Assembly (NCBI GenBank): GCA_964399415.1
Contig: CAYNQW010000001.1
Span: forward strand, 1 to 52,335
DNA from: an uncultured Hyphomicrobiales bacterium
GTDB lineage: Bacteria; Pseudomonadota; Alphaproteobacteria; Puniceispirillales; UBA1172
Reading direction: 5' to 3'
DNA length: 52,335 bases
Below are positions 1-52,335 of this stretch, one piece after another. Under the pieces are notes generated by a model that was not told the origin of the DNA, made no database searches, and was given only the letters and a program-made list of their open reading frames with translations. A program made the position numbers and the translations under genes. How positions within the stretch are numbered: position 1 is the stretch's first letter; every line of letters starts with the position of its first letter.

Positions 1-641
1 CGGTGCAAGGCAATAATATGCAGGATCACCACACCAACAATCAAAAACGGCATCAGGTAATGAAGCGCAAAGAAGCGGCTTAGCGTTGGGTTATCAACTG
101 AAAACCCGCCCCAAAGCCAGATCACGATGCTCTCACCAATCCCGGGGATGGCGGAGAACAAATTGGTGATCACCGTGGCGCCCCAGAAACTCATCTGTCC
201 CCATGGCAAAACATAGCCCATAAAAGCCGTTGCCATCATCAACAACAAGATCACAACACCCAATATCCAGAGCAATTCACGCGGCGCCTTATAGGAACCA
301 TAATAAAGGCCGCGGAAAATATGGATATAAACCACGATAAAGAAGAAACTGGCGCCGTTCATGTGAATGTAACGAATCAGCCACCCTTGATTAACATCAC
401 GCATAATCCGTTCAACGGATTGGAAAGCGTGGTCAACATGAGGGGTGTAATGCATAGCCAAAATGATGCCGGTGACGATCATCGTCACCAGCGCAAGGCC
501 AGCAAGCGAGCCAAGATTCCAAAGATAGTTCAGATTCTTCGGCGTTGGATATTCATGCAACTCATGGTGCATAAAACTGAAAACAGGGAGACGATGGTCA
601 ATCCACCGAACCACTGGGCTTTTGAATTTCTGTGTCTGCAT
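1..641 (-). CDS. petB: cytochrome b of the bc1 complex, 5' part (runs off window start)
   Basis: Absent from the ORF track because no stop lies in the window. My reverse-strand translation from ATG 641-639 gives [52 protein letters not shown]..., the conserved cytochrome b N-terminus. Starts 14 nt downstream of the Rieske gene, as in petABC operons. Confidence 0.93.
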
Positions 642-655
642 TGGTTTATCTCCAA

Positions 656-1201
656 TCAGCCGATTTTAATGACATTGTCAGAAATGAAGGCGTAAGGCGG
701 CACTTCAAGATTGCTTGGTGCCGGGCCTTTGCGAATGCGGCCTGAAGTGTCGTAATGCGATCCATGGCATGGGCAGAACCAGCCGTTAAAATCACCCTTA
801 ACTTCACCAATTTTCTGCCCCAGCGGGACACATCCAAGATGGGTGCAAATGCCCTGAATGACCAGCAGTTCAGGCTTTTGAACACGATCAGCATCGGCTT
901 GAGGGTCGCGCAAATCATCAACCACCGTATCGTTCGCGGCGGCAATTTCATCAGCGGTACGATGACGAATAAAGACAGGCTTACCCCGCCATTTCACCGT
1001 GATCGCTTGGCCTTCCGCCAAGCCGCCGATATTCACTTCGATGGACGCTAGCGCCAATGTATCCGCGGCAGGATTCATCTGATTGATTAATGGATAAGCG
1101 ACCGCACCTGCACCAACAGCCATCATGGTGTTGGATGCGACAACAATAAAATCGCGGCGGCCTTTGTTTTCAGCGGTATCGGACATGGTTCCCCCTTGCA
1201 A
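656..1201 (-). CDS. petA: ubiquinol-cytochrome c reductase Rieske [2Fe-2S] subunit
   Basis: 181 aa. RRDF twin-arginine N-terminus plus one TM helix. Rieske boxes CTHLGC and CPCHGSHYD. Directly upstream of petB. Confidence 0.95.
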
Positions 1202-1311
1202 TACCCGTCAATAAAATTGACTTATTTATATCTGGACAGACCCAGTGTTCCAAGGATTTTATCCCCGAAACACGCCATTATTCATCACCCTGCGACCAAT
1301 TGTCCTAAACG

Positions 1312-2208
1312 CTAGGGCCAACGGACTTCTGGTGGCATCGACATCAAGATGGCTTCCACATTCCCGCCTGTTTTCAGGCCAAACATGGTGCCACGATCAT
1401 AAAGCAGGTTAAATTCAACATAGCGGCCACGGCGCACCAGTTGATGATGGCGATCTTCCTTTGTAAAAGGCGTCTGCATCCGCCGCCGCACCAATTGCGG
1501 ATAAATCGACAAAAACGCTTCGCCAACAGCACGGGTGAAGCCAAATTCGCCGTCATAATCACCATCGTCTAAGTAATCATAGAAGATGCCGCCAGCGCCC
1601 CTCGGCTCATCCCGGTGCTTGAGGTAAAAATACTCATCACACCATTTTTTGAAATCAGCGTAATAATGCGGCTGATGGCGATCGCAAGCCGCCTCTAATT
1701 CACCGTGAAAATCTGCAATATCCTCATCAAAAGGCATGATCGGCGTCAAATCAGCACCACCACCAAACCAACGCTTGCCGGCCTCGCCACCCGCGTTCAA
1801 ATAGCGCGTATTCATGTGAACCGCCGGCACAAACGGGTTGTGCAAATGCGCCACCAGTGAAATGCCGCTAGCCCAAAAACTTGGGTCTTTATCTGTGCCG
1901 GGGATTTGCCCACGGAACTCTGGACTGAATTCACCATGAACGGTTGAGACATTCACCCCAACTTTTTCAAAAACAAGGCCATGCATAATCGACATCACCC
2001 CGCCGCCGCCTTCCGGGCGATTCCAAGTTTTACGCTCAAATTTCCCGGCCGTGCCAGCATCGGGGTAAGCCTTGGCGTAATCTTCTTCGATTTGTTCAAA
2101 GGCCGCGCAAATGCGATCGCGCAAATGGACAAACCAAGCCGCCGCGTCATCACGGCGTTGTTCAATCGCATCATGGCCTAGGGAGGAAGAAAGATCGTTT
2201 TTACCCAT
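1312..2208 (-). CDS. hemF: oxygen-dependent coproporphyrinogen III oxidase
   Basis: 298 aa with HemF-typical blocks: [63 protein letters not shown]. Confidence 0.92.
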
Positions 2209-2270
2209 GAGAATCTCCTGCTCTCTTGTCAGACCTAACGGTTAATATTGCAAGCGTCCAGCCTTTAGCA

Positions 2271-3602
2271 TCACAATCGGGCAAGCAAATCGTCGCGGCT
2301 TAAGGTGAAATGCGACTCAACCCATAAATCCTCAAGTCGATCCAACGCCGCGCCCATCGCTTCCCCGGTGGTCATTCCAGAGGCTTTCAAATCAGCCCCT
2401 CGCAATGGAAAAACCGGCGGCTGCCAATCATGCAAGCGATTAAACACCGCCTCGCTCACTCGCCTTGTTTGGCGGGATTCAATGACCCCATATCGCCATG
2501 CCAGCGCTTCACCAATTGAAAAACCGCCTCCCGTGATGGCCGATTGCTCGCGCCAAGCGGCTTGTTCCCATGACTGGTCTGAAACCGTGACATCATGGGC
2601 AAAAGGCTTAGCCAAGGCCAGCATCTGCTTGCGTAATTTAACCGGCAGGCGCAAACGATCTTGCAAGGCGGAAAGACTGTCCGCCGCCACAAGCGCAGCA
2701 TAGCAGGCGGCTAGTGGCAACGGCCGTGGTAACGACGCCATCACCGCCAGCGCGTCGATTTGAAATCCAGATGGGGTGATGATCCGGTCAACTCCTGTTT
2801 CAACCAACGCTTTTAACCCTGTCGATGCGCCAAGCGGCAATAATTTTGCCAATTCCATGGCTTGCCGCTCCCCCGAAATCACATGCAGATGGTGGGCATT
2901 GGCGCGGATCGCTTGCAGCGCGTCTTCATCAGGTTCACCTTGGCCAAACACTGCCTGAAACCGAAAAAATCTTAGGATACGCAAATAATCTTCTGCGATT
3001 CTTTGCCCCGCATCGCCAATAAATCGAACCCGGCCAGACATCAGGTCATCTTCGCCACCAAAAGGATCAAAAAGCCTGCCCTCCGCATCCAGATAAAGAC
3101 TGTTGATGGTAAAATCACGGCGCGCGGCATCGCCATGCCAATCATCGGTAAAAGCCACGGTGGCATGACGCCCATCGGTATCAAGGTCTGCCCGAAGCGT
3201 GGTTAACTCGACTTTTTGCTGTGGATGCTGTCGATCCAGCACCGTAATCGTGCCATGATCAATTCCGGTGGGAATGACCTTTAACCCTGCGTCTTGCAAG
3301 AGTTGTTGCGCGACGTCTGGCGCAAGCGTCATCGCCATGTCGATATCATGCGGCGCGGACAGATCACGTCCGATCAACGCGTCGCGGACAATGCCTCCAA
3401 CAAAACGCGCCTCGCCGCCAGCCTTTCTGATCACTTGGACAATTTGCTGACCAAGCGAAAGATTAAGGATGACCTGAAGGCGAGCATGATCAACCGCCAT
3501 TGCTTGCGCCCTCCGCCTCCTCTTGTTCAAATCTTCCAGGGTTGATTTGATCGCCTTCAATGACCGCCGGTTGATACGCTGACTCTTTTGGCGCTCGTTC
3601 AT
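2271..3602 (-). CDS. cca: CCA tRNA nucleotidyltransferase / poly(A) polymerase family protein
   Basis: Nucleotidyltransferase head motif GGIVRDALIGR...DIDMA. The first 34 codons of the drawn ORF overlap the upstream small ORF. The internal ATG at 3500 (MAVDHARLQ...) is the more likely start. Confidence 0.85.
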   Translation of the reverse strand: MNERQKSQRINRRSLKAIKSTLEDLNKRRRRAQAMAVDHARLQVILNLSLGQQIVQVIRKAGGEARFVGGIVRDALIGRDLSAPHDIDMAMTLAPDVAQQLLQDAGLKVIPTGIDHGTITVLDRQHPQQKVELTTLRADLDTDGRHATVAFTDDWHGDAARRDFTINSLYLDAEGRLFDPFGGEDDLMSGRVRFIGDAGQRIAEDYLRILRFFRFQAVFGQGEPDEDALQAIRANAHHLHVISGERQAMELAKLLPLGASTGLKALVETGVDRIITPSGFQIDALAVMASLPRPLPLAACYAALVAADSLSALQDRLRLPVKLRKQMLALAKPFAHDVTVSDQSWEQAAWREQSAITGGGFSIGEALAWRYGVIESRQTRRVSEAVFNRLHDWQPPVFPLRGADLKASGMTTGEAMGAALDRLEDLWVESHFTLSRDDLLARL

Positions 3603-3798
3603 AATCCGCCAATAGAAACAACCCAGCCATTAATACAGCAAAGCCAGCGATCCAAGGTATAACCTGCCGCCACCATGCGGCTTCTTGGGTGGCATCGACC
3701 AGCACTTCATCCGCATGAGGTGGTTTTGGACGCGCCAGCAACCAGCCGATCAGCGCTCCGGCCAAAATCGCCGCTAGGATGATCAAATACCGCGTCAT
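3490..3798 (-). CDS. small membrane protein, unknown function (2 predicted TM helices)
   Basis: 102 aa with hydrophobic segments YLIILAAILAGALIGWLLA and VIPWIAGFAVLMAGLFLLA. Its start overlaps the NUDIX stop in an ATGA junction (3795-3798), which suggests translational coupling. Confidence 0.55.
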   Translation of the reverse strand: MTRYLIILAAILAGALIGWLLARPKPPHADEVLVDATQEAAWWRQVIPWIAGFAVLMAGLFLLADYERAPKESAYQPAVIEGDQINPGRFEQEEAEGASNGG

Positions 3799-4442
3799 GC
3801 CGCCCCCAAATTATCATCACTTTGATTATCAGCACCTTGAGACGCCACCCATTCTTCATCCATCAAAGCCGACCATTGGACAATCAGTTTAGCCGTGGCG
3901 CCCCAGATATATTCCTTGTCATGGTCGATCACCCATGTTTTGTAATCAATGCCATTATGCTGACGCGGTTCTTGGCGATGGTGACGGCGCATCAACAAAG
4001 GATGAAGTTTTTCAAGTAAAATGCGGTCCACCTCTTCCGGCTGCGGCGTCAGCACTGGGCTTGATTTCACCACCCCTAAAACTGGCGCGATATGATAATT
4101 TGCCGTGGTCAAGACGCTAGGAAGATGGCCTTTCACCTTCACCTGATCAGGGTGAAGGTCAATTTCTTCATGGGCTTCACGCAAAGCCGCGTCGGCGGCA
4201 GTTTCGCCCGGTTCAATCGCACCGCCTGGGAAACTGATTTGCCCCGCGTGATGCCGAAGATGCGCCGCGCGTTTGGTCAAAATCACATGCCAATGCCCAT
4301 CAACCTCAAGCAAGGGAATCAACACCGCAGAAGCCCGCCGCCCTTCTGGTGCTGGTTCAGGCTGTTGACCCAACACGCCGGTTATCGCGTTCAGAAAATT
4401 GATCGCGCTTGGTGATTGATAATTTCTATCCAATGGCGGCAT
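3795..4442 (-). CDS. NUDIX hydrolase, CoA pyrophosphatase type
   Basis: 215 aa. Nudix box GQISFPGGAIEPGETAADAALREAHEEIDL. Conserved position between the DUF1285 gene and cca. Confidence 0.85.
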   Translation of the reverse strand: MPPLDRNYQSPSAINFLNAITGVLGQQPEPAPEGRRASAVLIPLLEVDGHWHVILTKRAAHLRHHAGQISFPGGAIEPGETAADAALREAHEEIDLHPDQVKVKGHLPSVLTTANYHIAPVLGVVKSSPVLTPQPEEVDRILLEKLHPLLMRRHHRQEPRQHNGIDYKTWVIDHDKEYIWGATAKLIVQWSALMDEEWVASQGADNQSDDNLGAA

Positions 4443-4486
4443 CGTGGTCTGCTTTCGTTTTTGAACCTTCTATTTATATATAAGAA

Positions 4487-5047
4487 TTAATCGAGAAGAT
4501 GGAACATCCCATCACTCCAAACACCATAACGGCCTTGATTTTCAACCGCCAAATCAGCCAATTCATAAAACACCGACCTCGCGATCAGCGCATCCAAATC
4601 ACCGCGGATAGTCACATAAGGCCGAGGCTGTCCATCAGGGCTTTGGGAAACCCGCAACGGATTTGATTGCCCCAGCACCACCGCATCATCAAGCGTGGTG
4701 GTCAAGGTGATCTTCTGATCGTTGCCGGATTCAGAAACATCGAGACGATTGACAAAAAAAGGTGCGTCTTCGACCTCAATCACGCCGCGCTCCGCCGGGG
4801 TGATCAGCCAATATTGACCATCGTCAAGTTTGGTCAGCACATTAGCAAAAAGTTTAACCAAGGCGAGGCGTTTAATCAGCCCTCCTTGATGATACCACTG
4901 CCCCATGGCATCAATCCGCATATCAAAATGTTGCGCTTGCGTGCCCTTCTGGTCGTGTTTTAGCGCAAGATTGGCAAGATCGACCTGATCAAACTTGGTC
5001 TTTTTGCTGGTTTTCGCTGCTGTTTGTTTTGGGGATTCGATTGTCAT
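4487..5047 (-). CDS. DUF1285 domain protein
   Basis: 186 aa. The pattern MRIDAMGQWYHQGGLIKRLALVKLFANVL...YWLITPAERGVIEVEDAPF matches my memory of the DUF1285 family. Family naming is from recollection. Confidence 0.7.
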   Translation of the reverse strand: MTIESPKQTAAKTSKKTKFDQVDLANLALKHDQKGTQAQHFDMRIDAMGQWYHQGGLIKRLALVKLFANVLTKLDDGQYWLITPAERGVIEVEDAPFFVNRLDVSESGNDQKITLTTTLDDAVVLGQSNPLRVSQSPDGQPRPYVTIRGDLDALIARSVFYELADLAVENQGRYGVWSDGMFHLLD

Positions 5048-5202
5048 AGGGGGATTATACCTTGATCTCTCGCCCCTTGACCATGGTTTTCAGCATGGAT
5101 TCAACGCTTTGAGAAAATTAAGTTTTTTCTCGCCGCGTTAATTAAAAATTAATTTTATTATCTTATCATAATTCCGTCTTCAACCAAGCGACGGATAATG
5201 CC

Positions 5203-5604
5203 ATGTGGTTCAAACAAACGCCCAAGAACGATAATACGCCTGACAAGCACAGCACTCAGGCCAAAACCTACAGTCGACCAAAACGAAAAATTGGGGCAAA
5301 TGAAAAAAGCCGAGCCACCACCATCATGAAAGCGATGAGCAATAGCCAACGCTTGCAAATCCTGTCGCATTTGATCAATGGCGAAGAACGATCGGTCAAA
5401 GAATTGGAAGATATGCTTAAAACGCTTAGCCAATCTGCCCTGTCCCAACATTTAGGGCGATTGCGCCGCGCAAAGATCCTGAAAGCAAGGCGTCATTCTC
5501 AAATGGTCTATTATTCTATTGATGATGAAAATGTGATGGAAATCATGGCTATGCTCAGCACCATGTATAAAGAAGACCCTGTTCTGACCGGCAAATCTGA
5601 CTAA
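5203..5604 (+). CDS. ArsR/SmtB family transcriptional regulator (cysteine-free)
   Basis: Winged-helix core SNSQRLQILSHLINGEERSVKELEDMLKTLSQSALSQHLGRLRRAKILKARRHSQMVYYSI. The basic N-terminal 41 aa may not be translated; an alternative ATG lies at 5326. Confidence 0.85.
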   Translation: MWFKQTPKNDNTPDKHSTQAKTYSRPKRKIGANEKSRATTIMKAMSNSQRLQILSHLINGEERSVKELEDMLKTLSQSALSQHLGRLRRAKILKARRHSQMVYYSIDDENVMEIMAMLSTMYKEDPVLTGKSD

Positions 5605-5754
5605 CGTCAACTCCACTTGCCTTCTTGTTTGGTTTCGAAACGATGCAAGCGGCAATTAATTGGCCAAAAAACCTGTTTCATCAGCGATTTAATCTGGTCT
5701 TTTTATAGACTTGATGATAGACAGTGAAAAATTCTCGAACAATGCTGCGCTGTT

Positions 5755-6669
5755 ATGTACGTTTATCTTCCAATCGCTGAACTGTCGATGAACATTTTTA
5801 CGATCATCGGCCTTGGTGGTGCGGTTGGGATGCTATCCGGCATTTTTGGTGTTGGGGGCGGCTTCTTAATGACGCCTCTGCTCATTTTTCTAGGCGTTCC
5901 CGCGCCAGTGGCCGTTGGAACCGAAGCCAATCAAATTGTTGCATCATCGGTTTCAGGCGTATTGGCGCATTTCCGCCGTGGTAATGTTGACATCAAAATG
6001 GGGCTTGTCTTGCTCGCTGGTGGTTTGGCGGGATCAACCCTTGGGGTGGCGTTATTCGCGCTACTGCAGCAACTCGGTCAAATCGAAGTCGTCATTAAAC
6101 TCAGTTTCATCCTGTTCTTAGGAATCATCGGCAGTTTGATGCTGATTGAAAGCGGACGAGCAATCATGCGGTCACGCCAATCAGGGGCGCGTCGCGGCAA
6201 ATTGCATCAGCATAATTGGCTCCATGGCCTGCCCTTCAAGATGCGGTTTCGGAAATCCAAATTGTATATTTCTGCGCTTTTGCCCTTTGGGGTTGGCGCG
6301 CTGGTGGGTGTTCTATCCGCGATCATGGGCGTCGGCGGTGGCTTTATTATGGTGCCAGCGATGATTTATCTGCTGGGGATGCCGACCTCCGTGGTGGTGG
6401 GAACATCGCTGTTTCAAATTATTTTTGTGACCGCGAACGTCACCTTCTTGCAATCAGTGCAAACCCAAACGGTTGATATCATGCTTGCCGGGTTGTTGCT
6501 TTTTGGCGCGGTCATTGGCGCGCAACTTGGCACTCGCATCGGCGCTAAATTGCGCGGTGAGCAATTGCGCGGCCTGTTGGCGCTGCTGGTTTTGCTTGTT
6601 TGCGCCAAACTGGTTTATGACGTGGTCATCACCCCTGAAGATTTATTTTCAGTGGAGTTCCTGAGATGA
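5755..6669 (+). CDS. TauE/SafE (TSUP) family anion exporter membrane protein
   Basis: 304 aa polytopic protein. Internal duplication with two GVGGGF(L/I)M(T/V)P motifs. Confidence 0.88.
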   Translation: MYVYLPIAELSMNIFTIIGLGGAVGMLSGIFGVGGGFLMTPLLIFLGVPAPVAVGTEANQIVASSVSGVLAHFRRGNVDIKMGLVLLAGGLAGSTLGVALFALLQQLGQIEVVIKLSFILFLGIIGSLMLIESGRAIMRSRQSGARRGKLHQHNWLHGLPFKMRFRKSKLYISALLPFGVGALVGVLSAIMGVGGGFIMVPAMIYLLGMPTSVVVGTSLFQIIFVTANVTFLQSVQTQTVDIMLAGLLLFGAVIGAQLGTRIGAKLRGEQLRGLLALLVLLVCAKLVYDVVITPEDLFSVEFLR

Positions 6670-7424
6670 TTCGCGCATTGATGACATCTTTGATTGCTGT
6701 GCTGGCCTTGATCATCAGCGTAAGCGGTGTTTTCGCTCAAAATCGCCTTGTCGCGGATTTAGACGAAAAAGAAGTGCGGATCACCACTGGTTTCACCGGC
6801 ACTGAATTGTTGCTCTTCGGAGCGCTTGATCGTGCGGGTGTTGACGATATCGCGATTATTGTCACGGGCCCGTCTAAGACGATTGCTGTGCGCCGCAAAT
6901 CGAACGTGGCCGGCGTGTGGTTAAACACGGATAACGCCAATGTCATTGGCTTGCCTAGTTTTTATCATATTCTTTCGACACGTCCACTGGAAGAGATCGC
7001 CAGCGAAAACACAATGCGAATCAATCAATTAGGTTTTGATCATATTCCGTTTCGCTTGGATAGTGAGAGCGAGATTGACGAAGCCCCTATTGAAACATGG
7101 AAAGCCGCCATGGTTCGCAATCTGGAAAAAACCGGGTTGTGGAGCAATCAGCCAGGCAAAATCAAGGTCATCAGCAATGTGCTGTTCCGCACCGATATTA
7201 CCATTCCGGCCAATATCATCCCCGGTGATTACGAAGTCCGCACTTTGCATTTCCGCGATGGCGCTGTGGTCGAAGAAAACGTTTCAACGATTAATGTCGT
7301 CAAAAGAGGCTTGAGCGCTGAAATTTACCGCATCGCGCATGAGTATGCCCCTTTTTACGGAATTTTTGCTATAATATTTGCAGTTGCGGCAGGTTGGTTG
7401 GCTGCCGTTGCCTTCCGAAGATAG
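6666..7424 (+). CDS. Alph_Pro_TM (TIGR02186-type) alphaproteobacterial membrane protein
   Basis: 252 aa. Signal peptide, a large exported domain and a C-terminal TM helix. Overlaps the TauE stop by 4 nt. Family name is from recollection. Confidence 0.65.
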   Translation: MIRALMTSLIAVLALIISVSGVFAQNRLVADLDEKEVRITTGFTGTELLLFGALDRAGVDDIAIIVTGPSKTIAVRRKSNVAGVWLNTDNANVIGLPSFYHILSTRPLEEIASENTMRINQLGFDHIPFRLDSESEIDEAPIETWKAAMVRNLEKTGLWSNQPGKIKVISNVLFRTDITIPANIIPGDYEVRTLHFRDGAVVEENVSTINVVKRGLSAEIYRIAHEYAPFYGIFAIIFAVAAGWLAAVAFRR

Positions 7425-7432
7425 GGTTTACC

Positions 7433-7924
7433 ATGGGCAAAAAAGCAAAATCAAAGAACGCAACGCCACGGGTCTTTCTGGTGGTTATTGATGACAGCGA
7501 TGAATTGCATCAAGCGCTATACTATGCTTGTCGCCGCGCGGCTAATCTCGATGGTCATGTCGCGTTGATGCATTGCATCCCCCCTGCGGAATTTCAGCAT
7601 TGGGCTGGTGTTGGTGAATTGATGCGTGATGAAGCGCGCACTGAAGCGGAAAATCTTTTGCGCGTGAATAGCGAATATGTGCATGAATTGACGGGCAAAA
7701 CCCCGATGGTTTATTTGCGCGAAGGTGATCCCAAAACAGAATTGATCAATGTCATCAATGAAGCCAGCGATATCACCATGCTGATCCTTGGCGCTAGCAC
7801 CGAAGGTGAAAATACAGGGCCTTTGATCAATTACATCACCACCAAAGGCGCGGCCGTCTGCCGTGTGCCCATCACCATCGTGCCGGGCAACCTGTCTGAT
7901 GAAGACATTGATAATATCACCTGA
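7433..7924 (+). CDS. universal stress protein (UspA) family
   Basis: VFLVVIDDSDE...MLILGASTEG...CRVPITIVP is a USP alpha/beta fold pattern. The ATG at 7433 lies just after the upstream stop at 7424. The track ORF begins earlier, at 7394. Confidence 0.8.
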   Translation: MGKKAKSKNATPRVFLVVIDDSDELHQALYYACRRAANLDGHVALMHCIPPAEFQHWAGVGELMRDEARTEAENLLRVNSEYVHELTGKTPMVYLREGDPKTELINVINEASDITMLILGASTEGENTGPLINYITTKGAAVCRVPITIVPGNLSDEDIDNIT

Positions 7925-7934
7925 TCCTAGAAAA

Positions 7935-8660
7935 TTAATTTTCAAAGAATTCAGTGGCGGCACGATCAACTTCGATGCTGCCGTTTTTGATTTGAACAAC
8001 ACGATCCGCGAGGCGTTTGGCTTGGTCTTGGCTATGAGTTACCCAGACCACTGGCAAGCCTTGATCCGCAAGGTCGCGGATATGCGTTTCCATCAACGCC
8101 ACTGTTTGTTGATCTAATGAATTGGTGGATTCATCCAGCATCAGCATCCCCGGTTGCATCGCCAATACCCGCGCCACCGCCAACCGTTGCTTTTCCCCTT
8201 GAGAAAGGCGGAACGCCGATTGCTTTGGATTCTGATGAATGTTCATGATCTCCAACACATGGGATCGAAGCGAAGAGCGTTGCCCCGTGGGAATATCCGC
8301 CGCCGCCATCGCATAATCAATATTCCCCGCGATGCTCCGCCGCAACAACACTGGTTTTTGCAACACATAGCCAAGCCGCGTGATCGGCGCGGCACGGCCA
8401 TCAGTTTCGATGAGGCTTTGCCAGCCATGATCAAGTGGCAATAATCCCGCAAGCGCCGACAGCAACGTGCTTTTGCCAGCGCCATTTTCTCCTATGATCA
8501 CGGTGATGCCTGGGGTGTTGATTTCGATGGATACATCTTTCAGCACCACCTTCCCCCCAAGCGATGCCGTTGCAGATTGCAATCTTGCACTGATGGGGCG
8601 CAAATCAAACATGGCCATAACGACTTTCCCCCCACCATCTGAGCAACGCCATGCAGGCAT
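7935..8660 (-). CDS. ABC transporter ATP-binding protein (TupC-like)
   Basis: Walker A GENGAGKST, signature LSQGEKQR, Walker B LMLDEST. The likely start is the internal ATG at 8618 (MAMFDL...), which overlaps the permease stop. Confidence 0.88.
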   Translation of the reverse strand: MPAWRCSDGGGKVVMAMFDLRPISARLQSATASLGGKVVLKDVSIEINTPGITVIIGENGAGKSTLLSALAGLLPLDHGWQSLIETDGRAAPITRLGYVLQKPVLLRRSIAGNIDYAMAAADIPTGQRSSLRSHVLEIMNIHQNPKQSAFRLSQGEKQRLAVARVLAMQPGMLMLDESTNSLDQQTVALMETHIRDLADQGLPVVWVTHSQDQAKRLADRVVQIKNGSIEVDRAATEFFEN

Positions 8661-9312
8661 TGATCGCCACTGTCATCAAAATCAGAATCATCCCCAGCGC
8701 CAAGGCTAAGGCTAAATTTCCTCGCGACGTTTCTAACGTGATCGACGTGGTCATCACCCGCGTGAAGTGATCAATATTGCCGCCAACAATCATCACCGCG
8801 CCAACTTCTGCCATCGCCCGGCCAAGCCCAGCCAAGATCGCTGTCACCAATTCAAAACGACCATCAACAATCAAGGTCATGGTGCGCTTCATGGGGGAGA
8901 TGCCAAACAACTGCAATTGCTGATCATAGTCGCGCGACAAATGCTCCACCGTCTGCCGCGTCAAAGCGATAACAATGGGGGTGATCAACACCGTTTGGGC
9001 AATGATCATTGCCGTCGGCGTATAAAGCAGGCCAAAGACTCCTAGCGGCCCGGAACGCGACAGCAACAGATAAATCATCAACCCCACCACCACGGGCGGC
9101 AACCCCATCAAGGCATTGATCAACACAATCACCAACGAGCGTCCCGGGAATTGCGCGCTGGCCAAAAACCCACCCAGCGGCAAGCCAATCAGCGCGGCGA
9201 AAGCCACCGCCGAAAAACTCACATAAAGCGACAGATTAACGACTTCATAAAGGTCGTTATTGCCACTGATAATGACATGGATGGCAAGCCTGATAAATTC
9301 AGCAAATTCCAT
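8605..9312 (-). CDS. ABC transporter permease, tungstate TupB-like (COG4662-type)
   Basis: 235 aa with about 5 TM helices. The C-terminal block VGAVMIVGGNIDHFTRVMTTSITLETSRGNLALALALG resembles the TupB hallmark as I remember it. Confidence 0.75.
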   Translation of the reverse strand: MEFAEFIRLAIHVIISGNNDLYEVVNLSLYVSFSAVAFAALIGLPLGGFLASAQFPGRSLVIVLINALMGLPPVVVGLMIYLLLSRSGPLGVFGLLYTPTAMIIAQTVLITPIVIALTRQTVEHLSRDYDQQLQLFGISPMKRTMTLIVDGRFELVTAILAGLGRAMAEVGAVMIVGGNIDHFTRVMTTSITLETSRGNLALALALGMILILMTVAINACMALLRWWGESRYGHV

Positions 9313-9433
9313 GAATTGCCCCTAAAGCGATACGCAAGATTTTATGGCACCGACATGCCCAGAATAAGCCGGTCTTGATCTGCATTCAATCTACACCGAT
9401 CTGGCCTTGGCTTTAACCATTTTATGCCTTTGA

Positions 9434-11848
9434 TTAATCCTCGCCGCGTTGCTTGGTATTAAGCGGATCATAAAGCGCCTCAGCGGTGATGTGAGCCTGA
9501 CAGTCCTCATCCAGAATCCGGATGGTCAGCGCGGCATCATCCGCCACATCAGGATTGATGAAACCAAACGCAATATTGGCCTTCACCCGATGGCCATACC
9601 CTCCTGAGGTGACGCTACCGATCTGCTCACCATTACAAAAAATCCCATCACCAGCATGGGCAGGGGCATGATCTGTTTTCACCACCATCGTAACAAATCG
9701 CTTGCGAAGGCCTTGTTGCAATTGCGCTTCAAAACCCTCGCGGCCAATATACGCCTCTTTGTCCCGTTGATAGAAGCGATCCAAACCAGATTCAGCCGGG
9801 TTAAATTCGACCATCAAATCAGCTTTCCAATGGCGATAGCCTTTTTCCAGCCGCATGGATTCAGTGGCGTATAGCCCAAAGGGAGCAATGCCAAAACCTT
9901 CGCCCCCATCCATCAATTGCGTCCACATCAGATAAAGTTGTTCATTGGGAACATGGATCTCCCAAGTCATTTCACCCGAATAACTGATCCGCATCACCAT
10001 CGCTTCGGCATGCCCGATCACCACAGGCTTCACCGCCATCAACGGGAAGCCTTCATTCGACCAATCTTCATGCCCCGCCACGTTCATCAACACAGCCCGT
10101 GATTTAGGACCAGCCAAAACCAACACGGTATGCGATTGCGATAGGTTTTCGATGCTAATGTGATCCGGCAAATGAGCGGTGAGCCAATCGCGATCATGCC
10201 ATTCCGCCGCCGCCGCCGCGCCATACCAAATTTCATCATCGCCAAGCCGTGCCAATGTCGCCTCGCTTAAGACATTGCCTTTTTGGGTAAGCAAATAACT
10301 TAGGCTGACTTTACCTTCTTTCGGCATTCGCCCCGCGATCAGGCGATCCATCGCCTCAACCACCCCTTGACCGTGCAAGCGATAGCGGCTGAAACCTGAG
10401 ACTTCCATCAAGCCCACGCCATTGGCGATCGCTTGGACTTCACTGGCGATCACCGCTTCTCGTTCTGGCTGGAAGCGATAGCCTGGGATGGATTGATATC
10501 CTTCGGGCGGAAAGCAGAGGGCGCGTTCCCAACCATTGACGACACCGAATTCTGCCCCCATTGATTTCAGCAGGGGATAAAGCGGCGTTGTCCGCGCCAA
10601 CCGCCCAGCAGGCCGGTATTCATGCGGTTCGTGGTAGTGAAATTCCATCTGATAATCTTCAATCGCTTTGGCCATCGTAAAGCGCGTATTGGCGTATTGC
10701 GTGAACCGCCTTGGGTCAAGAAACCACGCGTCCCATTCACTTTCGCCATGAACGATTGTTTGAGCCAAAATCTTACCATGCCCCCCGCCTTCACCAATGC
10801 CAGCGCGCAGACCTAAACACGCAAAAGCATTGGTTTTGCAGGGGATAGGCCCCACCAGCGGCATACCATCCGCGGAATAAGTGATGGGGCCATTGACCAC
10901 GGTATGGATGCCTGTTTCGGTCAAAGCCGGCAGACGCTCAAAGATGCGTTCCATGTTATCAAGGCAACGATCCAAATCATTAGGGCAAAGCGCCATGGTG
11001 AAATCAGGATCAATCCCATCCATGCCAAAGGTTTTGCAGCCTTGCTCATAAACCCCTACCAGCAATCCCTTTTTTTCCTGCCGCGAATAAAAATCATCGC
11101 CCGGGTCTCGAATGATGGGAACCCGCTCTTCCATGGCTTCTAATGCCGGAATAGGATCGGTGAGAAAATACATATGCTCCATCGAGATAACGGGATGCTC
11201 CACGCCCATCATGCGACCGACTTCATTGACGCGATAACCCGTGGCATTAACGATCATCTCGGCGGTGATATCGCCGTTTTTAGTGTGGACGATCCATTCG
11301 CCATTGGCCTTTTGCGTCAGCGCTTCAACCGGATTAAAGCGGCTGATTTCAGCACCGGATTGACGAGCGCGGCGGGCAAGCGCTTGGGTTAATTGGCTGG
11401 GGTCAATATCACCATCCAGCGGATCCCACCACGCGCATTTGATGCCATCGGCTTTCATCAACGGATGGCGGCGCGCGGCCTCAGCCCCATCAATCAATTC
11501 AAAATCAATCCCCATGCCTTTGGCCATGCCAATATAGTGTTTGTAAATATCCATATGCCGGTCGGTATAACCCAATCGCATCCCGCCGGTGATGTGGTAA
11601 TTGATGGGGAATTCAGGGTCAGCGGCCAATTCCCGATAGAGATTGATCGAATGCCGCTTCAAGGCAACAAAGGTTTGATTGCCGCCAAATTGCGTGACTT
11701 GCGCCGCCGCGTGCCATGTTGAACCTGATGTCAATTCATCGCGCTCAACCAGCATGACATCCGTCCAACCTTCTTGGGTGAGGTGGTAAAGGGTTGAACA
11801 CCCGGCTATCCCGCCACCAATCACAACAACACGCGCTTGATTTCGCAT
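9434..11848 (-). CDS. dimethylglycine/sarcosine dehydrogenase family flavoprotein (FAD DAO domain + folate-binding GcvT domain)
   Basis: 804 aa. N-terminal VVVIGGGIAGCSTLYHL and the covalent-FAD-type motif GSTWHAAAQ. The C-terminal ~400 aa is aminomethyltransferase-like. Confidence 0.88.
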   Translation of the reverse strand: MRNQARVVVIGGGIAGCSTLYHLTQEGWTDVMLVERDELTSGSTWHAAAQVTQFGGNQTFVALKRHSINLYRELAADPEFPINYHITGGMRLGYTDRHMDIYKHYIGMAKGMGIDFELIDGAEAARRHPLMKADGIKCAWWDPLDGDIDPSQLTQALARRARQSGAEISRFNPVEALTQKANGEWIVHTKNGDITAEMIVNATGYRVNEVGRMMGVEHPVISMEHMYFLTDPIPALEAMEERVPIIRDPGDDFYSRQEKKGLLVGVYEQGCKTFGMDGIDPDFTMALCPNDLDRCLDNMERIFERLPALTETGIHTVVNGPITYSADGMPLVGPIPCKTNAFACLGLRAGIGEGGGHGKILAQTIVHGESEWDAWFLDPRRFTQYANTRFTMAKAIEDYQMEFHYHEPHEYRPAGRLARTTPLYPLLKSMGAEFGVVNGWERALCFPPEGYQSIPGYRFQPEREAVIASEVQAIANGVGLMEVSGFSRYRLHGQGVVEAMDRLIAGRMPKEGKVSLSYLLTQKGNVLSEATLARLGDDEIWYGAAAAAEWHDRDWLTAHLPDHISIENLSQSHTVLVLAGPKSRAVLMNVAGHEDWSNEGFPLMAVKPVVIGHAEAMVMRISYSGEMTWEIHVPNEQLYLMWTQLMDGGEGFGIAPFGLYATESMRLEKGYRHWKADLMVEFNPAESGLDRFYQRDKEAYIGREGFEAQLQQGLRKRFVTMVVKTDHAPAHAGDGIFCNGEQIGSVTSGGYGHRVKANIAFGFINPDVADDAALTIRILDEDCQAHITAEALYDPLNTKQRGED

Positions 11849-11948
11849 CTTTTTCCCTACTCTTATTGCCCGTATTTTATTTGCCGCATTCGCATTCTTC
11901 TTTCATATTAATCATAGGTTTAATCTGACCACAAACAGGAAAAGCGAC

Positions 11949-13520
11949 ATGGCTGATCCATTAAATCAAGACATCCCCAGATTATCCCGCCGAAGTGGCG
12001 GTCGATCAGCACGAGTGCAGGCGCGCACAACGCCAAGCGAGCAGCCAAACCCCTGCCCTCCCGGTCAAATTGGCGGCCAATATAAGCCACTTACCGATGG
12101 TGATTTGGTCAAAATTATTGATGCCGCTTTCCATCTTTTAGACAGTATGGGGATGGGCGATGTGCCGCGCCGATTTCAAGACCTCGCGCTGGCCAAAGGC
12201 GCTCACCTCAATGCGCGTGGGCGGCTTTGTTATTCGCGTGCTTTGGTGGAAGAGACCATTGATCGCGCCGCCAAAAGTTTTGTCTTATATGGCCGCGACC
12301 CTAAGCATGATCTCGAAATTGGCGGTGAGCGCGTCTTTTTTGGAACGGGCGGCGCGGCGGTGCAAACCCTTGATCTGGATAGCGGCATTTACCGGCCTTC
12401 GACCTTACGCGATCTCTATGATTTCACCCGCTTGATTGATACCCTTGATAATGTCAGTTGGTTCACCCGATGCTGTGTCGCAACCGATATTCCGGATATC
12501 ACTGATTTGGATGTTAACACCGCCTATGCCTTGTTGCGCGGCACCACCAAACATGTCGGCACCAGTTTCACCTTAGCGGAAAATGTCGCGCCGATCATTT
12601 CAATGTTTGATCAAGCCCTCGGCGGGGAAGGTGCTTTCCGCAAGCGCCCTTTCTGCAAAGCGCATATCAGCCCGGTGATTTCACCCATGCGTTATGGTGA
12701 GGATGCGGTGGATGTCACTTTTGCTTGCATTGAGCATGGTGTTCCCATCAATGCCATCATCGCCGCGCAGTCTGGGGCGACAGCCCCTGCCCCATTGGCT
12801 GGAATGTTGGCGCAGACCACCGCCGAAACGTTAGCCGGCTTAATGTTGGTCAATTTGATCGAGCCAGGTTACCCCATGATCTTTTCCAATTGGCCATTGG
12901 TCATTGATTTGCGTACCGGCGCGTTTTGTGGCGGCGGCGGTGAAATTTCACTGCTAAACGCGGCGTCAGGGCAAATCGCCAACCATTTGGGCTTGCCCGG
13001 CGGCGTGGCGTCATCCATGGCGGACGCGAAAGCGGTGGATGCCCAAATGGGCATGGAGAAAGCAATCTCTTCCTTAGCCGCAGGGCTTGCGGGATCAAAC
13101 CTGATCTATGAATCCGCCGGCATGATGGCCAGCCTTTTGGGGGCGTCTTTCGAAGCCTTTGTGCTCGACAATGAAATGCTCAGCCATATCCACCGCACCA
13201 TTCGCGGCATTGAAGTTAATGACGACACCCTCAGCATTGAAGCGATTGAGCAAGCGGTTTATGGCGAGGGGCATTTCCTAGGCGGGGATGACACCATCGC
13301 CGCCATGCAACGCGATTATTTCTACCCTACCTTAGCGGATCGCACAGACCCAGACACATGGGTTTATCAAGGGGCAGACGATATTTGGACGAAAGCCCGT
13401 GATCAAGCACGGCAAATCCTCGCCAGCCATCACCCTGATTATCTTTCCAAACACGCTGACGCTTGGATTCGGGATCGCTTCCATATTTTTGCTGAACTGA
13501 ACAAACAAAATTTATTCTGA
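11949..13520 (+). CDS. MttB (trimethylamine methyltransferase) superfamily protein, non-pyrrolysine type
   Basis: 523 aa uninterrupted ORF with no in-frame TAG. MttB-family length and blocks such as FGTGGAAV, ISPMRYGEDAVD, SMADAKAVDAQMGMEK and FLGGDDT. Confidence 0.85.
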   Translation: MADPLNQDIPRLSRRSGGRSARVQARTTPSEQPNPCPPGQIGGQYKPLTDGDLVKIIDAAFHLLDSMGMGDVPRRFQDLALAKGAHLNARGRLCYSRALVEETIDRAAKSFVLYGRDPKHDLEIGGERVFFGTGGAAVQTLDLDSGIYRPSTLRDLYDFTRLIDTLDNVSWFTRCCVATDIPDITDLDVNTAYALLRGTTKHVGTSFTLAENVAPIISMFDQALGGEGAFRKRPFCKAHISPVISPMRYGEDAVDVTFACIEHGVPINAIIAAQSGATAPAPLAGMLAQTTAETLAGLMLVNLIEPGYPMIFSNWPLVIDLRTGAFCGGGGEISLLNAASGQIANHLGLPGGVASSMADAKAVDAQMGMEKAISSLAAGLAGSNLIYESAGMMASLLGASFEAFVLDNEMLSHIHRTIRGIEVNDDTLSIEAIEQAVYGEGHFLGGDDTIAAMQRDYFYPTLADRTDPDTWVYQGADDIWTKARDQARQILASHHPDYLSKHADAWIRDRFHIFAELNKQNLF

Positions 13521-13539
13521 TTCTTAATGAGGCTTTGCT

Positions 13540-15201
13540 TTATTGCTGAGCCGCAATATTTTTGCTTCGCTCATCCAGCAAACGGCTAAGCCATGTTGGA
13601 TCCATTTCTGGAACAGACCCCAACAACAAATCCGTATAGGGATGATGCGGCGGCGTAAAGACTTCAGATTTCTGCCCTTTTTCAACAACCAACCCATCTT
13701 TCATCACCACCACCTGATCGGCAATGGCGCGTACAGTCGCCAGATCATGGGTGATGAACATATAGGAAAGATTAAGTTCTTCCTGCAGTTTATCCAGCAA
13801 TCTGAGAATTCCTTCAGCGACAATTTGATCAAGAGCGCTGGTTACTTCATCACAAATGATGATGCTTGGCTCAGCCGCAATCGCACGAGCAATCCCGATG
13901 CGCTGCTTCTGGCCTCCAGAGAGTTCTGATGGCAACCGGTCAATATATTGATTAGGTTCCATCTCAATCATTCTCAGGAGATCACAAACCCGCTCATCAA
14001 GCGCCTTACCTTTGAGCCCAAGAAACATATTCGCTGGACGCCCAAGAAGTTCGCGTATTCGAAGTTTAGGATTAAGAGCCGTATCCGCCATTTGATAAAT
14101 CATTTGGATACGACGCAGTTGATCGCGGTTTCGATTTCCAAATTTGGACGGCAGTGTTTCGCCTTCAAACAGAACTTCACCTTCACGCGGGTTGAGAAGA
14201 CCGGTAATCACCCGAGCGGTGGTTGATTTCCCACTGCCCGACTCACCCACAACAGCAACGGTTCTGCCTTTGCTGATGCTGAAAGAAACATTTTTGAGAA
14301 CATCGACATGGCTTGAATAGCCGGCAGTGACGTTTCTTAATTCAAGCACAGGGGCATTTTTTTTATCTTCAATTTTTTCTTTGCGGACAAATTTACGAAC
14401 CGCCCAAAGGGATTTGGTGTAGTCATCTTGAGGCGATTTTAGCATTTTATTGGTCGATGCTTCTTCAACCTCATTGCCTTTAAGAAGAACCTTAATCTTA
14501 TCGGCCATTTGAGCAACCACGGCGAGATCATGGCTGATGTAAATGGCCGCCGTGTTAAATTCTTTGACAATATCGCGGATGGCGGCAAGAACTTCAATTT
14601 GAGTCGTCACGTCAAGCGCGGTGGTAGGCTCATCAAAAATGATAAGGTCTGGTCGGCATGACAACGCCATTGCCGTCATGGCGCGCTGAAGTTGCCCACC
14701 AGAAACTTGGTGAGAATAACGAAGCCCAAAATTATTTGGATCAGGCAGGTTCATCTTATCAAACAGTTCTATGGCATAAGACACCGCCTCATCACGCCCC
14801 ATGACACCATGCAATAAAGGCGCTTCAGCAAACTGATCAATAAGTTTATGGGCAGGATTAAAACTAGCCGCCGCGGATTGAGCGACATAAGCAATCCGAC
14901 GGCCACGCAAATGCCGCAACTGATCTTTGCTCTGCGAGAGCAGATCAATGCCATCAAAGACAATCGACCCTTCTGTAATCTTGCACCCATCGCGGGTAAA
15001 CCCCATCGCAGCAAGACCAAGCGTTGATTTCCCAGCGCCCGATTCCCCGATCAAACCCAGCACTTCGCCGCGATTAAGATCCAAATCGACCGAATTTACA
15101 ATATCAATCCAATCTTCATCACTGCGCCCCTTGATTGATACATTCCGCATCTTCAATAAAGGTTCTGGTTTCTTGGATGTTGGAGTGTTTTGACCGTTCA
15201 T
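13540..15201 (-). CDS. fused double ABC ATPase of a peptide/opine-type (Dpp/Opp) importer
   Basis: 553 aa with two complete cassettes: GESGAGKST/VSGGQLQR/IIFDEPTTALD and GESGSGKST/LSGGQKQR/IICDEVTSALD. Confidence 0.92.
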   Translation of the reverse strand: MNGQNTPTSKKPEPLLKMRNVSIKGRSDEDWIDIVNSVDLDLNRGEVLGLIGESGAGKSTLGLAAMGFTRDGCKITEGSIVFDGIDLLSQSKDQLRHLRGRRIAYVAQSAAASFNPAHKLIDQFAEAPLLHGVMGRDEAVSYAIELFDKMNLPDPNNFGLRYSHQVSGGQLQRAMTAMALSCRPDLIIFDEPTTALDVTTQIEVLAAIRDIVKEFNTAAIYISHDLAVVAQMADKIKVLLKGNEVEEASTNKMLKSPQDDYTKSLWAVRKFVRKEKIEDKKNAPVLELRNVTAGYSSHVDVLKNVSFSISKGRTVAVVGESGSGKSTTARVITGLLNPREGEVLFEGETLPSKFGNRNRDQLRRIQMIYQMADTALNPKLRIRELLGRPANMFLGLKGKALDERVCDLLRMIEMEPNQYIDRLPSELSGGQKQRIGIARAIAAEPSIIICDEVTSALDQIVAEGILRLLDKLQEELNLSYMFITHDLATVRAIADQVVVMKDGLVVEKGQKSEVFTPPHHPYTDLLLGSVPEMDPTWLSRLLDERSKNIAAQQ

Positions 15202-15208
15202 GTATCAA

Positions 15209-16132
15209 CTATTCCTTAAGTCCACTTGCGCGATGCAAAAGCCAATCAACGACAAAATTCACTGCAATCGTTAAGAAGGCGATCGCGCCCGCGGGAATAA
15301 GCGGAGTAATATCGCCAAAACTGATAAGTTCGGCATTGTCACGAACCATAGACCCCCAGTCAGCGGTCGGCGGTTGCAACCCTAAACCCATAAAGGAAAG
15401 CGCAGAAATCATGAGAAAGACGAAGCAGAATCTCAACCCAAATTCGGCGGCAAGCGGCGCCATCGCATTGGGGAGAATCTCACGCCTGATTAAGAAAAAT
15501 GAATTTTCGCCTCTTAATTTCGCGGCTTCGATATAGTCCAATTGAACAATATTAAGCGCAACGGCACGTGCTATTCGGAATACCCGGGTTGAATCAATGG
15601 TTGCAATAACCAGAATAAGGCTTAACGCCGATGTGCCAAATATTGTCAGCATCAACAGCGAAAAAATCAGTGACGGTATTGCCATAAGAACATCAACAAT
15701 GCGGCTCAAGGTCTGATCGACAATCCCTGATTTCAGCGCGGCATAAATGCCCAGAAGGGTGCCGATAAGGAAGGCTAGCGACGTGACAAGAAAAGCAATC
15801 CCCACTGTATTGCGAGCGCCGTAAATCAAGCGGCTGAAAACATCACGCCCCAGATTATCCGTGCCAAGCCAATAGGTGGATGACCAAGGCTCAAAAGAAC
15901 CGGCAAGGATATCCGATTCCCCATAAGGGGCAATAATCGGCGCAAAAATAGCGCAAGTGATATAAACAAAAATAACAAATATGCCGAGGCTGGCCGTCAG
16001 AGGAAGCGTCCGAAGAATTTTAGCAAGATTTCTTCCCACCAATCGCACCAGAATTTCACGAAACAAATACCCTACGCCCAGCGCCGCACAAACAGTAACC
16101 AAAACCCAGAGAAGAAAATTTAGAATAACCAT
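15209..16132 (-). CDS. ABC permease (DppC/OppC-like)
   Basis: BPD-type permease. I chose the ATG at 16132 (MVILNF...), preceded by AGGAG, because the longer track ORF (to 16252) overlaps the upstream permease. Confidence 0.88.
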   Translation of the reverse strand: MVILNFLLWVLVTVCAALGVGYLFREILVRLVGRNLAKILRTLPLTASLGIFVIFVYITCAIFAPIIAPYGESDILAGSFEPWSSTYWLGTDNLGRDVFSRLIYGARNTVGIAFLVTSLAFLIGTLLGIYAALKSGIVDQTLSRIVDVLMAIPSLIFSLLMLTIFGTSALSLILVIATIDSTRVFRIARAVALNIVQLDYIEAAKLRGENSFFLIRREILPNAMAPLAAEFGLRFCFVFLMISALSFMGLGLQPPTADWGSMVRDNAELISFGDITPLIPAGAIAFLTIAVNFVVDWLLHRASGLKE

Positions 16133-16145
16133 CTTCTTTCTCCTA

Positions 16146-17099
16146 TTATCGTTGCTGCATGAGGCGGGGGTTGGATATCGTAGAAATAATATCCGCGAGA
16201 AGATTGAGCCCGACATAAGCAGACGCAAAAACAAGTGACGTTGCTTGCACAACGGGAATATCCCTGAATTTCACGCCGTCAACCATCAGTTGCCCAAGCC
16301 CGGGAAACACAAAAACAATTTCAACAATAACAACACCCGTAATCAGATAGGCAAGATTAAGGGCAACCACATTTACGATAGGCGCAATGGCATTCGGCAA
16401 CGCATGCCAAGTGATAATTCGGGCAGGCTTGACGCCTTTCAGATGCGCCATCTCAATATAAGGAAGAGCAAGAATATTGATAATTGCCGCACGCGTCATT
16501 CGCATCATATGCGCCGTCACCACAAGCGTTAGGGTCAGGGCAGGCAAAAAACAAATATAGAGTTTTTCTAACAATGGCGTATTGGCATTGATATTTGCCA
16601 TGGATGGGAAATACCCCGTTAACGCCAAAAGATAGATCAGGATATAGCCGACAAAAAATTCCGGCATGGATATCGACGCCAAAGCAGACGCGTTTGAAAT
16701 TCTATCAAAATATCCATTGCGGAAAAGCGAGGCGAGCATGCCAAGTATAAGCGAAAGCGGCACCGCAATGCATGCCGTGTACAATGTCAAAAATAATGTG
16801 TTTTCAAGGCGCGGCGCGATCAACCCAATAATTGGTTTTCGTAAGGCGAGGGAATTTCCAAAATCACCTTGAAGAATCCCTCCAAGCCAATTCAAATATC
16901 GGATATGCGCCGGTAAGTCTAAACCAAGTTCGCGCCTAATTGCCGCCACCGTTTCAGGCGTTGCTTGTTGCCCGAGGATCTCTTGAGCAAGGTCTCCCGG
17001 CAAAGCCTCCACAGACAGGAAAATAAGCAATGACAACATAATCAGCGTAAGAACACCGAGTGCGAGCCGCTTAACGATCATGATCAGTAGATTGTTCAT
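16146..17099 (-). CDS. ABC permease (DppB/OppB-like)
   Basis: 317 aa with the typical DppB N-terminus IVKRLALGVLTLIMLSLLIFLSVEALPGD and 6 TM helices. Confidence 0.9.
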   Translation of the reverse strand: MNNLLIMIVKRLALGVLTLIMLSLLIFLSVEALPGDLAQEILGQQATPETVAAIRRELGLDLPAHIRYLNWLGGILQGDFGNSLALRKPIIGLIAPRLENTLFLTLYTACIAVPLSLILGMLASLFRNGYFDRISNASALASISMPEFFVGYILIYLLALTGYFPSMANINANTPLLEKLYICFLPALTLTLVVTAHMMRMTRAAIINILALPYIEMAHLKGVKPARIITWHALPNAIAPIVNVVALNLAYLITGVVIVEIVFVFPGLGQLMVDGVKFRDIPVVQATSLVFASAYVGLNLLADIISTISNPRLMQQR

Positions 17100-17178
17100 C
17101 TAATATGTTTATCCATCAATTAAAGATAATGAAATCAATTAAATAGGAATGCGCGGAAAAGATAACAATTTAGAAAAT

Positions 17179-17202
17179 GGAAAGCCATAAAAATGGCTTT
17201 CC
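17179..17202 (-). terminator. perfect 10-bp hairpin after the family-5 SBP gene (attenuator/terminator)
   Basis: GGAAAGCCAT-aaaa-ATGGCTTTCC. T-rich flanks on both strands. Lies between the SBP stop (17228) and the first permease start (17099). Confidence 0.6.
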
Positions 17203-17227
17203 AATAGATTTTTTTCGAGCCGATGGC

Positions 17228-18895
17228 TTAAGCAGACCACCAACGTCTAGAACAAAGATGACCGTCAAGTTCCCAGTTATTCGCAACTTGTCCAGGAACA
17301 CCCACGGAAGAACGGTAACCCATGATCTCACTCAAGAATACAGGGAGGATCAAGCCGCCATCGGTGTGAACAATACGCTGCATTTCAACATATTTTTCAC
17401 GACGCTTGGCTTCATCTGTTTCAGAACGAGCCTCAACAAGGAGTTTGTCAAAGGATGAATTATTCCAATGCGTGTCATTCCAATCAGCTTTTGAGTAATA
17501 AATCTGAGAGAAGACCCAATCTTCGGTTGGGCGGCCACTCCAGTAACAAGCTGACCATGGCTTGACCATCCAGACGTTTGACCAATATCCGTCATTCGGC
17601 TCACGAACAACTTCAATGTCAATGCCTGCCGCTCTTGCCGATTCACGCATCAGCGCGCCGGCATCAACAGCACCAGCGAAACCGGTATCAGCAGCATGGA
17701 ACTGCACCGACAAACTGCTCAGCCCAGCCTCTTTCAGGTAGAACTTTGCTTTTTCCGGATCATACTCACGCTGAGGCAATTCATCTTCCGTGGCGCGGAA
17801 GTAGTTAGCAGGACCAACAGGGCTGTCATTCCCTAACTGTCCATAACCAAAGAAGATTTTGTCCAGAAGTTCTTGACGGTTAACAATATGCTTCATGGCA
17901 TTGCGAACGTTTTGATTGGTGTATGGGTCCGCGTCACAAAGCATTGGCATTGTTGCTTGTTTATTCCCCGTCGAAATCAGCGTCTTCACGTTAGGCATAT
18001 TGCCAAGACGCTTTGCTGTCTTCGCTGGAACGTTGTTGATCGCATCAACCGCGCCTGTCGAAAGTGCTGACATACGAGCTGTTGGATCATTGATGCCCAA
18101 GGTTTCAATTTCGTCAAAGTAGGAATCATTGCCGGTGTTCCAGTAGTTTGCAAACTTCTTGGTTAGAGTCCGCACACCTGGCTCATGCTCAGCAAGAACA
18201 TAAGCACCAGCACCTACACCAGACTGCCAGTCAATGGTTTCGTCACCGTTTGAAGGGCAAATGTTGAGGTGATAATCTGACAGAAGAATTGGAAGGTCAC
18301 CATTACCTTCATTCAATTCAATGATGACACCATTCTTACCATCAGCACGGATTTCTTTAATCCCAGACACAACACCACTGCCGCCTGATTTTGAATCAGG
18401 ACCCATATGGTGGCGAATTGAATCCACAATGTCGGTTGAATCAAGCGTCTTACCATTATGGAATTCTACGCCCTGACGAACATTAAATTTCCATGTCTTG
18501 GCACCATTTGAAGGCTCCCAACTCTCAACAAGGTCACCTTGCACAGCACCATTTGGCATGATCTTTGTCATGTTTGGTCGAACCTGACCCATAGACACGT
18601 TGATCATGTATGCATCAAGAATCTGGCCTGGATCCAGCACATCGCTGGTGGCACCACCGGTAATCCCAAGTCTTAGACGTCCACCTGCTTTTGGTGTGGC
18701 GGCAAGCACTTCTTTAACAACCGTTGATGCACCGGTAAGTGATACACCAAGAGCCAGCGCTCCTGTCATAAAACCACGGCGCCCAATTTTACCTGAGGCA
18801 TAACTGGCCTGAAGATTATCTGCTTTGATCTGACTTTCCTTATCAGCAATCTCCGCAGAAATTTTGTATTTTTGGCAATTTTTGGATTTTTCCAA
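17228..18895 (-). CDS. family-5 ABC substrate-binding protein (peptide/nickel/opine type) with Tat signal
   Basis: 555 aa. Twin-arginine motif GRRGFMTGALALG. TTG start at 18895 with GGGAGG 5 nt upstream. The n-region before RR is unusually long (about 37 aa). Confidence 0.88.
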   Translation of the reverse strand: MEKSKNCQKYKISAEIADKESQIKADNLQASYASGKIGRRGFMTGALALGVSLTGASTVVKEVLAATPKAGGRLRLGITGGATSDVLDPGQILDAYMINVSMGQVRPNMTKIMPNGAVQGDLVESWEPSNGAKTWKFNVRQGVEFHNGKTLDSTDIVDSIRHHMGPDSKSGGSGVVSGIKEIRADGKNGVIIELNEGNGDLPILLSDYHLNICPSNGDETIDWQSGVGAGAYVLAEHEPGVRTLTKKFANYWNTGNDSYFDEIETLGINDPTARMSALSTGAVDAINNVPAKTAKRLGNMPNVKTLISTGNKQATMPMLCDADPYTNQNVRNAMKHIVNRQELLDKIFFGYGQLGNDSPVGPANYFRATEDELPQREYDPEKAKFYLKEAGLSSLSVQFHAADTGFAGAVDAGALMRESARAAGIDIEVVREPNDGYWSNVWMVKPWSACYWSGRPTEDWVFSQIYYSKADWNDTHWNNSSFDKLLVEARSETDEAKRREKYVEMQRIVHTDGGLILPVFLSEIMGYRSSVGVPGQVANNWELDGHLCSRRWWSA

Positions 18896-18932
18896 TTTAT
18901 CCTCCCTTTATAAATTACCCTTTATATAGCCT

Positions 18933-18972
18933 ATGTTCTAAACACAAAACTTTGCAAGTTTTTTATGAACAT
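18933..18972 (-). promoter_or_regulatory. nested inverted repeat (ATGTTC...AAAACTT-tgc-AAGTTTT...GAACAT); candidate operator upstream of the SBP gene
   Basis: Inner 7-3-7 palindrome at 18946-18962, inside outer 6-bp arms at 18933-18938 and 18967-18972. 38 nt upstream of the TTG start. Confidence 0.4.
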
Positions 18973-18978
18973 AGACCG

Positions 18979-19009
18979 CCTAAGATTTCAAATTCCTAAG
19001 TTTTCAAAT
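18979..19009 (-). repeat. tandem 16-bp direct repeat, 2 copies (CCTAAGATTTCAAAT t CCTAAGTTTTCAAAT)
   Basis: Read directly on the + strand. One mismatch between copies. Located in the 170-bp gap between the AA_synth gene and the SBP gene. Confidence 0.7.
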
Positions 19010-19065
19010 CCTCCTTTGTGGGTTGGTCGTTGTCATGATGATGAATGCTAGACATGCTTTCTCCG

Positions 19066-19671
19066 TTAGACGCTAGCAGGGTTATCCAGATCAGCCCCTA
19101 TTGAGGCGAGATCAGAATATCGGTCACCAATGCGGTGATGGGGTCGGCCTCGTGTTGCGCCGCCAAAGGCTGCGATCAACTCATTGCCTGCCGGCGCATC
19201 AGCAATATGCATTTGCACCGTCAGATAATGGGATCGACGCCCACTATCATTTTTGTCCATAAGAGGGATATTAATTTGGGTGTTTGCTGGGCCACGCGTG
19301 TTGGTAAAGCCAAGATACGATTTTCCGCCAACAGCCTTTCGGAAAAAATTGCCGAAATGAAGCGTGTGAATCAAAGCCGAGCCATGTTCAAGTTCACCGT
19401 CAATTCCAGACATTGATGCTTTGCCAAAAGCTTCAATATTCTCACCAGAACCACCCGCAAGATTGAGCATTTCTTCGGTTAACTTTTCTCCCAAAATAGG
19501 ACCAAACATTTTTATTTCCGGCATCAAGTCTTCAACATATCCGCGCCCAGCCCAAGGATTGCGAACAACCGCTGCCGCCCCGAAAATTTCAAGCGGCGGT
19601 GACGATTCTTTTTCCCCGTCAACAAGCACGATCTCTTTATAGGTTACAATTTTCCGAATAATCAGTTCCAT
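19066..19671 (-). CDS. amino acid synthesis family protein (AA_synth / DUF1185), function unknown
   Basis: 201 aa. The N-terminal pattern IRKIVTY.E......G.......L...AA.AVV.NPWAGRGYVEDL matches my memory of this family. Confidence 0.7.
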   Translation of the reverse strand: MELIIRKIVTYKEIVLVDGEKESSPPLEIFGAAAVVRNPWAGRGYVEDLMPEIKMFGPILGEKLTEEMLNLAGGSGENIEAFGKASMSGIDGELEHGSALIHTLHFGNFFRKAVGGKSYLGFTNTRGPANTQINIPLMDKNDSGRRSHYLTVQMHIADAPAGNELIAAFGGATRGRPHHRIGDRYSDLASIGADLDNPASV

Positions 19672-19714
19672 GTCCTTCTTCCCTAAATGCTAAGTTTAGT
19701 TACTAACTTTACCG

Positions 19715-20539
19715 TCAAGCATGCCCATCACTTTTTGCGAGAGGGGCGATAAACCTTACGAGGTGATCGTTGAAAATCTCCGGCGCTTCCATCATGGCCA
19801 TATGCCTCAATCCTTTAAGAACAACCAACTCTGCCCCTTTAATTTCACCAGCAATGGCGGCGCTCATGGCCGGGTGATTGCCAAAATCTTCATCCCCGGT
19901 CATGACCAGCGTCGGCATGGCGATTGGCGGCGTTGGCGAAATTAACTCATCCACCCCGTCAACGAGCACTTGATAAATGGGCGGGTATATGGCGCGGTCA
20001 TTCGCCATCACCCAATTTTTGACCTGACCCATGACCGCGGGGGCTTTGGTGCGAAAATCTTCGGTGAACCATCGTTCAATGGCGGCATCAACCGTTGCTT
20101 GAGGGCCGTGTTCTTCGGCTTGATAGACTCTCTGCTGGATGGCGTTATGTTCGTTGATTGTTCGTTGATGGGGGGAGTGCAACACCGCAAGCCCTGAAAG
20201 TTTTTCCGGCGCATCCATGGCGATCCGCCGAGCGATCATCCCGCCCAAAGAAAATCCTGCAACAATGATGCGTGGATAACCAAACTCATCCGCAACCTTT
20301 ATGGCCTGATCCGCAAAAAGGCTTAGAGATGGGGTTTCAGGCGGGGGTGGTGACGCGCCATGCCCGTATAGGTCATAAGTGATCACCGGCCCATATTCAG
20401 CAAGGGCATCAATCTGGGCGGCCCACATATCCTGATTAAGCCCAAGGCCATGGATGAGGAGAACAGGCATCCCTGTTTTGCCGCTATCATAAAGACGGCA
20501 TGACGTGCCATCTTTTGCTTTGCTTGCCTTGAATGCCAT
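19715..20539 (-). CDS. alpha/beta-fold hydrolase (3-oxoadipate enol-lactonase-like)
   Basis: HGLG oxyanion motif, nucleophile elbow GFSLGG, C-terminal GLRHMA histidine. The start at 20539 shares one base with the RidA stop (TGATG). The track ORF extends to 20560. Confidence 0.85.
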   Translation of the reverse strand: MAFKASKAKDGTSCRLYDSGKTGMPVLLIHGLGLNQDMWAAQIDALAEYGPVITYDLYGHGASPPPPETPSLSLFADQAIKVADEFGYPRIIVAGFSLGGMIARRIAMDAPEKLSGLAVLHSPHQRTINEHNAIQQRVYQAEEHGPQATVDAAIERWFTEDFRTKAPAVMGQVKNWVMANDRAIYPPIYQVLVDGVDELISPTPPIAMPTLVMTGDEDFGNHPAMSAAIAGEIKGAELVVLKGLRHMAMMEAPEIFNDHLVRFIAPLAKSDGHA

Positions 20540-20928
20540 CAATTGTTTTCCGATTTCCATGCCACCACTTCAACTTCAACCTTAACGTCTACAAGCAGAT
20601 CGCTGATCACCGCAGAACGCGCCGGCGGTTCCTCAGGGAAATATTCTGCATAGACTGAATTAAACCCCGGAAAATCATCGCGTGAGGTCAGCCAAACCAT
20701 GGCTTTAACGACGTCTGCCATCTCGCAATTGGCCAGCGCAAGCGTTGCCTTGATATCCTCAAGAACTGCACGGGTCTGATCTTCAATCGATCCATCGGTC
20801 ATGACCTGACCATCCTTCATCGGCACCTGACCCGTGAGATAAACAAAATCGCCGGCTCGAACCGCTCGCGAAAGCGATAGTTTCCGCCCATTAATAACAA
20901 GTGGCTCGCCGATGACCGTCTTGACCAT
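20539..20928 (-). CDS. RidA/YjgF family enamine-imine deaminase
   Basis: 129 aa. The blocks FVYLTGQVP, TRAVLEDIKATL and PARSAV...LLVDVKVEVEVVA are typical of the YjgF fold. Confidence 0.88.
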   Translation of the reverse strand: MVKTVIGEPLVINGRKLSLSRAVRAGDFVYLTGQVPMKDGQVMTDGSIEDQTRAVLEDIKATLALANCEMADVVKAMVWLTSRDDFPGFNSVYAEYFPEEPPARSAVISDLLVDVKVEVEVVAWKSENN

Positions 20929-21104
20929 AATTTGCCCTTCTCTTGATCGTTCACTGTTTAGGCTGATCTACTCTGAAGCCGTGCATTTGCAATTTTTCGG
21001 CATAAGATGACTAAAATTTTAAGTCTCTGCGCGTGTAACATCCTAGGCTTAACATCAGACATGTGTGATCATGCATGAATGAAACCGGATGGAAGGAACA
21101 CCAA

Positions 21105-22589
21105 ATGTCAGACCTCATTGATTATAAAATGTTCATCAATGGCGAATGGATGGACTCAAGCGATGGCAAACGTTTTGAGAGCATTAACCCGGCAACGGAA
21201 CAGCCATGGTGTACGGTGCCCGAAGCAACCGCAGATGACATTAATCGCGCGGTTGAAACAGCCCATCAAGCGTTCACATCCGGCGAATGGGCAAGCCTAA
21301 CCCCGACCGCCCGAGGAAAATATTTGCGCCGCCTTGCCGAACTTCTTGACCAGAAATCCGAACATCTTGGCCGTATTGAGACAATAGACACCGGTAAAAT
21401 GCTCAAAGAAACACGATGGCAGGCCAAATATATCGCAGAGTTTTTTCATTTTTATGCTGGATGTGCCGACAAGATCAGCGGCCAAACCTTGCCCATCGAC
21501 AAGCCTGATATGCTGACCATGACCCTCCGAGAACCACTTGGGGTTGTGGCCGCGGTCGTGCCTTGGAATTCACAATTGTTTCTTGTTGCCGTGAAGATTG
21601 GCCCCGCACTTGCCGCAGGCAATACGGTGGTGCTGAAAGCATCCGAACACGCGTCAGCCGCCATGCTTGAATTTGGTAAAATTATTGAGGAGGCTGGCTT
21701 TCCGAAAGGCGTGGTGAATATTGTCACTGGCCATGCTGACCCTTGCGGTAAGGTGCTGACCTCTCACCCGCTGGTTCAGCGGATCAGTTTTACCGGCGGC
21801 ACCAGCGCGGCAAAACATGTGGTGCGCAATTCCGCAGAGAATTTTGCTCAAGTATCGCTTGAATTGGGCGGCAAATCACCCTTCATCGTTTTTGGTGATG
21901 CCAATATCGAAAGCGCCGTGAATGGATCAATCGCCGGTATTTTTGGCGCAAGCGGACAGAGCTGTGTTGCTGGCTCAAGGCTGTATTTGCACAACAGCAT
22001 CGCTGATGAATTTCTTGACCGGATGCTGACACAAGCAAAGCAAATTCGCATCGGCGATCCTCTTGAAGAAGACACACAGATGGGCCCGCTTGCCACCAGC
22101 GCGCAGATCGATCATATCGAACGGCAAGTCAAACTGGCGCAAGAAGAAGGCGGAACCGTGCTGACCGGCGGCAAGCGTCCTAAGATGCCGAATGCCGGCT
22201 GGTATTATGAACCCACCATCATCGAATGCCCTCGCCAAGACATGACCATTGTGGATACCGAATTGTTTGGCCCGGTGCTAAGCGTGTTGCGCTTTGACGA
22301 AGAAGATCAAGTCACCACCCTTGCCAATGACAGTAAATTTGGCTTGGCGGCGGGAGTCTTTACCAAAGACAGCGCCCGCGCGCTCCGAATGACAAAATCA
22401 TTGCGGGCGGGCATCGTTTGGGTGAACACTTACCGTGTTGTTTCACCCATCGCTGAATTCGGTGGCTTCAAAGAATCTGGCTATGGCCGCGAAAGCGGTA
22501 TGCAGGCTATTTACGATTACACCAGACCCAAAACAGCATGGATCAATATTTCTGATGAACCCATGGCTAATCCCTTTGTGATGCGCTAA
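21105..22589 (+). CDS. NAD(P)-dependent aldehyde dehydrogenase
   Basis: Catalytic blocks ELGGKSP and GQSCVAGSR. The ATG at 21105 is preceded by GGAAGGA. The track ORF starts at 21075. Confidence 0.92.
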   Translation: MSDLIDYKMFINGEWMDSSDGKRFESINPATEQPWCTVPEATADDINRAVETAHQAFTSGEWASLTPTARGKYLRRLAELLDQKSEHLGRIETIDTGKMLKETRWQAKYIAEFFHFYAGCADKISGQTLPIDKPDMLTMTLREPLGVVAAVVPWNSQLFLVAVKIGPALAAGNTVVLKASEHASAAMLEFGKIIEEAGFPKGVVNIVTGHADPCGKVLTSHPLVQRISFTGGTSAAKHVVRNSAENFAQVSLELGGKSPFIVFGDANIESAVNGSIAGIFGASGQSCVAGSRLYLHNSIADEFLDRMLTQAKQIRIGDPLEEDTQMGPLATSAQIDHIERQVKLAQEEGGTVLTGGKRPKMPNAGWYYEPTIIECPRQDMTIVDTELFGPVLSVLRFDEEDQVTTLANDSKFGLAAGVFTKDSARALRMTKSLRAGIVWVNTYRVVSPIAEFGGFKESGYGRESGMQAIYDYTRPKTAWINISDEPMANPFVMR

Positions 22590-24679
22590 TCGTTGAGGGT
22601 TATCACCGCATCAACAGCAACAACCCCATCTTCCAGAATAAAGAGAGGATTGATCTCAATCAGGTCAATCCTCTCATCAACCATAATCATTTCAGCGAGA
22701 TCATGGATGGCGGTTATGATAGCGGCGCGATCACCGGCTGTAGCCCCGCGATAACCGTCGATGATGCGGCTGACCGTGAGACTGCGGATGGCGCGGTCAA
22801 TTTCCTCTCGGCCAGCCGGAAGGATAAGCGTTGTCGCTTCTTCAAGAATTTCCACAAGCACGCCGCCGCTCGCGATGGTAAGCAGAATCCCAAAAATAGG
22901 ATCACGCCGGAGGCTGACCATGAGTTCCGCCACCACGCCAGAGACCATTTTTTCGATCAGAAACCCTTTTTGCCTCGCCTTGGGGGCAAGGCGGCTGACG
23001 TCTTCCTTGATGCGCTGAACAGATCGCTCCAGCATCTCGCGATCCGTGATGTTCAAAACAACCGCGCCCATCTCCGATTTATGGGGAAGGTCGGGGCTGA
23101 CCATTTTGACGGCAAGGGGATAGCCCAGCGCATGGGGAAGTTCTAGCGGCAAATCACCTTCAGTAAAGAGGTTTTCAGGGATAGCAACGCCTGCCGCCGA
23201 CAGCATTTTTTTGGCTTCAACTTCATCAAGCGATACAGCCTTGGCGTTATCTTGCCGAGACGCAAGATGAAGCGGCGGTGGGGGCGATGCTAGGATTTCC
23301 TGCCTTCGCTTACCATATTTAACCGCAGAGGCGATGGATTTGACGCAATCGCCAATCCCCTGCATCGGCGCGATCCCATGTTCAATCAGAAAATCCCGGG
23401 TTTCGACATCCAGATTCTCTGCAATCGTGCTGCACACCGCGCCCGGGATGCCATGCGTCTTTGCGGCATTGAGAAAACTGATGGAATCATTGCGGTAATA
23501 TGGCTTGCTTTCATCCAGCCCTGCCGCCGGATAATCTTGAACAATCACCGTTACATCATATCCGTCATCAAACATGGCGCTGAACACCGGCTCGGTCTTC
23601 TCCGGCATGCCCCAGATCGGGGTGGTGTAGTCCAGCGGGTTTGAAACCGTGGCGGTAAGCGGCAACATCTCCCGCAACCTTTTACCAGCGGCAACGCTTG
23701 GACGCGGCAATTCTAGGCCTAGTTTTTCAGCATTATCCGCCAGCATCGTGGCACCGCCACCAGAACAAGCGAGACCCGCAAGAGCCGCACCAGAAGGGAT
23801 GCCGCTTACCGTGATGAATTTAAGGGTTTCAAGCAGGAGAGACGGCTCATCCACTCGGATGATCCCAAGCCGATCAAACAACGCATCATAAACCTCATCC
23901 GTTCCCGACAGTGACCCCGTATGGCTGATGGTAAGTTCACTTCCAATCCGAGACGTGCCTGTTTTCAGCGCAACGATAGGAATGTTGTTTTCAAGGGCTT
24001 TCAACGCCGCGGCCTCAAAAAGCCTGCTGTCTCGGATCCCCTCCACATGCAAGCCGATGGCACTGACTTCCGGCATCTCTGCAAAACAGTCGATGAAATC
24101 ATCTATCTTAAGCACCGCCTGATTGCCCAGCGACACCATATAACTCATAGGAAGAGACCGCTGAGCCATGGTCAAATCCGAGGATAACATCCCACTCTGG
24201 GTGATGATCGCCGCCCCGCGACCCGTAAACTTGCCGCCATGGGCAAAAGGCCAAAGCGCGACCTTATCGCGGTAATTGATCACGCCATAACAGTTAGGGC
24301 CGACCAGCGCCATATCCCCCGCCGCTTGGATCAATTCGGTTTCATAGGCGGCTCCGTCATCACCAATTTCACCAAAGCCTGCCGTGTAACAGACCGCTCC
24401 GCCTGCTCCCATTTGGTTTAATGTTCTTAGGCTTGCGATCGCCTGCTCCCTCGGAACCGCCACAAAGACGGCATCGGGGGCTTCGGGCAAATCTTCGATA
24501 CTCTTGAAACAAGGAAAGCCGCCGATGCTCTCACGTTTAGGATTCACCGGCCAAAACGGACCATCATATCCAATCCGTTTGCATTCTCCGGCAACCACCT
24601 CAGCATCACGCCCCCCAAGAACCGCAATATGCCGGGGACGAAGCAGCCTTAGCAGGTTATGGGCGCGGGACTCGCTCAT
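22586..24679 (-). CDS. ADP-forming acyl-CoA synthetase (CoA-binding + ATP-grasp fusion); candidate gamma-butyrobetaine/carnitine-CoA ligase
   Basis: N-terminal CoA-binding IAVLGG and succinyl-CoA-synthetase-like domains. C-terminal ATP-grasp GYPLAVKMVSPDLPHKSEMGAV. The start at 24679 forms an ATGA overlap with the acyl-CoA dehydrogenase stop. Confidence 0.85.
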   Translation of the reverse strand: MSESRAHNLLRLLRPRHIAVLGGRDAEVVAGECKRIGYDGPFWPVNPKRESIGGFPCFKSIEDLPEAPDAVFVAVPREQAIASLRTLNQMGAGGAVCYTAGFGEIGDDGAAYETELIQAAGDMALVGPNCYGVINYRDKVALWPFAHGGKFTGRGAAIITQSGMLSSDLTMAQRSLPMSYMVSLGNQAVLKIDDFIDCFAEMPEVSAIGLHVEGIRDSRLFEAAALKALENNIPIVALKTGTSRIGSELTISHTGSLSGTDEVYDALFDRLGIIRVDEPSLLLETLKFITVSGIPSGAALAGLACSGGGATMLADNAEKLGLELPRPSVAAGKRLREMLPLTATVSNPLDYTTPIWGMPEKTEPVFSAMFDDGYDVTVIVQDYPAAGLDESKPYYRNDSISFLNAAKTHGIPGAVCSTIAENLDVETRDFLIEHGIAPMQGIGDCVKSIASAVKYGKRRQEILASPPPPLHLASRQDNAKAVSLDEVEAKKMLSAAGVAIPENLFTEGDLPLELPHALGYPLAVKMVSPDLPHKSEMGAVVLNITDREMLERSVQRIKEDVSRLAPKARQKGFLIEKMVSGVVAELMVSLRRDPIFGILLTIASGGVLVEILEEATTLILPAGREEIDRAIRSLTVSRIIDGYRGATAGDRAAIITAIHDLAEMIMVDERIDLIEINPLFILEDGVVAVDAVITLND

Positions 24680-25836
24680 GCTCCCAGCGGGCGAAGAATA
24701 GAACGGGTAATGATATGACGCTGAATTTCTGACGTTCCATCCCAAATCCGCTCAAGACGGGAATCTCGCCAAAGACGGTGGATCGGCATTTCTTCCATCA
24801 GCCCCATCCCGCCAAAAATCTGCACCGTATCATCGGCTGTCTTGCAAAGCATTTCCGAACAATAGAGTTTAACCATGGCGGCATCGCTATCCGACATCAC
24901 GCCGGCATTAGCCTTTTCGATGGCGTCCTTGACCAGCAGTTTACCGGCACGAAGCCCCACCGCCATATCGGCAAGTTTGAAACCTGTTGCCTGAAACCTG
25001 CCGATGGGCTGATTAAACTGCTTCCGATTTGCCGCCCAATCGCAGGCCATTTGGTAAATTCGATCAGCCTTGCCGCAGCAGGTTGCGCCGACCCAAATTC
25101 TCCCCATGCCAAGCCACTTGCCCGACAGGTCAAGCCCTTTGCCCTCTTCGCCAAGGATATGCGCATCGCTGAGCCGCACATCGTTAAAATCCAGACGGAA
25201 ATTAAGATAGCCACGATAACTTGTGCAATTGTATCCAATGCTGACATCAAAGCCTTTCATCCCCACATCAACCAGAAAAGCCGTAATTCTTGGCCGCTTG
25301 CCATGGGCGGTTTCATCATGGCCTGTCACGGCGAATACAATCGCAAAATCCGGCATCACTGGACCTGAGATAAAATGCTTTGAGCCATTGAGAATCCAAT
25401 CCGCGCCATCACGTTTGGCGTTGGTTTTCATGGACATAATATCTGAACCTGCTTCTGGTTCGCTCAGCCCAAAGAGCTCACGCTTATCGCCTTTGACGCA
25501 GGGCAGAAGATATTGCTCGCGTTGATCACCTTCAGTTGCCAATAAAATTTCCGTAGGCCGAGCCACCCATGAATGAAGAGCATGGGACGTCTTACCAAAC
25601 TCATATTCAATAATTGCCATCTGCTCATAATCAAGCCCGCCTCCGCCAATCTCTGACGGGAGGTTTGCCGCAAAAAGCCCGACTTCCTTTGACCGCGCTT
25701 CAATCTGACGACCCAGTTCAATCGGCACTTGCGCGTCTCTGTCGACCTGCTCTTCATGGGGGAAGATTTCTTCTTCCATGAACCGGCGAACGGTTTCCGC
25801 TAAGAGTTGGTTTTCATGGTTGAGATGATCTAGCAT
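24676..25836 (-). CDS. acyl-CoA dehydrogenase; candidate gamma-butyrobetainyl-CoA dehydrogenase
   Basis: 386 aa. Blocks LSEPEAGSD and GGMG, and the C-terminal catalytic region RIWDGTSEIQRHII. Confidence 0.9.
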   Translation of the reverse strand: MLDHLNHENQLLAETVRRFMEEEIFPHEEQVDRDAQVPIELGRQIEARSKEVGLFAANLPSEIGGGGLDYEQMAIIEYEFGKTSHALHSWVARPTEILLATEGDQREQYLLPCVKGDKRELFGLSEPEAGSDIMSMKTNAKRDGADWILNGSKHFISGPVMPDFAIVFAVTGHDETAHGKRPRITAFLVDVGMKGFDVSIGYNCTSYRGYLNFRLDFNDVRLSDAHILGEEGKGLDLSGKWLGMGRIWVGATCCGKADRIYQMACDWAANRKQFNQPIGRFQATGFKLADMAVGLRAGKLLVKDAIEKANAGVMSDSDAAMVKLYCSEMLCKTADDTVQIFGGMGLMEEMPIHRLWRDSRLERIWDGTSEIQRHIITRSILRPLGA

Positions 25837-25846
25837 GGTGATGCTC

Positions 25847-26749
25847 CTAAGCCTGCTTTATGAGGCCAAGTTTTTCTCTGGCTTCCGCCGGTGTCAGCAC
25901 ACGCCCACCCATCCGATCAATGATTTCAACCGCCCGTTCGACCAATTGTGCGTTTGTTGCCAACACCCCACGGTCAAGATAGATGTTATCTTCAAGGCCA
26001 ACACGCACATTGCCGCCCATGGCCACGGCAGCGGCCGCCATTGGCATTTGCATCCGCGATATTCCAAACGATGCCCAAGACGCGTTCGCGGGCAATTCAT
26101 CTTTCATCACCTTCATTGTGTCGACAGACTGATCCGCCCCCCATGGAATCCCCAAGCAGATCTGGAACATTGGCGGCTCATTAATCAAGCCTTCGGCAAT
26201 CATCTGCTTTGCAAAGCGGATATGGCCGAGTTCAAATACTTCCAGTTCAGGTTTAACCCCAAGGCTTTGAACAATCTCTGCCATCTTGCGTAAATATGGC
26301 GGCGTTGAGATGTAAATTTCATTTCCGTTGCCAAAATTCATCGTCCCGCAATCCAAACTACAGATTTCAGGTTTGATTTCGATCACATGGGCAAGGCGCT
26401 CTTCAGGGCCGATCATATCTGTTCCCGGGCCACATATCGCTGGGTTGTCATCACTTGGCACCCAGTCTCCTCCCATGCCTGCCGTCAAATTGACCACGAC
26501 ATCCGTATCACTGGAACGAACGCGATCCACCGTTTCCTTGAACAACGCCACATCACGCGACCCTTTGCCGGTCTCGGGATCACGGACATGGATATGAGCC
26601 GCCGATGCCCCAGCCTTGGCCGCCTCAATCGCGGCATTGGCAATCTGTTCAGGTGTTACGGGAACATGCGGGCTTCGTCCGGTTGTATCCCCGGCGCCTG
26701 TTACCGCACAGGTAAGGATTACTTCGTAATTCATCAGCCTCTCCAACAA
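25847..26749 (-). CDS. cdhC: beta-keto acid cleavage enzyme (BKACE/DUF849); candidate dehydrocarnitine cleavage enzyme
   Basis: 300 aa TIM barrel with N-terminal LTCAVTGAG and [15 protein letters not shown]. Divergent from a CdhR-like regulator, in the same locus as an L-carnitine dehydrogenase. Confidence 0.8.
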
Positions 26750-26858
26750 TTAAGAGTTTTATCGACTATAATCATTCACCTCGCTGTTTTTTTCAGTTGT
26801 AAATTTTTCGCCAATAGATCAAATTTTTGGATAGATTTGATGTATAAGGGCTAATCTT

Positions 26859-27917
26859 ATGGTAAAGGCGGATTCTTCGGATAAAATCGCAAAAACCGAA
26901 CGAATTCAGTTTGTTCTTCTGCCCCGTTTCAATATGGCCACGCTGGCAACCATGATTGAGCCACTCCGTATCGCCAATTATATCGCGCCGTCGAATATCT
27001 ATAACTGGCGGTTAACATCGCTTTCAGGAGGGAAAACTCAGGCCAGCAATGGCATATCCATTGACTGTGAAGACCTTGATGCCGAAGCTGATTTAGCATC
27101 CTCAATCATTCTCTTGGGCAGCTGGGGCGCAGAAAGATATTCTGACGATAAACTGACAAACTGGTTAAGAAGCCAAGCGCGTCACGGCAAGGTGATGGTT
27201 GGGGTTGAAATCGGGGTCTATATCTTTGCCCGGGCGGGGTTGCTCACAAACAAAACAGCCACCACCCATTGGTCTCTTTTTGCTGGCTTTGCTGAAACTT
27301 TCCCCCAAGTTCATGCCATTGAGCAGATGTTTACCATCGACGGAAATATCAGAACCTGCGCTGGCGGCATGGCAGGGATTGATCTGATGCTGCACCATAT
27401 CGCGGAAACCCACGATGATGATCTGGCCAATGAAGTCGCAAAGCAAATGCTGCATCATTTCCGCGGTCATGAAAATATGCCTCAACGTCCGGCCAAAAAT
27501 AACACCGCCATTGATGTTCACCCCGTCATCAAGAAAGCCACCCTTCTTCTTGAAGGCCGGATCGAAGATAACATCACCATTCCTGAATTATGCGAACAAA
27601 TAGGAATCCCACAACGAAAACTAGAAAGACTCTTTAAGCGTTACATGGGATGCACCACCGTTCAGTTCTACCGGCTCCTGCGCTTACAATATGCCCGCAC
27701 GCTTCTGGTCAGCACGAATATGGAAATAAGGGAAATTTCAGTCGCATCGGGGTTTAATTCGATGTCCTATTTTTCCCACTGTTTCAGCAAAACATTTGGC
27801 CGCAAGCCAAGCCTTTATCGTCTGGCTTGGCCAGAGGAAGAGACTGTCCCGTCATGGCCTGGGACAATCTATGACTTCACCCATAGCGATAGGTTCCACA
27901 AAGACAAAACGAAATAG
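26859..27917 (+). CDS. cdhR: GlxA/GATase1-AraC family regulator (CdhR/GbdR-like)
   Basis: 352 aa. N-terminal DJ-1/PfpI-like domain. C-terminal AraC double HTH (KLERLFKRYMGCTTVQFY...ISVASGFNSMSYFSHCFSKTFGRKPS). Confidence 0.75.
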   Translation: MVKADSSDKIAKTERIQFVLLPRFNMATLATMIEPLRIANYIAPSNIYNWRLTSLSGGKTQASNGISIDCEDLDAEADLASSIILLGSWGAERYSDDKLTNWLRSQARHGKVMVGVEIGVYIFARAGLLTNKTATTHWSLFAGFAETFPQVHAIEQMFTIDGNIRTCAGGMAGIDLMLHHIAETHDDDLANEVAKQMLHHFRGHENMPQRPAKNNTAIDVHPVIKKATLLLEGRIEDNITIPELCEQIGIPQRKLERLFKRYMGCTTVQFYRLLRLQYARTLLVSTNMEIREISVASGFNSMSYFSHCFSKTFGRKPSLYRLAWPEEETVPSWPGTIYDFTHSDRFHKDKTK

Positions 27918-27961
27918 ATTTGCCGTCTCACCCTTGATTGCCCAAACAAGCATCAAGATTT

Positions 27962-28906
27962 TTAATCTTCGTCGCCCCTTGCGGCTTTAATGACCGCTAC
28001 AATCCGACGGTCACGTTCTGCAGCCATATCCTCAAAATGACGATCGCCTGCCATGGCGTTACACCCCTCGACCATAGCATTTCGCAGTTCCGTTGTAAGT
28101 TCTGGGGCTTCAAGGCGAGTCCAAGGCAGTTTAAGCGCCGGACCAAACTGATCAAGATTGGTGGCCATGCCACCTTCGCCACAGGCCACATGGAAAGCCA
28201 TGCACTGGCCTTGTATCGCCATGCGCGGCGCAGGACCAAACCGCAAAGCCCGATCAATATCTTCGGGGCTGGCTTCGCCATTGGCGACCATATGCAAGGC
28301 TTCGCGCCAAAGCGCTTCCTGCAGTCGGGTGGCAATAAAGCCTGGAATTTCCTTTTTGAGCAACAAAGGCTCTTTGCCCGCGATGCGGTAAAACTCCATC
28401 ACCCAATCAAGGGCATCGCTGGTGGTCAGCCGCCCCCCAACCACTTCGACCAAAGGCAATAGATATGGCGGGTTGAAAGGATGCCCAACCACGGTTCGTT
28501 CAGGGCTGGAGCATCGCGCTTGAATATCCGACATCGGCAGACCCGAAGTGCTGGAAGCGATCACCACCTCGGGCGGCACAATTTCCCCCAACTGGGCATA
28601 AAGTTCTTGCTTGATCTCGAGGCGTTCTGGCGCGGATTCCTGAACAAATTCAGTTCCAGCGACGGCATCTTCCAGATTATCTGTAACCGTCAAATTGCTG
28701 AGGCTGGCTCCTTCGGCAAGGCCAAGATCGACAAGACATGGCCAAGCCGTATCAAGGATTGATCGGAACGCCTTTTCTTCTTTCATGCTGTGAAGGTAAG
28801 CGCGAACCTGATACCCTCTTGCAAGAAAGAAAGCAGCCCAGCCTCCCCCAATTGGACCGGCACCTATGCTGGTGACGACCCGGACGTGTTGTGGATCTGG
28901 TCGCAT
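27962..28906 (-). CDS. lcdH: L-carnitine dehydrogenase (3-hydroxyacyl-CoA dehydrogenase fold)
   Basis: Rossmann motif IGAGPIGGGWAAFFLARGY, and NPPYLLPLVEVVGG. The ATG at 28906 lies 1 nt after the hydratase stop. The track ORF extends to 28969. Confidence 0.75.
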   Translation of the reverse strand: MRPDPQHVRVVTSIGAGPIGGGWAAFFLARGYQVRAYLHSMKEEKAFRSILDTAWPCLVDLGLAEGASLSNLTVTDNLEDAVAGTEFVQESAPERLEIKQELYAQLGEIVPPEVVIASSTSGLPMSDIQARCSSPERTVVGHPFNPPYLLPLVEVVGGRLTTSDALDWVMEFYRIAGKEPLLLKKEIPGFIATRLQEALWREALHMVANGEASPEDIDRALRFGPAPRMAIQGQCMAFHVACGEGGMATNLDQFGPALKLPWTRLEAPELTTELRNAMVEGCNAMAGDRHFEDMAAERDRRIVAVIKAARGDED

Positions 28907-28907
28907 G

Positions 28908-29711
28908 TTATTTTCCTTTGAAAACAGGTTCACGTTTTTCAACAAATGCTTTGATGCCCTCGGCGGCATCTTCTGATTTCAGCATCGCTCGATAGGTGGG
29001 CAGATCGTCTTTGCGCATACTGGAAAACGCCTGTTCAATAGGCTTGCACTCAATATGGCGGATGACTTCCTTTATAGACTGCATCGCAAGAGGCGCCGCC
29101 CAAGCCAATTGACCCGCCCATTCTCTCGCCTCATCCATCAGATTCTCATAAGGCACAACCTTGTTCACGAGACCGTAATGCGCGGCTTCATCTGCTTTCA
29201 TGCGCCGACCAAGAAACAGCATCTCCATGGCGATATTATGAGGAATACGTCGAGGAAGGCGCTGAATCGCTCCCGCATCTGGAATAATCCCAAGTGGCAT
29301 TTCCGGCAATGCAAACTCAACATGAGAAGCCGCGATAAGCAAATCGCACGAAAGCGCAATTTCAAATCCGCCCCCAATGACGAGGCCGTTGAGCGCGCCA
29401 ATCACCGGCTTGTTCAGCGACCAGTTTTCCGTCAGCCCCGCGAAGCCGCCTTCCCCATAATCGCCATCATCCCACCATTCGTCGAGCTGCGCCTCACCAG
29501 CATCCAGCGACTTAAGATCCCAGCCTGCGGAAAAAATGCGATCGCCTTCAGCGGTGATAATCCCAACACGAAGGTCATTATCTTTTCTAAGTTCAGCAAA
29601 AGCTTCAGCAAGAGCACGGCTCATTTCATGATCAATTGCATTCACTTTTGGCTTGTTCAGCTTCACTTCAAGCACATGGCCGTGGCGTTCGACTTCAACG
29701 GTATTGGACAT
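28908..29711 (-). CDS. caiD: carnitinyl-CoA dehydratase / crotonobetainyl-CoA hydratase (crotonase fold)
   Basis: 267 aa, collinear with E. coli CaiD as I recall it: NKPKVNAID, RVGIITAEGDRIFSAGWDLK, GGFAGLTE, GGGFEIALSCD, SEDAAEGIKAFVEKREPVFKGK. Confidence 0.82.
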   Translation of the reverse strand: MSNTVEVERHGHVLEVKLNKPKVNAIDHEMSRALAEAFAELRKDNDLRVGIITAEGDRIFSAGWDLKSLDAGEAQLDEWWDDGDYGEGGFAGLTENWSLNKPVIGALNGLVIGGGFEIALSCDLLIAASHVEFALPEMPLGIIPDAGAIQRLPRRIPHNIAMEMLFLGRRMKADEAAHYGLVNKVVPYENLMDEAREWAGQLAWAAPLAMQSIKEVIRHIECKPIEQAFSSMRKDDLPTYRAMLKSEDAAEGIKAFVEKREPVFKGK

Positions 29712-29742
29712 TCTTGTCTCCGAATTTCCGAGTTAAATTTTG

Positions 29743-29786
29743 TCAGGTGAAAGCGGGCATAACCACCGCATGAAACCCTCACCTGA
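29743..29786. promoter_or_regulatory. 8-bp inverted repeat TCAGGTGA-N28-TCACCTGA with inner GCGG/CCGC pairing, in the caiD-proX divergent region
   Basis: Read directly. Lies 32 nt upstream of the caiD-like start codon. Could be an operator or a 5'-leader stem. Confidence 0.35.
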
Positions 29787-29839
29787 TCTTCTCTGCTCTT
29801 TTGTGATTCTGAAATGAAAAACAATCCGAAAAAGCAATT

Positions 29840-29869
29840 TTTTTGACAAAGTTTTAAAATTTTTGACAA
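29840..29869 (+). promoter_or_regulatory. duplicated TTTTTGACAA boxes 20 bp apart (candidate -35 elements / activator sites for proXVW)
   Basis: TTGACA at 29843-29848 and 29863-29868. I could not find a convincing -10 hexamer at 17 nt, hence the low confidence. Confidence 0.3.
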
Positions 29870-29992
29870 TTACAGGCATCAAAAATAAGGCCATCACCAA
29901 CTTAAGTGATTGAGAAAACGAAAAAATTGTGCCTTGCATATTTTTTCTACTTATGGATGAATAGACGGATAAATCATATAGGGAGGATTGAT

Positions 29993-30952
29993 ATGATTAG
30001 CAAAATAACCAAGAATATTATGGCAGGGACAGTTTGTTCTGCCCTTCTAGCGCCCGTCGCTTTTGCAGCTGATGTTGTGATTGGGGTTCCCAATTGGCCA
30101 TCAGTGCGAGTGACCGCGCATGTCCTTAAAGTGGCAATCGAAGAAAACCTTGGCCTTGAAGTTGAACTGCAGAACGGCACGAATCCAGTTGTTTTTGAAG
30201 CCATGGATGCAGGTTCCATGCATGTCCACCCTGAAGTTTGGCTTCCCAATCAAACAAACCTCCATAACAAGTATGTGAAAGATAATAAGACTGTTCGCAT
30301 TAATCCCAATGGTGTTGCGGGTGATCAGGCCATGTGCGTAACCAAAGGCACGTCAGATCGGACCGGCATCAAGGAATTGGCTGAACTTTCTAACCCAGAT
30401 ATGGCAAAGAATTTCGACACTGACGGTGACGGCAGAGGCGAAATTTGGATTGGCGCCGCCGGTTGGGCTTCTACAAACGTCGAAAAGATTCGCGCAAAAT
30501 CCTATGGCTATAATGAAACCATGCAGCTCAAGGAAATGGACGAATCACTTGCGCTTGCTGAAGTTGATGCTGCCGTTTCCGGCAACAAAAATATCGTGTT
30601 CTTCTGCTACACGCCGCATCATATGTTTGCGCTTCATGAATTGGTGATTCTGAAAGAACCAAAACACGACCCCGCCAAATGGAATGTAAAGCAACCCACC
30701 GATGGTGCGGATTGGCTTGAAGTTTCAGAAGCAGGCGTTGCTTGGGATACGGCTTATCTGCATATTCACTATGCCGCCAATCTAGAGTCTAATCACCCAC
30801 AAGCCGCCAAATTGCTTGGCAGCGCAAAGTTCGACACGGATACAATTTCACAAATGACCTACGCGGTTGTTGTTGAAAAGCAAGATCCTGCAGTTTTTGC
30901 GAAAGATTGGGTCAGCAAAAACGGTGATGCCGTCGATAGTTGGCTGAAGTAA
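29993..30952 (+). CDS. proX: glycine betaine/carnitine-type ABC substrate-binding protein (ProX/OpuAC fold)
   Basis: The ATG at 29993 is preceded by GGGAGG. Signal peptide MISKITKNIMAGTVCSALLAPVAFA. Mature N-terminus VVIGVPNWPSVRVTAHVL is typical of the family. The track ORF starts at 29906. Confidence 0.82.
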   Translation: MISKITKNIMAGTVCSALLAPVAFAADVVIGVPNWPSVRVTAHVLKVAIEENLGLEVELQNGTNPVVFEAMDAGSMHVHPEVWLPNQTNLHNKYVKDNKTVRINPNGVAGDQAMCVTKGTSDRTGIKELAELSNPDMAKNFDTDGDGRGEIWIGAAGWASTNVEKIRAKSYGYNETMQLKEMDESLALAEVDAAVSGNKNIVFFCYTPHHMFALHELVILKEPKHDPAKWNVKQPTDGADWLEVSEAGVAWDTAYLHIHYAANLESNHPQAAKLLGSAKFDTDTISQMTYAVVVEKQDPAVFAKDWVSKNGDAVDSWLK

Positions 30953-30968
30953 ATCGCCTAAATCTCAC

Positions 30969-31004
30969 GAATGGCAGCGTGAATATAAACGCTGCCATTC
31001 TTTC
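30969..31004 (+). terminator. 12-bp perfect hairpin after proX (attenuator/terminator)
   Basis: GAATGGCAGCGT-gaatataa-ACGCTGCCATTC followed by TTTC. 17 nt after the proX stop. Confidence 0.6.
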
Positions 31005-31086
31005 AAAAAGTCCATCAATACATTTTTTATTTTTGACGCGCCCTATTTCCGACAAGTGTTGATGATAAACCAGAGAGACTTTAATC

Positions 31087-32148
31087 ATGAATGCAACTTC
31101 ATCCGATGATATGATCGTTCTGGAAAATGTCTGGAAGATATTTGGCCATAATGCTGATGAAGCGATGCGGGCAATCAAAGAACGCAACCTCACCAAAAAT
31201 GAAGTTTTGCATGAGTTTGGATGCGTTGTTGGAATCGCTGATTGTTCCTTTTCTGTTCGCAAAGGCGAAGTCTTCTGTGTCATGGGCCTTTCTGGTTCCG
31301 GCAAATCAACAATGGTTCGTCACCTCAATAGATTAATTGAACCGACAGCAGGAAGCATTGAAGTCCTTGGGCGTGATATGCTTGCGCTCAATGACGCTGA
31401 CCTCCGAGAAATGAGGGCAAGAGACATTGGCATGGTCTTTCAGCATATGGCTCTGCTTCCGCATCGTACGGTCAGGGACAATGTCGCCTTCCCCTTGCAA
31501 ATTAGAGGCGAGTCTAAATCCAAGCGTTGGGAAGTCTCACAACGTTGCCTCAGCATGGTTAACTTAGATGGTTTTGAAGACCGCTTCCCCAGTGAATTAT
31601 CCGGCGGCATGCAACAACGGGTTGGCCTAGCCCGAGCGCTAGCCTCTGATCCAAATGTTCTGCTCATGGATGAACCGTTTTCAGCCCTTGATCCACTTAT
31701 TCGCCGTCAACTTCAAGATCAGTTTATGGAACTTTCGCAGAAACTTCATAAAACAACTGTCTTTATTACCCATGATCTTGATGAGGCCATCCGCATTGGC
31801 GATCGTATTGCCATCATGAAAGATGGCCGCATTGTTCAGATTGGAACACCGGAAGAAATTGTTACACAGCCTGTTGATGATTATGTCCGTGATTTTGTCG
31901 AAGGCATTTCAAAACTCAAACTGGTTTTCGCCCATTCGATTATGATACCAATCGCAGAATTCAAACCTCAATCTGGGCAAAATATGGCCAAAGCACCTCG
32001 TGCAAACCATGCCGACAGCCTTGATGCTTTGATTGATATTTCCGCAACCACCGAACAACCCATCGTGATTGTGGATGATCATGACCAAGCGATCGGTGTT
32101 GTTGACAAGACAACCCTTCTTAAAGGGATACAGGGAGGCAAAGCATGA
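31087..32148 (+). CDS. proV: betaine-type ABC transporter ATPase with C-terminal CBS region
   Basis: [24 protein letters not shown] and LLMDEPFSALD, with a ~90-aa C-terminal regulatory extension. Confidence 0.9.
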   Translation: MNATSSDDMIVLENVWKIFGHNADEAMRAIKERNLTKNEVLHEFGCVVGIADCSFSVRKGEVFCVMGLSGSGKSTMVRHLNRLIEPTAGSIEVLGRDMLALNDADLREMRARDIGMVFQHMALLPHRTVRDNVAFPLQIRGESKSKRWEVSQRCLSMVNLDGFEDRFPSELSGGMQQRVGLARALASDPNVLLMDEPFSALDPLIRRQLQDQFMELSQKLHKTTVFITHDLDEAIRIGDRIAIMKDGRIVQIGTPEEIVTQPVDDYVRDFVEGISKLKLVFAHSIMIPIAEFKPQSGQNMAKAPRANHADSLDALIDISATTEQPIVIVDDHDQAIGVVDKTTLLKGIQGGKA

Positions 32149-33701
32149 CCGCACCTGTCGACAAGAATAGCCTTGCCGCCTCGATTGATAAATTCGCGGA
32201 TAGCAACGCAGATTTTTACAGTCGGGAATTCAAACGAATTCAGGAAGCAGAAGGCATCGTCTTCTCTTGGAACAGCATGGCGGCTGTTTTTGGGCCGTTA
32301 TGGGGAGCGATGCGCGGCATCTGGGGATTTTTCTGGGTCTTTCTCGTGCTTGAAATGTTTGCCTTGGTTCAGATTGGCCGCGGCTTATGGGGTGAACTTG
32401 GTGCGGACAAACTGGAACGATACGACAGATTAATTGCCAATATCGCAAAACGTGAATCGCAAGCGGCAGAATTGCTGGCCGCAGGCGATGCCGCTGGCGC
32501 TGAAGGCAAACTTAAGATCGCAACAAACCTTAAAAAAGCCGCCGAAACAGCCCTTCTGGATGCGGAAGCCGCAGCGGCACAGGCCACCACAGTTTTGTTG
32601 ATGGGCATTGCAGTGTTCATGCTTGTGAAAATACTTGAAGGTTTTTATGCAAATTATGCTTATGAACGCCAATATCTAAAATGGCGGTCAAACCCCTCCA
32701 TCCAATCTGGCATCAGCATTCAGGGAAGCCTCTGGGGCATTGTGCTGGTGATCTGTATCATTCCCCTTACGTTGATCCGCTTTACGGTGGTTAAAACGGA
32801 TGAAATCCTTGCTTCATTTACCGGCGGCGTTCTTGGCGAGCGGTTGCCCATGACCGAATTCCCCGTCGGCAAGGAATATTTCACCATTCTTTCCGCCTAT
32901 GGTGATCAAGGTTTTGACTGGTTAGCGGATCGTTTCGGTGGTGTCTTTGATGGCATCACTCAAATGATTAGGGCGGTTCTTAACAGCATCGAAATCCTGC
33001 TCATTGGCACGCCTTGGCCGGTGGTGATGGTTGTGATCATCGTCGCGGCCTTCCGTCTGGCCGGGGTGAGGGTTGCCATCTTCACCACCGCCGCGCTGGC
33101 CTATCTTGCGTTCATGGGCTTGTGGGAAATCGCCATGATTACCGTTGCGCTGATTGGCACTGGAGCCTTTCTTTGTGTCTTGTTTGGAATCCCATTGGGC
33201 ATTTGGTTTGGGAAAAGTCAGCGCGCCTATAGCACGGCTGAACCTGTATTGGATTTCATGCAGACCATGCCTGCCTTTGTCTACCTCATCCCAATCATTG
33301 CGTTTTTTGGGACCGGCAAACCACCCGGCGTATTGGCAACTCTCATCTTTGCGATGCCGCCCGTGATACGACTAACCGCTCTCGGTATGCGCGGCGTCCC
33401 TGAAACCACCAAAGAAGCCGCGCTCGCCTTTGGATGCTCGCGATGGCAACTGCTCTGGAATGTGGAATTGCCATTGGCCATGCCGTCCATCATGACAGGC
33501 ATAAACCAAACAATCCTGATGAGCCTTTCCATGGTGGTGATCGCATCGCTGATCGGCGCGGAAGGCCTCGGGGCATTGATTCTCGAAGCCCTGCAATATG
33601 CCGCTAAAGGTCAGGGGCTACTCGGAGGATTAGCCATCCTGTTCTGCGCGATGGTCATTGATCGTGTGGCGCAAGGCGCTTACAGAAAACGCAAGGATTG
33701 A
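32145..33701 (+). CDS. proW: betaine-type ABC permease with ~270-aa N-terminal membrane/coiled-coil extension
   Basis: 518 aa. The ProW core runs from about residue 275 (includes PAFVYLIPIIAFFGTGKPPGVLAT). The N-terminus has a DUF2628-like WGxxWxxxR segment, TM helices and an Ala-rich helix. Confidence 0.85.
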   Translation: MTAPVDKNSLAASIDKFADSNADFYSREFKRIQEAEGIVFSWNSMAAVFGPLWGAMRGIWGFFWVFLVLEMFALVQIGRGLWGELGADKLERYDRLIANIAKRESQAAELLAAGDAAGAEGKLKIATNLKKAAETALLDAEAAAAQATTVLLMGIAVFMLVKILEGFYANYAYERQYLKWRSNPSIQSGISIQGSLWGIVLVICIIPLTLIRFTVVKTDEILASFTGGVLGERLPMTEFPVGKEYFTILSAYGDQGFDWLADRFGGVFDGITQMIRAVLNSIEILLIGTPWPVVMVVIIVAAFRLAGVRVAIFTTAALAYLAFMGLWEIAMITVALIGTGAFLCVLFGIPLGIWFGKSQRAYSTAEPVLDFMQTMPAFVYLIPIIAFFGTGKPPGVLATLIFAMPPVIRLTALGMRGVPETTKEAALAFGCSRWQLLWNVELPLAMPSIMTGINQTILMSLSMVVIASLIGAEGLGALILEALQYAAKGQGLLGGLAILFCAMVIDRVAQGAYRKRKD

Positions 33702-33733
33702 CCGCCTAAACTGGCGGCCTCACTCTCTAGCCG

Positions 33734-35041
33734 CTATATATCGAGGGTGTTTTCCTTCTCCCAACTGGAGAAATGCGACACATAGGAATTCCACTCTTGC
33801 ATCTTTAACTTCAGGTAAGAGGCGGAAAACTCCTCGCCCATGGCGGCTTTTAAGCCCTTGTCTTTATCATAGGCGCGCAAGGCATCCAGCAGATTAAGCG
33901 GCAGTTTTGGCGCGCCCTTAATCTTGTGGCCTTCGGCATACATATCAATATCATATCGTTTTCCTGGGTCAGCCTTTGTGCGCAAACCGTCTAGCCCCGC
34001 AGCAATGATGATGGATTGCAACAGGTATGGATTAGCGGCGCCATCAGGCAGCCGAAGTTCAAACCGCCCAGGGCCAGGCACGCGCACCATATGCGTGCGG
34101 TTGTTACTGGTCCAAGTGACGGTGTTTGGAGCCCATGTTGCTCCTGATATGGTCCGCGGGGCATTGATCCGCTTGTAGCTGTTCACCGTTGGGTTGGTGA
34201 TCGCCGCAAGCGCACTCGCATGTTTCATAATACCGCCCAGAAAATTACGCCCTTTTTCTGAAAGCCCCAATTCCATGCCATCATCAGCAAACGCATTTGA
34301 TTTGCCGTCTTTATCCCATACAGAAATATGAACATGACAGCCATTGCCCGTCAGGCCTTCGATAGGTTTCGGCATAAAGGTTGCCCGATAGCCATTCTTT
34401 TCAGCAACAGACTTGGTCATGAACTTGAAAAAACTGTGCTTATCAGCGGTGTTCATGACGTCATCATATTCCCAGTTCATTTCAAACTGGCCATTGGCAT
34501 CTTCGTGATCGTTCTGATAAGGCTTCCAACCAAGCGCGAGCATATAATCACAAATTTCAGCAATGACATCATACCGGCGCATGACCGCCTGTTGATCGTA
34601 GCATGGTTTAGGGCTGGTATCGAATTCATCGGAAATTTGGTTGCCATCTGGTGTCAGCAGAAAGAATTCGGCCTCAACGCCAGTCTTCACCCTAAGCCCT
34701 TCGCTGGCCGCTTCATCAATAAGTTTGCTCAACACATTACGCGGGGCTTGTTCAACCTTTTTGCCGTCCATGACGCAATTCGCGGCGACCCAAGCAACAT
34801 CAGGCTTCCACGGCAGTTGTATCACCGATGCGGGATCAGGCACCGCCAGCATGTCAGGATGCGCTGGGGTCATGTCAAGCCAAGTCGCAAACCCAGCAAA
34901 TCCAGCGCCTTCCTCCTGCATATCGGCAATGGCTTGCGCCGGAACAAGTTTGGCGCGCTGCCCACCAAAGAGATCAGTAAAGGAAATCATAAAATATTTA
35001 ATGCCCTTCTCCCGGGCAAAATCCGCAAGATTAATACTCAT
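33734..35041 (-). CDS. gmaS: gamma-glutamylmethylamide synthetase (glutamine synthetase type III-like)
   Basis: 435 aa GS catalytic domain (GNGCHVHISVWD, NSYKRI). Immediately downstream of mgsABC. Confidence 0.8.
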   Translation of the reverse strand: MSINLADFAREKGIKYFMISFTDLFGGQRAKLVPAQAIADMQEEGAGFAGFATWLDMTPAHPDMLAVPDPASVIQLPWKPDVAWVAANCVMDGKKVEQAPRNVLSKLIDEAASEGLRVKTGVEAEFFLLTPDGNQISDEFDTSPKPCYDQQAVMRRYDVIAEICDYMLALGWKPYQNDHEDANGQFEMNWEYDDVMNTADKHSFFKFMTKSVAEKNGYRATFMPKPIEGLTGNGCHVHISVWDKDGKSNAFADDGMELGLSEKGRNFLGGIMKHASALAAITNPTVNSYKRINAPRTISGATWAPNTVTWTSNNRTHMVRVPGPGRFELRLPDGAANPYLLQSIIIAAGLDGLRTKADPGKRYDIDMYAEGHKIKGAPKLPLNLLDALRAYDKDKGLKAAMGEEFSASYLKLKMQEWNSYVSHFSSWEKENTLDI

Positions 35042-35118
35042 CTTTATCTTTCCTCCATGTTTAATTTGCTTTCACATCCGGCTCGTTATCCGTCCGGTGA
35101 TAAGAATTATTCTGACTT

Positions 35119-36459
35119 CTAAAAGTTTCCTTGCCCGGGTATCCAGTTGGTTCCAGCAAGCGGCACCCCAGCCATGGCCGAGGCTTCAATGGTAAGAGCG
35201 CAAAGGTCTTCTGGTTCCAGATTATTCACGTGGCTCTTGCCGCAAGCTCTAGCAATGGTCTGTGCTTCCAGCGTCATCACCTTAAGATAATTGCGCAAAC
35301 GCCTACCCCCTGCAATAGGATCAAGCCGTGACATAAGTTCAGGGTCTTGAGTGGTGATCCCAGCCGGGTCACGTCCCTCATGCCAGTCGTCATAAGCCCC
35401 TGCGGTTGTGCCTAACTTTTTATATTCCTCTTCCCAAACAGGGTTATTATCCCCAAGGGCAATCAGCGCCGCGCTGCCGATCGAAACCGCATCCGCCCCT
35501 AACGCCAACGCTTTGGCAACATCTGCCCCTGTCCTAATCCCGCCAGAGACAATCAATTGAACTTCGCGGTGCATATCCAAATCCTGCAAAGCCTTTACCG
35601 CAGGGCGAATGCAAGCAAGGGTTGGCTGCCCCACATGCTCAATGAAAACATCTTGGGTTGCAGCGGTTCCGCCCTGCATCCCGTCAATAACAACGACATC
35701 AGCCCCAGCCTTGACCGCAAGCGTGGTGTCAAAATACGGGCGCGCACCACCAATTTTGACATAGATGGGCTTTTCCCAATTGGTGATCTCACGTATTTCC
35801 AAAATCTTAATCTCAAGATCATCAGGCCCCGTCCAATCAGGATGACGGCAAGCGGAACGCTGATCAATACCGGCGGGAAGATCACGCATACCCGCAACAC
35901 GGTCGCTGATCTTCTGCCCCAAGAGCATACCGCCGCCACCAGGTTTTGCCCCTTGCCCCACCACCACTTCAATCGCGTCAGCACGGCGCAAATCATCAGG
36001 GTTCATGCCATATCGTGAGGGCAAATACTGATAAACAAGCAGTTTGGAATGCCCACGTTCTTCTTCAGTCATGCCGCCATCGCCTGTGGTCGTGGATGTT
36101 CCGGCCATGGTTGCGCCGCGACCAAGCGCTTCCTTAGCCGCCCCCGAAAGCGCGCCAAAACTCATCCCAGCAATAGTGATGGGAATATCCAGTTCGATGG
36201 GAGTCTTGGCGAATCTTGTGCCAAGGGTGACGTTCGTTGCGCATTTTTCACGGTACCCTTCAAGGGGATAACGTGAGATCGACGCGCCAAGAAAGAGCAG
36301 ATCATCAAAATGGGGGAGTTTGCGCTTTGCGCCACCACCGCGAATATCATAAATGCCCGTCGCGGCGGCTCGCCTGATCTCAGCATTGATAGGATCGGTG
36401 AACGTCGCGGATTTAATCGGCTCGGTCGAAGGAATTGCCTTTTTTCTTGCATCATCCAT
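35119..36459 (-). CDS. mgsC: N-methylglutamate synthase subunit C (FMN-binding GltB-like domain)
   Basis: 446 aa glutamate-synthase central-domain homologue (VVGQGAKPGGGG, GGTAAT...). Third gene of the amidotransferase/GXGXG/FMN triad. Confidence 0.82.
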   Translation of the reverse strand: MDDARKKAIPSTEPIKSATFTDPINAEIRRAAATGIYDIRGGGAKRKLPHFDDLLFLGASISRYPLEGYREKCATNVTLGTRFAKTPIELDIPITIAGMSFGALSGAAKEALGRGATMAGTSTTTGDGGMTEEERGHSKLLVYQYLPSRYGMNPDDLRRADAIEVVVGQGAKPGGGGMLLGQKISDRVAGMRDLPAGIDQRSACRHPDWTGPDDLEIKILEIREITNWEKPIYVKIGGARPYFDTTLAVKAGADVVVIDGMQGGTAATQDVFIEHVGQPTLACIRPAVKALQDLDMHREVQLIVSGGIRTGADVAKALALGADAVSIGSAALIALGDNNPVWEEEYKKLGTTAGAYDDWHEGRDPAGITTQDPELMSRLDPIAGGRRLRNYLKVMTLEAQTIARACGKSHVNNLEPEDLCALTIEASAMAGVPLAGTNWIPGQGNF

Positions 36460-36469
36460 GGTGCATCTC

Positions 36470-37153
36470 TCAATAACTATCAGCGTTGTCGATATCGAAA
36501 TGATAAAGTTTGCGGGCAGACCCGTAGCGCTTAAATTCCTCAGGCTTAGCCTCTACCCCGGCTTCCGCAAAAAGCGTGGTTAGGAGTTCCAAATGCTCTG
36601 GTCGCATTTCTTTTTCTATGCAGTCAGCGCCAAGACTTTTGACCGACCCGCGAACAAAAATTTGCGCTTCATAAAGGGAATCGCCAAGGGCTTCACCAGC
36701 GTCGCCAAGGACAACCAAATTGCCTTTCTGCGCCATGAAAGCCGACATATGGCCAATATTTCCTTGAACCACAATATTAATCCCTTTCATGGAAATCCCA
36801 CATCGAGACGCGGCGTTTCCTTTGATCACCAATAGACCGCCCCGCCCTGTTGCGCCTGCGTACTGGCTGGCATCACCTTCGACGACAACCTTTCCAGACA
36901 TCATGTTTTCGGCAACACCGGGACCCGCAGAACCATCAACGATGATGGTCGCTTGTTTATTCATCCCGCCGCAATAATACCCCGTTGACCCCTTGATCGT
37001 CACCTCAATGGGGGCGTCAAGACCAACGGCGATGGCATGACTGCCGCGCGGATTGATCACCTCCCAGGTTTTCTGATTGGTGTCATCGCCTAGCGCATGC
37101 AGGGTTTGGTTAAGTTTGCGTAGCCCTTCGGCTTCAAGATCAAAATGCTGCAT
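36470..37153 (-). CDS. mgsB: N-methylglutamate synthase subunit B (GXGXG beta-helix domain)
   Basis: 227 aa with repeated G-x-G-x-G turns (GSTGYYCGG, GSAGPGVAE, GDASQYAGA). Confidence 0.82.
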   Translation of the reverse strand: MQHFDLEAEGLRKLNQTLHALGDDTNQKTWEVINPRGSHAIAVGLDAPIEVTIKGSTGYYCGGMNKQATIIVDGSAGPGVAENMMSGKVVVEGDASQYAGATGRGGLLVIKGNAASRCGISMKGINIVVQGNIGHMSAFMAQKGNLVVLGDAGEALGDSLYEAQIFVRGSVKSLGADCIEKEMRPEHLELLTTLFAEAGVEAKPEEFKRYGSARKLYHFDIDNADSY

Positions 37154-37154
37154 C

Positions 37155-38048
37155 TTAATGTTTCCAAAAATAGACCGTTGCAGGTTCCGGCTCCCATACC
37201 CGAGCCTTTCCGATGTCTGGCAAATTCACCAATGCTCTATATTCAGAGCCAAAAGCGACATATCGCTCGGTTTCAGCCATGACAGCCGGTTTGCAAGCAA
37301 TGGGATCCCGCAGAACACCAAAGCCATCCTTCGTGCCAACCACGAATGTATAAAACCCATCAAGATCAGACAGGCTTTTTTCCAGCGCTTCCCCAAGGCT
37401 TGCGCCTTCCTGCATTTGATAGGTGAGATAACTGGCCGCGACTTCCGTGTCGTTATCGGTTTCAAAACTCATGCCCTGATGCCTTAATTTACGCCGAAGG
37501 CTGTTGTGATTGGACAGCGAGCCGTTATGGACAAGACATTGATCTGCACCAGTGGAAAACGGATGCGCCCCCATGGTGGTCACAGCGGATTCCGTCGCCA
37601 TCCGGGTATGGCCTATTCCATGAGTGCCTCCCATGCTGGAAAGACCAAAGCGTGATGCGACCGCAGAGGGGCGTCCCACTTCCTTATATATCTCAATATT
37701 TTCCCCGCGGCTCATTACCCTTATTCCATCGAGTTCTGTCGCTAGAAGATGATGCAATTTTGCTTCTGCCCCCATCTGAATTTGAACAACGGCATGCGTA
37801 TCTTTAATTTGAATCTTGAAATCAACACCGGCGGCGTCAAGAGATTGTGACAAGCGCGAGAAATCTTTTTCGGGCTGATGCGATTGAAGGGTGATCTTGG
37901 TCAGACCGTCGCTTCCGGTGTTATAGACGGCAATGCCCGCGCTATCCGGCCCTCTGTCGGACATCTTGATCAGCATATCTTCAAGAAGAGCGCCAAGTTG
38001 GGGTTCAAGCGATTTATCTTTTATAAACAGTCCTACGATGCCGCACAT
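37155..38048 (-). CDS. mgsA: N-methylglutamate synthase subunit A (class II Ntn amidotransferase)
   Basis: 297 aa. Begins MCGIVGL, giving a catalytic Cys2 after Met removal. Stop lies 1 nt before the mgsB start. Confidence 0.82.
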   Translation of the reverse strand: MCGIVGLFIKDKSLEPQLGALLEDMLIKMSDRGPDSAGIAVYNTGSDGLTKITLQSHQPEKDFSRLSQSLDAAGVDFKIQIKDTHAVVQIQMGAEAKLHHLLATELDGIRVMSRGENIEIYKEVGRPSAVASRFGLSSMGGTHGIGHTRMATESAVTTMGAHPFSTGADQCLVHNGSLSNHNSLRRKLRHQGMSFETDNDTEVAASYLTYQMQEGASLGEALEKSLSDLDGFYTFVVGTKDGFGVLRDPIACKPAVMAETERYVAFGSEYRALVNLPDIGKARVWEPEPATVYFWKH

Positions 38049-38104
38049 CTGATCTTTGCTCCAAAATGACTTTAATTTTTAACGATAAATGAACCAATGG
38101 GGGC

Positions 38105-38944
38105 CTAATGATTTAATTCATTCCACATGCCTTCGATCCAACCTTTGATGATCAAGGCTTCCTCCCAACGGTTTGACATTTCAACACCATTCCGATCGGT
38201 CATGGCGTATTCAGGCGGGCCCAACTCGCAAAGGAAAAGGCAATCGCCATCATCATGTTGCGCCAGCCAACGCTCAAATCCTTCACGCCACCAACCTTTG
38301 AACAATTCCACCCATTTTTGATGTTGCGGAAAATCCAACTGCAATTGGATTTGCTGACGGCTCGCCACCCGACCTTGAAAACTATCAGCACGGTCAAGAA
38401 TACGGCTGATCATGGCTTGTTCATGGTATTGCAACGGCAATTTGAACTCACGGTCGACTACGTAATGCGACAAGTCTGAACACAGCCGCATTTCTGGAAT
38501 AGCATCCAACAAACTTAGCGTGGTGAACAAATCATTGGTGATGCAATTGCGGTGGGTTTCAAATTGCACCGGCATCCCAATGTCATCGGCCATATCCATC
38601 CACCGGCGGATCACAGGGATCATGCCATCGACTGAAATCGGCATTACTTGGCCAATCACATCGACAAAAGGTGCGCCAAAATCTTTGGCCATGATCAAGG
38701 TCTCACGAAGGCTTTCGACGGTTTTAGGAAAAGCAACGATTAACGGCGTCAAACCATGGCGTGCCATGATCGGCTGGACTTCACGCGCCTGCGCCACATC
38801 ACCAGCACCGAGATCAAGCGCCATGCCATCATAACCAGCCCCCGCGACTTTCTCACAAATTTCTTCATAAGACAGCACCACACCCGACGGGTCATGGGGC
38901 ATCATGGACCAAAGCGAGGTATAAACCTGAAGTCGGCGCGTCAT
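38105..38944 (-). CDS. xylose isomerase-like TIM-barrel protein (sugar phosphate isomerase/epimerase family)
   Basis: 279 aa. Alternating beta/alpha pattern with conserved acidic/His positions (FETHRN, DLSHY, CELGPPEY). 56 nt upstream of mgsA on the same strand. Confidence 0.7.
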   Translation of the reverse strand: MTRRLQVYTSLWSMMPHDPSGVVLSYEEICEKVAGAGYDGMALDLGAGDVAQAREVQPIMARHGLTPLIVAFPKTVESLRETLIMAKDFGAPFVDVIGQVMPISVDGMIPVIRRWMDMADDIGMPVQFETHRNCITNDLFTTLSLLDAIPEMRLCSDLSHYVVDREFKLPLQYHEQAMISRILDRADSFQGRVASRQQIQLQLDFPQHQKWVELFKGWWREGFERWLAQHDDGDCLFLCELGPPEYAMTDRNGVEMSNRWEEALIIKGWIEGMWNELNH

Positions 38945-38946
38945 GG

Positions 38947-39927
38947 CTAGGCTTCAACCTTAACGCGGCGACCGCCTTTGACCGGCACAATCCAGACTTC
39001 ATCCATCGGGTATGCGCCTTCATCTTTGGCCATCAATCGCTTGAAGGCTTCAATCTGAAACTCGATCCAACCCATGCGATGCACTTCACCGCAAGTGTTT
39101 TCAATCTTGTCGTTGAGTTCCCGCAATTTCCAAAAAGGCACCGAAGGAAAACTATGATGCGCGGTATGATACGGCATTTGCCAGCACATCCAGCGCATGA
39201 AAGCATTGGTGCGAGTCGACCGCGTGTTGTTCAAAATATCATTGCTATGGGCGAGGCCGAGATGCTCAATCGTATTCTGCAATTGATGGACGGGCTTGGT
39301 CAGCAATAGCGGAACAATCCAAAAGGTCATGGCGGCCCAACTTTCCAGATAAATAGATACCGCCGCGATCACCCCATACCCCAGAAGATGCAAGCGTGAT
39401 TCGCGAATAACTTTAGATTCTTCACTAGAATGGATATAAGGCTCAATAATCACGCCTCGGGCGCGGCGAACAATTCCAAGAATACGATTCCGCCAATAGG
39501 TAATTGACAACATCCACAATAAGAATGTTGTGAGGGTATAAGGTTCACGCACCAATTCGCCATCTTTATCCCAATTTTGAGTAAAGCGGTGATGCGAGTA
39601 ATGCATAATCAAATCAAAGTCACGCGGGAAAAGCATCAGAAAACCGATCACTCGTCCCCAAAATTCGTTCAAGCCTTTGGTTTTGAACACCGTCCAATGC
39701 GACAATTCATGCTGCGCTGCATAAAGGAAGTTTAAGGACACCCCAAGGCAAAAGCCCGTGAGCAGCACCCACCATGTGCCCATCACCAGATAATGCGCGT
39801 AGCCTAAAATAGCGATGAAACCCAGATGACTCAGCAATTGCGCCCAGCCACGCCCATCAGAACGCTCATTCAAATATTTGAGTTCCTCAGCGTTAACAAT
39901 CTTCCGTCTTGAAAACACTTCTTCCAT
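38947..39927 (-). CDS. membrane fatty-acid-desaturase/hydroxylase family di-iron protein
   Basis: 326 aa. Three histidine boxes (HELSH, HYSHH, HTAHH) and about 4 TM helices. Stop lies 2 nt before the TIM-barrel start. Confidence 0.85.
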   Translation of the reverse strand: MEEVFSRRKIVNAEELKYLNERSDGRGWAQLLSHLGFIAILGYAHYLVMGTWWVLLTGFCLGVSLNFLYAAQHELSHWTVFKTKGLNEFWGRVIGFLMLFPRDFDLIMHYSHHRFTQNWDKDGELVREPYTLTTFLLWMLSITYWRNRILGIVRRARGVIIEPYIHSSEESKVIRESRLHLLGYGVIAAVSIYLESWAAMTFWIVPLLLTKPVHQLQNTIEHLGLAHSNDILNNTRSTRTNAFMRWMCWQMPYHTAHHSFPSVPFWKLRELNDKIENTCGEVHRMGWIEFQIEAFKRLMAKDEGAYPMDEVWIVPVKGGRRVKVEA

Positions 39928-40053
39928 TTCACGCTCCCTAACACGATGAGAAAGTCTTGCTCAAATTTCCCTCTTGCGCAAGTCCAGATGGTGATGTTGA
40001 GTAAAGAAGCAACGATGATCACAAATCACCAATGCCAGAAAGGGTGGCCTTCC

Positions 40054-41049
40054 ATGAAAATAGCCTCTTACCGCGCGAAGGGTTCCGCCCGTGATGTCCT
40101 TGAAATACGCGAGATTGAGACACCTTCCCCGCGTCCAGGGGAAGTGATGATCCGCTTGCATTATTCCGGCATCAACCCGAGCGATGTGAAAATGCGCGCC
40201 GGTCTTAGTTTGGGTGGGATGACCATGCCATTTGACGAAGTGATTCCGCATTCCGATGGCGCGGGCGTGATTGAAGCGCTGGGCGAAGGCGTTGCTGATT
40301 TCAGCATTGGCGACCGGGTGTTCGTTTTCAACGCAGGGTTTAAGCGTGCTTTTGGCACCGCCGCCGAAGCCATCACCATCCCTGCCGGTCAAGTTGAATC
40401 TTTGCCTGAACACACCAGCATGAGCCATGGCGCTTGCCTTGGGATTCCCGCCATGACCGCGGTGCACGCCATGACCCGCGCTAAATCTATCGCAGGCAAG
40501 CGCGTGTTAATCTCAAGCGGCGGCGGCGTGGTTGGCCGCTATTGCATCGAGGTGGCGCGCGGCCTTGGGGCGGAAACCATCATCGCCACCGCGTCCTCGC
40601 CGCTCAGCCGTGCAACAGCAGAAAAAGCCGGGGCGGATTTGGTGTTGGACTATAAAAGCGACCGTTTGGCGGAAGCGATCCAAGATCATTGCGGCAATAT
40701 TGATCATGCGGTTGAGGCTGAATTTGGCGTCAATGCTCAAACCCTTGCTGCGGTGATGGCAGAAGGCGGCTCGATTGCGGCCTATGGCTCAGCCTTGAAC
40801 AAAACGCCGGAAATGCCCTTTTATGATTTCATGTTCAAGAACATCACGCTTCATATGCTGTTGGTGTATTTGCTCGATGCGGAAACACGCAAAGCTGATT
40901 TAGCCGTGATGACGGATTTGCTGAAACGCGGCGCTTTGACCGAAAATATCGCCGCCATCCTGCCGCTTGACGACATTGCCGCCGCCCATGAACAAGTCGA
41001 AGCCGCCCAAAAAAGCGGTTCTGTTCTGCTCGATTGCTCGGCGTCATGA
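40054..41049 (+). CDS. medium-chain dehydrogenase/reductase (quinone oxidoreductase-like)
   Basis: GroES-like N-domain (GEVMIRLHYSGINPSD) and Rossmann VLISSGGGVVG. Start chosen at ATG 40054; the track ORF starts at 39946. Confidence 0.85.
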   Translation: MKIASYRAKGSARDVLEIREIETPSPRPGEVMIRLHYSGINPSDVKMRAGLSLGGMTMPFDEVIPHSDGAGVIEALGEGVADFSIGDRVFVFNAGFKRAFGTAAEAITIPAGQVESLPEHTSMSHGACLGIPAMTAVHAMTRAKSIAGKRVLISSGGGVVGRYCIEVARGLGAETIIATASSPLSRATAEKAGADLVLDYKSDRLAEAIQDHCGNIDHAVEAEFGVNAQTLAAVMAEGGSIAAYGSALNKTPEMPFYDFMFKNITLHMLLVYLLDAETRKADLAVMTDLLKRGALTENIAAILPLDDIAAAHEQVEAAQKSGSVLLDCSAS

Positions 41050-41092
41050 TCACATCCATCATTTGCATATTCATCACTTTAAGGAGAACCGC

Positions 41093-41857
41093 ATGACGCA
41101 ACATGTTTTTATCACCGCTGGCGGATCAGGCCTTGGCCTTGCCATGGCACAAGGCTTTTTGGCAAATGGGGCTAAAGTGGCGGTCACTGATATTGATCAA
41201 GCCATGCTGGATGCGGCGCAATCGGCTCATCCTGACTTGATATGTTTTCATTGCGATGCTTCTGACGAAACCGCCATGCACAAGGTTTATGAAAGCCTGC
41301 GCCAATCTTGGGATCGCCTTGATGTGGTGATCGCCAATGCTGGCATTGCAGGCCCAACGGCGGCGGTGGAAAATGTATCGCTTGATGATTGGAAACGCTG
41401 TCTTGCGGTGAATCTGGATGGCGCTTTTCTCGCCACCAGCCTCGCCGCCCCCTGGATGAAAGATCAAGGCGACGGCGTCATGATCTTAACGTCATCCACG
41501 GCAGGGCTGTTTGGCTATCCGTTCCGGTCTCCATACGCGGCGGCGAAATGGGGGATCATTGGTTTGATGAAAACCTTAGCCATGGAACTCGGCCCTTTTG
41601 GCATCCGCGCCAATGCCATTTGCCCCGGCGCGGTGGAAGGCGACCGCATGGATCGCGTCATTGCCAAAGAAGCCGAAGCCCGCGGCATCAGCGAGGATGA
41701 TTTACGCCAAGGCTATGCTGATTGCGTGTCATTAAAACGATTTGTCACCGCCCAAGATATCGCGGATATGGCGATTTTCTTGGCATCACCGCAATCCAAA
41801 AACGTCAGCGGCATGGCGATGGCGGTGGATGGCCATACCGAACAAGTGACCCTCTAA
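41093..41857 (+). CDS. short-chain dehydrogenase/reductase
   Basis: TAGGSGLGLA cofactor motif and catalytic YAAAK. The ATG at 41093 is preceded by AAGGAG. The track ORF starts at 40967. Confidence 0.9.
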   Translation: MTQHVFITAGGSGLGLAMAQGFLANGAKVAVTDIDQAMLDAAQSAHPDLICFHCDASDETAMHKVYESLRQSWDRLDVVIANAGIAGPTAAVENVSLDDWKRCLAVNLDGAFLATSLAAPWMKDQGDGVMILTSSTAGLFGYPFRSPYAAAKWGIIGLMKTLAMELGPFGIRANAICPGAVEGDRMDRVIAKEAEARGISEDDLRQGYADCVSLKRFVTAQDIADMAIFLASPQSKNVSGMAMAVDGHTEQVTL

Positions 41858-41897
41858 CCATCGGGCTTCTGCCCTAGCATGACGCAACCGCCACAAA

Positions 41898-41920
41898 AAA
41901 GCCGGCACAAGGCCGGCTTT
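41898..41920. terminator. bidirectional intrinsic terminator between convergent SDR and permease genes
   Basis: AAAGCCGGC-acaag-GCCGGCTTT, with an A-tract upstream and T-tract downstream, so it reads as a terminator on either strand. Confidence 0.7.
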
Positions 41921-41940
41921 CTTTATTGATGCAAATGGGA

Positions 41941-43872
41941 TTATCCCTTACCGCGCCATGGGATCAGAATATCGATCACTTTACGCATGATCAAATCAAA
42001 CATTAACCCCAATAACCCCATGATCAGGATGGTCACCCAGATCAACTCATAATCCGAAACGGTGCGCGCAACGTTTTCGATAAAGCCGACCCCGGTGGTG
42101 CCTGCCAACATTTCCGCCGCCACAAGCGTGCCCCAACAGACACCAATGGCAATCCGGACGCCGGTCAAAATTTCCGGCAAAGCGTTGGGCAAAATCACAT
42201 GACGCAAAATCTGACGATTGGTTGCCCCCAAGGAATGGGATGCCCTGATCTTGGACAATTGCGTTCCTGATGCTCCGGTGCGGGCTGAGATCACCATGAT
42301 CGCAAACGCCACCATAAAGAGCAGGAAGATTTTACCGTCATCTTGAATCCCAAAGATGGTCAAAATCAACGGCGCCCAAGCCAAAGGCGGCACGGGACGA
42401 TAGAGTTCAATCATCGGATCAAAGAACGACTTGAAGAACCGCGAGACCCCCATATAAATCCCCAGCGGAACACCCAAGGCAATCCCAAAGCCCATGGCCA
42501 CCAAGACACGGAAAAGCGAATCCCAAATATGGCCATCCAACATGGGAATTGACCCCAGATAAACCTCACCCTGCGCGAAGGCTAGAATGTTGTCTTTATA
42601 GGTCGGGTTGAAACTGCCATCCGCATGATGCGATCCATAGCTGCCCGGCAACATATCCACCAGCATGTCAGGGATGATGAAATCCACCACAGTAGCGATG
42701 GGCAACCATTTCACCCAAAGCAAGGTGGTGCCTTTATAGCCGCCCCCATTATCGACATCAGGATTGGCCAATTGAGCAAATTTTGCCACCACATCGGTGG
42801 GTTTTGGCAACCAACGGCTTGAGCCTTGTTCAATACATAGGGTTCGAGATTTAACCACCCCTTCGCCCGGGAAGAACAACGCGTCCACGACGTTCAGCCC
42901 TCCTTTGGCGTCTCCCACAGCATCAAACAGGTTTTCCATGCCATCATTGACGGATTTCAACGCATCGGCGGGGAAGATGATGCCATCATCCAATCGGCGG
43001 AAAATCCGTTCGACGGCTTTGATGTAGCGGGTGCGTTCAGCGATATCACTTTCGCTTCGGCCTGAAGCATCATCACCATTGGCTTTGAGCGCTTCAATTT
43101 CAGCTATGGTTTTCTCGATTAACGCTTGGGCTTGCGGCGGAAAATTCCGCAATTTCTGGAAGCGATCGGTGATCGCCTCCGCTTCCATCGCCACCGTGTC
43201 AAACAGCACCCCTCGTGCCGTCATCGGCAATAAAGGAATTTCCGTCGACGTCACGCCCCAACGCGGTTGAGCCAAGGCTTCTGCCGTGGGTTGATACCCG
43301 TCATGACCGCCGCGCAACCTATCGGCCAAACCATTCAGATCAGCCGCCACGCCATTTAACGCGGTGGCGGTTTCAGAATCTTGCTCCGATGGATCAGACA
43401 AGAGCGCGATGATGGCGCGGGTTTGACTAATCGCGTTTTGAAGAGATTGAGCCTCCTCTGCGGTGAACACGTCTTCTGGCAGACCAGATTCAAGTTCATC
43501 CAATTGCGCGGAGTTCCGCACCACCAACGTGGTGGATTTGTAATAACGCGAGCCAATCGGAAGCCGAGCGGTAATCGGCGACACTGCTTCTTGAATTTTG
43601 CCCACTTGGCAAAGTTCATTGGCCGCGCTAGGGAAATACGCCCGTGCCATCCCCCAAGAAAAATAGAACCAAATCAGCACGAGAGCCGAAAGTCCAGTTA
43701 CCGCCCAATACCATCCCCCGCGAGTCCGTTCTGGATCGCCGAAGACTTCATCATTTTTACGCTGATGCGTATCCTTTAGCCCGTAATAAATGGAAACCGC
43801 GAATGCTGCCACCAACAGCAAAATCAAGACTGCGGAAATATCAGCGCGATGTGTAGATAGCCACTCAAACAT
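41941..43872 (-). CDS. tauC: NitT/TauT-family ABC permease with ~440-aa N-terminal extension
   Basis: 643 aa. The TauC/SsuC-like core occupies the last ~200 aa (includes LYRPVPPLAWAPL). The N-terminus has 2 TM helices plus a large, helix-rich, presumably periplasmic domain. Confidence 0.8.
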   Translation of the reverse strand: MFEWLSTHRADISAVLILLLVAAFAVSIYYGLKDTHQRKNDEVFGDPERTRGGWYWAVTGLSALVLIWFYFSWGMARAYFPSAANELCQVGKIQEAVSPITARLPIGSRYYKSTTLVVRNSAQLDELESGLPEDVFTAEEAQSLQNAISQTRAIIALLSDPSEQDSETATALNGVAADLNGLADRLRGGHDGYQPTAEALAQPRWGVTSTEIPLLPMTARGVLFDTVAMEAEAITDRFQKLRNFPPQAQALIEKTIAEIEALKANGDDASGRSESDIAERTRYIKAVERIFRRLDDGIIFPADALKSVNDGMENLFDAVGDAKGGLNVVDALFFPGEGVVKSRTLCIEQGSSRWLPKPTDVVAKFAQLANPDVDNGGGYKGTTLLWVKWLPIATVVDFIIPDMLVDMLPGSYGSHHADGSFNPTYKDNILAFAQGEVYLGSIPMLDGHIWDSLFRVLVAMGFGIALGVPLGIYMGVSRFFKSFFDPMIELYRPVPPLAWAPLILTIFGIQDDGKIFLLFMVAFAIMVISARTGASGTQLSKIRASHSLGATNRQILRHVILPNALPEILTGVRIAIGVCWGTLVAAEMLAGTTGVGFIENVARTVSDYELIWVTILIMGLLGLMFDLIMRKVIDILIPWRGKG

Positions 43873-44662
43873 TGCCCATAATCTCCTCTTCCATATCCCA
43901 GATCATGGTCAGAATTTCTTCGCGGACTTTGCCAAAGTCTTTTTGCTGTTTGATCTCACGAAGAGATTTCTTCAGCCCTTGCTCGGCAAAAGGCAGATTG
44001 TATTCTTTGTAAATCCGCCCCGGCCGTGGCGCCATCACAAACAAACGCTCACCCAACAACAACGCTTCTTCCACGGAATGGGTGATGATGATGATGGTTT
44101 TGCCCGTTTCTTTCCACAATTCGAGGATGAGTGATTGCATCTTTTCCCGCGTTAGCGCATCCAGCGCGCCCAGCGGCTCATCCATCAGGATCAAATCCGG
44201 ATCATTCACCAGGCAACGCGCCAGTGCCACACGCTGTTGCATCCCCCCGGACAATTGATAGGTGGGGGTATCGCCAAAACCTGCAAGGCCAACGATGTTC
44301 AACCATTTCTCCACCAAGGCTTCGCTTTCCTTGGCGTTCATTTTTTTCATGCGCAAGCCGAAATCGACATTGCGCGCCACCGGCAACCATTCGAACAAAG
44401 CGCCCTGTTGGAACACCATGCCGCGTTCCACTCCAGGGCTTTCGATTCGGTTGCCGCCTAGTTCCAGATGACCCGATGTGGGATTGATGAAGCCCGCAAT
44501 CATATTCAAGAGGGTGGTTTTGCCGCAACCCGACGGCCCGAGTACCGACAGCAACTCCCCTTGCTTTAGAGAAAAATTAATGTCTTTAAGCGCTTCTACC
44601 GCAGCCCCCGTTTGAGGGTTCGTAAAGGTCATACAGAGATCTTTACAGATGAGATCAGACAT
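43865..44662 (-). CDS. tauB: NitT/TauT-family ABC ATPase
   Basis: [24 protein letters not shown] and [12 protein letters not shown]. Overlaps the permease start by 8 nt. Confidence 0.88.
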
Positions 44663-44694
44663 TTTAACGCTTCTTTAACTGTTGTTCCAAAAAC

Positions 44695-44719
44695 AGCAAG
44701 GCCCTTAAAAGGGCCCTGC
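44695..44719 (-). terminator. hairpin plus U-tract between tauA and tauB (attenuator)
   Basis: On the minus strand: GCAGGGCCC-ttttaa-GGGCCTTGC (one G.U pair) followed by TGTTTTTGG. Confidence 0.55.
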
Positions 44720-44741
44720 CAAAGAGTGTTTGAACAGCGAG

Positions 44742-45722
44742 TTAGTTCAAGTAAGAACCGTCGATGGTTTTAGCCAAAGACCCGCTGTAGTTGGAGATGT
44801 TGGTCTTGGTGAAAACCGCGCCGAGGGACTCAGCAGCAGCACCAGCAATACCATTATCGCCAAAGTAATTGGCTTTTTGCTCTTCCACGGTTGGGAAGAC
44901 AAATCCAGCCATCTGATTTTTGGTGGTTTCGAAATCCATCCCAGCATCAGCAGCCACTTTACGGATCTGTGCGTCAGAACCGGTCCAGTTGGCGTTGGCT
45001 TCAGCAGTCACTTCAAGGAAGCTTTCCAAGAGTTGTGGGTTTTCGGTAGCGAATTTTTCGGTCACCGAAATCACGTCAAAAGAACCAATGCCGGCGTCTT
45101 TCTTTTCTTGGGTGCTCATGATTGGCGTGCCAACTTCACCAGCGGCTTTCGCGGAAGCACCACCAAAGATACAAGCCATCGCTACAGAACCATCAGCCAG
45201 CGATACCGCACCATCAGCAGGCGCTTGGTCAACGATGGTCATGGTGGATGTATCCACACCAAGTGCTGCCATTTGCTTGCGGAAGGAGAAGTCAGCCATG
45301 GTGTTCAATGGAACAGCAACCGTCTTGCCTTCGAGTTCAGATGCGTTTGATGATGAAATGCCAAGGCCATTGTTTACAAAGCAATCATTGGCTTCGTAAA
45401 CCACAGCGATTGCCACCATCTTCAACGGCGCGCCCTGCTGGATCGCGGTCACAAATGGTGCCAGACCTTGCGAATACGCAATGTCGATATCGCCAGCCAA
45501 CATGGCTTCAGTCATAGCCACACCGGTTGAAAAATCAGTCCAGTTCACGTCAACACCCATGGCGTCGTCATAAGCCTTATCAACTTTTGCAATCTGGTTT
45601 GGCGTTGCCCATTCAAGGAAGAAGGCAACATTCACGGAATCGGCAGCAGCAGCAATACCTGCGCTACCCGCCATCACTGCACCAACGGCACCAGCAACAG
45701 CAGATTTGAAGATTTTATTCAT
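44742..45722 (-). CDS. tauA: taurine-type ABC substrate-binding protein
   Basis: 326 aa. Signal peptide ending AAAA. The mature region VNVAFFLEWATPNQIAK...VNWTDFSTGVAMTEAMLAGDIDIAYSQG parallels the TauA layout. Confidence 0.75.
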   Translation of the reverse strand: MNKIFKSAVAGAVGAVMAGSAGIAAAADSVNVAFFLEWATPNQIAKVDKAYDDAMGVDVNWTDFSTGVAMTEAMLAGDIDIAYSQGLAPFVTAIQQGAPLKMVAIAVVYEANDCFVNNGLGISSSNASELEGKTVAVPLNTMADFSFRKQMAALGVDTSTMTIVDQAPADGAVSLADGSVAMACIFGGASAKAAGEVGTPIMSTQEKKDAGIGSFDVISVTEKFATENPQLLESFLEVTAEANANWTGSDAQIRKVAADAGMDFETTKNQMAGFVFPTVEEQKANYFGDNGIAGAAAESLGAVFTKTNISNYSGSLAKTIDGSYLN

Positions 45723-45875
45723 AAGGAGTCTCCCTAAACTTTATCTTTCAGAACCTGAGCAAAGTAACTTTATTCGCTCTTCTATAAACAACCATACACA
45801 TTTCAACCCATAGCGCAAACATTTTATTCATATCTAACGCAATGTAATTATTATATTTTTTTAATTTTTGTTACT

Positions 45876-45903
45876 AAAAAGGGCCGCCCCAAAAAGGCGA
45901 CCC
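45876..45903 (-). terminator. intrinsic terminator downstream of tpa
   Basis: On the minus strand: GGGTCGCC-tttttg-GGCGGCCC (one G.U pair) followed by TTTTTAGTAACAAAAATT. 31 nt after the tpa stop. Confidence 0.65.
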
Positions 45904-45933
45904 TTGGTGTTTCGGATGGCTAAAACGACGCGT

Positions 45934-47250
45934 TTATGCGAGGTGTTGATCCAAGGTTTTCCGGAACTTTTCGACGATTTCGTCAATGTGATTGCGCTCA
46001 GCAATGAAGGCTGGCGCGACAATGCCGTTATCGCCGGTGAACTTAATGTGCAAGCCGTTCCAGAACATATCTTTTTGCATTTGCTGGCCACGGCGACCCG
46101 GCACACCATCATGATGCACCTCGACCCCAGCCATCATGCCGATGCCGCGCAGGTCTTTGACCAACGGATGATCTTTCAGCGACCAAATCGCATCAAGGAA
46201 ATACGATTCCATATCCGCCGCCCGCTGGAACAACCCTTCGTCTTCGTAGATTTTCTGAGTCGCGATCCCCGCCGCGCAAGCCGCAGGATGAGCGGAATAT
46301 GTATAGCCATGGAAAAATTCAATGGCATCTTCCGGCGCGGCATTGGTGACCGTGTCATAGATCTCGTCCTTGACCGCCACAGCGCCCATAGGAATCGCGC
46401 CATTGGTCAGGGCTTTGGCCATGGTGCAGATATCCGCCGTCACGCCAAATTTATGAGCGCCAAAAGGCGTGCCCATACGGCCAAAACCAGTGATCACTTC
46501 ATCAAAGATCATCAAAATGCCATGCTGATCACAAATCTTGCGGATACGTTCAAGGTAACCTTTTGGTGGCACCAATGTTCCGGTGGACCCTGCAACAGGT
46601 TCAATGAATACCGCCGCAACGGTAGAACCGCCAAAGTTTTCACAAATGCGCTGAAGATCATCGGCCAAATCCGCCCCGGTTTCTGGCTGCCCTTTCACAA
46701 AAGCATGATCATCGGTGTAAGTATGGCGAATATGCGAGATATTCGGCAAGGTCAGGTTAAAGGTCTCACGATTCTTAACCATCCCCGCCAGCGACACGCC
46801 GCCCATATTCACGCCATGGTAAGCGCGTTCACGGCTGACAAAACGGGTGCGGTGACCTTCGCCACGCGCGCGGTGATAGGCCAGCGCAATCTTCATCGCG
46901 GTATCGACGGATTCAGACCCGGAATTGGTGAAGAATACATGGTTCATTGGCTCCGGCAGAATGCGAGCGACGCGCTCCGCCAAATCAAACGAGCCGGGAT
47001 GACCCAATTGGAAATGGGGGGTGTAGTCATTTTCCAGCATCTGCGCGTGAACAGCGTCAGCGATTTCACGACGGCCATGACCCGCAGGGCAACAGAATAG
47101 GCCTGAAGAGCCATCAATCAATTTGCCGCCTTTATAATCCCAACAATACATCCCCTCAGACTTAACCACCAGCCGAGGGTTGGCTTTGAAATCACGGTTG
47201 CCCGTAAAAGGCATCCAATGTTCTTCAAGTGAATTTGTTTCAAAAGGCAT
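45934..47250 (-). CDS. tpa: class III aminotransferase: taurine--pyruvate / omega-amino acid--pyruvate aminotransferase
   Basis: 438 aa. HWMPFT, GLFCCPAGHGRREI, FFTNSGSESVD and the PLP-Lys region CTMAKALTNG. Flanked by tauABC and a MocR regulator. Confidence 0.75.
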   Translation of the reverse strand: MPFETNSLEEHWMPFTGNRDFKANPRLVVKSEGMYCWDYKGGKLIDGSSGLFCCPAGHGRREIADAVHAQMLENDYTPHFQLGHPGSFDLAERVARILPEPMNHVFFTNSGSESVDTAMKIALAYHRARGEGHRTRFVSRERAYHGVNMGGVSLAGMVKNRETFNLTLPNISHIRHTYTDDHAFVKGQPETGADLADDLQRICENFGGSTVAAVFIEPVAGSTGTLVPPKGYLERIRKICDQHGILMIFDEVITGFGRMGTPFGAHKFGVTADICTMAKALTNGAIPMGAVAVKDEIYDTVTNAAPEDAIEFFHGYTYSAHPAACAAGIATQKIYEDEGLFQRAADMESYFLDAIWSLKDHPLVKDLRGIGMMAGVEVHHDGVPGRRGQQMQKDMFWNGLHIKFTGDNGIVAPAFIAERNHIDEIVEKFRKTLDQHLA

Positions 47251-47308
47251 CGCCGCCTCCCCGTTCTAATTTCTCACTATTTACGTTACTGCCACAACAA
47301 TCCACTGA

Positions 47309-47340
47309 ATAGGTCCAGTTAATGCATTTTTTAGTGCCAG
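47309..47340 (-). promoter_or_regulatory. two direct 10-mers CTGGCACTAA / CTGGACCTAT, 22-bp period; candidate TauR operator in the tpa-tauR divergent region
   Basis: On the minus strand: ttaCTGGCACTAAaaaatgcattaaCTGGACCTATtc. The proximal repeat ends 58 nt before the tpa ATG. The same motif and spacing recur upstream of pta. Confidence 0.5.
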
Positions 47341-47383
47341 TAATATCGAAATTGATTTATGCTGTTTCCGCAGGAGACGCAAC

Positions 47384-48862
47384 ATGAATCAAGGATACAG
47401 TACCTTCCTTTTTCAGATTGATCATCATCAATCAGCATCGAAGCAAACACAAATCCGAGAATTTTTTGTTCGCGCGATCTTGAATCGCAGCCTGATGCCG
47501 GGGGATACCCTTCCGTCCACCCGTGTTTTGGCCGGACAATTGAACGTCTCCCGCAACACCGTGATCCTCGCCTATCAAGCCTTGACCGATAGCGGTTACA
47601 TCGAAGCCAAAGATCGTTCACGTTTCATTGTCAGCCCTGAAGCCCCTGTTGGTCAGATCGCCACCAAAACAACCGAAGCCATGGAAGACAATGTGGACTG
47701 GACGCGGAAATTTGTTCATACCCCGGCAGCGCTTAACATCATCAGCAAGCCGTTGAATTGGCGCGAATACGAATTCCCCTTTAATTATGGGCAAGCTGAT
47801 TCCGCGCTGTTTTCGCATTCCGAATGGCGGGATTGCGCGCGCCAAGCCTTGGGGATTCGTGATTTCAGCATCACCGCAGGGGATTTTGGGTATAATGATG
47901 ATCCGTTATTGGTGGATTATATCTGCACCCACAGCCTGCCGCGCCGAGGCATCCAAGTCAAACCTTCGCAAATACTTGTCACCATGGGGGCGCAGAACGC
48001 GTTGTTTCTTCTGACGCAATTGCTGGTCAATGCGGGCAAGAAGGTGGTGATTGAAGACCCATTTTATCCTGATTTGCGCGAATTGCTCAAACGCCACACC
48101 AATCAAATCCGCACCTTACCTGTTGATAATGACGGGGTTATTATTGACGATGATGTGATCGCTGAAGCAGATGTGGTGATCGTCACCCCCAGTCACCAAT
48201 GCCCCACCACCGCCACCCTTAGCCGAGAACGCCGCCGGCAATTGCTCCATTTGGCCAAGCAACATGATGTTCTTGTGGTGGAAGATGATTATGAATTTGA
48301 AATGAATTTTATCGAAGCCCCGTCACCAGCGCTTAAATCCATGGATGATAGCGGTCATGTGATTTATGTCGGCAGTTTTTCAAAATCTTTATTCCCAGGC
48401 TTGCGGCTTGGTTATCTCGTGGCTTCCGAACAACTGATCGAAGAAGCGCGTTCTCTCCGACATTTGATGTTGAGGCATCCCCCCGGTCAGACGCAACGCA
48501 CCGCGGCTTATTTCATGGCGCTCGGTCATTATGATGCACAAATCAAGCGCCTACGGCGGCATTTCAGCACGCGCCGAAAATTGCTGCAAACTTGCCTTGA
48601 CCAAGAAACTGTTCTGCGTGAGACGGGCGCTCATTTTGGTGGCACCAGTTTCTGGATACATGGCCCCACTTGGCTTGATGCACGGGAATTGGCATCCCGC
48701 GCCGCCGAACGAAGCATCCTGATTGAACCCGGTCACACTTTCTTCAGCGCAAAAGAGCCGCCGCAAAACTATTTTCGCATGGCGTATTCTTCCATTCCTG
48801 AAAACAAGATCGAACAAGGTTTTCAAATGTTGGTCGATTGCGTCAAAGCCTTGAAACCGTAA
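47384..48862 (+). CDS. tauR: MocR-type GntR regulator (wHTH + aminotransferase-fold domain), TauR-like
   Basis: 492 aa. N-terminal LPSTRVLAGQLNVSRNTVILAYQAL. C-terminal fold-type I domain with the SFSK PLP-lysine motif. Divergent from tpa. Confidence 0.78.
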   Translation: MNQGYSTFLFQIDHHQSASKQTQIREFFVRAILNRSLMPGDTLPSTRVLAGQLNVSRNTVILAYQALTDSGYIEAKDRSRFIVSPEAPVGQIATKTTEAMEDNVDWTRKFVHTPAALNIISKPLNWREYEFPFNYGQADSALFSHSEWRDCARQALGIRDFSITAGDFGYNDDPLLVDYICTHSLPRRGIQVKPSQILVTMGAQNALFLLTQLLVNAGKKVVIEDPFYPDLRELLKRHTNQIRTLPVDNDGVIIDDDVIAEADVVIVTPSHQCPTTATLSRERRRQLLHLAKQHDVLVVEDDYEFEMNFIEAPSPALKSMDDSGHVIYVGSFSKSLFPGLRLGYLVASEQLIEEARSLRHLMLRHPPGQTQRTAAYFMALGHYDAQIKRLRRHFSTRRKLLQTCLDQETVLRETGAHFGGTSFWIHGPTWLDARELASRAAERSILIEPGHTFFSAKEPPQNYFRMAYSSIPENKIEQGFQMLVDCVKALKP

Positions 48863-48882
48863 TTGAAACCGCAATTTTTGAT

Positions 48883-48914
48883 CTGGATCCAACCTTGTGT
48901 TGATCTGGTTCTAT
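48883..48914 (+). promoter_or_regulatory. two direct 10-mers CTGGATCCAA / CTGGTTCTAT, 22-bp period; candidate TauR operator upstream of pta
   Basis: ttgatCTGGATCCAAccttgtgttgatCTGGTTCTATgg. The flanking TTGAT is also repeated. Lies 85 nt before the pta start. Confidence 0.5.
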
Positions 48915-48999
48915 GGACTAAGATGGCGGCGGGGCATGATAAGGTTTGACCTTAATTAAGAATGTTCCGTATTCTGGGGTATAAGCAACCGTATTTAGG

Positions 49000-49941
49000 G
49001 TGGAGTTGATCGTGTCAGGATCATCATTTTTAACAACGCAAAAACCAGTTTGCCCTCCAGATTTATTGGAACGAGCGCGCCAAGCACGGTCTGAGCCAAT
49101 GCGCCTCGCCGTGGTTCGCGCCGCCGCGCCATTGCCCATGCAAACCGCCAAGCAAGCCTTTGAAGAAGGCATCGCAACCCCCATCCTGATCGGTGAAGCG
49201 GATTTGATCAAAAAAGAAGCCGAGGCGATCAACTGGGATTTGTCGGGAATTATTATTCACGACAGCAAAGGCGAAAAAGGCGCGATTGATCACGCCACCG
49301 CCATGACCCGCAATGGCGGGGCAGATGCTTTGATGAAAGGGCATTTGCATTCCGATGTTTTTATGGGCGGGATTGTTAATCGTGATGCTGGCATTCGAGG
49401 CGGCACGCGAATGGTGCATATCTTTGCTATGTTCCCCCCTGATGGCGGTCAGCCGATCTTGATCAGCGATGGCGCGGTCAATGTCAAACCAGACATCAAA
49501 ACCCGCCAGCAAATGATCATTTCATTGACCGAGATGGCCAAGGCTTTGGGCATTGAAACGCCGAAAATCGCGATTATTTCCGCGACCGAAACACCCATCC
49601 CATCCATTCCGTCTTCGATGGAAGCCAAAGAATTAAACGATTGGGCCAAGCATCATGTGACGGACGCGGTGGTCAGCGGGCCTTTGTCATTTGACTTGGC
49701 CATGTCTCCCGAAGCCGTCGCCATTAAAGGCATGACGGGCAATCCCGTGGCAGGCTTTGCCGATGCTTTAGTGATGCCAGATCTTACCTCAGGCAATGTG
49801 TTGTTCAAATCCATGGTCTGGCATAACGCCGCCTGTGCTGCTGGCGTGGTGATTGGCGGTAAAGTGCCGATCATCCTCACCAGCCGTGCTGATGCCCAAG
49901 AATCGCGCTTGGCTTCAATTGCTTTGGCGGCGCTTTGCTAG
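49000..49941 (+). CDS. pta: phosphate acetyltransferase (short PTA_PTB type)
   Basis: 313 aa from the GTG at 49000. A GTG at 49012 with GGAG 6 nt upstream is an alternative start. Family blocks: ADALMKGHLHSD, ISDGAVN, LTSGNVLFKS, ILTSRAD. Confidence 0.82.
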   Translation: MELIVSGSSFLTTQKPVCPPDLLERARQARSEPMRLAVVRAAAPLPMQTAKQAFEEGIATPILIGEADLIKKEAEAINWDLSGIIIHDSKGEKGAIDHATAMTRNGGADALMKGHLHSDVFMGGIVNRDAGIRGGTRMVHIFAMFPPDGGQPILISDGAVNVKPDIKTRQQMIISLTEMAKALGIETPKIAIISATETPIPSIPSSMEAKELNDWAKHHVTDAVVSGPLSFDLAMSPEAVAIKGMTGNPVAGFADALVMPDLTSGNVLFKSMVWHNAACAAGVVIGGKVPIILTSRADAQESRLASIALAALC

Positions 49942-50002
49942 CAGTCAACCCTTCCTGATCGGATTTTCCACCCCGTTAAGATCACCCCTAAAAGGATAAA
50001 AC

Positions 50003-52335
50003 ATGTCAAAACAGCCGAAGATCAACACCTCGCCGAAAAGCGCTGATCGCATTGCTAAGACAACATGTTATATGTGCGCTTGCCGTTGCGGGATCAATGT
50101 TCATTTTAAGGGCGATGAAATCCGCTATATCGAAGGCAACCGCGACCATCCTGTCAATCAAGGCGTGCTTTGCGCCAAAGGTTCCGCCGGCATCATGCAG
50201 CATCTATCGCCTGCACGTTTACGGGCGCCGCTGAAACGTGTTGGCCCTCGCGGATCAGGCGAATTTGAAGAAATCACTTGGGAAGAAGCGTTAAGCACCG
50301 CCACGGATTGGCTGGCGCCTATTCGGGCGAAAGACCCAAAGAAATTGGCATTCTTCACCGGCCGCGATCAATCGCAGGCGCTGACCGGCTGGTGGGCGCA
50401 ACAATTTGGCACCCCGAATTTTGCCGCCCATGGCGGGTTTTGTTCGGTAAATATGGCGGCGGGCGGCATCTATACCATTGGCGGCGCGTTTTGGGAATTT
50501 GGCTCCCCTGACTGGGAGAAAACCGAATTATTCCTGCTCTTTGGCGTTGCGGAAGATCACGACAGCAACCCCATCAAGATCGGTCTCGGCAAGTTAAAAG
50601 ATCGCGGCGTTCGGACAATCTCTATCAATCCGGTGCAAACAGGCTATTCCGCCGTGGCTGATGACTGGATTGGCATCACCCCGGGCAGCGATGGCTTGCT
50701 CATCCTTTCGCTCATCCAAGTGCTGATGGAATCAGGCAAAATTGATGTTGATTATCTCATCCGCTACACCAACGCGCCTTGGTTGGTGATCCGCAATCCC
50801 GGGCAAGCTAATGATGGCTTGTTCCTGCGCGACAGCAACGGCAAGGCTCAAGTCATTGATCGCAACACCGGCAAGACCGTCGCGGCTGAACAAGGCGGCA
50901 TAACCCCAGCCCTTAAAGGTGAGGTTAAAGTTAAAGGTGGCGGCATCGCCGTCCCTGCCTTTACCTTGATGGCCGAAGAATGGATGGCCGCTAACCTCAG
51001 TCCCGAAGCGACTGAAGCCAAGACAGGCGTTCCGGCGAAGCGTGTCCGCAAACTTGCGGCGGAATTGGCTGAAGTGGCTTTTGAACGCACCATCACCATC
51101 GACCAGCCTTGGGTGGATTGGAAAGGCGACAAGCATGACAAGATGATTGGCCGTCCGGTGTCGATGCACGCGATGCGCGGGATTTCAGCACATTCCAATG
51201 GCTTTCAGACCTGCCGCGCCTTGCATGTCTTGCAATTGATGTTGGGCAGTGTTGAATGCCCTGGCGGTTTCCGTTTCAAACCACCTTACCCGAAACCTGC
51301 CTCGATCCATCCGCGCCCGGCTGGCAAGCCTGATCAAATTAACCCCAACACCCCTCTCCCAGGGGCGCCGCTTGGCTATTTGATGGGGCCTGAAGACCTG
51401 CTTGTCGATTCTAAAGGTCAACCCACCCGCATTGATAAAGCCTATTCTTGGGATGCGCCCATGTCGGCGCACGGGATGATGCATATGGTGATCTCAAACG
51501 CCCATGCCGGCGATCCATACCCTGTCGATGTTTTGTTTATGTATATGGCGAATATGGCGTGGAACTCGTCGATGAACACGCGCGGCGTCATGGAAATGCT
51601 CACCGATAAAGACCCGGAAACAGGGGAGTATAAAATCCCGAAAATCATCTATTCCGATGCCTATTCATCGGAAATGGTAGCTTTTGCAGATTTGATCTTG
51701 CCCGATACGACTTATCTGGAGCGCCATGACTGCATCTCGCTTCTGGATCGCCCAATCTGTGAAGCCGAAGCTGTGGCTGATGCTATTCGCTGGCCGGTGG
51801 TGGAGCCTGATCGTGATGTGCGCGGCTTCCAGTCAGTCTTGCTTGATCTTGGCGCTCGGCTTGGCTTGCCCGGCATGACCAATGACGATGGCAGCGCAAA
51901 ATATAAAGATTATGCAGATTACATCGTCCATCATCAGCGCAAGCCGGGGATTGGGCCTCTTTCTGGGTTCCGTGGCAATGGCGAAGACGCCGGCCGCGGT
52001 GAACCTAATCCAGAACAAATCAATCGTTACATTGAAAATGGAGGCTTCTGGGCAAAGCATCTGCCCGAGGACGCGCTCTATTATAAACACGCGAATATGG
52101 CCTATCAGAATTTTGCGGTTGAGATGGGCTTTTTTGATAAGCCTGAACCTTACACCTTCCAGATTTACAGTGAAGTGTTGCAAAAATTCAAATTGGCCGC
52201 TGAAGGTCATGGCGATATTCAACCGCCAGAACATTTACGCGAACAAATCAAAACCTGCTTCACGCCTCTGCCGTCTTGGTATCAGCCGTTTGAAGATCAA
52301 CGCACCAATGATGAGGATTTCCCCATCTTTGCCCT
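50003..52335 (+). CDS. soeA: molybdopterin (MopB-family) oxidoreductase catalytic subunit, 5' part; candidate cytoplasmic sulfite dehydrogenase SoeA
   Basis: Absent from the track because no stop lies in the window. My translation from ATG 50003 is open to the window end: MSKQPKINTSPKSADRIAKTTCYMCACRCGINVHF...GVLCAKG. This gives an N-terminal 4Fe-4S Cys cluster with no twin-arginine signal. Located next to pta and the tau genes. Confidence 0.6.
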   Translation, partial: MSKQPKINTSPKSADRIAKTTCYMCACRCGINVHFKGDEIRYIEGNRDHPVNQGVLCAKGSAGIMQHLSPARLRAPLKRVGPRGSGEFEEITWEEALSTATDWLAPIRAKDPKKLAFFTGRDQSQALTGWWAQQFGTPNFAAHGGFCSVNMAAGGIYTIGGAFWEFGSPDWEKTELFLLFGVAEDHDSNPIKIGLGKLKDRGVRTISINPVQTGYSAVADDWIGITPGSDGLLILSLIQVLMESGKIDVDYLIRYTNAPWLVIRNPGQANDGLFLRDSNGKAQVIDRNTGKTVAAEQGGITPALKGEVKVKGGGIAVPAFTLMAEEWMAANLSPEATEAKTGVPAKRVRKLAAELAEVAFERTITIDQPWVDWKGDKHDKMIGRPVSMHAMRGISAHSNGFQTCRALHVLQLMLGSVECPGGFRFKPPYPKPASIHPRPAGKPDQINPNTPLPGAPLGYLMGPEDLLVDSKGQPTRIDKAYSWDAPMSAHGMMHMVISNAHAGDPYPVDVLFMYMANMAWNSSMNTRGVMEMLTDKDPETGEYKIPKIIYSDAYSSEMVAFADLILPDTTYLERHDCISLLDRPICEAEAVADAIRWPVVEPDRDVRGFQSVLLDLGARLGLPGMTNDDGSAKYKDYADYIVHHQRKPGIGPLSGFRGNGEDAGRGEPNPEQINRYIENGGFWAKHLPEDALYYKHANMAYQNFAVEMGFFDKPEPYTFQIYSEVLQKFKLAAEGHGDIQPPEHLREQIKTCFTPLPSWYQPFEDQRTNDEDFPIFA

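Follow-up and report, generated by a model that had tools for sequence, protein, structure and literature searches.

The two divergent genes described here probably form a module that removes methyl groups from a quaternary amine. They lie in a 52,335-nucleotide stretch of DNA (the window) from an uncultured Hyphomicrobiales bacterium and encode an MttB-superfamily methyltransferase and a flavoprotein resembling dimethylglycine dehydrogenase (DMGDH). With slightly better than even confidence, we read the methyltransferase as an MT1 enzyme served by a corrinoid system encoded in trans, and the flavoprotein as the enzyme of the second demethylation step. The methyltransferase belongs to a distinct, uncharacterised orthogroup of the MttB superfamily, here called clade W, which includes mtgB3 of Phaeobacter inhibens.

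The MttB homologue and its flavoprotein partner

The methyltransferase gene (11949–13520, forward strand) encodes 523 amino acids. In Pfam, PF06253 (MTTB) covers the protein end to end (E = 7e-103, residues 15–509, profile positions 1–490 of 500), and the protein is a member of the MttB family. The reading frame contains no in-frame TAG and ends with TGA, and its score of 341.6 bits against TIGR02369, the equivalog for pyrrolysine (Pyl)-containing MttB, is below the cut-off of 525. These results confirm the non-Pyl MttB-family ORF proposed in an earlier note on this DNA. The best matches in the PDB are MtgB (9yce/2qne, E = 1e-55) and MttB (7xcl, E = 3e-51). With MtgB of Desulfitobacterium hafniense the protein shares the PF06253 TIM-barrel and the lack of Pyl over an alignment of about 460 residues, and a similar role in the first demethylation of a quaternary amine would be expected; we presume that it is an MT1 for such a compound. 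However, it is only 28.7% identical to MtgB, differs from it at four substrate contacts (Y97G, R312G, H348E and F356L), has no adjacent corrinoid-protein gene and comes from an aerobe-type proteobacterium.

The marginally closest characterised sequence is the Pyl-containing MttB of Methanosarcina barkeri (7XCL, 32% identity), which also has Gly at the position equivalent to Y97. The Pyl residue of true MttB aligns to M357. An Rfam match to PYLIS_3 (RF02510) at 13017–13116 on the forward strand, inside the coding sequence, begins exactly at this codon (ATG, nucleotide 13017), the equivalent of the Pyl UAG. Its score of 38.6 bits lies just above the gathering score of 38, and we read it as coding-sequence homology and not as a functional PYLIS. 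Apart from having Met in place of Pyl and scoring below the TIGR02369 cut-off, the window gene differs from Pyl-MttB in lacking an MttC-type neighbour.

The partner gene (9434–11848, reverse strand) encodes an 804-amino acid flavoprotein of the DMGDH/SARDH family with FAD amine-dehydrogenase and GcvT-type folate-binding domains (Pfam DAO, FAO_M, GCV_T and GCV_T_C). Human and rat DMGDH match it over the full length with E values of about 1e-145. In the alignment with human DMGDH (5l46, E = 2e-145) the GSTWHAA stretch is conserved, which we take to be the site of the flavinylated His. The four-domain architecture and the full-length alignment are as in mammalian DMGDH (5L46, 4P9S), whereas the substrate of the window flavoprotein is only predicted. 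Moreover, LZK74_28420 of Sinorhizobium meliloti is more DMGDH-like, scoring 574 bits with the mammalian enzyme compared to 489 bits for the window protein. Presumably, the flavoprotein is an oxidative demethylase of the tertiary amine that the MttB homologue would produce.

Both ORFs start with ATG, and the head-to-head arrangement with a shared gap was confirmed: exactly 100 bp (11849–11948) separate the two genes. The gap contains the motif TTCATATTAATCATAGG at about 11902–11918, which is also present in close relatives (conserved in locus L003 and partly in L002), and a Shine-Dalgarno-like AGGAAA precedes the ATG of the MttB gene. No match to the sigma-70 consensus was found within the 100-bp gap.

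Conservation of the gene pair

Clade W comprises 79 sequences. Orthologues of the 523-amino acid protein were found in 80 genome loci with 65–91% identity, and the pairing with the flavoprotein gene is conserved in Alpha- and Gammaproteobacteria (57 of 67 informative loci). In Alphaproteobacteria the two genes diverge; the gammaproteobacterial pairs run in one direction with a gap close to zero. The MttB–DMGDH coupling suspected from the window alone is thus tight and widespread. A LysR regulator accompanies the pair in 42 loci, and GbdR/GlxA-type regulators also occur as neighbours.

Neighbouring transport and catabolic genes

An Opp/Dpp-type ABC transporter (13540–18895, reverse strand; fused ATPase, two permeases and an SBP_bac_5 binding protein, all from Pfam) is convergent with the MttB gene. 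Homologues adjoin the pair in three further loci (L003, L012 and L068) and lie 4–8 kb away in L029; on the short contig L004, only a homologue of the binding protein is found beside the pair. It is a possible importer for the module. Further along the window, Pfam identifies an OpuA/ProX-type quaternary-amine ABC transporter (29906–33701, forward strand; binding protein, ATPase and permease). In L025, L028–L030, L033, L035, L040 and L042, orthologues of its binding protein (75–80% identity) are located 3–6 kb from the clade W pair. Genes for monomethylamine use, gmaS and mgsABC, are also present in the window.

Between the two transporters lies a carnitine/gamma-butyrobetaine (GBB) catabolic gene set (21075–29711). 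According to Pfam and the best NCBIfam matches, it encodes an ADP-forming CoA ligase, a crotonobetainyl-CoA dehydrogenase-like acyl-CoA dehydrogenase, a crotonobetainyl-CoA hydratase-like enzyme, a betaine-aldehyde dehydrogenase-like enzyme, a BKACE protein, a GbdR/CdhR-like regulator and an L-carnitine dehydrogenase-like enzyme. As all NCBIfam matches at 21.1–29.7 kb fall below the equivalog cut-offs, the carnitine/GBB context described earlier holds at the level of families. These genes lie 9–17 kb from the pair in the window. Equivalent genes directly adjoin it in L062, L076 and Ruegeria conchae, and single homologues are found within a few kb of it in L069 and L020. The set may feed the module. 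The Pfam scan of the window bore out that it contains no bhmt, gbcAB or other betaine demethylase, since neither a Rieske-type gbcA nor a Bhmt/S-methyl-transferase domain was seen.

Corrinoid machinery is absent in cis and present in trans in three cultured strains

In Pfam searches with all non-shadow ORFs of the window, no B12-binding (PF02310), pterin-binding (PF00809) or MtrH domain and no ASKHA/RamA or DUF1638 protein was found. With the S. meliloti MtgC, MtgD, RamA-like, DUF1638, MetF2 and Bmt proteins as tblastn queries, no match in the window was obtained. Also, the DxHxxG...SxL...GG motif was not found in a six-frame scan of the window, and no cobalamin riboswitch was detected there at Rfam gathering thresholds. 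The earlier note was therefore right that corrinoid partner, MT2, RamA activase and cobalamin riboswitch are all missing from the 52-kb window. Within 10 kb of about 80 orthologues, likewise, no corrinoid protein, MT2 or activase gene is found.

The absence of a partner in cis is normal, because in both Ruegeria pomeroyi and P. inhibens, aerobes in which MtgB, MtgC and MtgD are functional, the genes for these proteins and for the activase are scattered over the chromosome (PMC12478193, Mausz et al. 2025; 10.64898/2025.12.19.695462, Hammer et al. 2025). Dispersed mtgB, mtgC and mtgD are the documented norm in roseobacters, and the Mtg system, including mtgC, has also been reported in SAR116 (PMC12478193). 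With these 2025 studies, the former statement that such chemistry has not been established in aerobes is outdated. In our analysis, mtgC, mtgD, ramA and the DUF1638 gene of P. inhibens are located elsewhere on the chromosome. The clade W genes of Leisingera methylohalidivorans and Roseobacter litoralis are plasmid-borne, and both strains have MtgC homologues at 90–92% identity (Dataset S2). Three cultured strains with a clade W orthologue thus encode corrinoid genes in trans. Mtg proteins also score in SAR116 genomes (Dataset S2). An acceptor system encoded in trans, as the earlier note had considered, is supported as the most likely arrangement. With no corrinoid genes near about 80 orthologues, we infer the corrinoid dependence of the window protein from homology and from co-occurrence in only these three strains.

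Like the aerobic MtgBCD systems (R. pomeroyi SPO2108/SPO2134, SPO2160 and SPO1863; P. inhibens mtgB1 PGA1_c14630, mtgC and mtgD), the window has an MttB-family enzyme whose corrinoid, MT2 and activase genes would lie elsewhere, and the alphaproteobacteria with these systems carry several PF06253 paralogues per genome. In contrast to the established enzymes, the P. inhibens orthologue of the window protein maps to mtgB3, which its authors class among ‘related uncharacterized methyltransferases’. Of the best 120 matches (at least 81% identity, many of them nameless) to the clade W protein of Ruegeria conchae, none could be recognised as R. pomeroyi DSS-3.

Alternatively, the module could be self-contained, with the methyl group passed directly to tetrahydrofolate (THF), perhaps on the GcvT domain of the flavoprotein, or to another acceptor. 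The only constant partners in about 80 loci and in the window are the THF-binding flavoprotein and the LysR regulator, never a corrinoid protein, and clade W lacks an Arg that is kept in all characterised corrinoid-dependent non-Pyl members. Additionally, Dataset S2 lists an MttB-family hit, not assigned to a clade, but no MtgC for both Citreicella sp. SE45 and Oceanicola sp. S124. On the other hand, no corrinoid-independent member is found among MttB, MtgB, MtpB, MtcB, MtyB and MthB, MtgC is present in all three cultured clade W strains with data, and the dispersal of the mtg genes is the rule in roseobacters. Methyl transfer from a quaternary amine also requires a supernucleophile such as Co(I). 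We consider this alternative very improbable, and found no support for passing the methyl group straight to THF without a corrinoid.

Substrate pocket and the P. inhibens orthologue

In sequence alignments at about 28% identity, the betaine-binding motif of MtgB appears to be lost from clade W. Among the 79 orthologues, Y97 is replaced by Gly in 79 and R312 by Gly in 78, while H348 is replaced by Glu in all and F356 by Leu in 78. In MtgB, R312L and H348E abolish activity, and R312 is reported to be conserved across all characterised non-Pyl members (PMC13080624). Tyr, Arg and His are retained in the S. meliloti paralogue 4YYC, which shares 44.7% identity with D. hafniense MtgB. The 4YYC gene adjoins those for a cobalamin-binding protein, DUF1638, a methyl-THF:cobalamin methyltransferase, metF2, an ASKHA/RamA-like protein and bmt. 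Clade W resembles the Eubacterium limosum methyltransferases for proline betaine (MtpB), carnitine (MtcB), GBB (MtyB) and phosphocholine (MthB) as a substrate-specialised MttB paralogue, one of several per genome, and may use one corrinoid protein in common with the other paralogues. Going by their descriptions and not their sequences, these enzymes retain R312 for the acidic group of the substrate, in contrast to clade W; in the MthB route, choline is phosphorylated before demethylation (PMC13080624, PMC12155760).

The P. inhibens orthologue (AFO92232.1/WP_044041610.1) lies at 2.62 Mb of the 3.78-Mb chromosome, next to a DMGDH-like gene as in the window, a LysR regulator and an OpuAC-type transporter. 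Judged by this position and the submitter's product name, it is mtgB3 (PGA1_RS12685) and not mtgB1 (RS07270). On betaine, mtgB3 shows a log2FC of -0.67, compared to +7.0 for mtgB1 and +7.1 for the dmgdh gene c28230, a paralogue distinct from the MttB-paired flavoprotein. A mtgB1/gbcAB double mutant with intact mtgB3 does not grow on betaine (10.64898/2025.12.19.695462). The lack of induction is no proof of inactivity on betaine. Nevertheless, the proposal that the window gene is the missing glycine betaine demethylase has become doubtful, because all four MtgB contacts are replaced and mtgB3 is neither induced by betaine nor a substitute for mtgB1/gbcAB.

A betaine function could be retained if clade W were an MtgB isoenzyme that binds its substrate differently and acts on betaine formed from carnitine or GBB. 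If its partner is a true dimethylglycine dehydrogenase, the pair would run from betaine through dimethylglycine to sarcosine. Consistent with this, genes for acyl-CoA dehydrogenase and CoA ligase share apparent gammaproteobacterial operons with the pair (L062, L076 and, with a gap, L069), joined in L062 by BKACE and carnitine dehydrogenase genes; in Ruegeria conchae such genes adjoin the pair as well, compared to the 9–17 kb in the window. Both GbdR/GlxA-type regulators and OpuAC-type betaine transporters often lie nearby, the similarity of the partner to mammalian DMGDH extends along the whole protein, and the window holds no other betaine demethylase. Together, the carnitine/GBB-to-betaine genes and these regulators point to glycine betaine in pathway terms, against our preferred reading. 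We regard the isoenzyme as possible but rather unlikely, given the changes at R312 and H348, the behaviour of mtgB3, the use of c28230 in the P. inhibens betaine route, the closer resemblance of LZK74_28420 to mammalian DMGDH, and the separate R312-retaining MtgB-like gene beside a corrinoid-protein gene in S. meliloti.

The substrate might also not be a betaine at all but protonated trimethylamine, DMSP or another sulfonium compound, or a trimethylammonium compound with a sulfonate or amino group. In that case, the usual acid-binding residues would be replaced by the invariant Glu at the H348 position, and clade W is slightly nearer to true MttB, with which it has the Gly at Y97 in common, than to MtgB. 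In P. inhibens and Leisingera, a binding protein adjacent to clade W is closely homologous to the DMSP-binding DmpX (7YLE, E = 1e-136), and mtgB3 is increased in the algal demise phase (log2FC +2.5); gmaS and mgsABC would fit a methylamine route. However, the DmpX-like protein carries Phe for Tyr200, and in RnDmpX this replacement eliminated DMSP binding. The DMGDH-type partner requires an N-methyl amine and not a thioether, trimethylamine uptake would not obviously call for a betaine-type ABC importer, and each candidate substrate is a conjecture. Such a substrate seems improbable to us.

Proposed pathway

In our preferred reading, the MttB homologue would hold a quaternary amine in the pocket of its TIM barrel and transfer one of the N-methyl groups to Co(I) in a trans-encoded corrinoid protein of the MtgC type, which would be shared with the split methionine synthase. 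From there, MtgD would pass the methyl group to THF, and RamA/DUF1638 would re-reduce the cofactor. The tertiary amine would then be oxidatively demethylated by the divergent DMGDH-like flavoprotein, which would transfer a further methyl group to THF, giving 5,10-methylene-THF. No flavin amine dehydrogenase can act on a quaternary nitrogen, which would explain why both enzymes travel together. We infer the reaction order as well as the substrate class. Most likely, the substrate is something other than free glycine betaine processed as by MtgB or MtgB1. Another trimethylammonium compound, or betaine bound differently and regulated within carnitine/GBB catabolism, is more likely; as carnitine/GBB genes adjoin the pair in some genomes, carnitine, GBB or betaine derived from them are possible. 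The general chemistry, with B12 helper proteins encoded elsewhere, was already shown in 2025 for related aerobic marine enzymes.

The MttB homologue and its flavoprotein partner

The MttB homologue of the window (523 aa, positions 11949-13520, + strand) is a member of PF06253 (MTTB, E 7.3e-103). In the Pfam search, its residues 15-509 cover positions 1-490 of the 500-position profile. In the PDB it matches MtgB, MttB and 4YYC, with identities of 32% to true MttB and 27-29% to D. hafniense MtgB and 4YYC. It does not belong to the pyrrolysine-containing (Pyl) MttB proteins: the score against TIGR02369 is 341.6 bits (cut-off 525), the ORF contains no in-frame TAG, and the codon aligned with the Pyl position (codon 357) is ATG. 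An Rfam match to PYLIS_3 at 13017-13116 (+), with 38.6 bits slightly over the gathering score of 38, begins exactly at codon 357 and looks like similarity left over in the coding sequence, not like a functional signal for recoding. A protein identical to the MttB homologue was found only on one 2.6-kb metagenome contig.

The partner gene (804 aa, 9434-11848, − strand) encodes DAO, FAO_M, GCV_T and GCV_T_C domains and thus has the DMGDH/SARDH architecture with a GcvT folate-binding and a GcvT C-terminal domain. The protein can be aligned over its full length with human and rat DMGDH (5L46, 4P9S; E about 1e-145) and keeps the GSTWHAA stretch. Similarity to mammalian DMGDH was rejected as proof of a true DMGDH, since it does not discriminate: a rhizobial paralogue from S. 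meliloti scores higher (574 bits) than the partner (489 bits). The published human DMGDH study gives no residue-level rule for carboxylate binding. The earlier note had described a non-TAG MttB ORF and a flavoprotein ORF on either side of a 100-bp divergent gap; this was confirmed, with a gap of exactly 100 bp.

Conservation of the gene pair

Scanning one genome per species, we found 80 loci encoding proteins 65-91% identical to the window MttB homologue. We refer to this orthogroup as clade W (79 aligned sequences). Its nearest relatives occur in uncultured Alphaproteobacteria and Puniceispirillales and show the gene order of the window. Other alphaproteobacterial hosts are Rhizobiaceae, Hyphomicrobiales, Rhodospirillales, Kiloniellales and Rhodobacterales, while the gammaproteobacterial hosts comprise Arenicellales, Granulosicoccaceae and Oceanospirillaceae. 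Conservation of the pair had been proposed as a check, and the pair is kept: of the 67 sources whose flanking DNA was long enough to be informative, 57 have the DMGDH-like gene beside the MttB gene. The two genes are divergent in 43 loci, with a gap of at most 217 bp in 24 of them and one intervening gene, mostly a LysR regulator, in the other 19. About 11 loci, mostly from Gammaproteobacteria, carry a co-directional pair with the DMGDH-like gene first and a near-zero gap. The LysR regulator is the third conserved member of the module (42 loci); the window lacks it. The same arrangement was observed on plasmids of Leisingera methylohalidivorans, Roseobacter litoralis, Mesorhizobium sp. and Ruegeria conchae, and on the chromosome of Phaeobacter inhibens.

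In the divergent promoter region of the window, the sequence TTCATATTAATCATAGG lies at 11902-11918. An almost unchanged copy is found upstream of the DMGDH-like gene in L003, another clade W locus, and related copies are located near the MttB start in L003 and in L002, a further locus of this set. This sequence is a candidate operator. A scan of the pair region for promoter and terminator consensus sequences gave nothing above chance.

The binding pocket of clade W

The structure of D. hafniense MtgB, the glycine betaine:corrinoid methyltransferase, has been solved with betaine bound (Picking, JBC 2026, PMC13080624). This enzyme needs Y97 and F356, which make cation-pi contacts, and R312 and H348, which contact the carboxylate; these residues were termed 'a minimum set', and the R312L and H348E variants are inactive (PMC13080624). 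R312 was reported to be conserved in MtcB, MtpB, MthB and MtyB as well (PMC13080624). We compared these positions by pairwise alignment and by a MAFFT alignment of the 79 clade W members plus references, at about 28% identity to MtgB. In the window MttB homologue they are occupied by G, G, E and L, with Met at the Pyl position, and the glycine-betaine motif of MtgB is absent. The G/G/E/L pocket is invariant or near-invariant across the 79 orthologues. Clade W lacks the acid-binding Arg reported for all characterised non-Pyl members and carries an invariant Glu at the position of H348. As a control, 4YYC from S. meliloti, which is 44.7% identical to D. hafniense MtgB, retains Y, R and H. Its gene lies among genes for a cobalamin-binding protein, a DUF1638 protein, a methyl-THF:cobalamin methyltransferase, MetF2, an ASKHA protein and Bmt, and the same co-localised S. 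meliloti cluster was described by Mausz et al. (PMC12478193).

Glycine betaine as a candidate substrate

The carnitine/gamma-butyrobetaine (GBB) gene set reported in the earlier note holds at family level; these genes, at 21-30 kb, lie 9-17 kb from the pair. In two other clade W loci, L062 and L076, acyl-CoA dehydrogenase, CoA ligase, DMGDH-like and MttB genes are contiguous and co-directional, and L062 also carries BKACE, carnitine dehydrogenase and hydratase homologues upstream of the pair. A CoA-ligase homologue is located about 1.6 kb upstream on the opposite strand in L069, BKACE and carnitine-dehydrogenase homologues lie 4-8 kb from the pair in L020, and in Ruegeria conchae the pair stands immediately next to hydratase, ligase and dehydrogenase genes and a gene for a GlxA-type regulator. 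As glycine betaine is the end product of the carnitine/GBB pathway, this context favours betaine. Alternatively, it could favour carnitine or GBB themselves as the substrate. The binding proteins encoded near the pair belong to the OpuAC class, one type being common to the window (75-80% identity), which also speaks for glycine betaine.

The orthologue of P. inhibens DSM 17395 (AFO92232.1/WP_044041610.1), from another bacterial order, is 64% identical to the window protein. Four paralogues were named in this species: mtgB1 (RS07270), mtgB2 (RS08190), mtgB3 (RS12685) and mtgB4 (RS04260, 0.884 Mb) (bioRxiv 10.64898/2025.12.19.695462). Scaling by tag number places RS12685 at ~2.63 Mb; RS07270 lies at about 1.5 Mb. 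A related P. inhibens chromosome of 3.78 Mb carries the gene of the clade W orthologue at 2.62 Mb, with genes for a DMGDH-like protein, a LysR regulator and a transporter of the OpuAC type around it; from this position we assigned the orthologue to mtgB3. Judged by chromosome position, it is not the orthologue of the validated MtgB1 (PGA1_c14630; SPO2108), and R. pomeroyi was not recognisable among the close clade W matches listed. Literature searches for the locus tags PGA1_c25540-c25560 and for COG5598 in SAR11 returned nothing useful.

In published P. inhibens data, mtgB3 shows a log2FC of -0.67 on betaine, compared to +7.0 for mtgB1 and +7.1 for the separately located dmgdh c28230, so the betaine regulon uses another DMGDH paralogue. 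Upregulation of mtgB3 was seen only in the algal demise phase (log2FC +2.5). mtgB1 was deleted in P. inhibens, and an mtgB1/gbcAB double mutant did not grow on betaine (Hammer, bioRxiv 10.64898/2025.12.19.695462), although mtgB3 is intact in this double mutant. The suggestion that the window enzyme is a missing glycine betaine demethylase thus became doubtful, since the MtgB contact residues are replaced and mtgB3 is neither induced by betaine nor able to substitute for mtgB1/gbcAB. Comparison of the sequences indicates that the window MttB homologue is probably not the known glycine betaine enzyme. Glycine betaine is a serious rival as the substrate but not the best explanation, and we consider it rather unlikely.

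In P. inhibens and Leisingera, the binding proteins encoded next to the clade W module (L090, 12713-13675; L081, 11611-12573) are close homologues of the DMSP-binding protein DmpX (7YLE, E 1e-136). In both, Tyr200 is replaced by Phe, and the Y200F mutation of RnDmpX abolished DMSP binding (PMC10030565). Owing to this replacement, the DmpX-like protein may have a ligand other than DMSP; we would guess at a compound that combines an ammonium and a carboxylate group. DMSP was also considered as the substrate of the module and is unlikely, given the Tyr200-to-Phe replacement and the N-specific partner enzyme.

Corrinoid proteins in cis and in trans

The absence of a corrinoid partner in cis, stated in the earlier note, was borne out over the whole window by four approaches. 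Pfam searches of every non-shadow ORF found no B12-binding, pterin-binding, MtrH, ASKHA/RamA or DUF1638 domain, and a six-frame search of the window for the B12 motif DxHxxG...SxL...GG gave no match. Using tblastn, no homologues of S. meliloti MtgC, MtgD, the RamA-like protein, DUF1638, MetF2 or Bmt were detected in the window or in 88 compared loci, and Rfam found no cobalamin riboswitch in the window. Across the 80 orthologous loci, no genes for a corrinoid protein, a methyltransferase to THF (MT2) or an activase were found within 10 kb of the MttB gene. The window MttB homologue therefore does not have the corrinoid protein, MT2 and activase genes of an MtgB-type system beside it.

It had further been assumed that the chemistry of non-Pyl MttB proteins is known only from anaerobes. 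This premise is outdated (Mausz 2025, Hammer 2025). On glycine betaine, the aerobic Ruegeria pomeroyi makes MtgB1 (SPO2108), MtgB2 (SPO2134), the cobalamin-binding protein MtgC (SPO2160) and the pterin-binding methyltransferase MtgD (SPO1863), with RamA and DUF1638 proteins co-induced, and mtgC and mtgD mutants show no growth on betaine and no methionine synthesis (Mausz, PNAS 2025, PMC12478193). A single genome may hold as many as seven PF06253 ORFs, and the authors read this as a sign of further substrates (PMC12478193). MtgBCD was described as widespread in Rhodobacterales and SAR116 (bioRxiv 10.64898/2025.12.19.695462). Since the mtg genes are not co-located in R. pomeroyi or P. inhibens (PMC12478193), the missing cis corrinoid genes are expected rather than anomalous. 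MtgC is encoded elsewhere in three cultured strains that carry clade W (P. inhibens, which also has MtgD, RamA and DUF1638 genes at other sites, L. methylohalidivorans and R. litoralis), SAR116 genomes score for Mtg proteins in Dataset S2, and mtgC has been reported in SAR116. From these occurrences and from family membership we infer that the window MttB homologue would be corrinoid-dependent and transfer the methyl group to Co(I).

A different reading is that clade W and its DMGDH-like partner form a self-contained module without a dedicated corrinoid protein, acting on a non-acidic or otherwise new quaternary amine. The missing acid-binding Arg and the fact that the MttB gene never lies beside a corrinoid gene are in line with this, and aerobic marine Proteobacteria would then have a mode of reaction new to the MttB superfamily. 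We regard this reading as very unlikely. The reading we prefer, at about an even chance of being right, is a clade W enzyme that is corrinoid-dependent but specific for a substrate new to the MttB family.

Proposed pathway

Flavin amine dehydrogenases cannot oxidise a quaternary nitrogen, which lacks a lone pair; the first methyl group has to be removed by nucleophilic attack. In the proposed pathway, the MttB homologue would present the quaternary amine to a Co(I) corrinoid protein. MtgD would then move the methyl group to THF, with RamA/DUF1638 repairing oxidised cofactor. The DMGDH-like partner would take over the resulting tertiary amine and yield 5,10-methylene-THF and reduced flavin. The need to lose one methyl group before flavin oxidation would explain why MttB genes of the clade W branch travel with DMGDH-like genes.

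Related MttB genes and other genes of the window

A clade 43% identical to the window protein shows the same pairing with DMGDH-like genes on the R. pomeroyi megaplasmid and in S. meliloti. In the R. pomeroyi DSS-3 megaplasmid locus (L085, 7974-18270), a LysR gene is followed by genes for MttB (43% identity, pocket G/S/I/Q/L), a class III aminotransferase, two DMGDH-like proteins and an Xsc-like TPP enzyme (401 bits, cut-off 620). This apparent operon looks like a complete route of demethylation, deamination and C-C cleavage for a quaternary amine. In the S. meliloti locus (L084, 6944-13464), the DMGDH-like gene near the MttB gene of this clade is the one closer to mammalian DMGDH (574 bits) than the window partner (489 bits), and about 2.5 kb without listed annotation separate the two genes. 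The source of L084 and of another compared locus, L086, is CP090106.1, listed in PLSDB as 'Sinorhizobium meliloti strain Ak57 plasmid pSymB'. The record is 3.72 Mb long, carries the cluster of bmt, cobalamin-binding protein and MtgB-like genes, and is probably mislabelled, as it behaves like a chromosome.

A separate MttB orthogroup with the pocket T/R/L/H/G was found in the C. sphaeroides plasmid pB (L088, 9881-17815) and in two further loci, L087 and L094. Its neighbours are genes for a D-amino-acid-oxidase-type flavoprotein, an aldehyde dehydrogenase and a DHDPS-family protein, with GntR nearby in L088 and L094 and an enolase-superfamily (HpbD-like) gene in C. sphaeroides. These proteins are probably proline or hydroxyproline betaine methyltransferases in aerobes. 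The search with the Ruegeria sp. B32 paralogue led to an orthogroup other than that of SPO2108, located beside a D-amino-acid-oxidase-type flavoprotein, an aldehyde dehydrogenase, DHDPS and GntR and, unlike SPO2108, not beside guaA. Its neighbours suggest proline or hydroxyproline betaine.

Elsewhere in the window, positions 33734-38048 (−) carry a type III glutamine-synthetase-like gene (TIGR03105, 668 bits, gmaS-like) with Glu_synthase, GXGXG and GATase genes after it. Together they make up the gmaS-mgsABC set, by which monomethylamine is used via gamma-glutamylmethylamide and N-methylglutamate, and its presence makes the region look like a methylated-amine catabolic island. Positions 41941-49941 encode an NMT1-type ABC transporter, an omega-aminotransferase (AptA equivalog, 616 bits, cut-off 500), a MocR/GntR-aminotransferase regulator and a phosphate acetyltransferase, which looks like a cluster for utilisation of taurine or a beta-alanine-type amine; the window contains no xsc gene. 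A molybdopterin oxidoreductase ORF starting at 50003 runs off the 3' end of the window. The permease ORF at 15209-16252 (−) has a TTG start and overlaps the upstream permease (16146-17099, −) by about 100 bp, and its true start probably lies further downstream.

Discussion

It is already known that MttB-superfamily enzymes acting as the substrate-binding methyltransferase (MT1), with differing quaternary-amine specificity, share one corrinoid system, and this was recently extended to aerobes. New here is a sharply defined orthogroup whose aligned sequences indicate an altered pocket, without the Arg that is reportedly universal elsewhere and with an invariant Glu. Its module of flavoprotein and LysR regulator is conserved across two proteobacterial classes. 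The evidence against clade W being the betaine enzyme is also new.

Between phytoplankton and heterotrophic bacteria, betaines, carnitine, choline derivatives and other methylated amines serve as a major currency. Not until 2025 was it recognised that aerobes can remove the first methyl group of such compounds by a cobalamin-dependent route, and the papers concerned flagged several uncharacterised MttB paralogues per genome (PMC12478193; bioRxiv 10.64898/2025.12.19.695462). For metagenomic surveys, our data call for caution: not every PF06253 gene should be read as "mtgB/glycine betaine demethylase". Clade W occurs widely across Alpha- and Gammaproteobacteria, among them SAR116-like bacteria, roseobacters, rhizobia and Arenicellales, and its fixed flavoprotein partner and clearly different pocket make it a well-defined target for the discovery of new substrates. 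A new substrate of this clade would add a further link of vitamin B12 with marine nitrogen and carbon cycling.

Follow-up and report, generated by a model that had tools for sequence, protein, structure and literature searches.

A conserved ALDH, RidA, hydrolase and DUF1185 gene set beside carnitine-type genes, sister to genes of trigonelline breakdown

In a 52,335-nt stretch of DNA from an uncultured Hyphomicrobiales bacterium (assembly GCA_964399415.1, contig CAYNQW010000001.1; hereafter, the window), genes for an aldehyde dehydrogenase (ALDH), a RidA-family protein, a serine hydrolase, a DUF1185/AA_synth protein and an Opp-type ABC importer adjoin genes of carnitine/gamma-butyrobetaine (GBB) type. 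What do these proteins act on, and do they constitute one pathway? All genes that the initial annotation had placed at 13540–22589 are present, with strong family matches (Table 1), and its account of the junctions was confirmed from the sequence: the RidA stop and hydrolase ATG form a TGATG junction (an alternative hydrolase ATG lies 21 nt upstream, at 20560), 43 nt containing a GAAGGA Shine-Dalgarno sequence separate the hydrolase and DUF1185 genes, a 170-nt gap with repeats precedes the gene of the substrate-binding protein (SBP), and 146 nt separate the divergent RidA and ALDH genes. The ALDH and CoA-ligase ORFs converge and overlap by 4 nt. The longest ORF of the OppC/DppC-type permease extends to 16252; its likely ATG at 16132 lies 13 nt past the upstream stop. 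The same gene order was found in at least five other assemblies (L002/L110, L003/L086, L081, L090) and, therefore, is not a chance arrangement.

Table 1. Features of the analysed region of the window, with coordinates, strands and the basis of each assignment.
Feature	Position	Strand	Basis or description
Fused double ABC ATPase with oligo_HPY tail	13540-15201	-	two ABC_tran stretches and oligo_HPY (Pfam)
ABC permease, OppC/DppC type	15209-16132	-	BPD_transp_1 (Pfam)
ABC permease, OppB/DppB type	16146-17099	-	BPD_transp_1 and BPD_transp_1_N (Pfam)
Hairpin with 11-bp stem	17178-17203		between SBP gene and first permease gene
Family-5 SBP (PepT/Opp-type), SBP_bac_5	17228-18895	-	Pfam SBP_bac_5, 205 bits
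170-nt spacer, SBP/AA_synth	18896-19065	-	tandem 15-16-nt repeat, palindrome, 8-nt inverted arms
DUF1185/AA_synth protein	19066-19671	-	PF06684, 204 bits
Serine alpha/beta hydrolase	19715-20539 or 20560	-	Pfam Abhydrolase_1 and Abhydrolase_6
RidA-family enamine/imine deaminase	20539-20928	-	Pfam Ribonuc_L-PSP, 98 bits
Operator-like inverted repeat, divergent ALDH/RidA promoter region	20991-21018		AATTTTTCGGCA, 5 nt, TGACTAAAATT
NAD(P) aldehyde dehydrogenase (ALDH)	21075-22589	+	Pfam Aldedh, 560 bits
ADP-forming acyl-CoA ligase	22586-24745	-	CoA_binding_2, Succ_CoA_lig, ATP-grasp_5
Acyl-CoA dehydrogenase (ACAD)	24676-25836	-	profile matches
BKACE (beta-keto acid cleavage enzyme)	25847-26749	-	PF05853, 344 bits
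Operator-like motif, BKACE/regulator intergenic region	26802-26813	+	AATTTTTCGCCA
AraC-family regulator with DJ-1/PfpI (GATase1-like) sensor domain	26859-27917	+	HTH_18, HTH_AraC, DJ-1_PfpI
Short-form 3-hydroxyacyl/L-carnitine dehydrogenase-like enzyme (3HCDH)	27962-28969	-	best NCBIfam match PRK07066
Enoyl-CoA hydratase (ECH)	28908-29711	-	best match crotonobetainyl-CoA hydratase PRK03580
Operator-like motif, two direct copies 22 nt apart, ECH/OpuAC intergenic region	29836-29868	+	

The conserved unit consists of four genes, with ALDH divergent from RidA-hydrolase-DUF1185. In a census of 47 type-1 related loci, each at least 12 kb long, ALDH and DUF1185 were found together in 47 of 47, the hydrolase in 43, a CoA transferase in 36, RidA in 35, a luciferase-like monooxygenase (LLM) in 34, 3HCDH in 31, ECH in 30, AraC in 28, BKACE in 25 (a count limited by flank length), ACAD in 17 and the CoA ligase in 11. 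The linkage of the module is kept despite rearrangement in L017, L024 and L046, and a CoA ligase or CoA transferase adjoins it in nearly all loci. Carnitine-type genes (3HCDH, ECH, BKACE and the AraC-type regulator) are contiguous with the module in about two thirds of the loci, and in marine Alphaproteobacteria the module usually lies next to such genes. Carnitine genes are thus not the sole setting of the module: roughly one third of the loci have no carnitine-type gene in the available flank, and in L009 and L011, where carnitine genes are absent, it accompanies a stand-alone flavin reductase, an isochorismatase, an aminotransferase and a Liv-type ABC system. Mining of DUF1185-hydrolase-RidA-ALDH neighbourhoods in other genomes revealed two contexts, a carnitine/GBB-type or a trigonelline-type (tgn, N-methylnicotinate) cluster, and no generic aromatic-degradation context. 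These contexts bear out the earlier proposal of a catabolic unit linked to methylated-amine metabolism. Its presumed independence of the neighbours does not hold, since the module is usually contiguous with carnitine/GBB genes and apparently has an operator in common with them. Transcripts of ALDH, RidA, hydrolase and SBP are present in salt-marsh and seawater metatranscriptomes.

The initial annotation proposed an independent pathway in which an amino-acid conjugate enters through the Opp system and ALDH, acting as a 4-trimethylaminobutyraldehyde (TMABA) dehydrogenase, feeds GBB to the neighbours. The genes do lie side by side on one strand, and metatranscriptome pieces (18970-19111 and 17945-19050) show that the 170-nt spacer is transcribed. 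Distant homologues of the SBP adjoin MttB, DMGDH or BKACE/3HCDH genes, and the verified carnitine importer of R. pomeroyi belongs to the same ABC family (PMC10130141). The importer, however, is next to the module in no lineage but one SAR116-like subclade, represented by the window and four or five close relatives. In other Puniceispirillales with SBPs 83–85% identical, the same chromosomal spot has the importer together with an M81/MlrC peptidase, and the ALDH/DUF1185 module is on another contig. The transporter may be a separate, older resident of this site. Its SBP starts with TTG behind a GGGAGG Shine-Dalgarno sequence, carries a twin-arginine GRRGF motif, matches no NCBIfam equivalog and is closest in the PDB to an uncharacterised SBP (5u4o) and AgaA. 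The spacer contains the tandem repeat CCTAAG(A/T)TTTCAAAT twice (18979-19009), 8-nt inverted arms (18931-18938 and 18967-18974) and a palindrome (18946-18963), and no copy of the operator-like motif described below. Just beyond the transporter, the window encodes an MttB-family methyltransferase and a DMGDH-like oxidase.

The ALDH, 70–95% identical among type-1 relatives, matches no NCBIfam equivalog at its cutoff. Its best match is BADH-like (508 bits, cutoff 668), which would agree with a TMABA dehydrogenase; we rejected this match as diagnostic, since it is below cutoff and the tgn-type ALDH has the identical best match. At the four positions of the aromatic box of E. coli BetB and PatD, a feature of betaine-aldehyde and aminoaldehyde dehydrogenases, the window enzyme has S166, V173, G291 and Y453 and thus lacks three of these four aromatic residues. 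Arg454 is invariant, further basic residues (K111, R114, K118) are found in the channel, and the Y453-R454 pair is common to the window and tgn-type enzymes. The lack of an aromatic box and the invariant Arg454, together with a nearest relative of characterised context that is a tgn ALDH, make conversion of TMABA to GBB unlikely; an acidic C4 semialdehyde appears the more likely substrate. We consider the initial model as a whole highly improbable.

The other module proteins and the carnitine-type neighbours were compared with characterised families. RidA scores 94 bits against TIGR00004 (cutoff 106) and, aligned with E. coli RidA and RutC, shows equivalents of Arg105 (PARS) and Glu120. For the hydrolase, profile scores point to the enol-lactonase PcaD as the nearest family, yet place the protein outside it (TIGR02427, 158 bits against a cutoff of 256; RutD, 60 against 238), and the best PDB match is 3-oxoadipate enol-lactonase (2xua, E 9e-24). 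Its HG oxyanion motif, GFSLGG Ser, DEDFGN Asp and RHM His are near-invariant (at least 95% in 47 sequences). DUF1185, which has long near-invariant stretches in the sequences compared, matches two uncharacterised structures (2qtp, E 1e-25; 3byq, E 2e-18). Among the neighbours, BKACE is 75–96% identical in related loci, ECH scores 302 bits against PRK03580 (cutoff 500) and 3HCDH 312 bits against the L-carnitine dehydrogenase PRK07066 (cutoff 414). The 335-aa 3HCDH is a short form without the thioesterase domain, its alignment to the carnitine 3-dehydrogenase profile PRK07531 (495 positions) stopping at profile position 308, and the cluster showed no ORF for a hot-dog thioesterase. The hydrolase could then be the missing betainyl-CoA/carnitinyl-CoA thioesterase or an acylcarnitine esterase of an ordinary carnitine pathway, with ALDH, RidA and DUF1185 cleaning up reactive by-products and no new branch. 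Lineages free of CoA transferase have retained the hydrolase next to the CoA ligase, and the carnitine operons of A. baumannii and P. aeruginosa include genes for acylcarnitine hydrolases (PMC13631058). We nevertheless regard this explanation as unlikely: it accounts neither for the constant pairing of ALDH with DUF1185, nor for the homology of five module families to tgn proteins, nor for the L009/L011 context.

The CoA ligase (51–85% identical, at the same position relative to ALDH in L002-L007, L010-L018 and L081) and ACAD, which co-occurs with both, form a unit conserved beside ALDH, and the window lineage has kept it. In Aestuariivirga and other Hyphomicrobiales (L010-L018), a block ACAD-CoA ligase/ALDH, divergent from RidA-hydrolase-CoA transferase-DUF1185, lacks BKACE, 3HCDH and ECH in the available flank. 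Such a self-contained block would suit vinylogous deamination of a gamma-amino acid, either a GABA-like compound or a derivative of GBB that has been demethylated: CoA ligase or transferase together with ACAD would produce a 4-amino-2-enoyl-CoA, RidA and DUF1185 would assist hydrolysis of its imine tautomer, CoA would be removed by hydrolase or CoA transferase, and ALDH would oxidise succinate semialdehyde. Every protein receives a role, and the MttB-family and DMGDH-like genes of the window could be accommodated; in the loci compared, however, these two are not conserved beside the module. The argument is purely chemical and leaves the monooxygenase and reductase of 34 of 47 loci unexplained, and we judge it very unlikely.

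As the initial annotation stated, no regulator gene lies within 13540–22589. An AraC/DJ-1-type regulator is encoded 4 kb away. The ALDH/RidA, BKACE/regulator and ECH/OpuAC intergenic regions contain the same type of 12-mer. The pattern AATTTTT(N0-2)GNCA, derived from the same regions that were scored, has five matches in 52 kb, four of them in these three cluster promoters; only the recurrence across genomes is independent of its derivation. In an alignment of the ALDH/RidA intergenic regions of the window and L003-L007, the motif falls in a conserved block. L004 and L081 have it again at AraC-BKACE as well as at ALDH-RidA, and L006 has it at AraC-BKACE; the 12-mer AATTTTTCGCCA at BKACE/regulator is identical in all three. 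Because the motif is common to these promoters, the AraC/DJ-1 protein is a candidate regulator of the whole cluster, module included; its binding to the putative operator is what we infer from sequence.

We tentatively favour, as a real possibility short of an even chance, that ALDH, RidA, hydrolase and DUF1185 form a portable sub-module of a carnitine/GBB catabolic cluster, which handles the carbon skeleton that remains after a CoA-activated C4 betaine or amino acid has lost its amine. Release of an intermediate (a thioester, ester or enol-lactone) would fall to the hydrolase, RidA and DUF1185 would help an enamine, imine or lactol form to collapse faster, and ALDH would oxidise an acidic C4 semialdehyde of succinate- or malate-semialdehyde type to a dicarboxylate, probably under control of the AraC/GATase1-type regulator through the common operator. 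We infer both the substrate and the order of steps. In most relatives the oxidative step would be performed by the LLM with flavin reductase; fusion of the latter to a CoA transferase of succinyl-CoA type is frequent, and some relatives also have a Rieske oxygenase. Most relatives carry monooxygenase, reductase and CoA transferase, and the window has none of these and no Rieske oxygenase, leaving the source of the aldehyde in its organism unexplained. Other points also count against the proposed role. To our knowledge, neither the CDH/BKACE route nor the GBB-CoA route has a step that needs ALDH. RidA substrates are N-H imines, and these cannot arise from a quaternary amine. The window neighbours score only below cutoff for carnitine equivalogs. 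A precedent for the role is the carnitine operon of A. baumannii, where an oxygenase, malic semialdehyde dehydrogenase and hydrolase are encoded together (PMC13631058).

Judged by protein identity, the nearest relative of the module is the tgn cluster, which in A. soli has the order GntR, divergent from DUF1185, hydrolase, flavin reductase, LLM, ALDH, transporter and GabD-like ALDH. The statement that DUF1185 has no assigned function stands except for one link: TgnF reportedly stimulates succinate-semialdehyde oxidation (PMC7913881) and is reported to help TgnE. TgnE is probably the GabD-like ALDH, which is absent from the window, a further point against the proposed role; the window ALDH is only 30% identical to the GabD-like second ALDH of A. 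soli. It is 54% identical to the tgn-type ALDHs of Ruegeria and A. soli and belongs to one subfamily with the ALDH encoded directly after the monooxygenase in tgn-type clusters. The five common families might instead mark a truncated pathway of trigonelline type, acting on an N-methylated heteroaromatic or unsaturated betaine and co-located with carnitine genes only through one methylated-amine island (which also has the methylamine-handling genes gmaS and mgsABC, at a distance of 11 kb), the window lineage having lost the ring-opening oxygenase and the remainder scavenging ring-opened intermediates or decaying. The patchy presence of LLM and reductase within the type-1 clade speaks for this reading. 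Type-1 and tgn-type DUF1185 proteins, however, fall into cleanly separate sister clades (neighbour-joining tree), and the CoA transferase-reductase fusion and constant CoA-activating partner of type-1 loci have no counterpart in tgn. Type-1 proteins are 74–95% identical within the SAR116-like group and are transcribed, so decay is unlikely; we find this pathway quite doubtful. In evolutionary terms the module is sister to the downstream half of tgn, and this relationship, together with its usual place next to carnitine genes, points to an undescribed step. Identity to the A. soli or Ruegeria tgn-type proteins is 61–67% for DUF1185 (61.6% between the window and A. soli proteins), 52–56% for ALDH, 38–39% for flavin reductase, 34–37% for LLM and 25–33% for hydrolase, a gradient that fits pathways differing upstream and converging downstream.

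The genes named in the initial annotation were all found at the positions it had assigned them, by ORF listing and profile searches. The TGATG stop/start overlap and the gaps of 43, 170 and 146 nt that it described can be read from the sequence, and the repeats in the 170-nt gap are genuine. The aldehyde dehydrogenase (ALDH) and CoA-ligase ORFs overlap convergently by 4 nt. The gene order of the window was found again in several independent assemblies. The window belongs to a SAR116/Puniceispirillales-like alphaproteobacterium; MAGs from this group hold the nearest loci, and the window sequence is present in salt-marsh, lagoon and coastal seawater metagenomes. Below, "module" refers to the ALDH gene and the divergent RidA, hydrolase and DUF1185 genes.

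Genes of the module and of the adjoining Opp-type importer
Feature	Position	Strand	Basis
Fused double ABC ATPase	13540-15201	-	Profile search
ABC permeases, two	15209-16132 and 16146-17099	-	Profile search
Family-5 substrate-binding protein (SBP), twin-arginine leader	17228-18895	-	Profile search
PF06684 (AA_synth/DUF1185) protein	19066-19671	-	Profile search
Serine alpha/beta hydrolase	19715-20539 or 20560	-	Profile search
RidA-family protein	20539-20928	-	Profile search
Aldehyde dehydrogenase	21075-22589	+	Profile search

Alignment of the RidA-family protein with E. coli RidA revealed the PARS arginine (E. coli R105) and an equivalent of E120. The protein scores 98 bits against a cutoff of 27 for Pfam PF01042 and falls below the cutoff of the narrower TIGR00004 (94 against 106). 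In the hydrolase, the HG oxyanion motif and the Ser-Asp-His triad are near-invariant (at least 95%). Profile searches with the hydrolase and the DUF1185 protein, suggested earlier, were carried out: the former has the PcaD enol-lactonases as its nearest family, with a sub-cutoff score (TIGR02427, 157.7 against 255.85), and the latter belongs to PF06684. PcaD membership was rejected on this score and on the absence of pca genes from the window. Membership of the Rut system was also rejected (RutC 60.6 against 169, RutD 60.3 against 238.5; neither a luciferase-like monooxygenase, LLM, nor an isochorismatase in the window). Two structural relatives of the DUF1185 protein have been solved, both uncharacterised, with a fold that we take to be the fold class of RidA too. 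PDB searches with the SBP, the hydrolase and the ALDH returned no close ligand-informative relative.

Eighty loci around DUF1185 homologues were fetched, and the window proteins and additional queries were mapped onto them. The loci split into two architectures. When neighbourhoods of the DUF1185-hydrolase-RidA triad were mined, as had been proposed, the triad recurred together with a divergent ALDH, and this is the type 1 architecture. Most type 1 lineages have a family-III CoA transferase between the hydrolase and DUF1185 genes, fused in Rhodobacterales to a flavin-reductase domain (702 aa); an LLM gene lies directly downstream of the ALDH gene, and a Rieske oxygenase is added in some loci. 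Type 2 (14 of the 80 loci) has a regulator divergent from genes for DUF1185, hydrolase, flavin reductase, LLM and ALDH.

Unbiased clustering of every ORF from the 47 type 1 loci of at least 12 kb showed that ALDH and DUF1185 are the constant pair. ALDH was present in 47/47 loci, hydrolase in 43/47 and RidA in 35/47; the other partners were the CoA transferase (36/47), LLM (34/47), an ACAD (17/47) and a CoA ligase (11/47). Genes of carnitine type were a carnitine-dehydrogenase-like enzyme (3HCDH, 31/47), an ECH (30/47), an AraC-type regulator (28/47) and a beta-keto acid cleavage enzyme (BKACE, 25/47, a count limited by the 10-kb flank). The hydrolase is thus near-constant in type 1, and RidA, CoA transferase and LLM are frequent. 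A CoA-activating enzyme of some kind nearly always adjoins the module. No further conserved partner gene emerged from the clustering of the 47 loci, in which the leftover clusters were shadow ORFs.

The fused transferase (L055:7867-9975 and about 30 other Rhodobacterales loci) carries a TgnA-like flavin-reductase domain, and in its transferase half the similarity is far greater to succinyl-CoA:mesaconate and succinate-glutarate transferases than to CaiB (415 against 123 bits); we know of no description of such a fusion. The Rieske oxygenase (368 aa, L042:3964-5070, with homologues in L033, L044, L046, L049, L097 and L111) is encoded next to the ALDH gene, between it and the LLM gene where LLM is present. 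Its best PDB match is the carnitine monooxygenase CntA, over the N-terminal 190 residues only (E 1e-27), and a CntA identity was rejected, as was typical group-V membership, with a Tyr and a Leu in place of Cys206 and Cys209 of CntA.

The window and its SAR116-like relatives are a stripped version of type 1. Mapping of the queries detected no CoA transferase, flavin reductase, LLM or Rieske protein in them, and tblastn with type 1 and trigonelline (tgn)-type queries found no LLM or flavin reductase (TgnAB-like) in the 52-kb window. In the SAR116-like loci, the ALDH gene faces convergent genes for an ACAD and an ADP-forming CoA ligase.

The trigonelline catabolic cluster tgn of Acinetobacter baylyi ADP1 was reportedly described by Perchat and co-workers in 2018. 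We made the comparison with tgn through the A. soli locus L270 and type 2 loci of Ruegeria, Paraburkholderia and Caballeronia. Acinetobacter DUF1185 proteins are 81-86% identical to the Paraburkholderia type 2 protein, and the A. soli locus has genes in the type 2 order and, after them, a transporter and a GabD-like ALDH, which matches the published account of the A. baylyi cluster. We infer that the LLM-adjacent ALDH of the A. soli locus is TgnC and the GabD-like one TgnE. TgnF is the DUF1185 protein and is reported to stimulate TgnE-dependent succinate-semialdehyde oxidation (PMC7913881).

Between type 1 and tgn-type proteins, identity falls from 61-67% for DUF1185 and 52-56% for ALDH to 38-39% for the reductase, 34-37% for LLM and 25-33% for the hydrolase. 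Such a gradient is expected for pathways with different substrates and similar late intermediates; those of tgn are succinate-semialdehyde derivatives. The window DUF1185 protein is 61.6% identical to that of the A. soli tgn cluster. Since type 1 and tgn-type DUF1185 proteins form clean sister clades in a neighbour-joining tree, it is probably a TgnF paralogue and not an orthologue. The window hydrolase has the fold of TgnD-type enzymes and a Ser-Asp-His triad, but an identity of only 25-33%. The single ALDH of the window is 30% identical to the GabD-like ALDH of A. soli and 36% to E. coli GabD, and no GabD-like SSADH (probable TgnE) was found there. A truncated trigonelline-like pathway would draw on this kinship; with the two clades separate, we consider it improbable.

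Substrate specificity of the ALDH was addressed by aligning 54 type 1 and 14 tgn-type enzymes with E. coli BetB, PatD and GabD. The substrates of BetB and PatD are cationic aminoaldehydes, and residues Y160, W167, W285 and W456 of spinach BADH form an aromatic box that we take to be the ammonium-group site, with its equivalents at the aligned positions 166, 173, 291 and 453. These are Y, W, F and W in BetB, Y, W, Y and H in PatD, F, R, R and G in GabD, and S, V, G and Y in the window and type 1, where the four residues are kept in at least 96% of the 54 sequences. The alignment shows no aromatic box in the window or type 1 ALDHs, and Arg173 and Arg291 of GabD are missing from the window enzyme. 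The pocket residues thus place it in neither the BADH/TMABA type nor the GabD type. An invariant Y453-R454 pair is common to type 1 and tgn-type ALDHs, and type 1 adds K111, R114 and K118 at the channel mouth. From these residues, a carboxylate-bearing aldehyde would be the more natural substrate.

The initial annotation had suggested that the ALDH makes gamma-butyrobetaine (GBB) from 4-trimethylaminobutyraldehyde (TMABA). The best HMM match is indeed BADH-like, but both scores are below cutoff (TIGR01804, 508.5 against 668.6; PRK13252, 470.6 against 593), and this match is also common to tgn-type ALDHs. On the pocket residues, a TMABA/BADH reading of the enzyme was rejected, and the pathway model built on it is very improbable. 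A BADH-like best match beside GBB genes does not make a TMABA dehydrogenase, and a tempting annotation is thereby corrected.

In about two-thirds of type 1 loci the module is contiguous with carnitine-type genes, and the contiguity is kept despite a rearranged order in L017, L024 and L046. Best matches of the window neighbours are L-carnitine dehydrogenase, crotonobetainyl-CoA hydratase, BKACE, an AraC regulator with a DJ-1/GATase1-like domain and an OpuAC-type ABC system. NCBIfam equivalog scores are below cutoff (PRK07066, 312 against 414; PRK03580, 302 against 500), and the BKACE has a Pfam match only. The linkage is not universal: Aestuariivirga-type loci have only an ACAD, a CoA ligase and an ABC system in the flank covered, and in L009 and L011 the companions of the module are a Liv-type ABC transporter, an isochorismatase, an aminotransferase and a stand-alone flavin reductase. 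Such variation marks the module as portable. In the SAR116 single-cell locus (L011:19-13951) the isochorismatase is of the RutB family and the aminotransferase of class I/II, a methyltransferase and a family-III CoA transferase are also present, and there is neither an LLM nor, within 10 kb, any carnitine-type gene.

The carnitine-dehydrogenase-like gene of the window (27962-28969) is of the short type, which lacks a thioesterase domain, and the carnitine-type cluster has no evident hot-dog thioesterase ORF. CoA release from the BKACE product must come from something else. One reading gives the genes of the module separate housekeeping roles in an ordinary carnitine pathway, as a thioesterase or acylcarnitine esterase and clean-up enzymes; we regard it as unlikely. 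None of the described carnitine routes, to our knowledge, needs these enzymes. Directly after the OpuAC-type ABC genes lie gmaS and mgsABC-like genes (33734-38048), the route of methylamine assimilation via gamma-glutamylmethylamide and N-methylglutamate, which fits an island whose pathways release methylamine.

The motif AATTTTT(N0-2)GNCA occurs five times in the 52-kb window, four of the copies lying in the ALDH/RidA, BKACE/regulator and ECH/OpuAC intergenic regions. In the ALDH/RidA region the motif is arranged as an inverted repeat, and this is the sole conserved block when the region is aligned across six further genomes. L004 and L081 carry the same 12-mer in the regulator-BKACE region as well as in the ALDH-RidA region, and L006 carries it in the former. 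Its sharing and recurrence make the regulator of the cluster a candidate for control of the module, and the sequence pattern points to such control by the AraC-type protein; since the motif was derived from these very regions, the only independent support is the recurrence across genomes. A sigma-70 consensus scan, uninformative for this organism, detected no promoter-like site in any of the intergenic regions, and shuffled sequences gave more sites in total.

The Opp-type importer had been counted as part of the module. Its PepT/Opp-type parts are complete (family-5 SBP, two BPD_transp_1 permeases, ATPase with oligo_HPY tail). Inclusion in the module did not stand, as the importer adjoins it in one subclade only (the window, L002/L110, L003/L086, L081 and L090) and has an M81 peptidase as partner elsewhere. 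Other Puniceispirillales have SBPs 83-85% identical and the transporter at the same chromosomal site, between TauE/Alph_Pro_TM/small-ABC genes and AP-endonuclease-like/desaturase genes; there it is followed by an M81/MlrC-type peptidase, and the module and carnitine genes lie on another contig of the same MAG. The window looks like an old transporter site at which methylated-amine genes were inserted on both sides and the peptidase was lost. Comparison of window positions 5755-9312 and 38105-41857 with L087:6079-20855 places about 29 kb of methylated-amine genes (DMGDH, MttB, the module, carnitine-type genes, the OpuAC ABC system, gmaS and mgsABC) at the transporter and peptidase site. With the transporter inverted and the peptidase gone, the site is a hot spot of rearrangement.

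Distant SBP homologues (43-61%) lie beside MttB-family genes (11/153 loci, including Desulfobacterales), DMGDH-like genes or BKACE/3HCDH genes; this proximity to methylated-amine genes would count against pure coincidence. On the far side of the transporter, the window encodes a DMGDH-like oxidase and an uninterrupted MttB-family methyltransferase (9434-13520). A gammaproteobacterial locus (L253:10040-16000) has SBP, MttB (51%) and DMGDH (40%) in a row, mirroring this left flank. The methyltransferase, and not the module, may be what the transporter serves. A Roseobacter-group SBP subfamily (L191-L250, e.g. L191:5058-11605), 43-46% identical to that of the window, is linked in 43/79 loci to another alpha/beta hydrolase of 344 aa, encoded about 5 kb upstream. 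The experimentally verified carnitine importer CntTUVW of R. pomeroyi (SPO2995-2998; PMC10130141) is, like the window importer, a four-gene system of the peptide/nickel/opine ABC family; this likeness of family and gene number would also speak against pure coincidence, whereas the window's SBP type is the one whose 83-85% identical relatives are paired with the peptidase.

The DUF1185-SBP spacer contains no copy of the operator-like motif. Metatranscriptome pieces cover it (18970-19111 and 17945-19050), and SBP transcripts are more abundant than those of DUF1185; read-through from DUF1185 and a separate start are both possible. Each copy of a tandem repeat at 18979-19017 is a three-codon mini-ORF on the minus strand (TTG AAA ACT TAG and TTG AAA TCT TAG), the first preceded by the Shine-Dalgarno-like AAGGAGGA; these could be a leader/attenuator element or chance. 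Between the SBP and first permease genes lies a perfect hairpin with an 11-bp stem and T-runs on both strands (17178-17203), and metatranscriptome depth is lower on its permease side than on its SBP side.

We tentatively propose that the module is part of a carnitine/GBB regulon, in which it would handle the C4 skeleton after amine removal from a CoA-activated substrate. The hydrolase would free an intermediate, RidA and DUF1185 would make an enamine, imine or lactol form break down faster, and the ALDH would make a dicarboxylate; a flavin monooxygenase would supply the oxidative step in most relatives. The main weakness of this model is that the window lineage has no oxygenase, which leaves the aldehyde unaccounted for there. 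Vinylogous deamination of a gamma-amino-acyl-CoA, by way of the ACAD and a CoA-activating enzyme, is an alternative; set beside the LLM so frequent in type 1 loci, it appears improbable.

Extended to a whole route, the proposed C4-skeleton role would become an undescribed tgn-like branch of aerobic carnitine/GBB catabolism in marine Alphaproteobacteria, a rather doubtful prospect. After CoA activation of the betaine, most lineages would cleave off the amine with a luciferase-type flavin monooxygenase, and SAR116-like ones through an ACAD-dependent route; the hydrolase, RidA, DUF1185 and the TgnC-like ALDH would then convert the C4 skeleton to succinate or malate. If true, DUF1185 would be a general helper for acid-semialdehyde, enamine or lactol intermediates, and marine methylated amines would have a biological source not recognised before. 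Carnitine, GBB and related betaines are plentiful metabolites in plankton, and the oceanic release of trimethylamine and methylamine is controlled by how bacteria break them down. Genomes of SAR116, the Roseobacter group and Hyphomicrobiales conserve the four-gene set next to carnitine genes, and it is expressed in situ; its role, once known, would fill a gap in a widespread pathway. DUF1185, with solved structures and one biochemical hint only, would gain a second functional context. The Roseobacter version, with its CoA-transferase/flavin-reductase fusion and partner LLM, offers concrete enzymological targets.

Among known systems, carnitine/GBB catabolism (CDH, BKACE and CdhR in Pseudomonas; the bco/CDH route of Sinorhizobium meliloti, reportedly described by Bazire and co-workers in 2019) has the same families as the window neighbours, namely short CDH-like enzyme, BKACE, AraC/GATase1-like regulator, ECH, ACAD, CoA ligase and OpuAC-type ABC system. 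The module shares the operator-like motif with these genes; the window's carnitine-type enzymes differ in falling below the equivalog cutoffs. We know of no described carnitine/GBB pathway in which an ALDH, RidA, alpha/beta hydrolase or DUF1185 takes part. Full-text literature searches found no paper connecting DUF1185, RidA or such an ALDH with carnitine/GBB catabolism, and nothing relevant on carnitine/GBB with LLM.

The A. baumannii carnitine operon encodes CntAB oxygenase, malic semialdehyde dehydrogenase, acylcarnitine hydrolase and D-malate dehydrogenase (PMC13631058). Compared by description, it follows the same logic of oxygenase, acid-semialdehyde dehydrogenase and hydrolase as LLM- or Rieske-bearing type 1 loci; it lacks DUF1185 and RidA, whereas the window lacks an oxygenase. 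The homarine operon homABCDER (PMC13236597) was rejected as a counterpart, having other gene content without hydrolase, RidA or DUF1185. The E. coli Rut system (RutA, RutF, RutC, RutD) uses the same set of LLM, flavin reductase, RidA-family protein and alpha/beta hydrolase to convert an enamine to a semialdehyde. Identities are low (RidA 32% to RutC; hydrolase 29% to RutD over 133 residues; LLM 28% to RutA over 152), and RutB and RutE have no counterpart in the window.

The tgn cluster has an LLM and a reductase and the window has neither; RidA and a CoA-activating enzyme are found in type 1 only, a GabD-like dehydrogenase and a DAO-type oxidoreductase in tgn only, and the regulator is AraC-type in type 1 as opposed to GntR or LysR in tgn. 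On the other hand, tgn and the window both have DUF1185, an ALDH of the same subfamily and a serine alpha/beta hydrolase, most type 1 relatives also share LLM and flavin reductase with tgn, and both systems concern N-methylated betaines. All families of the module are known, and its architecture can be recognised as a variant of tgn.
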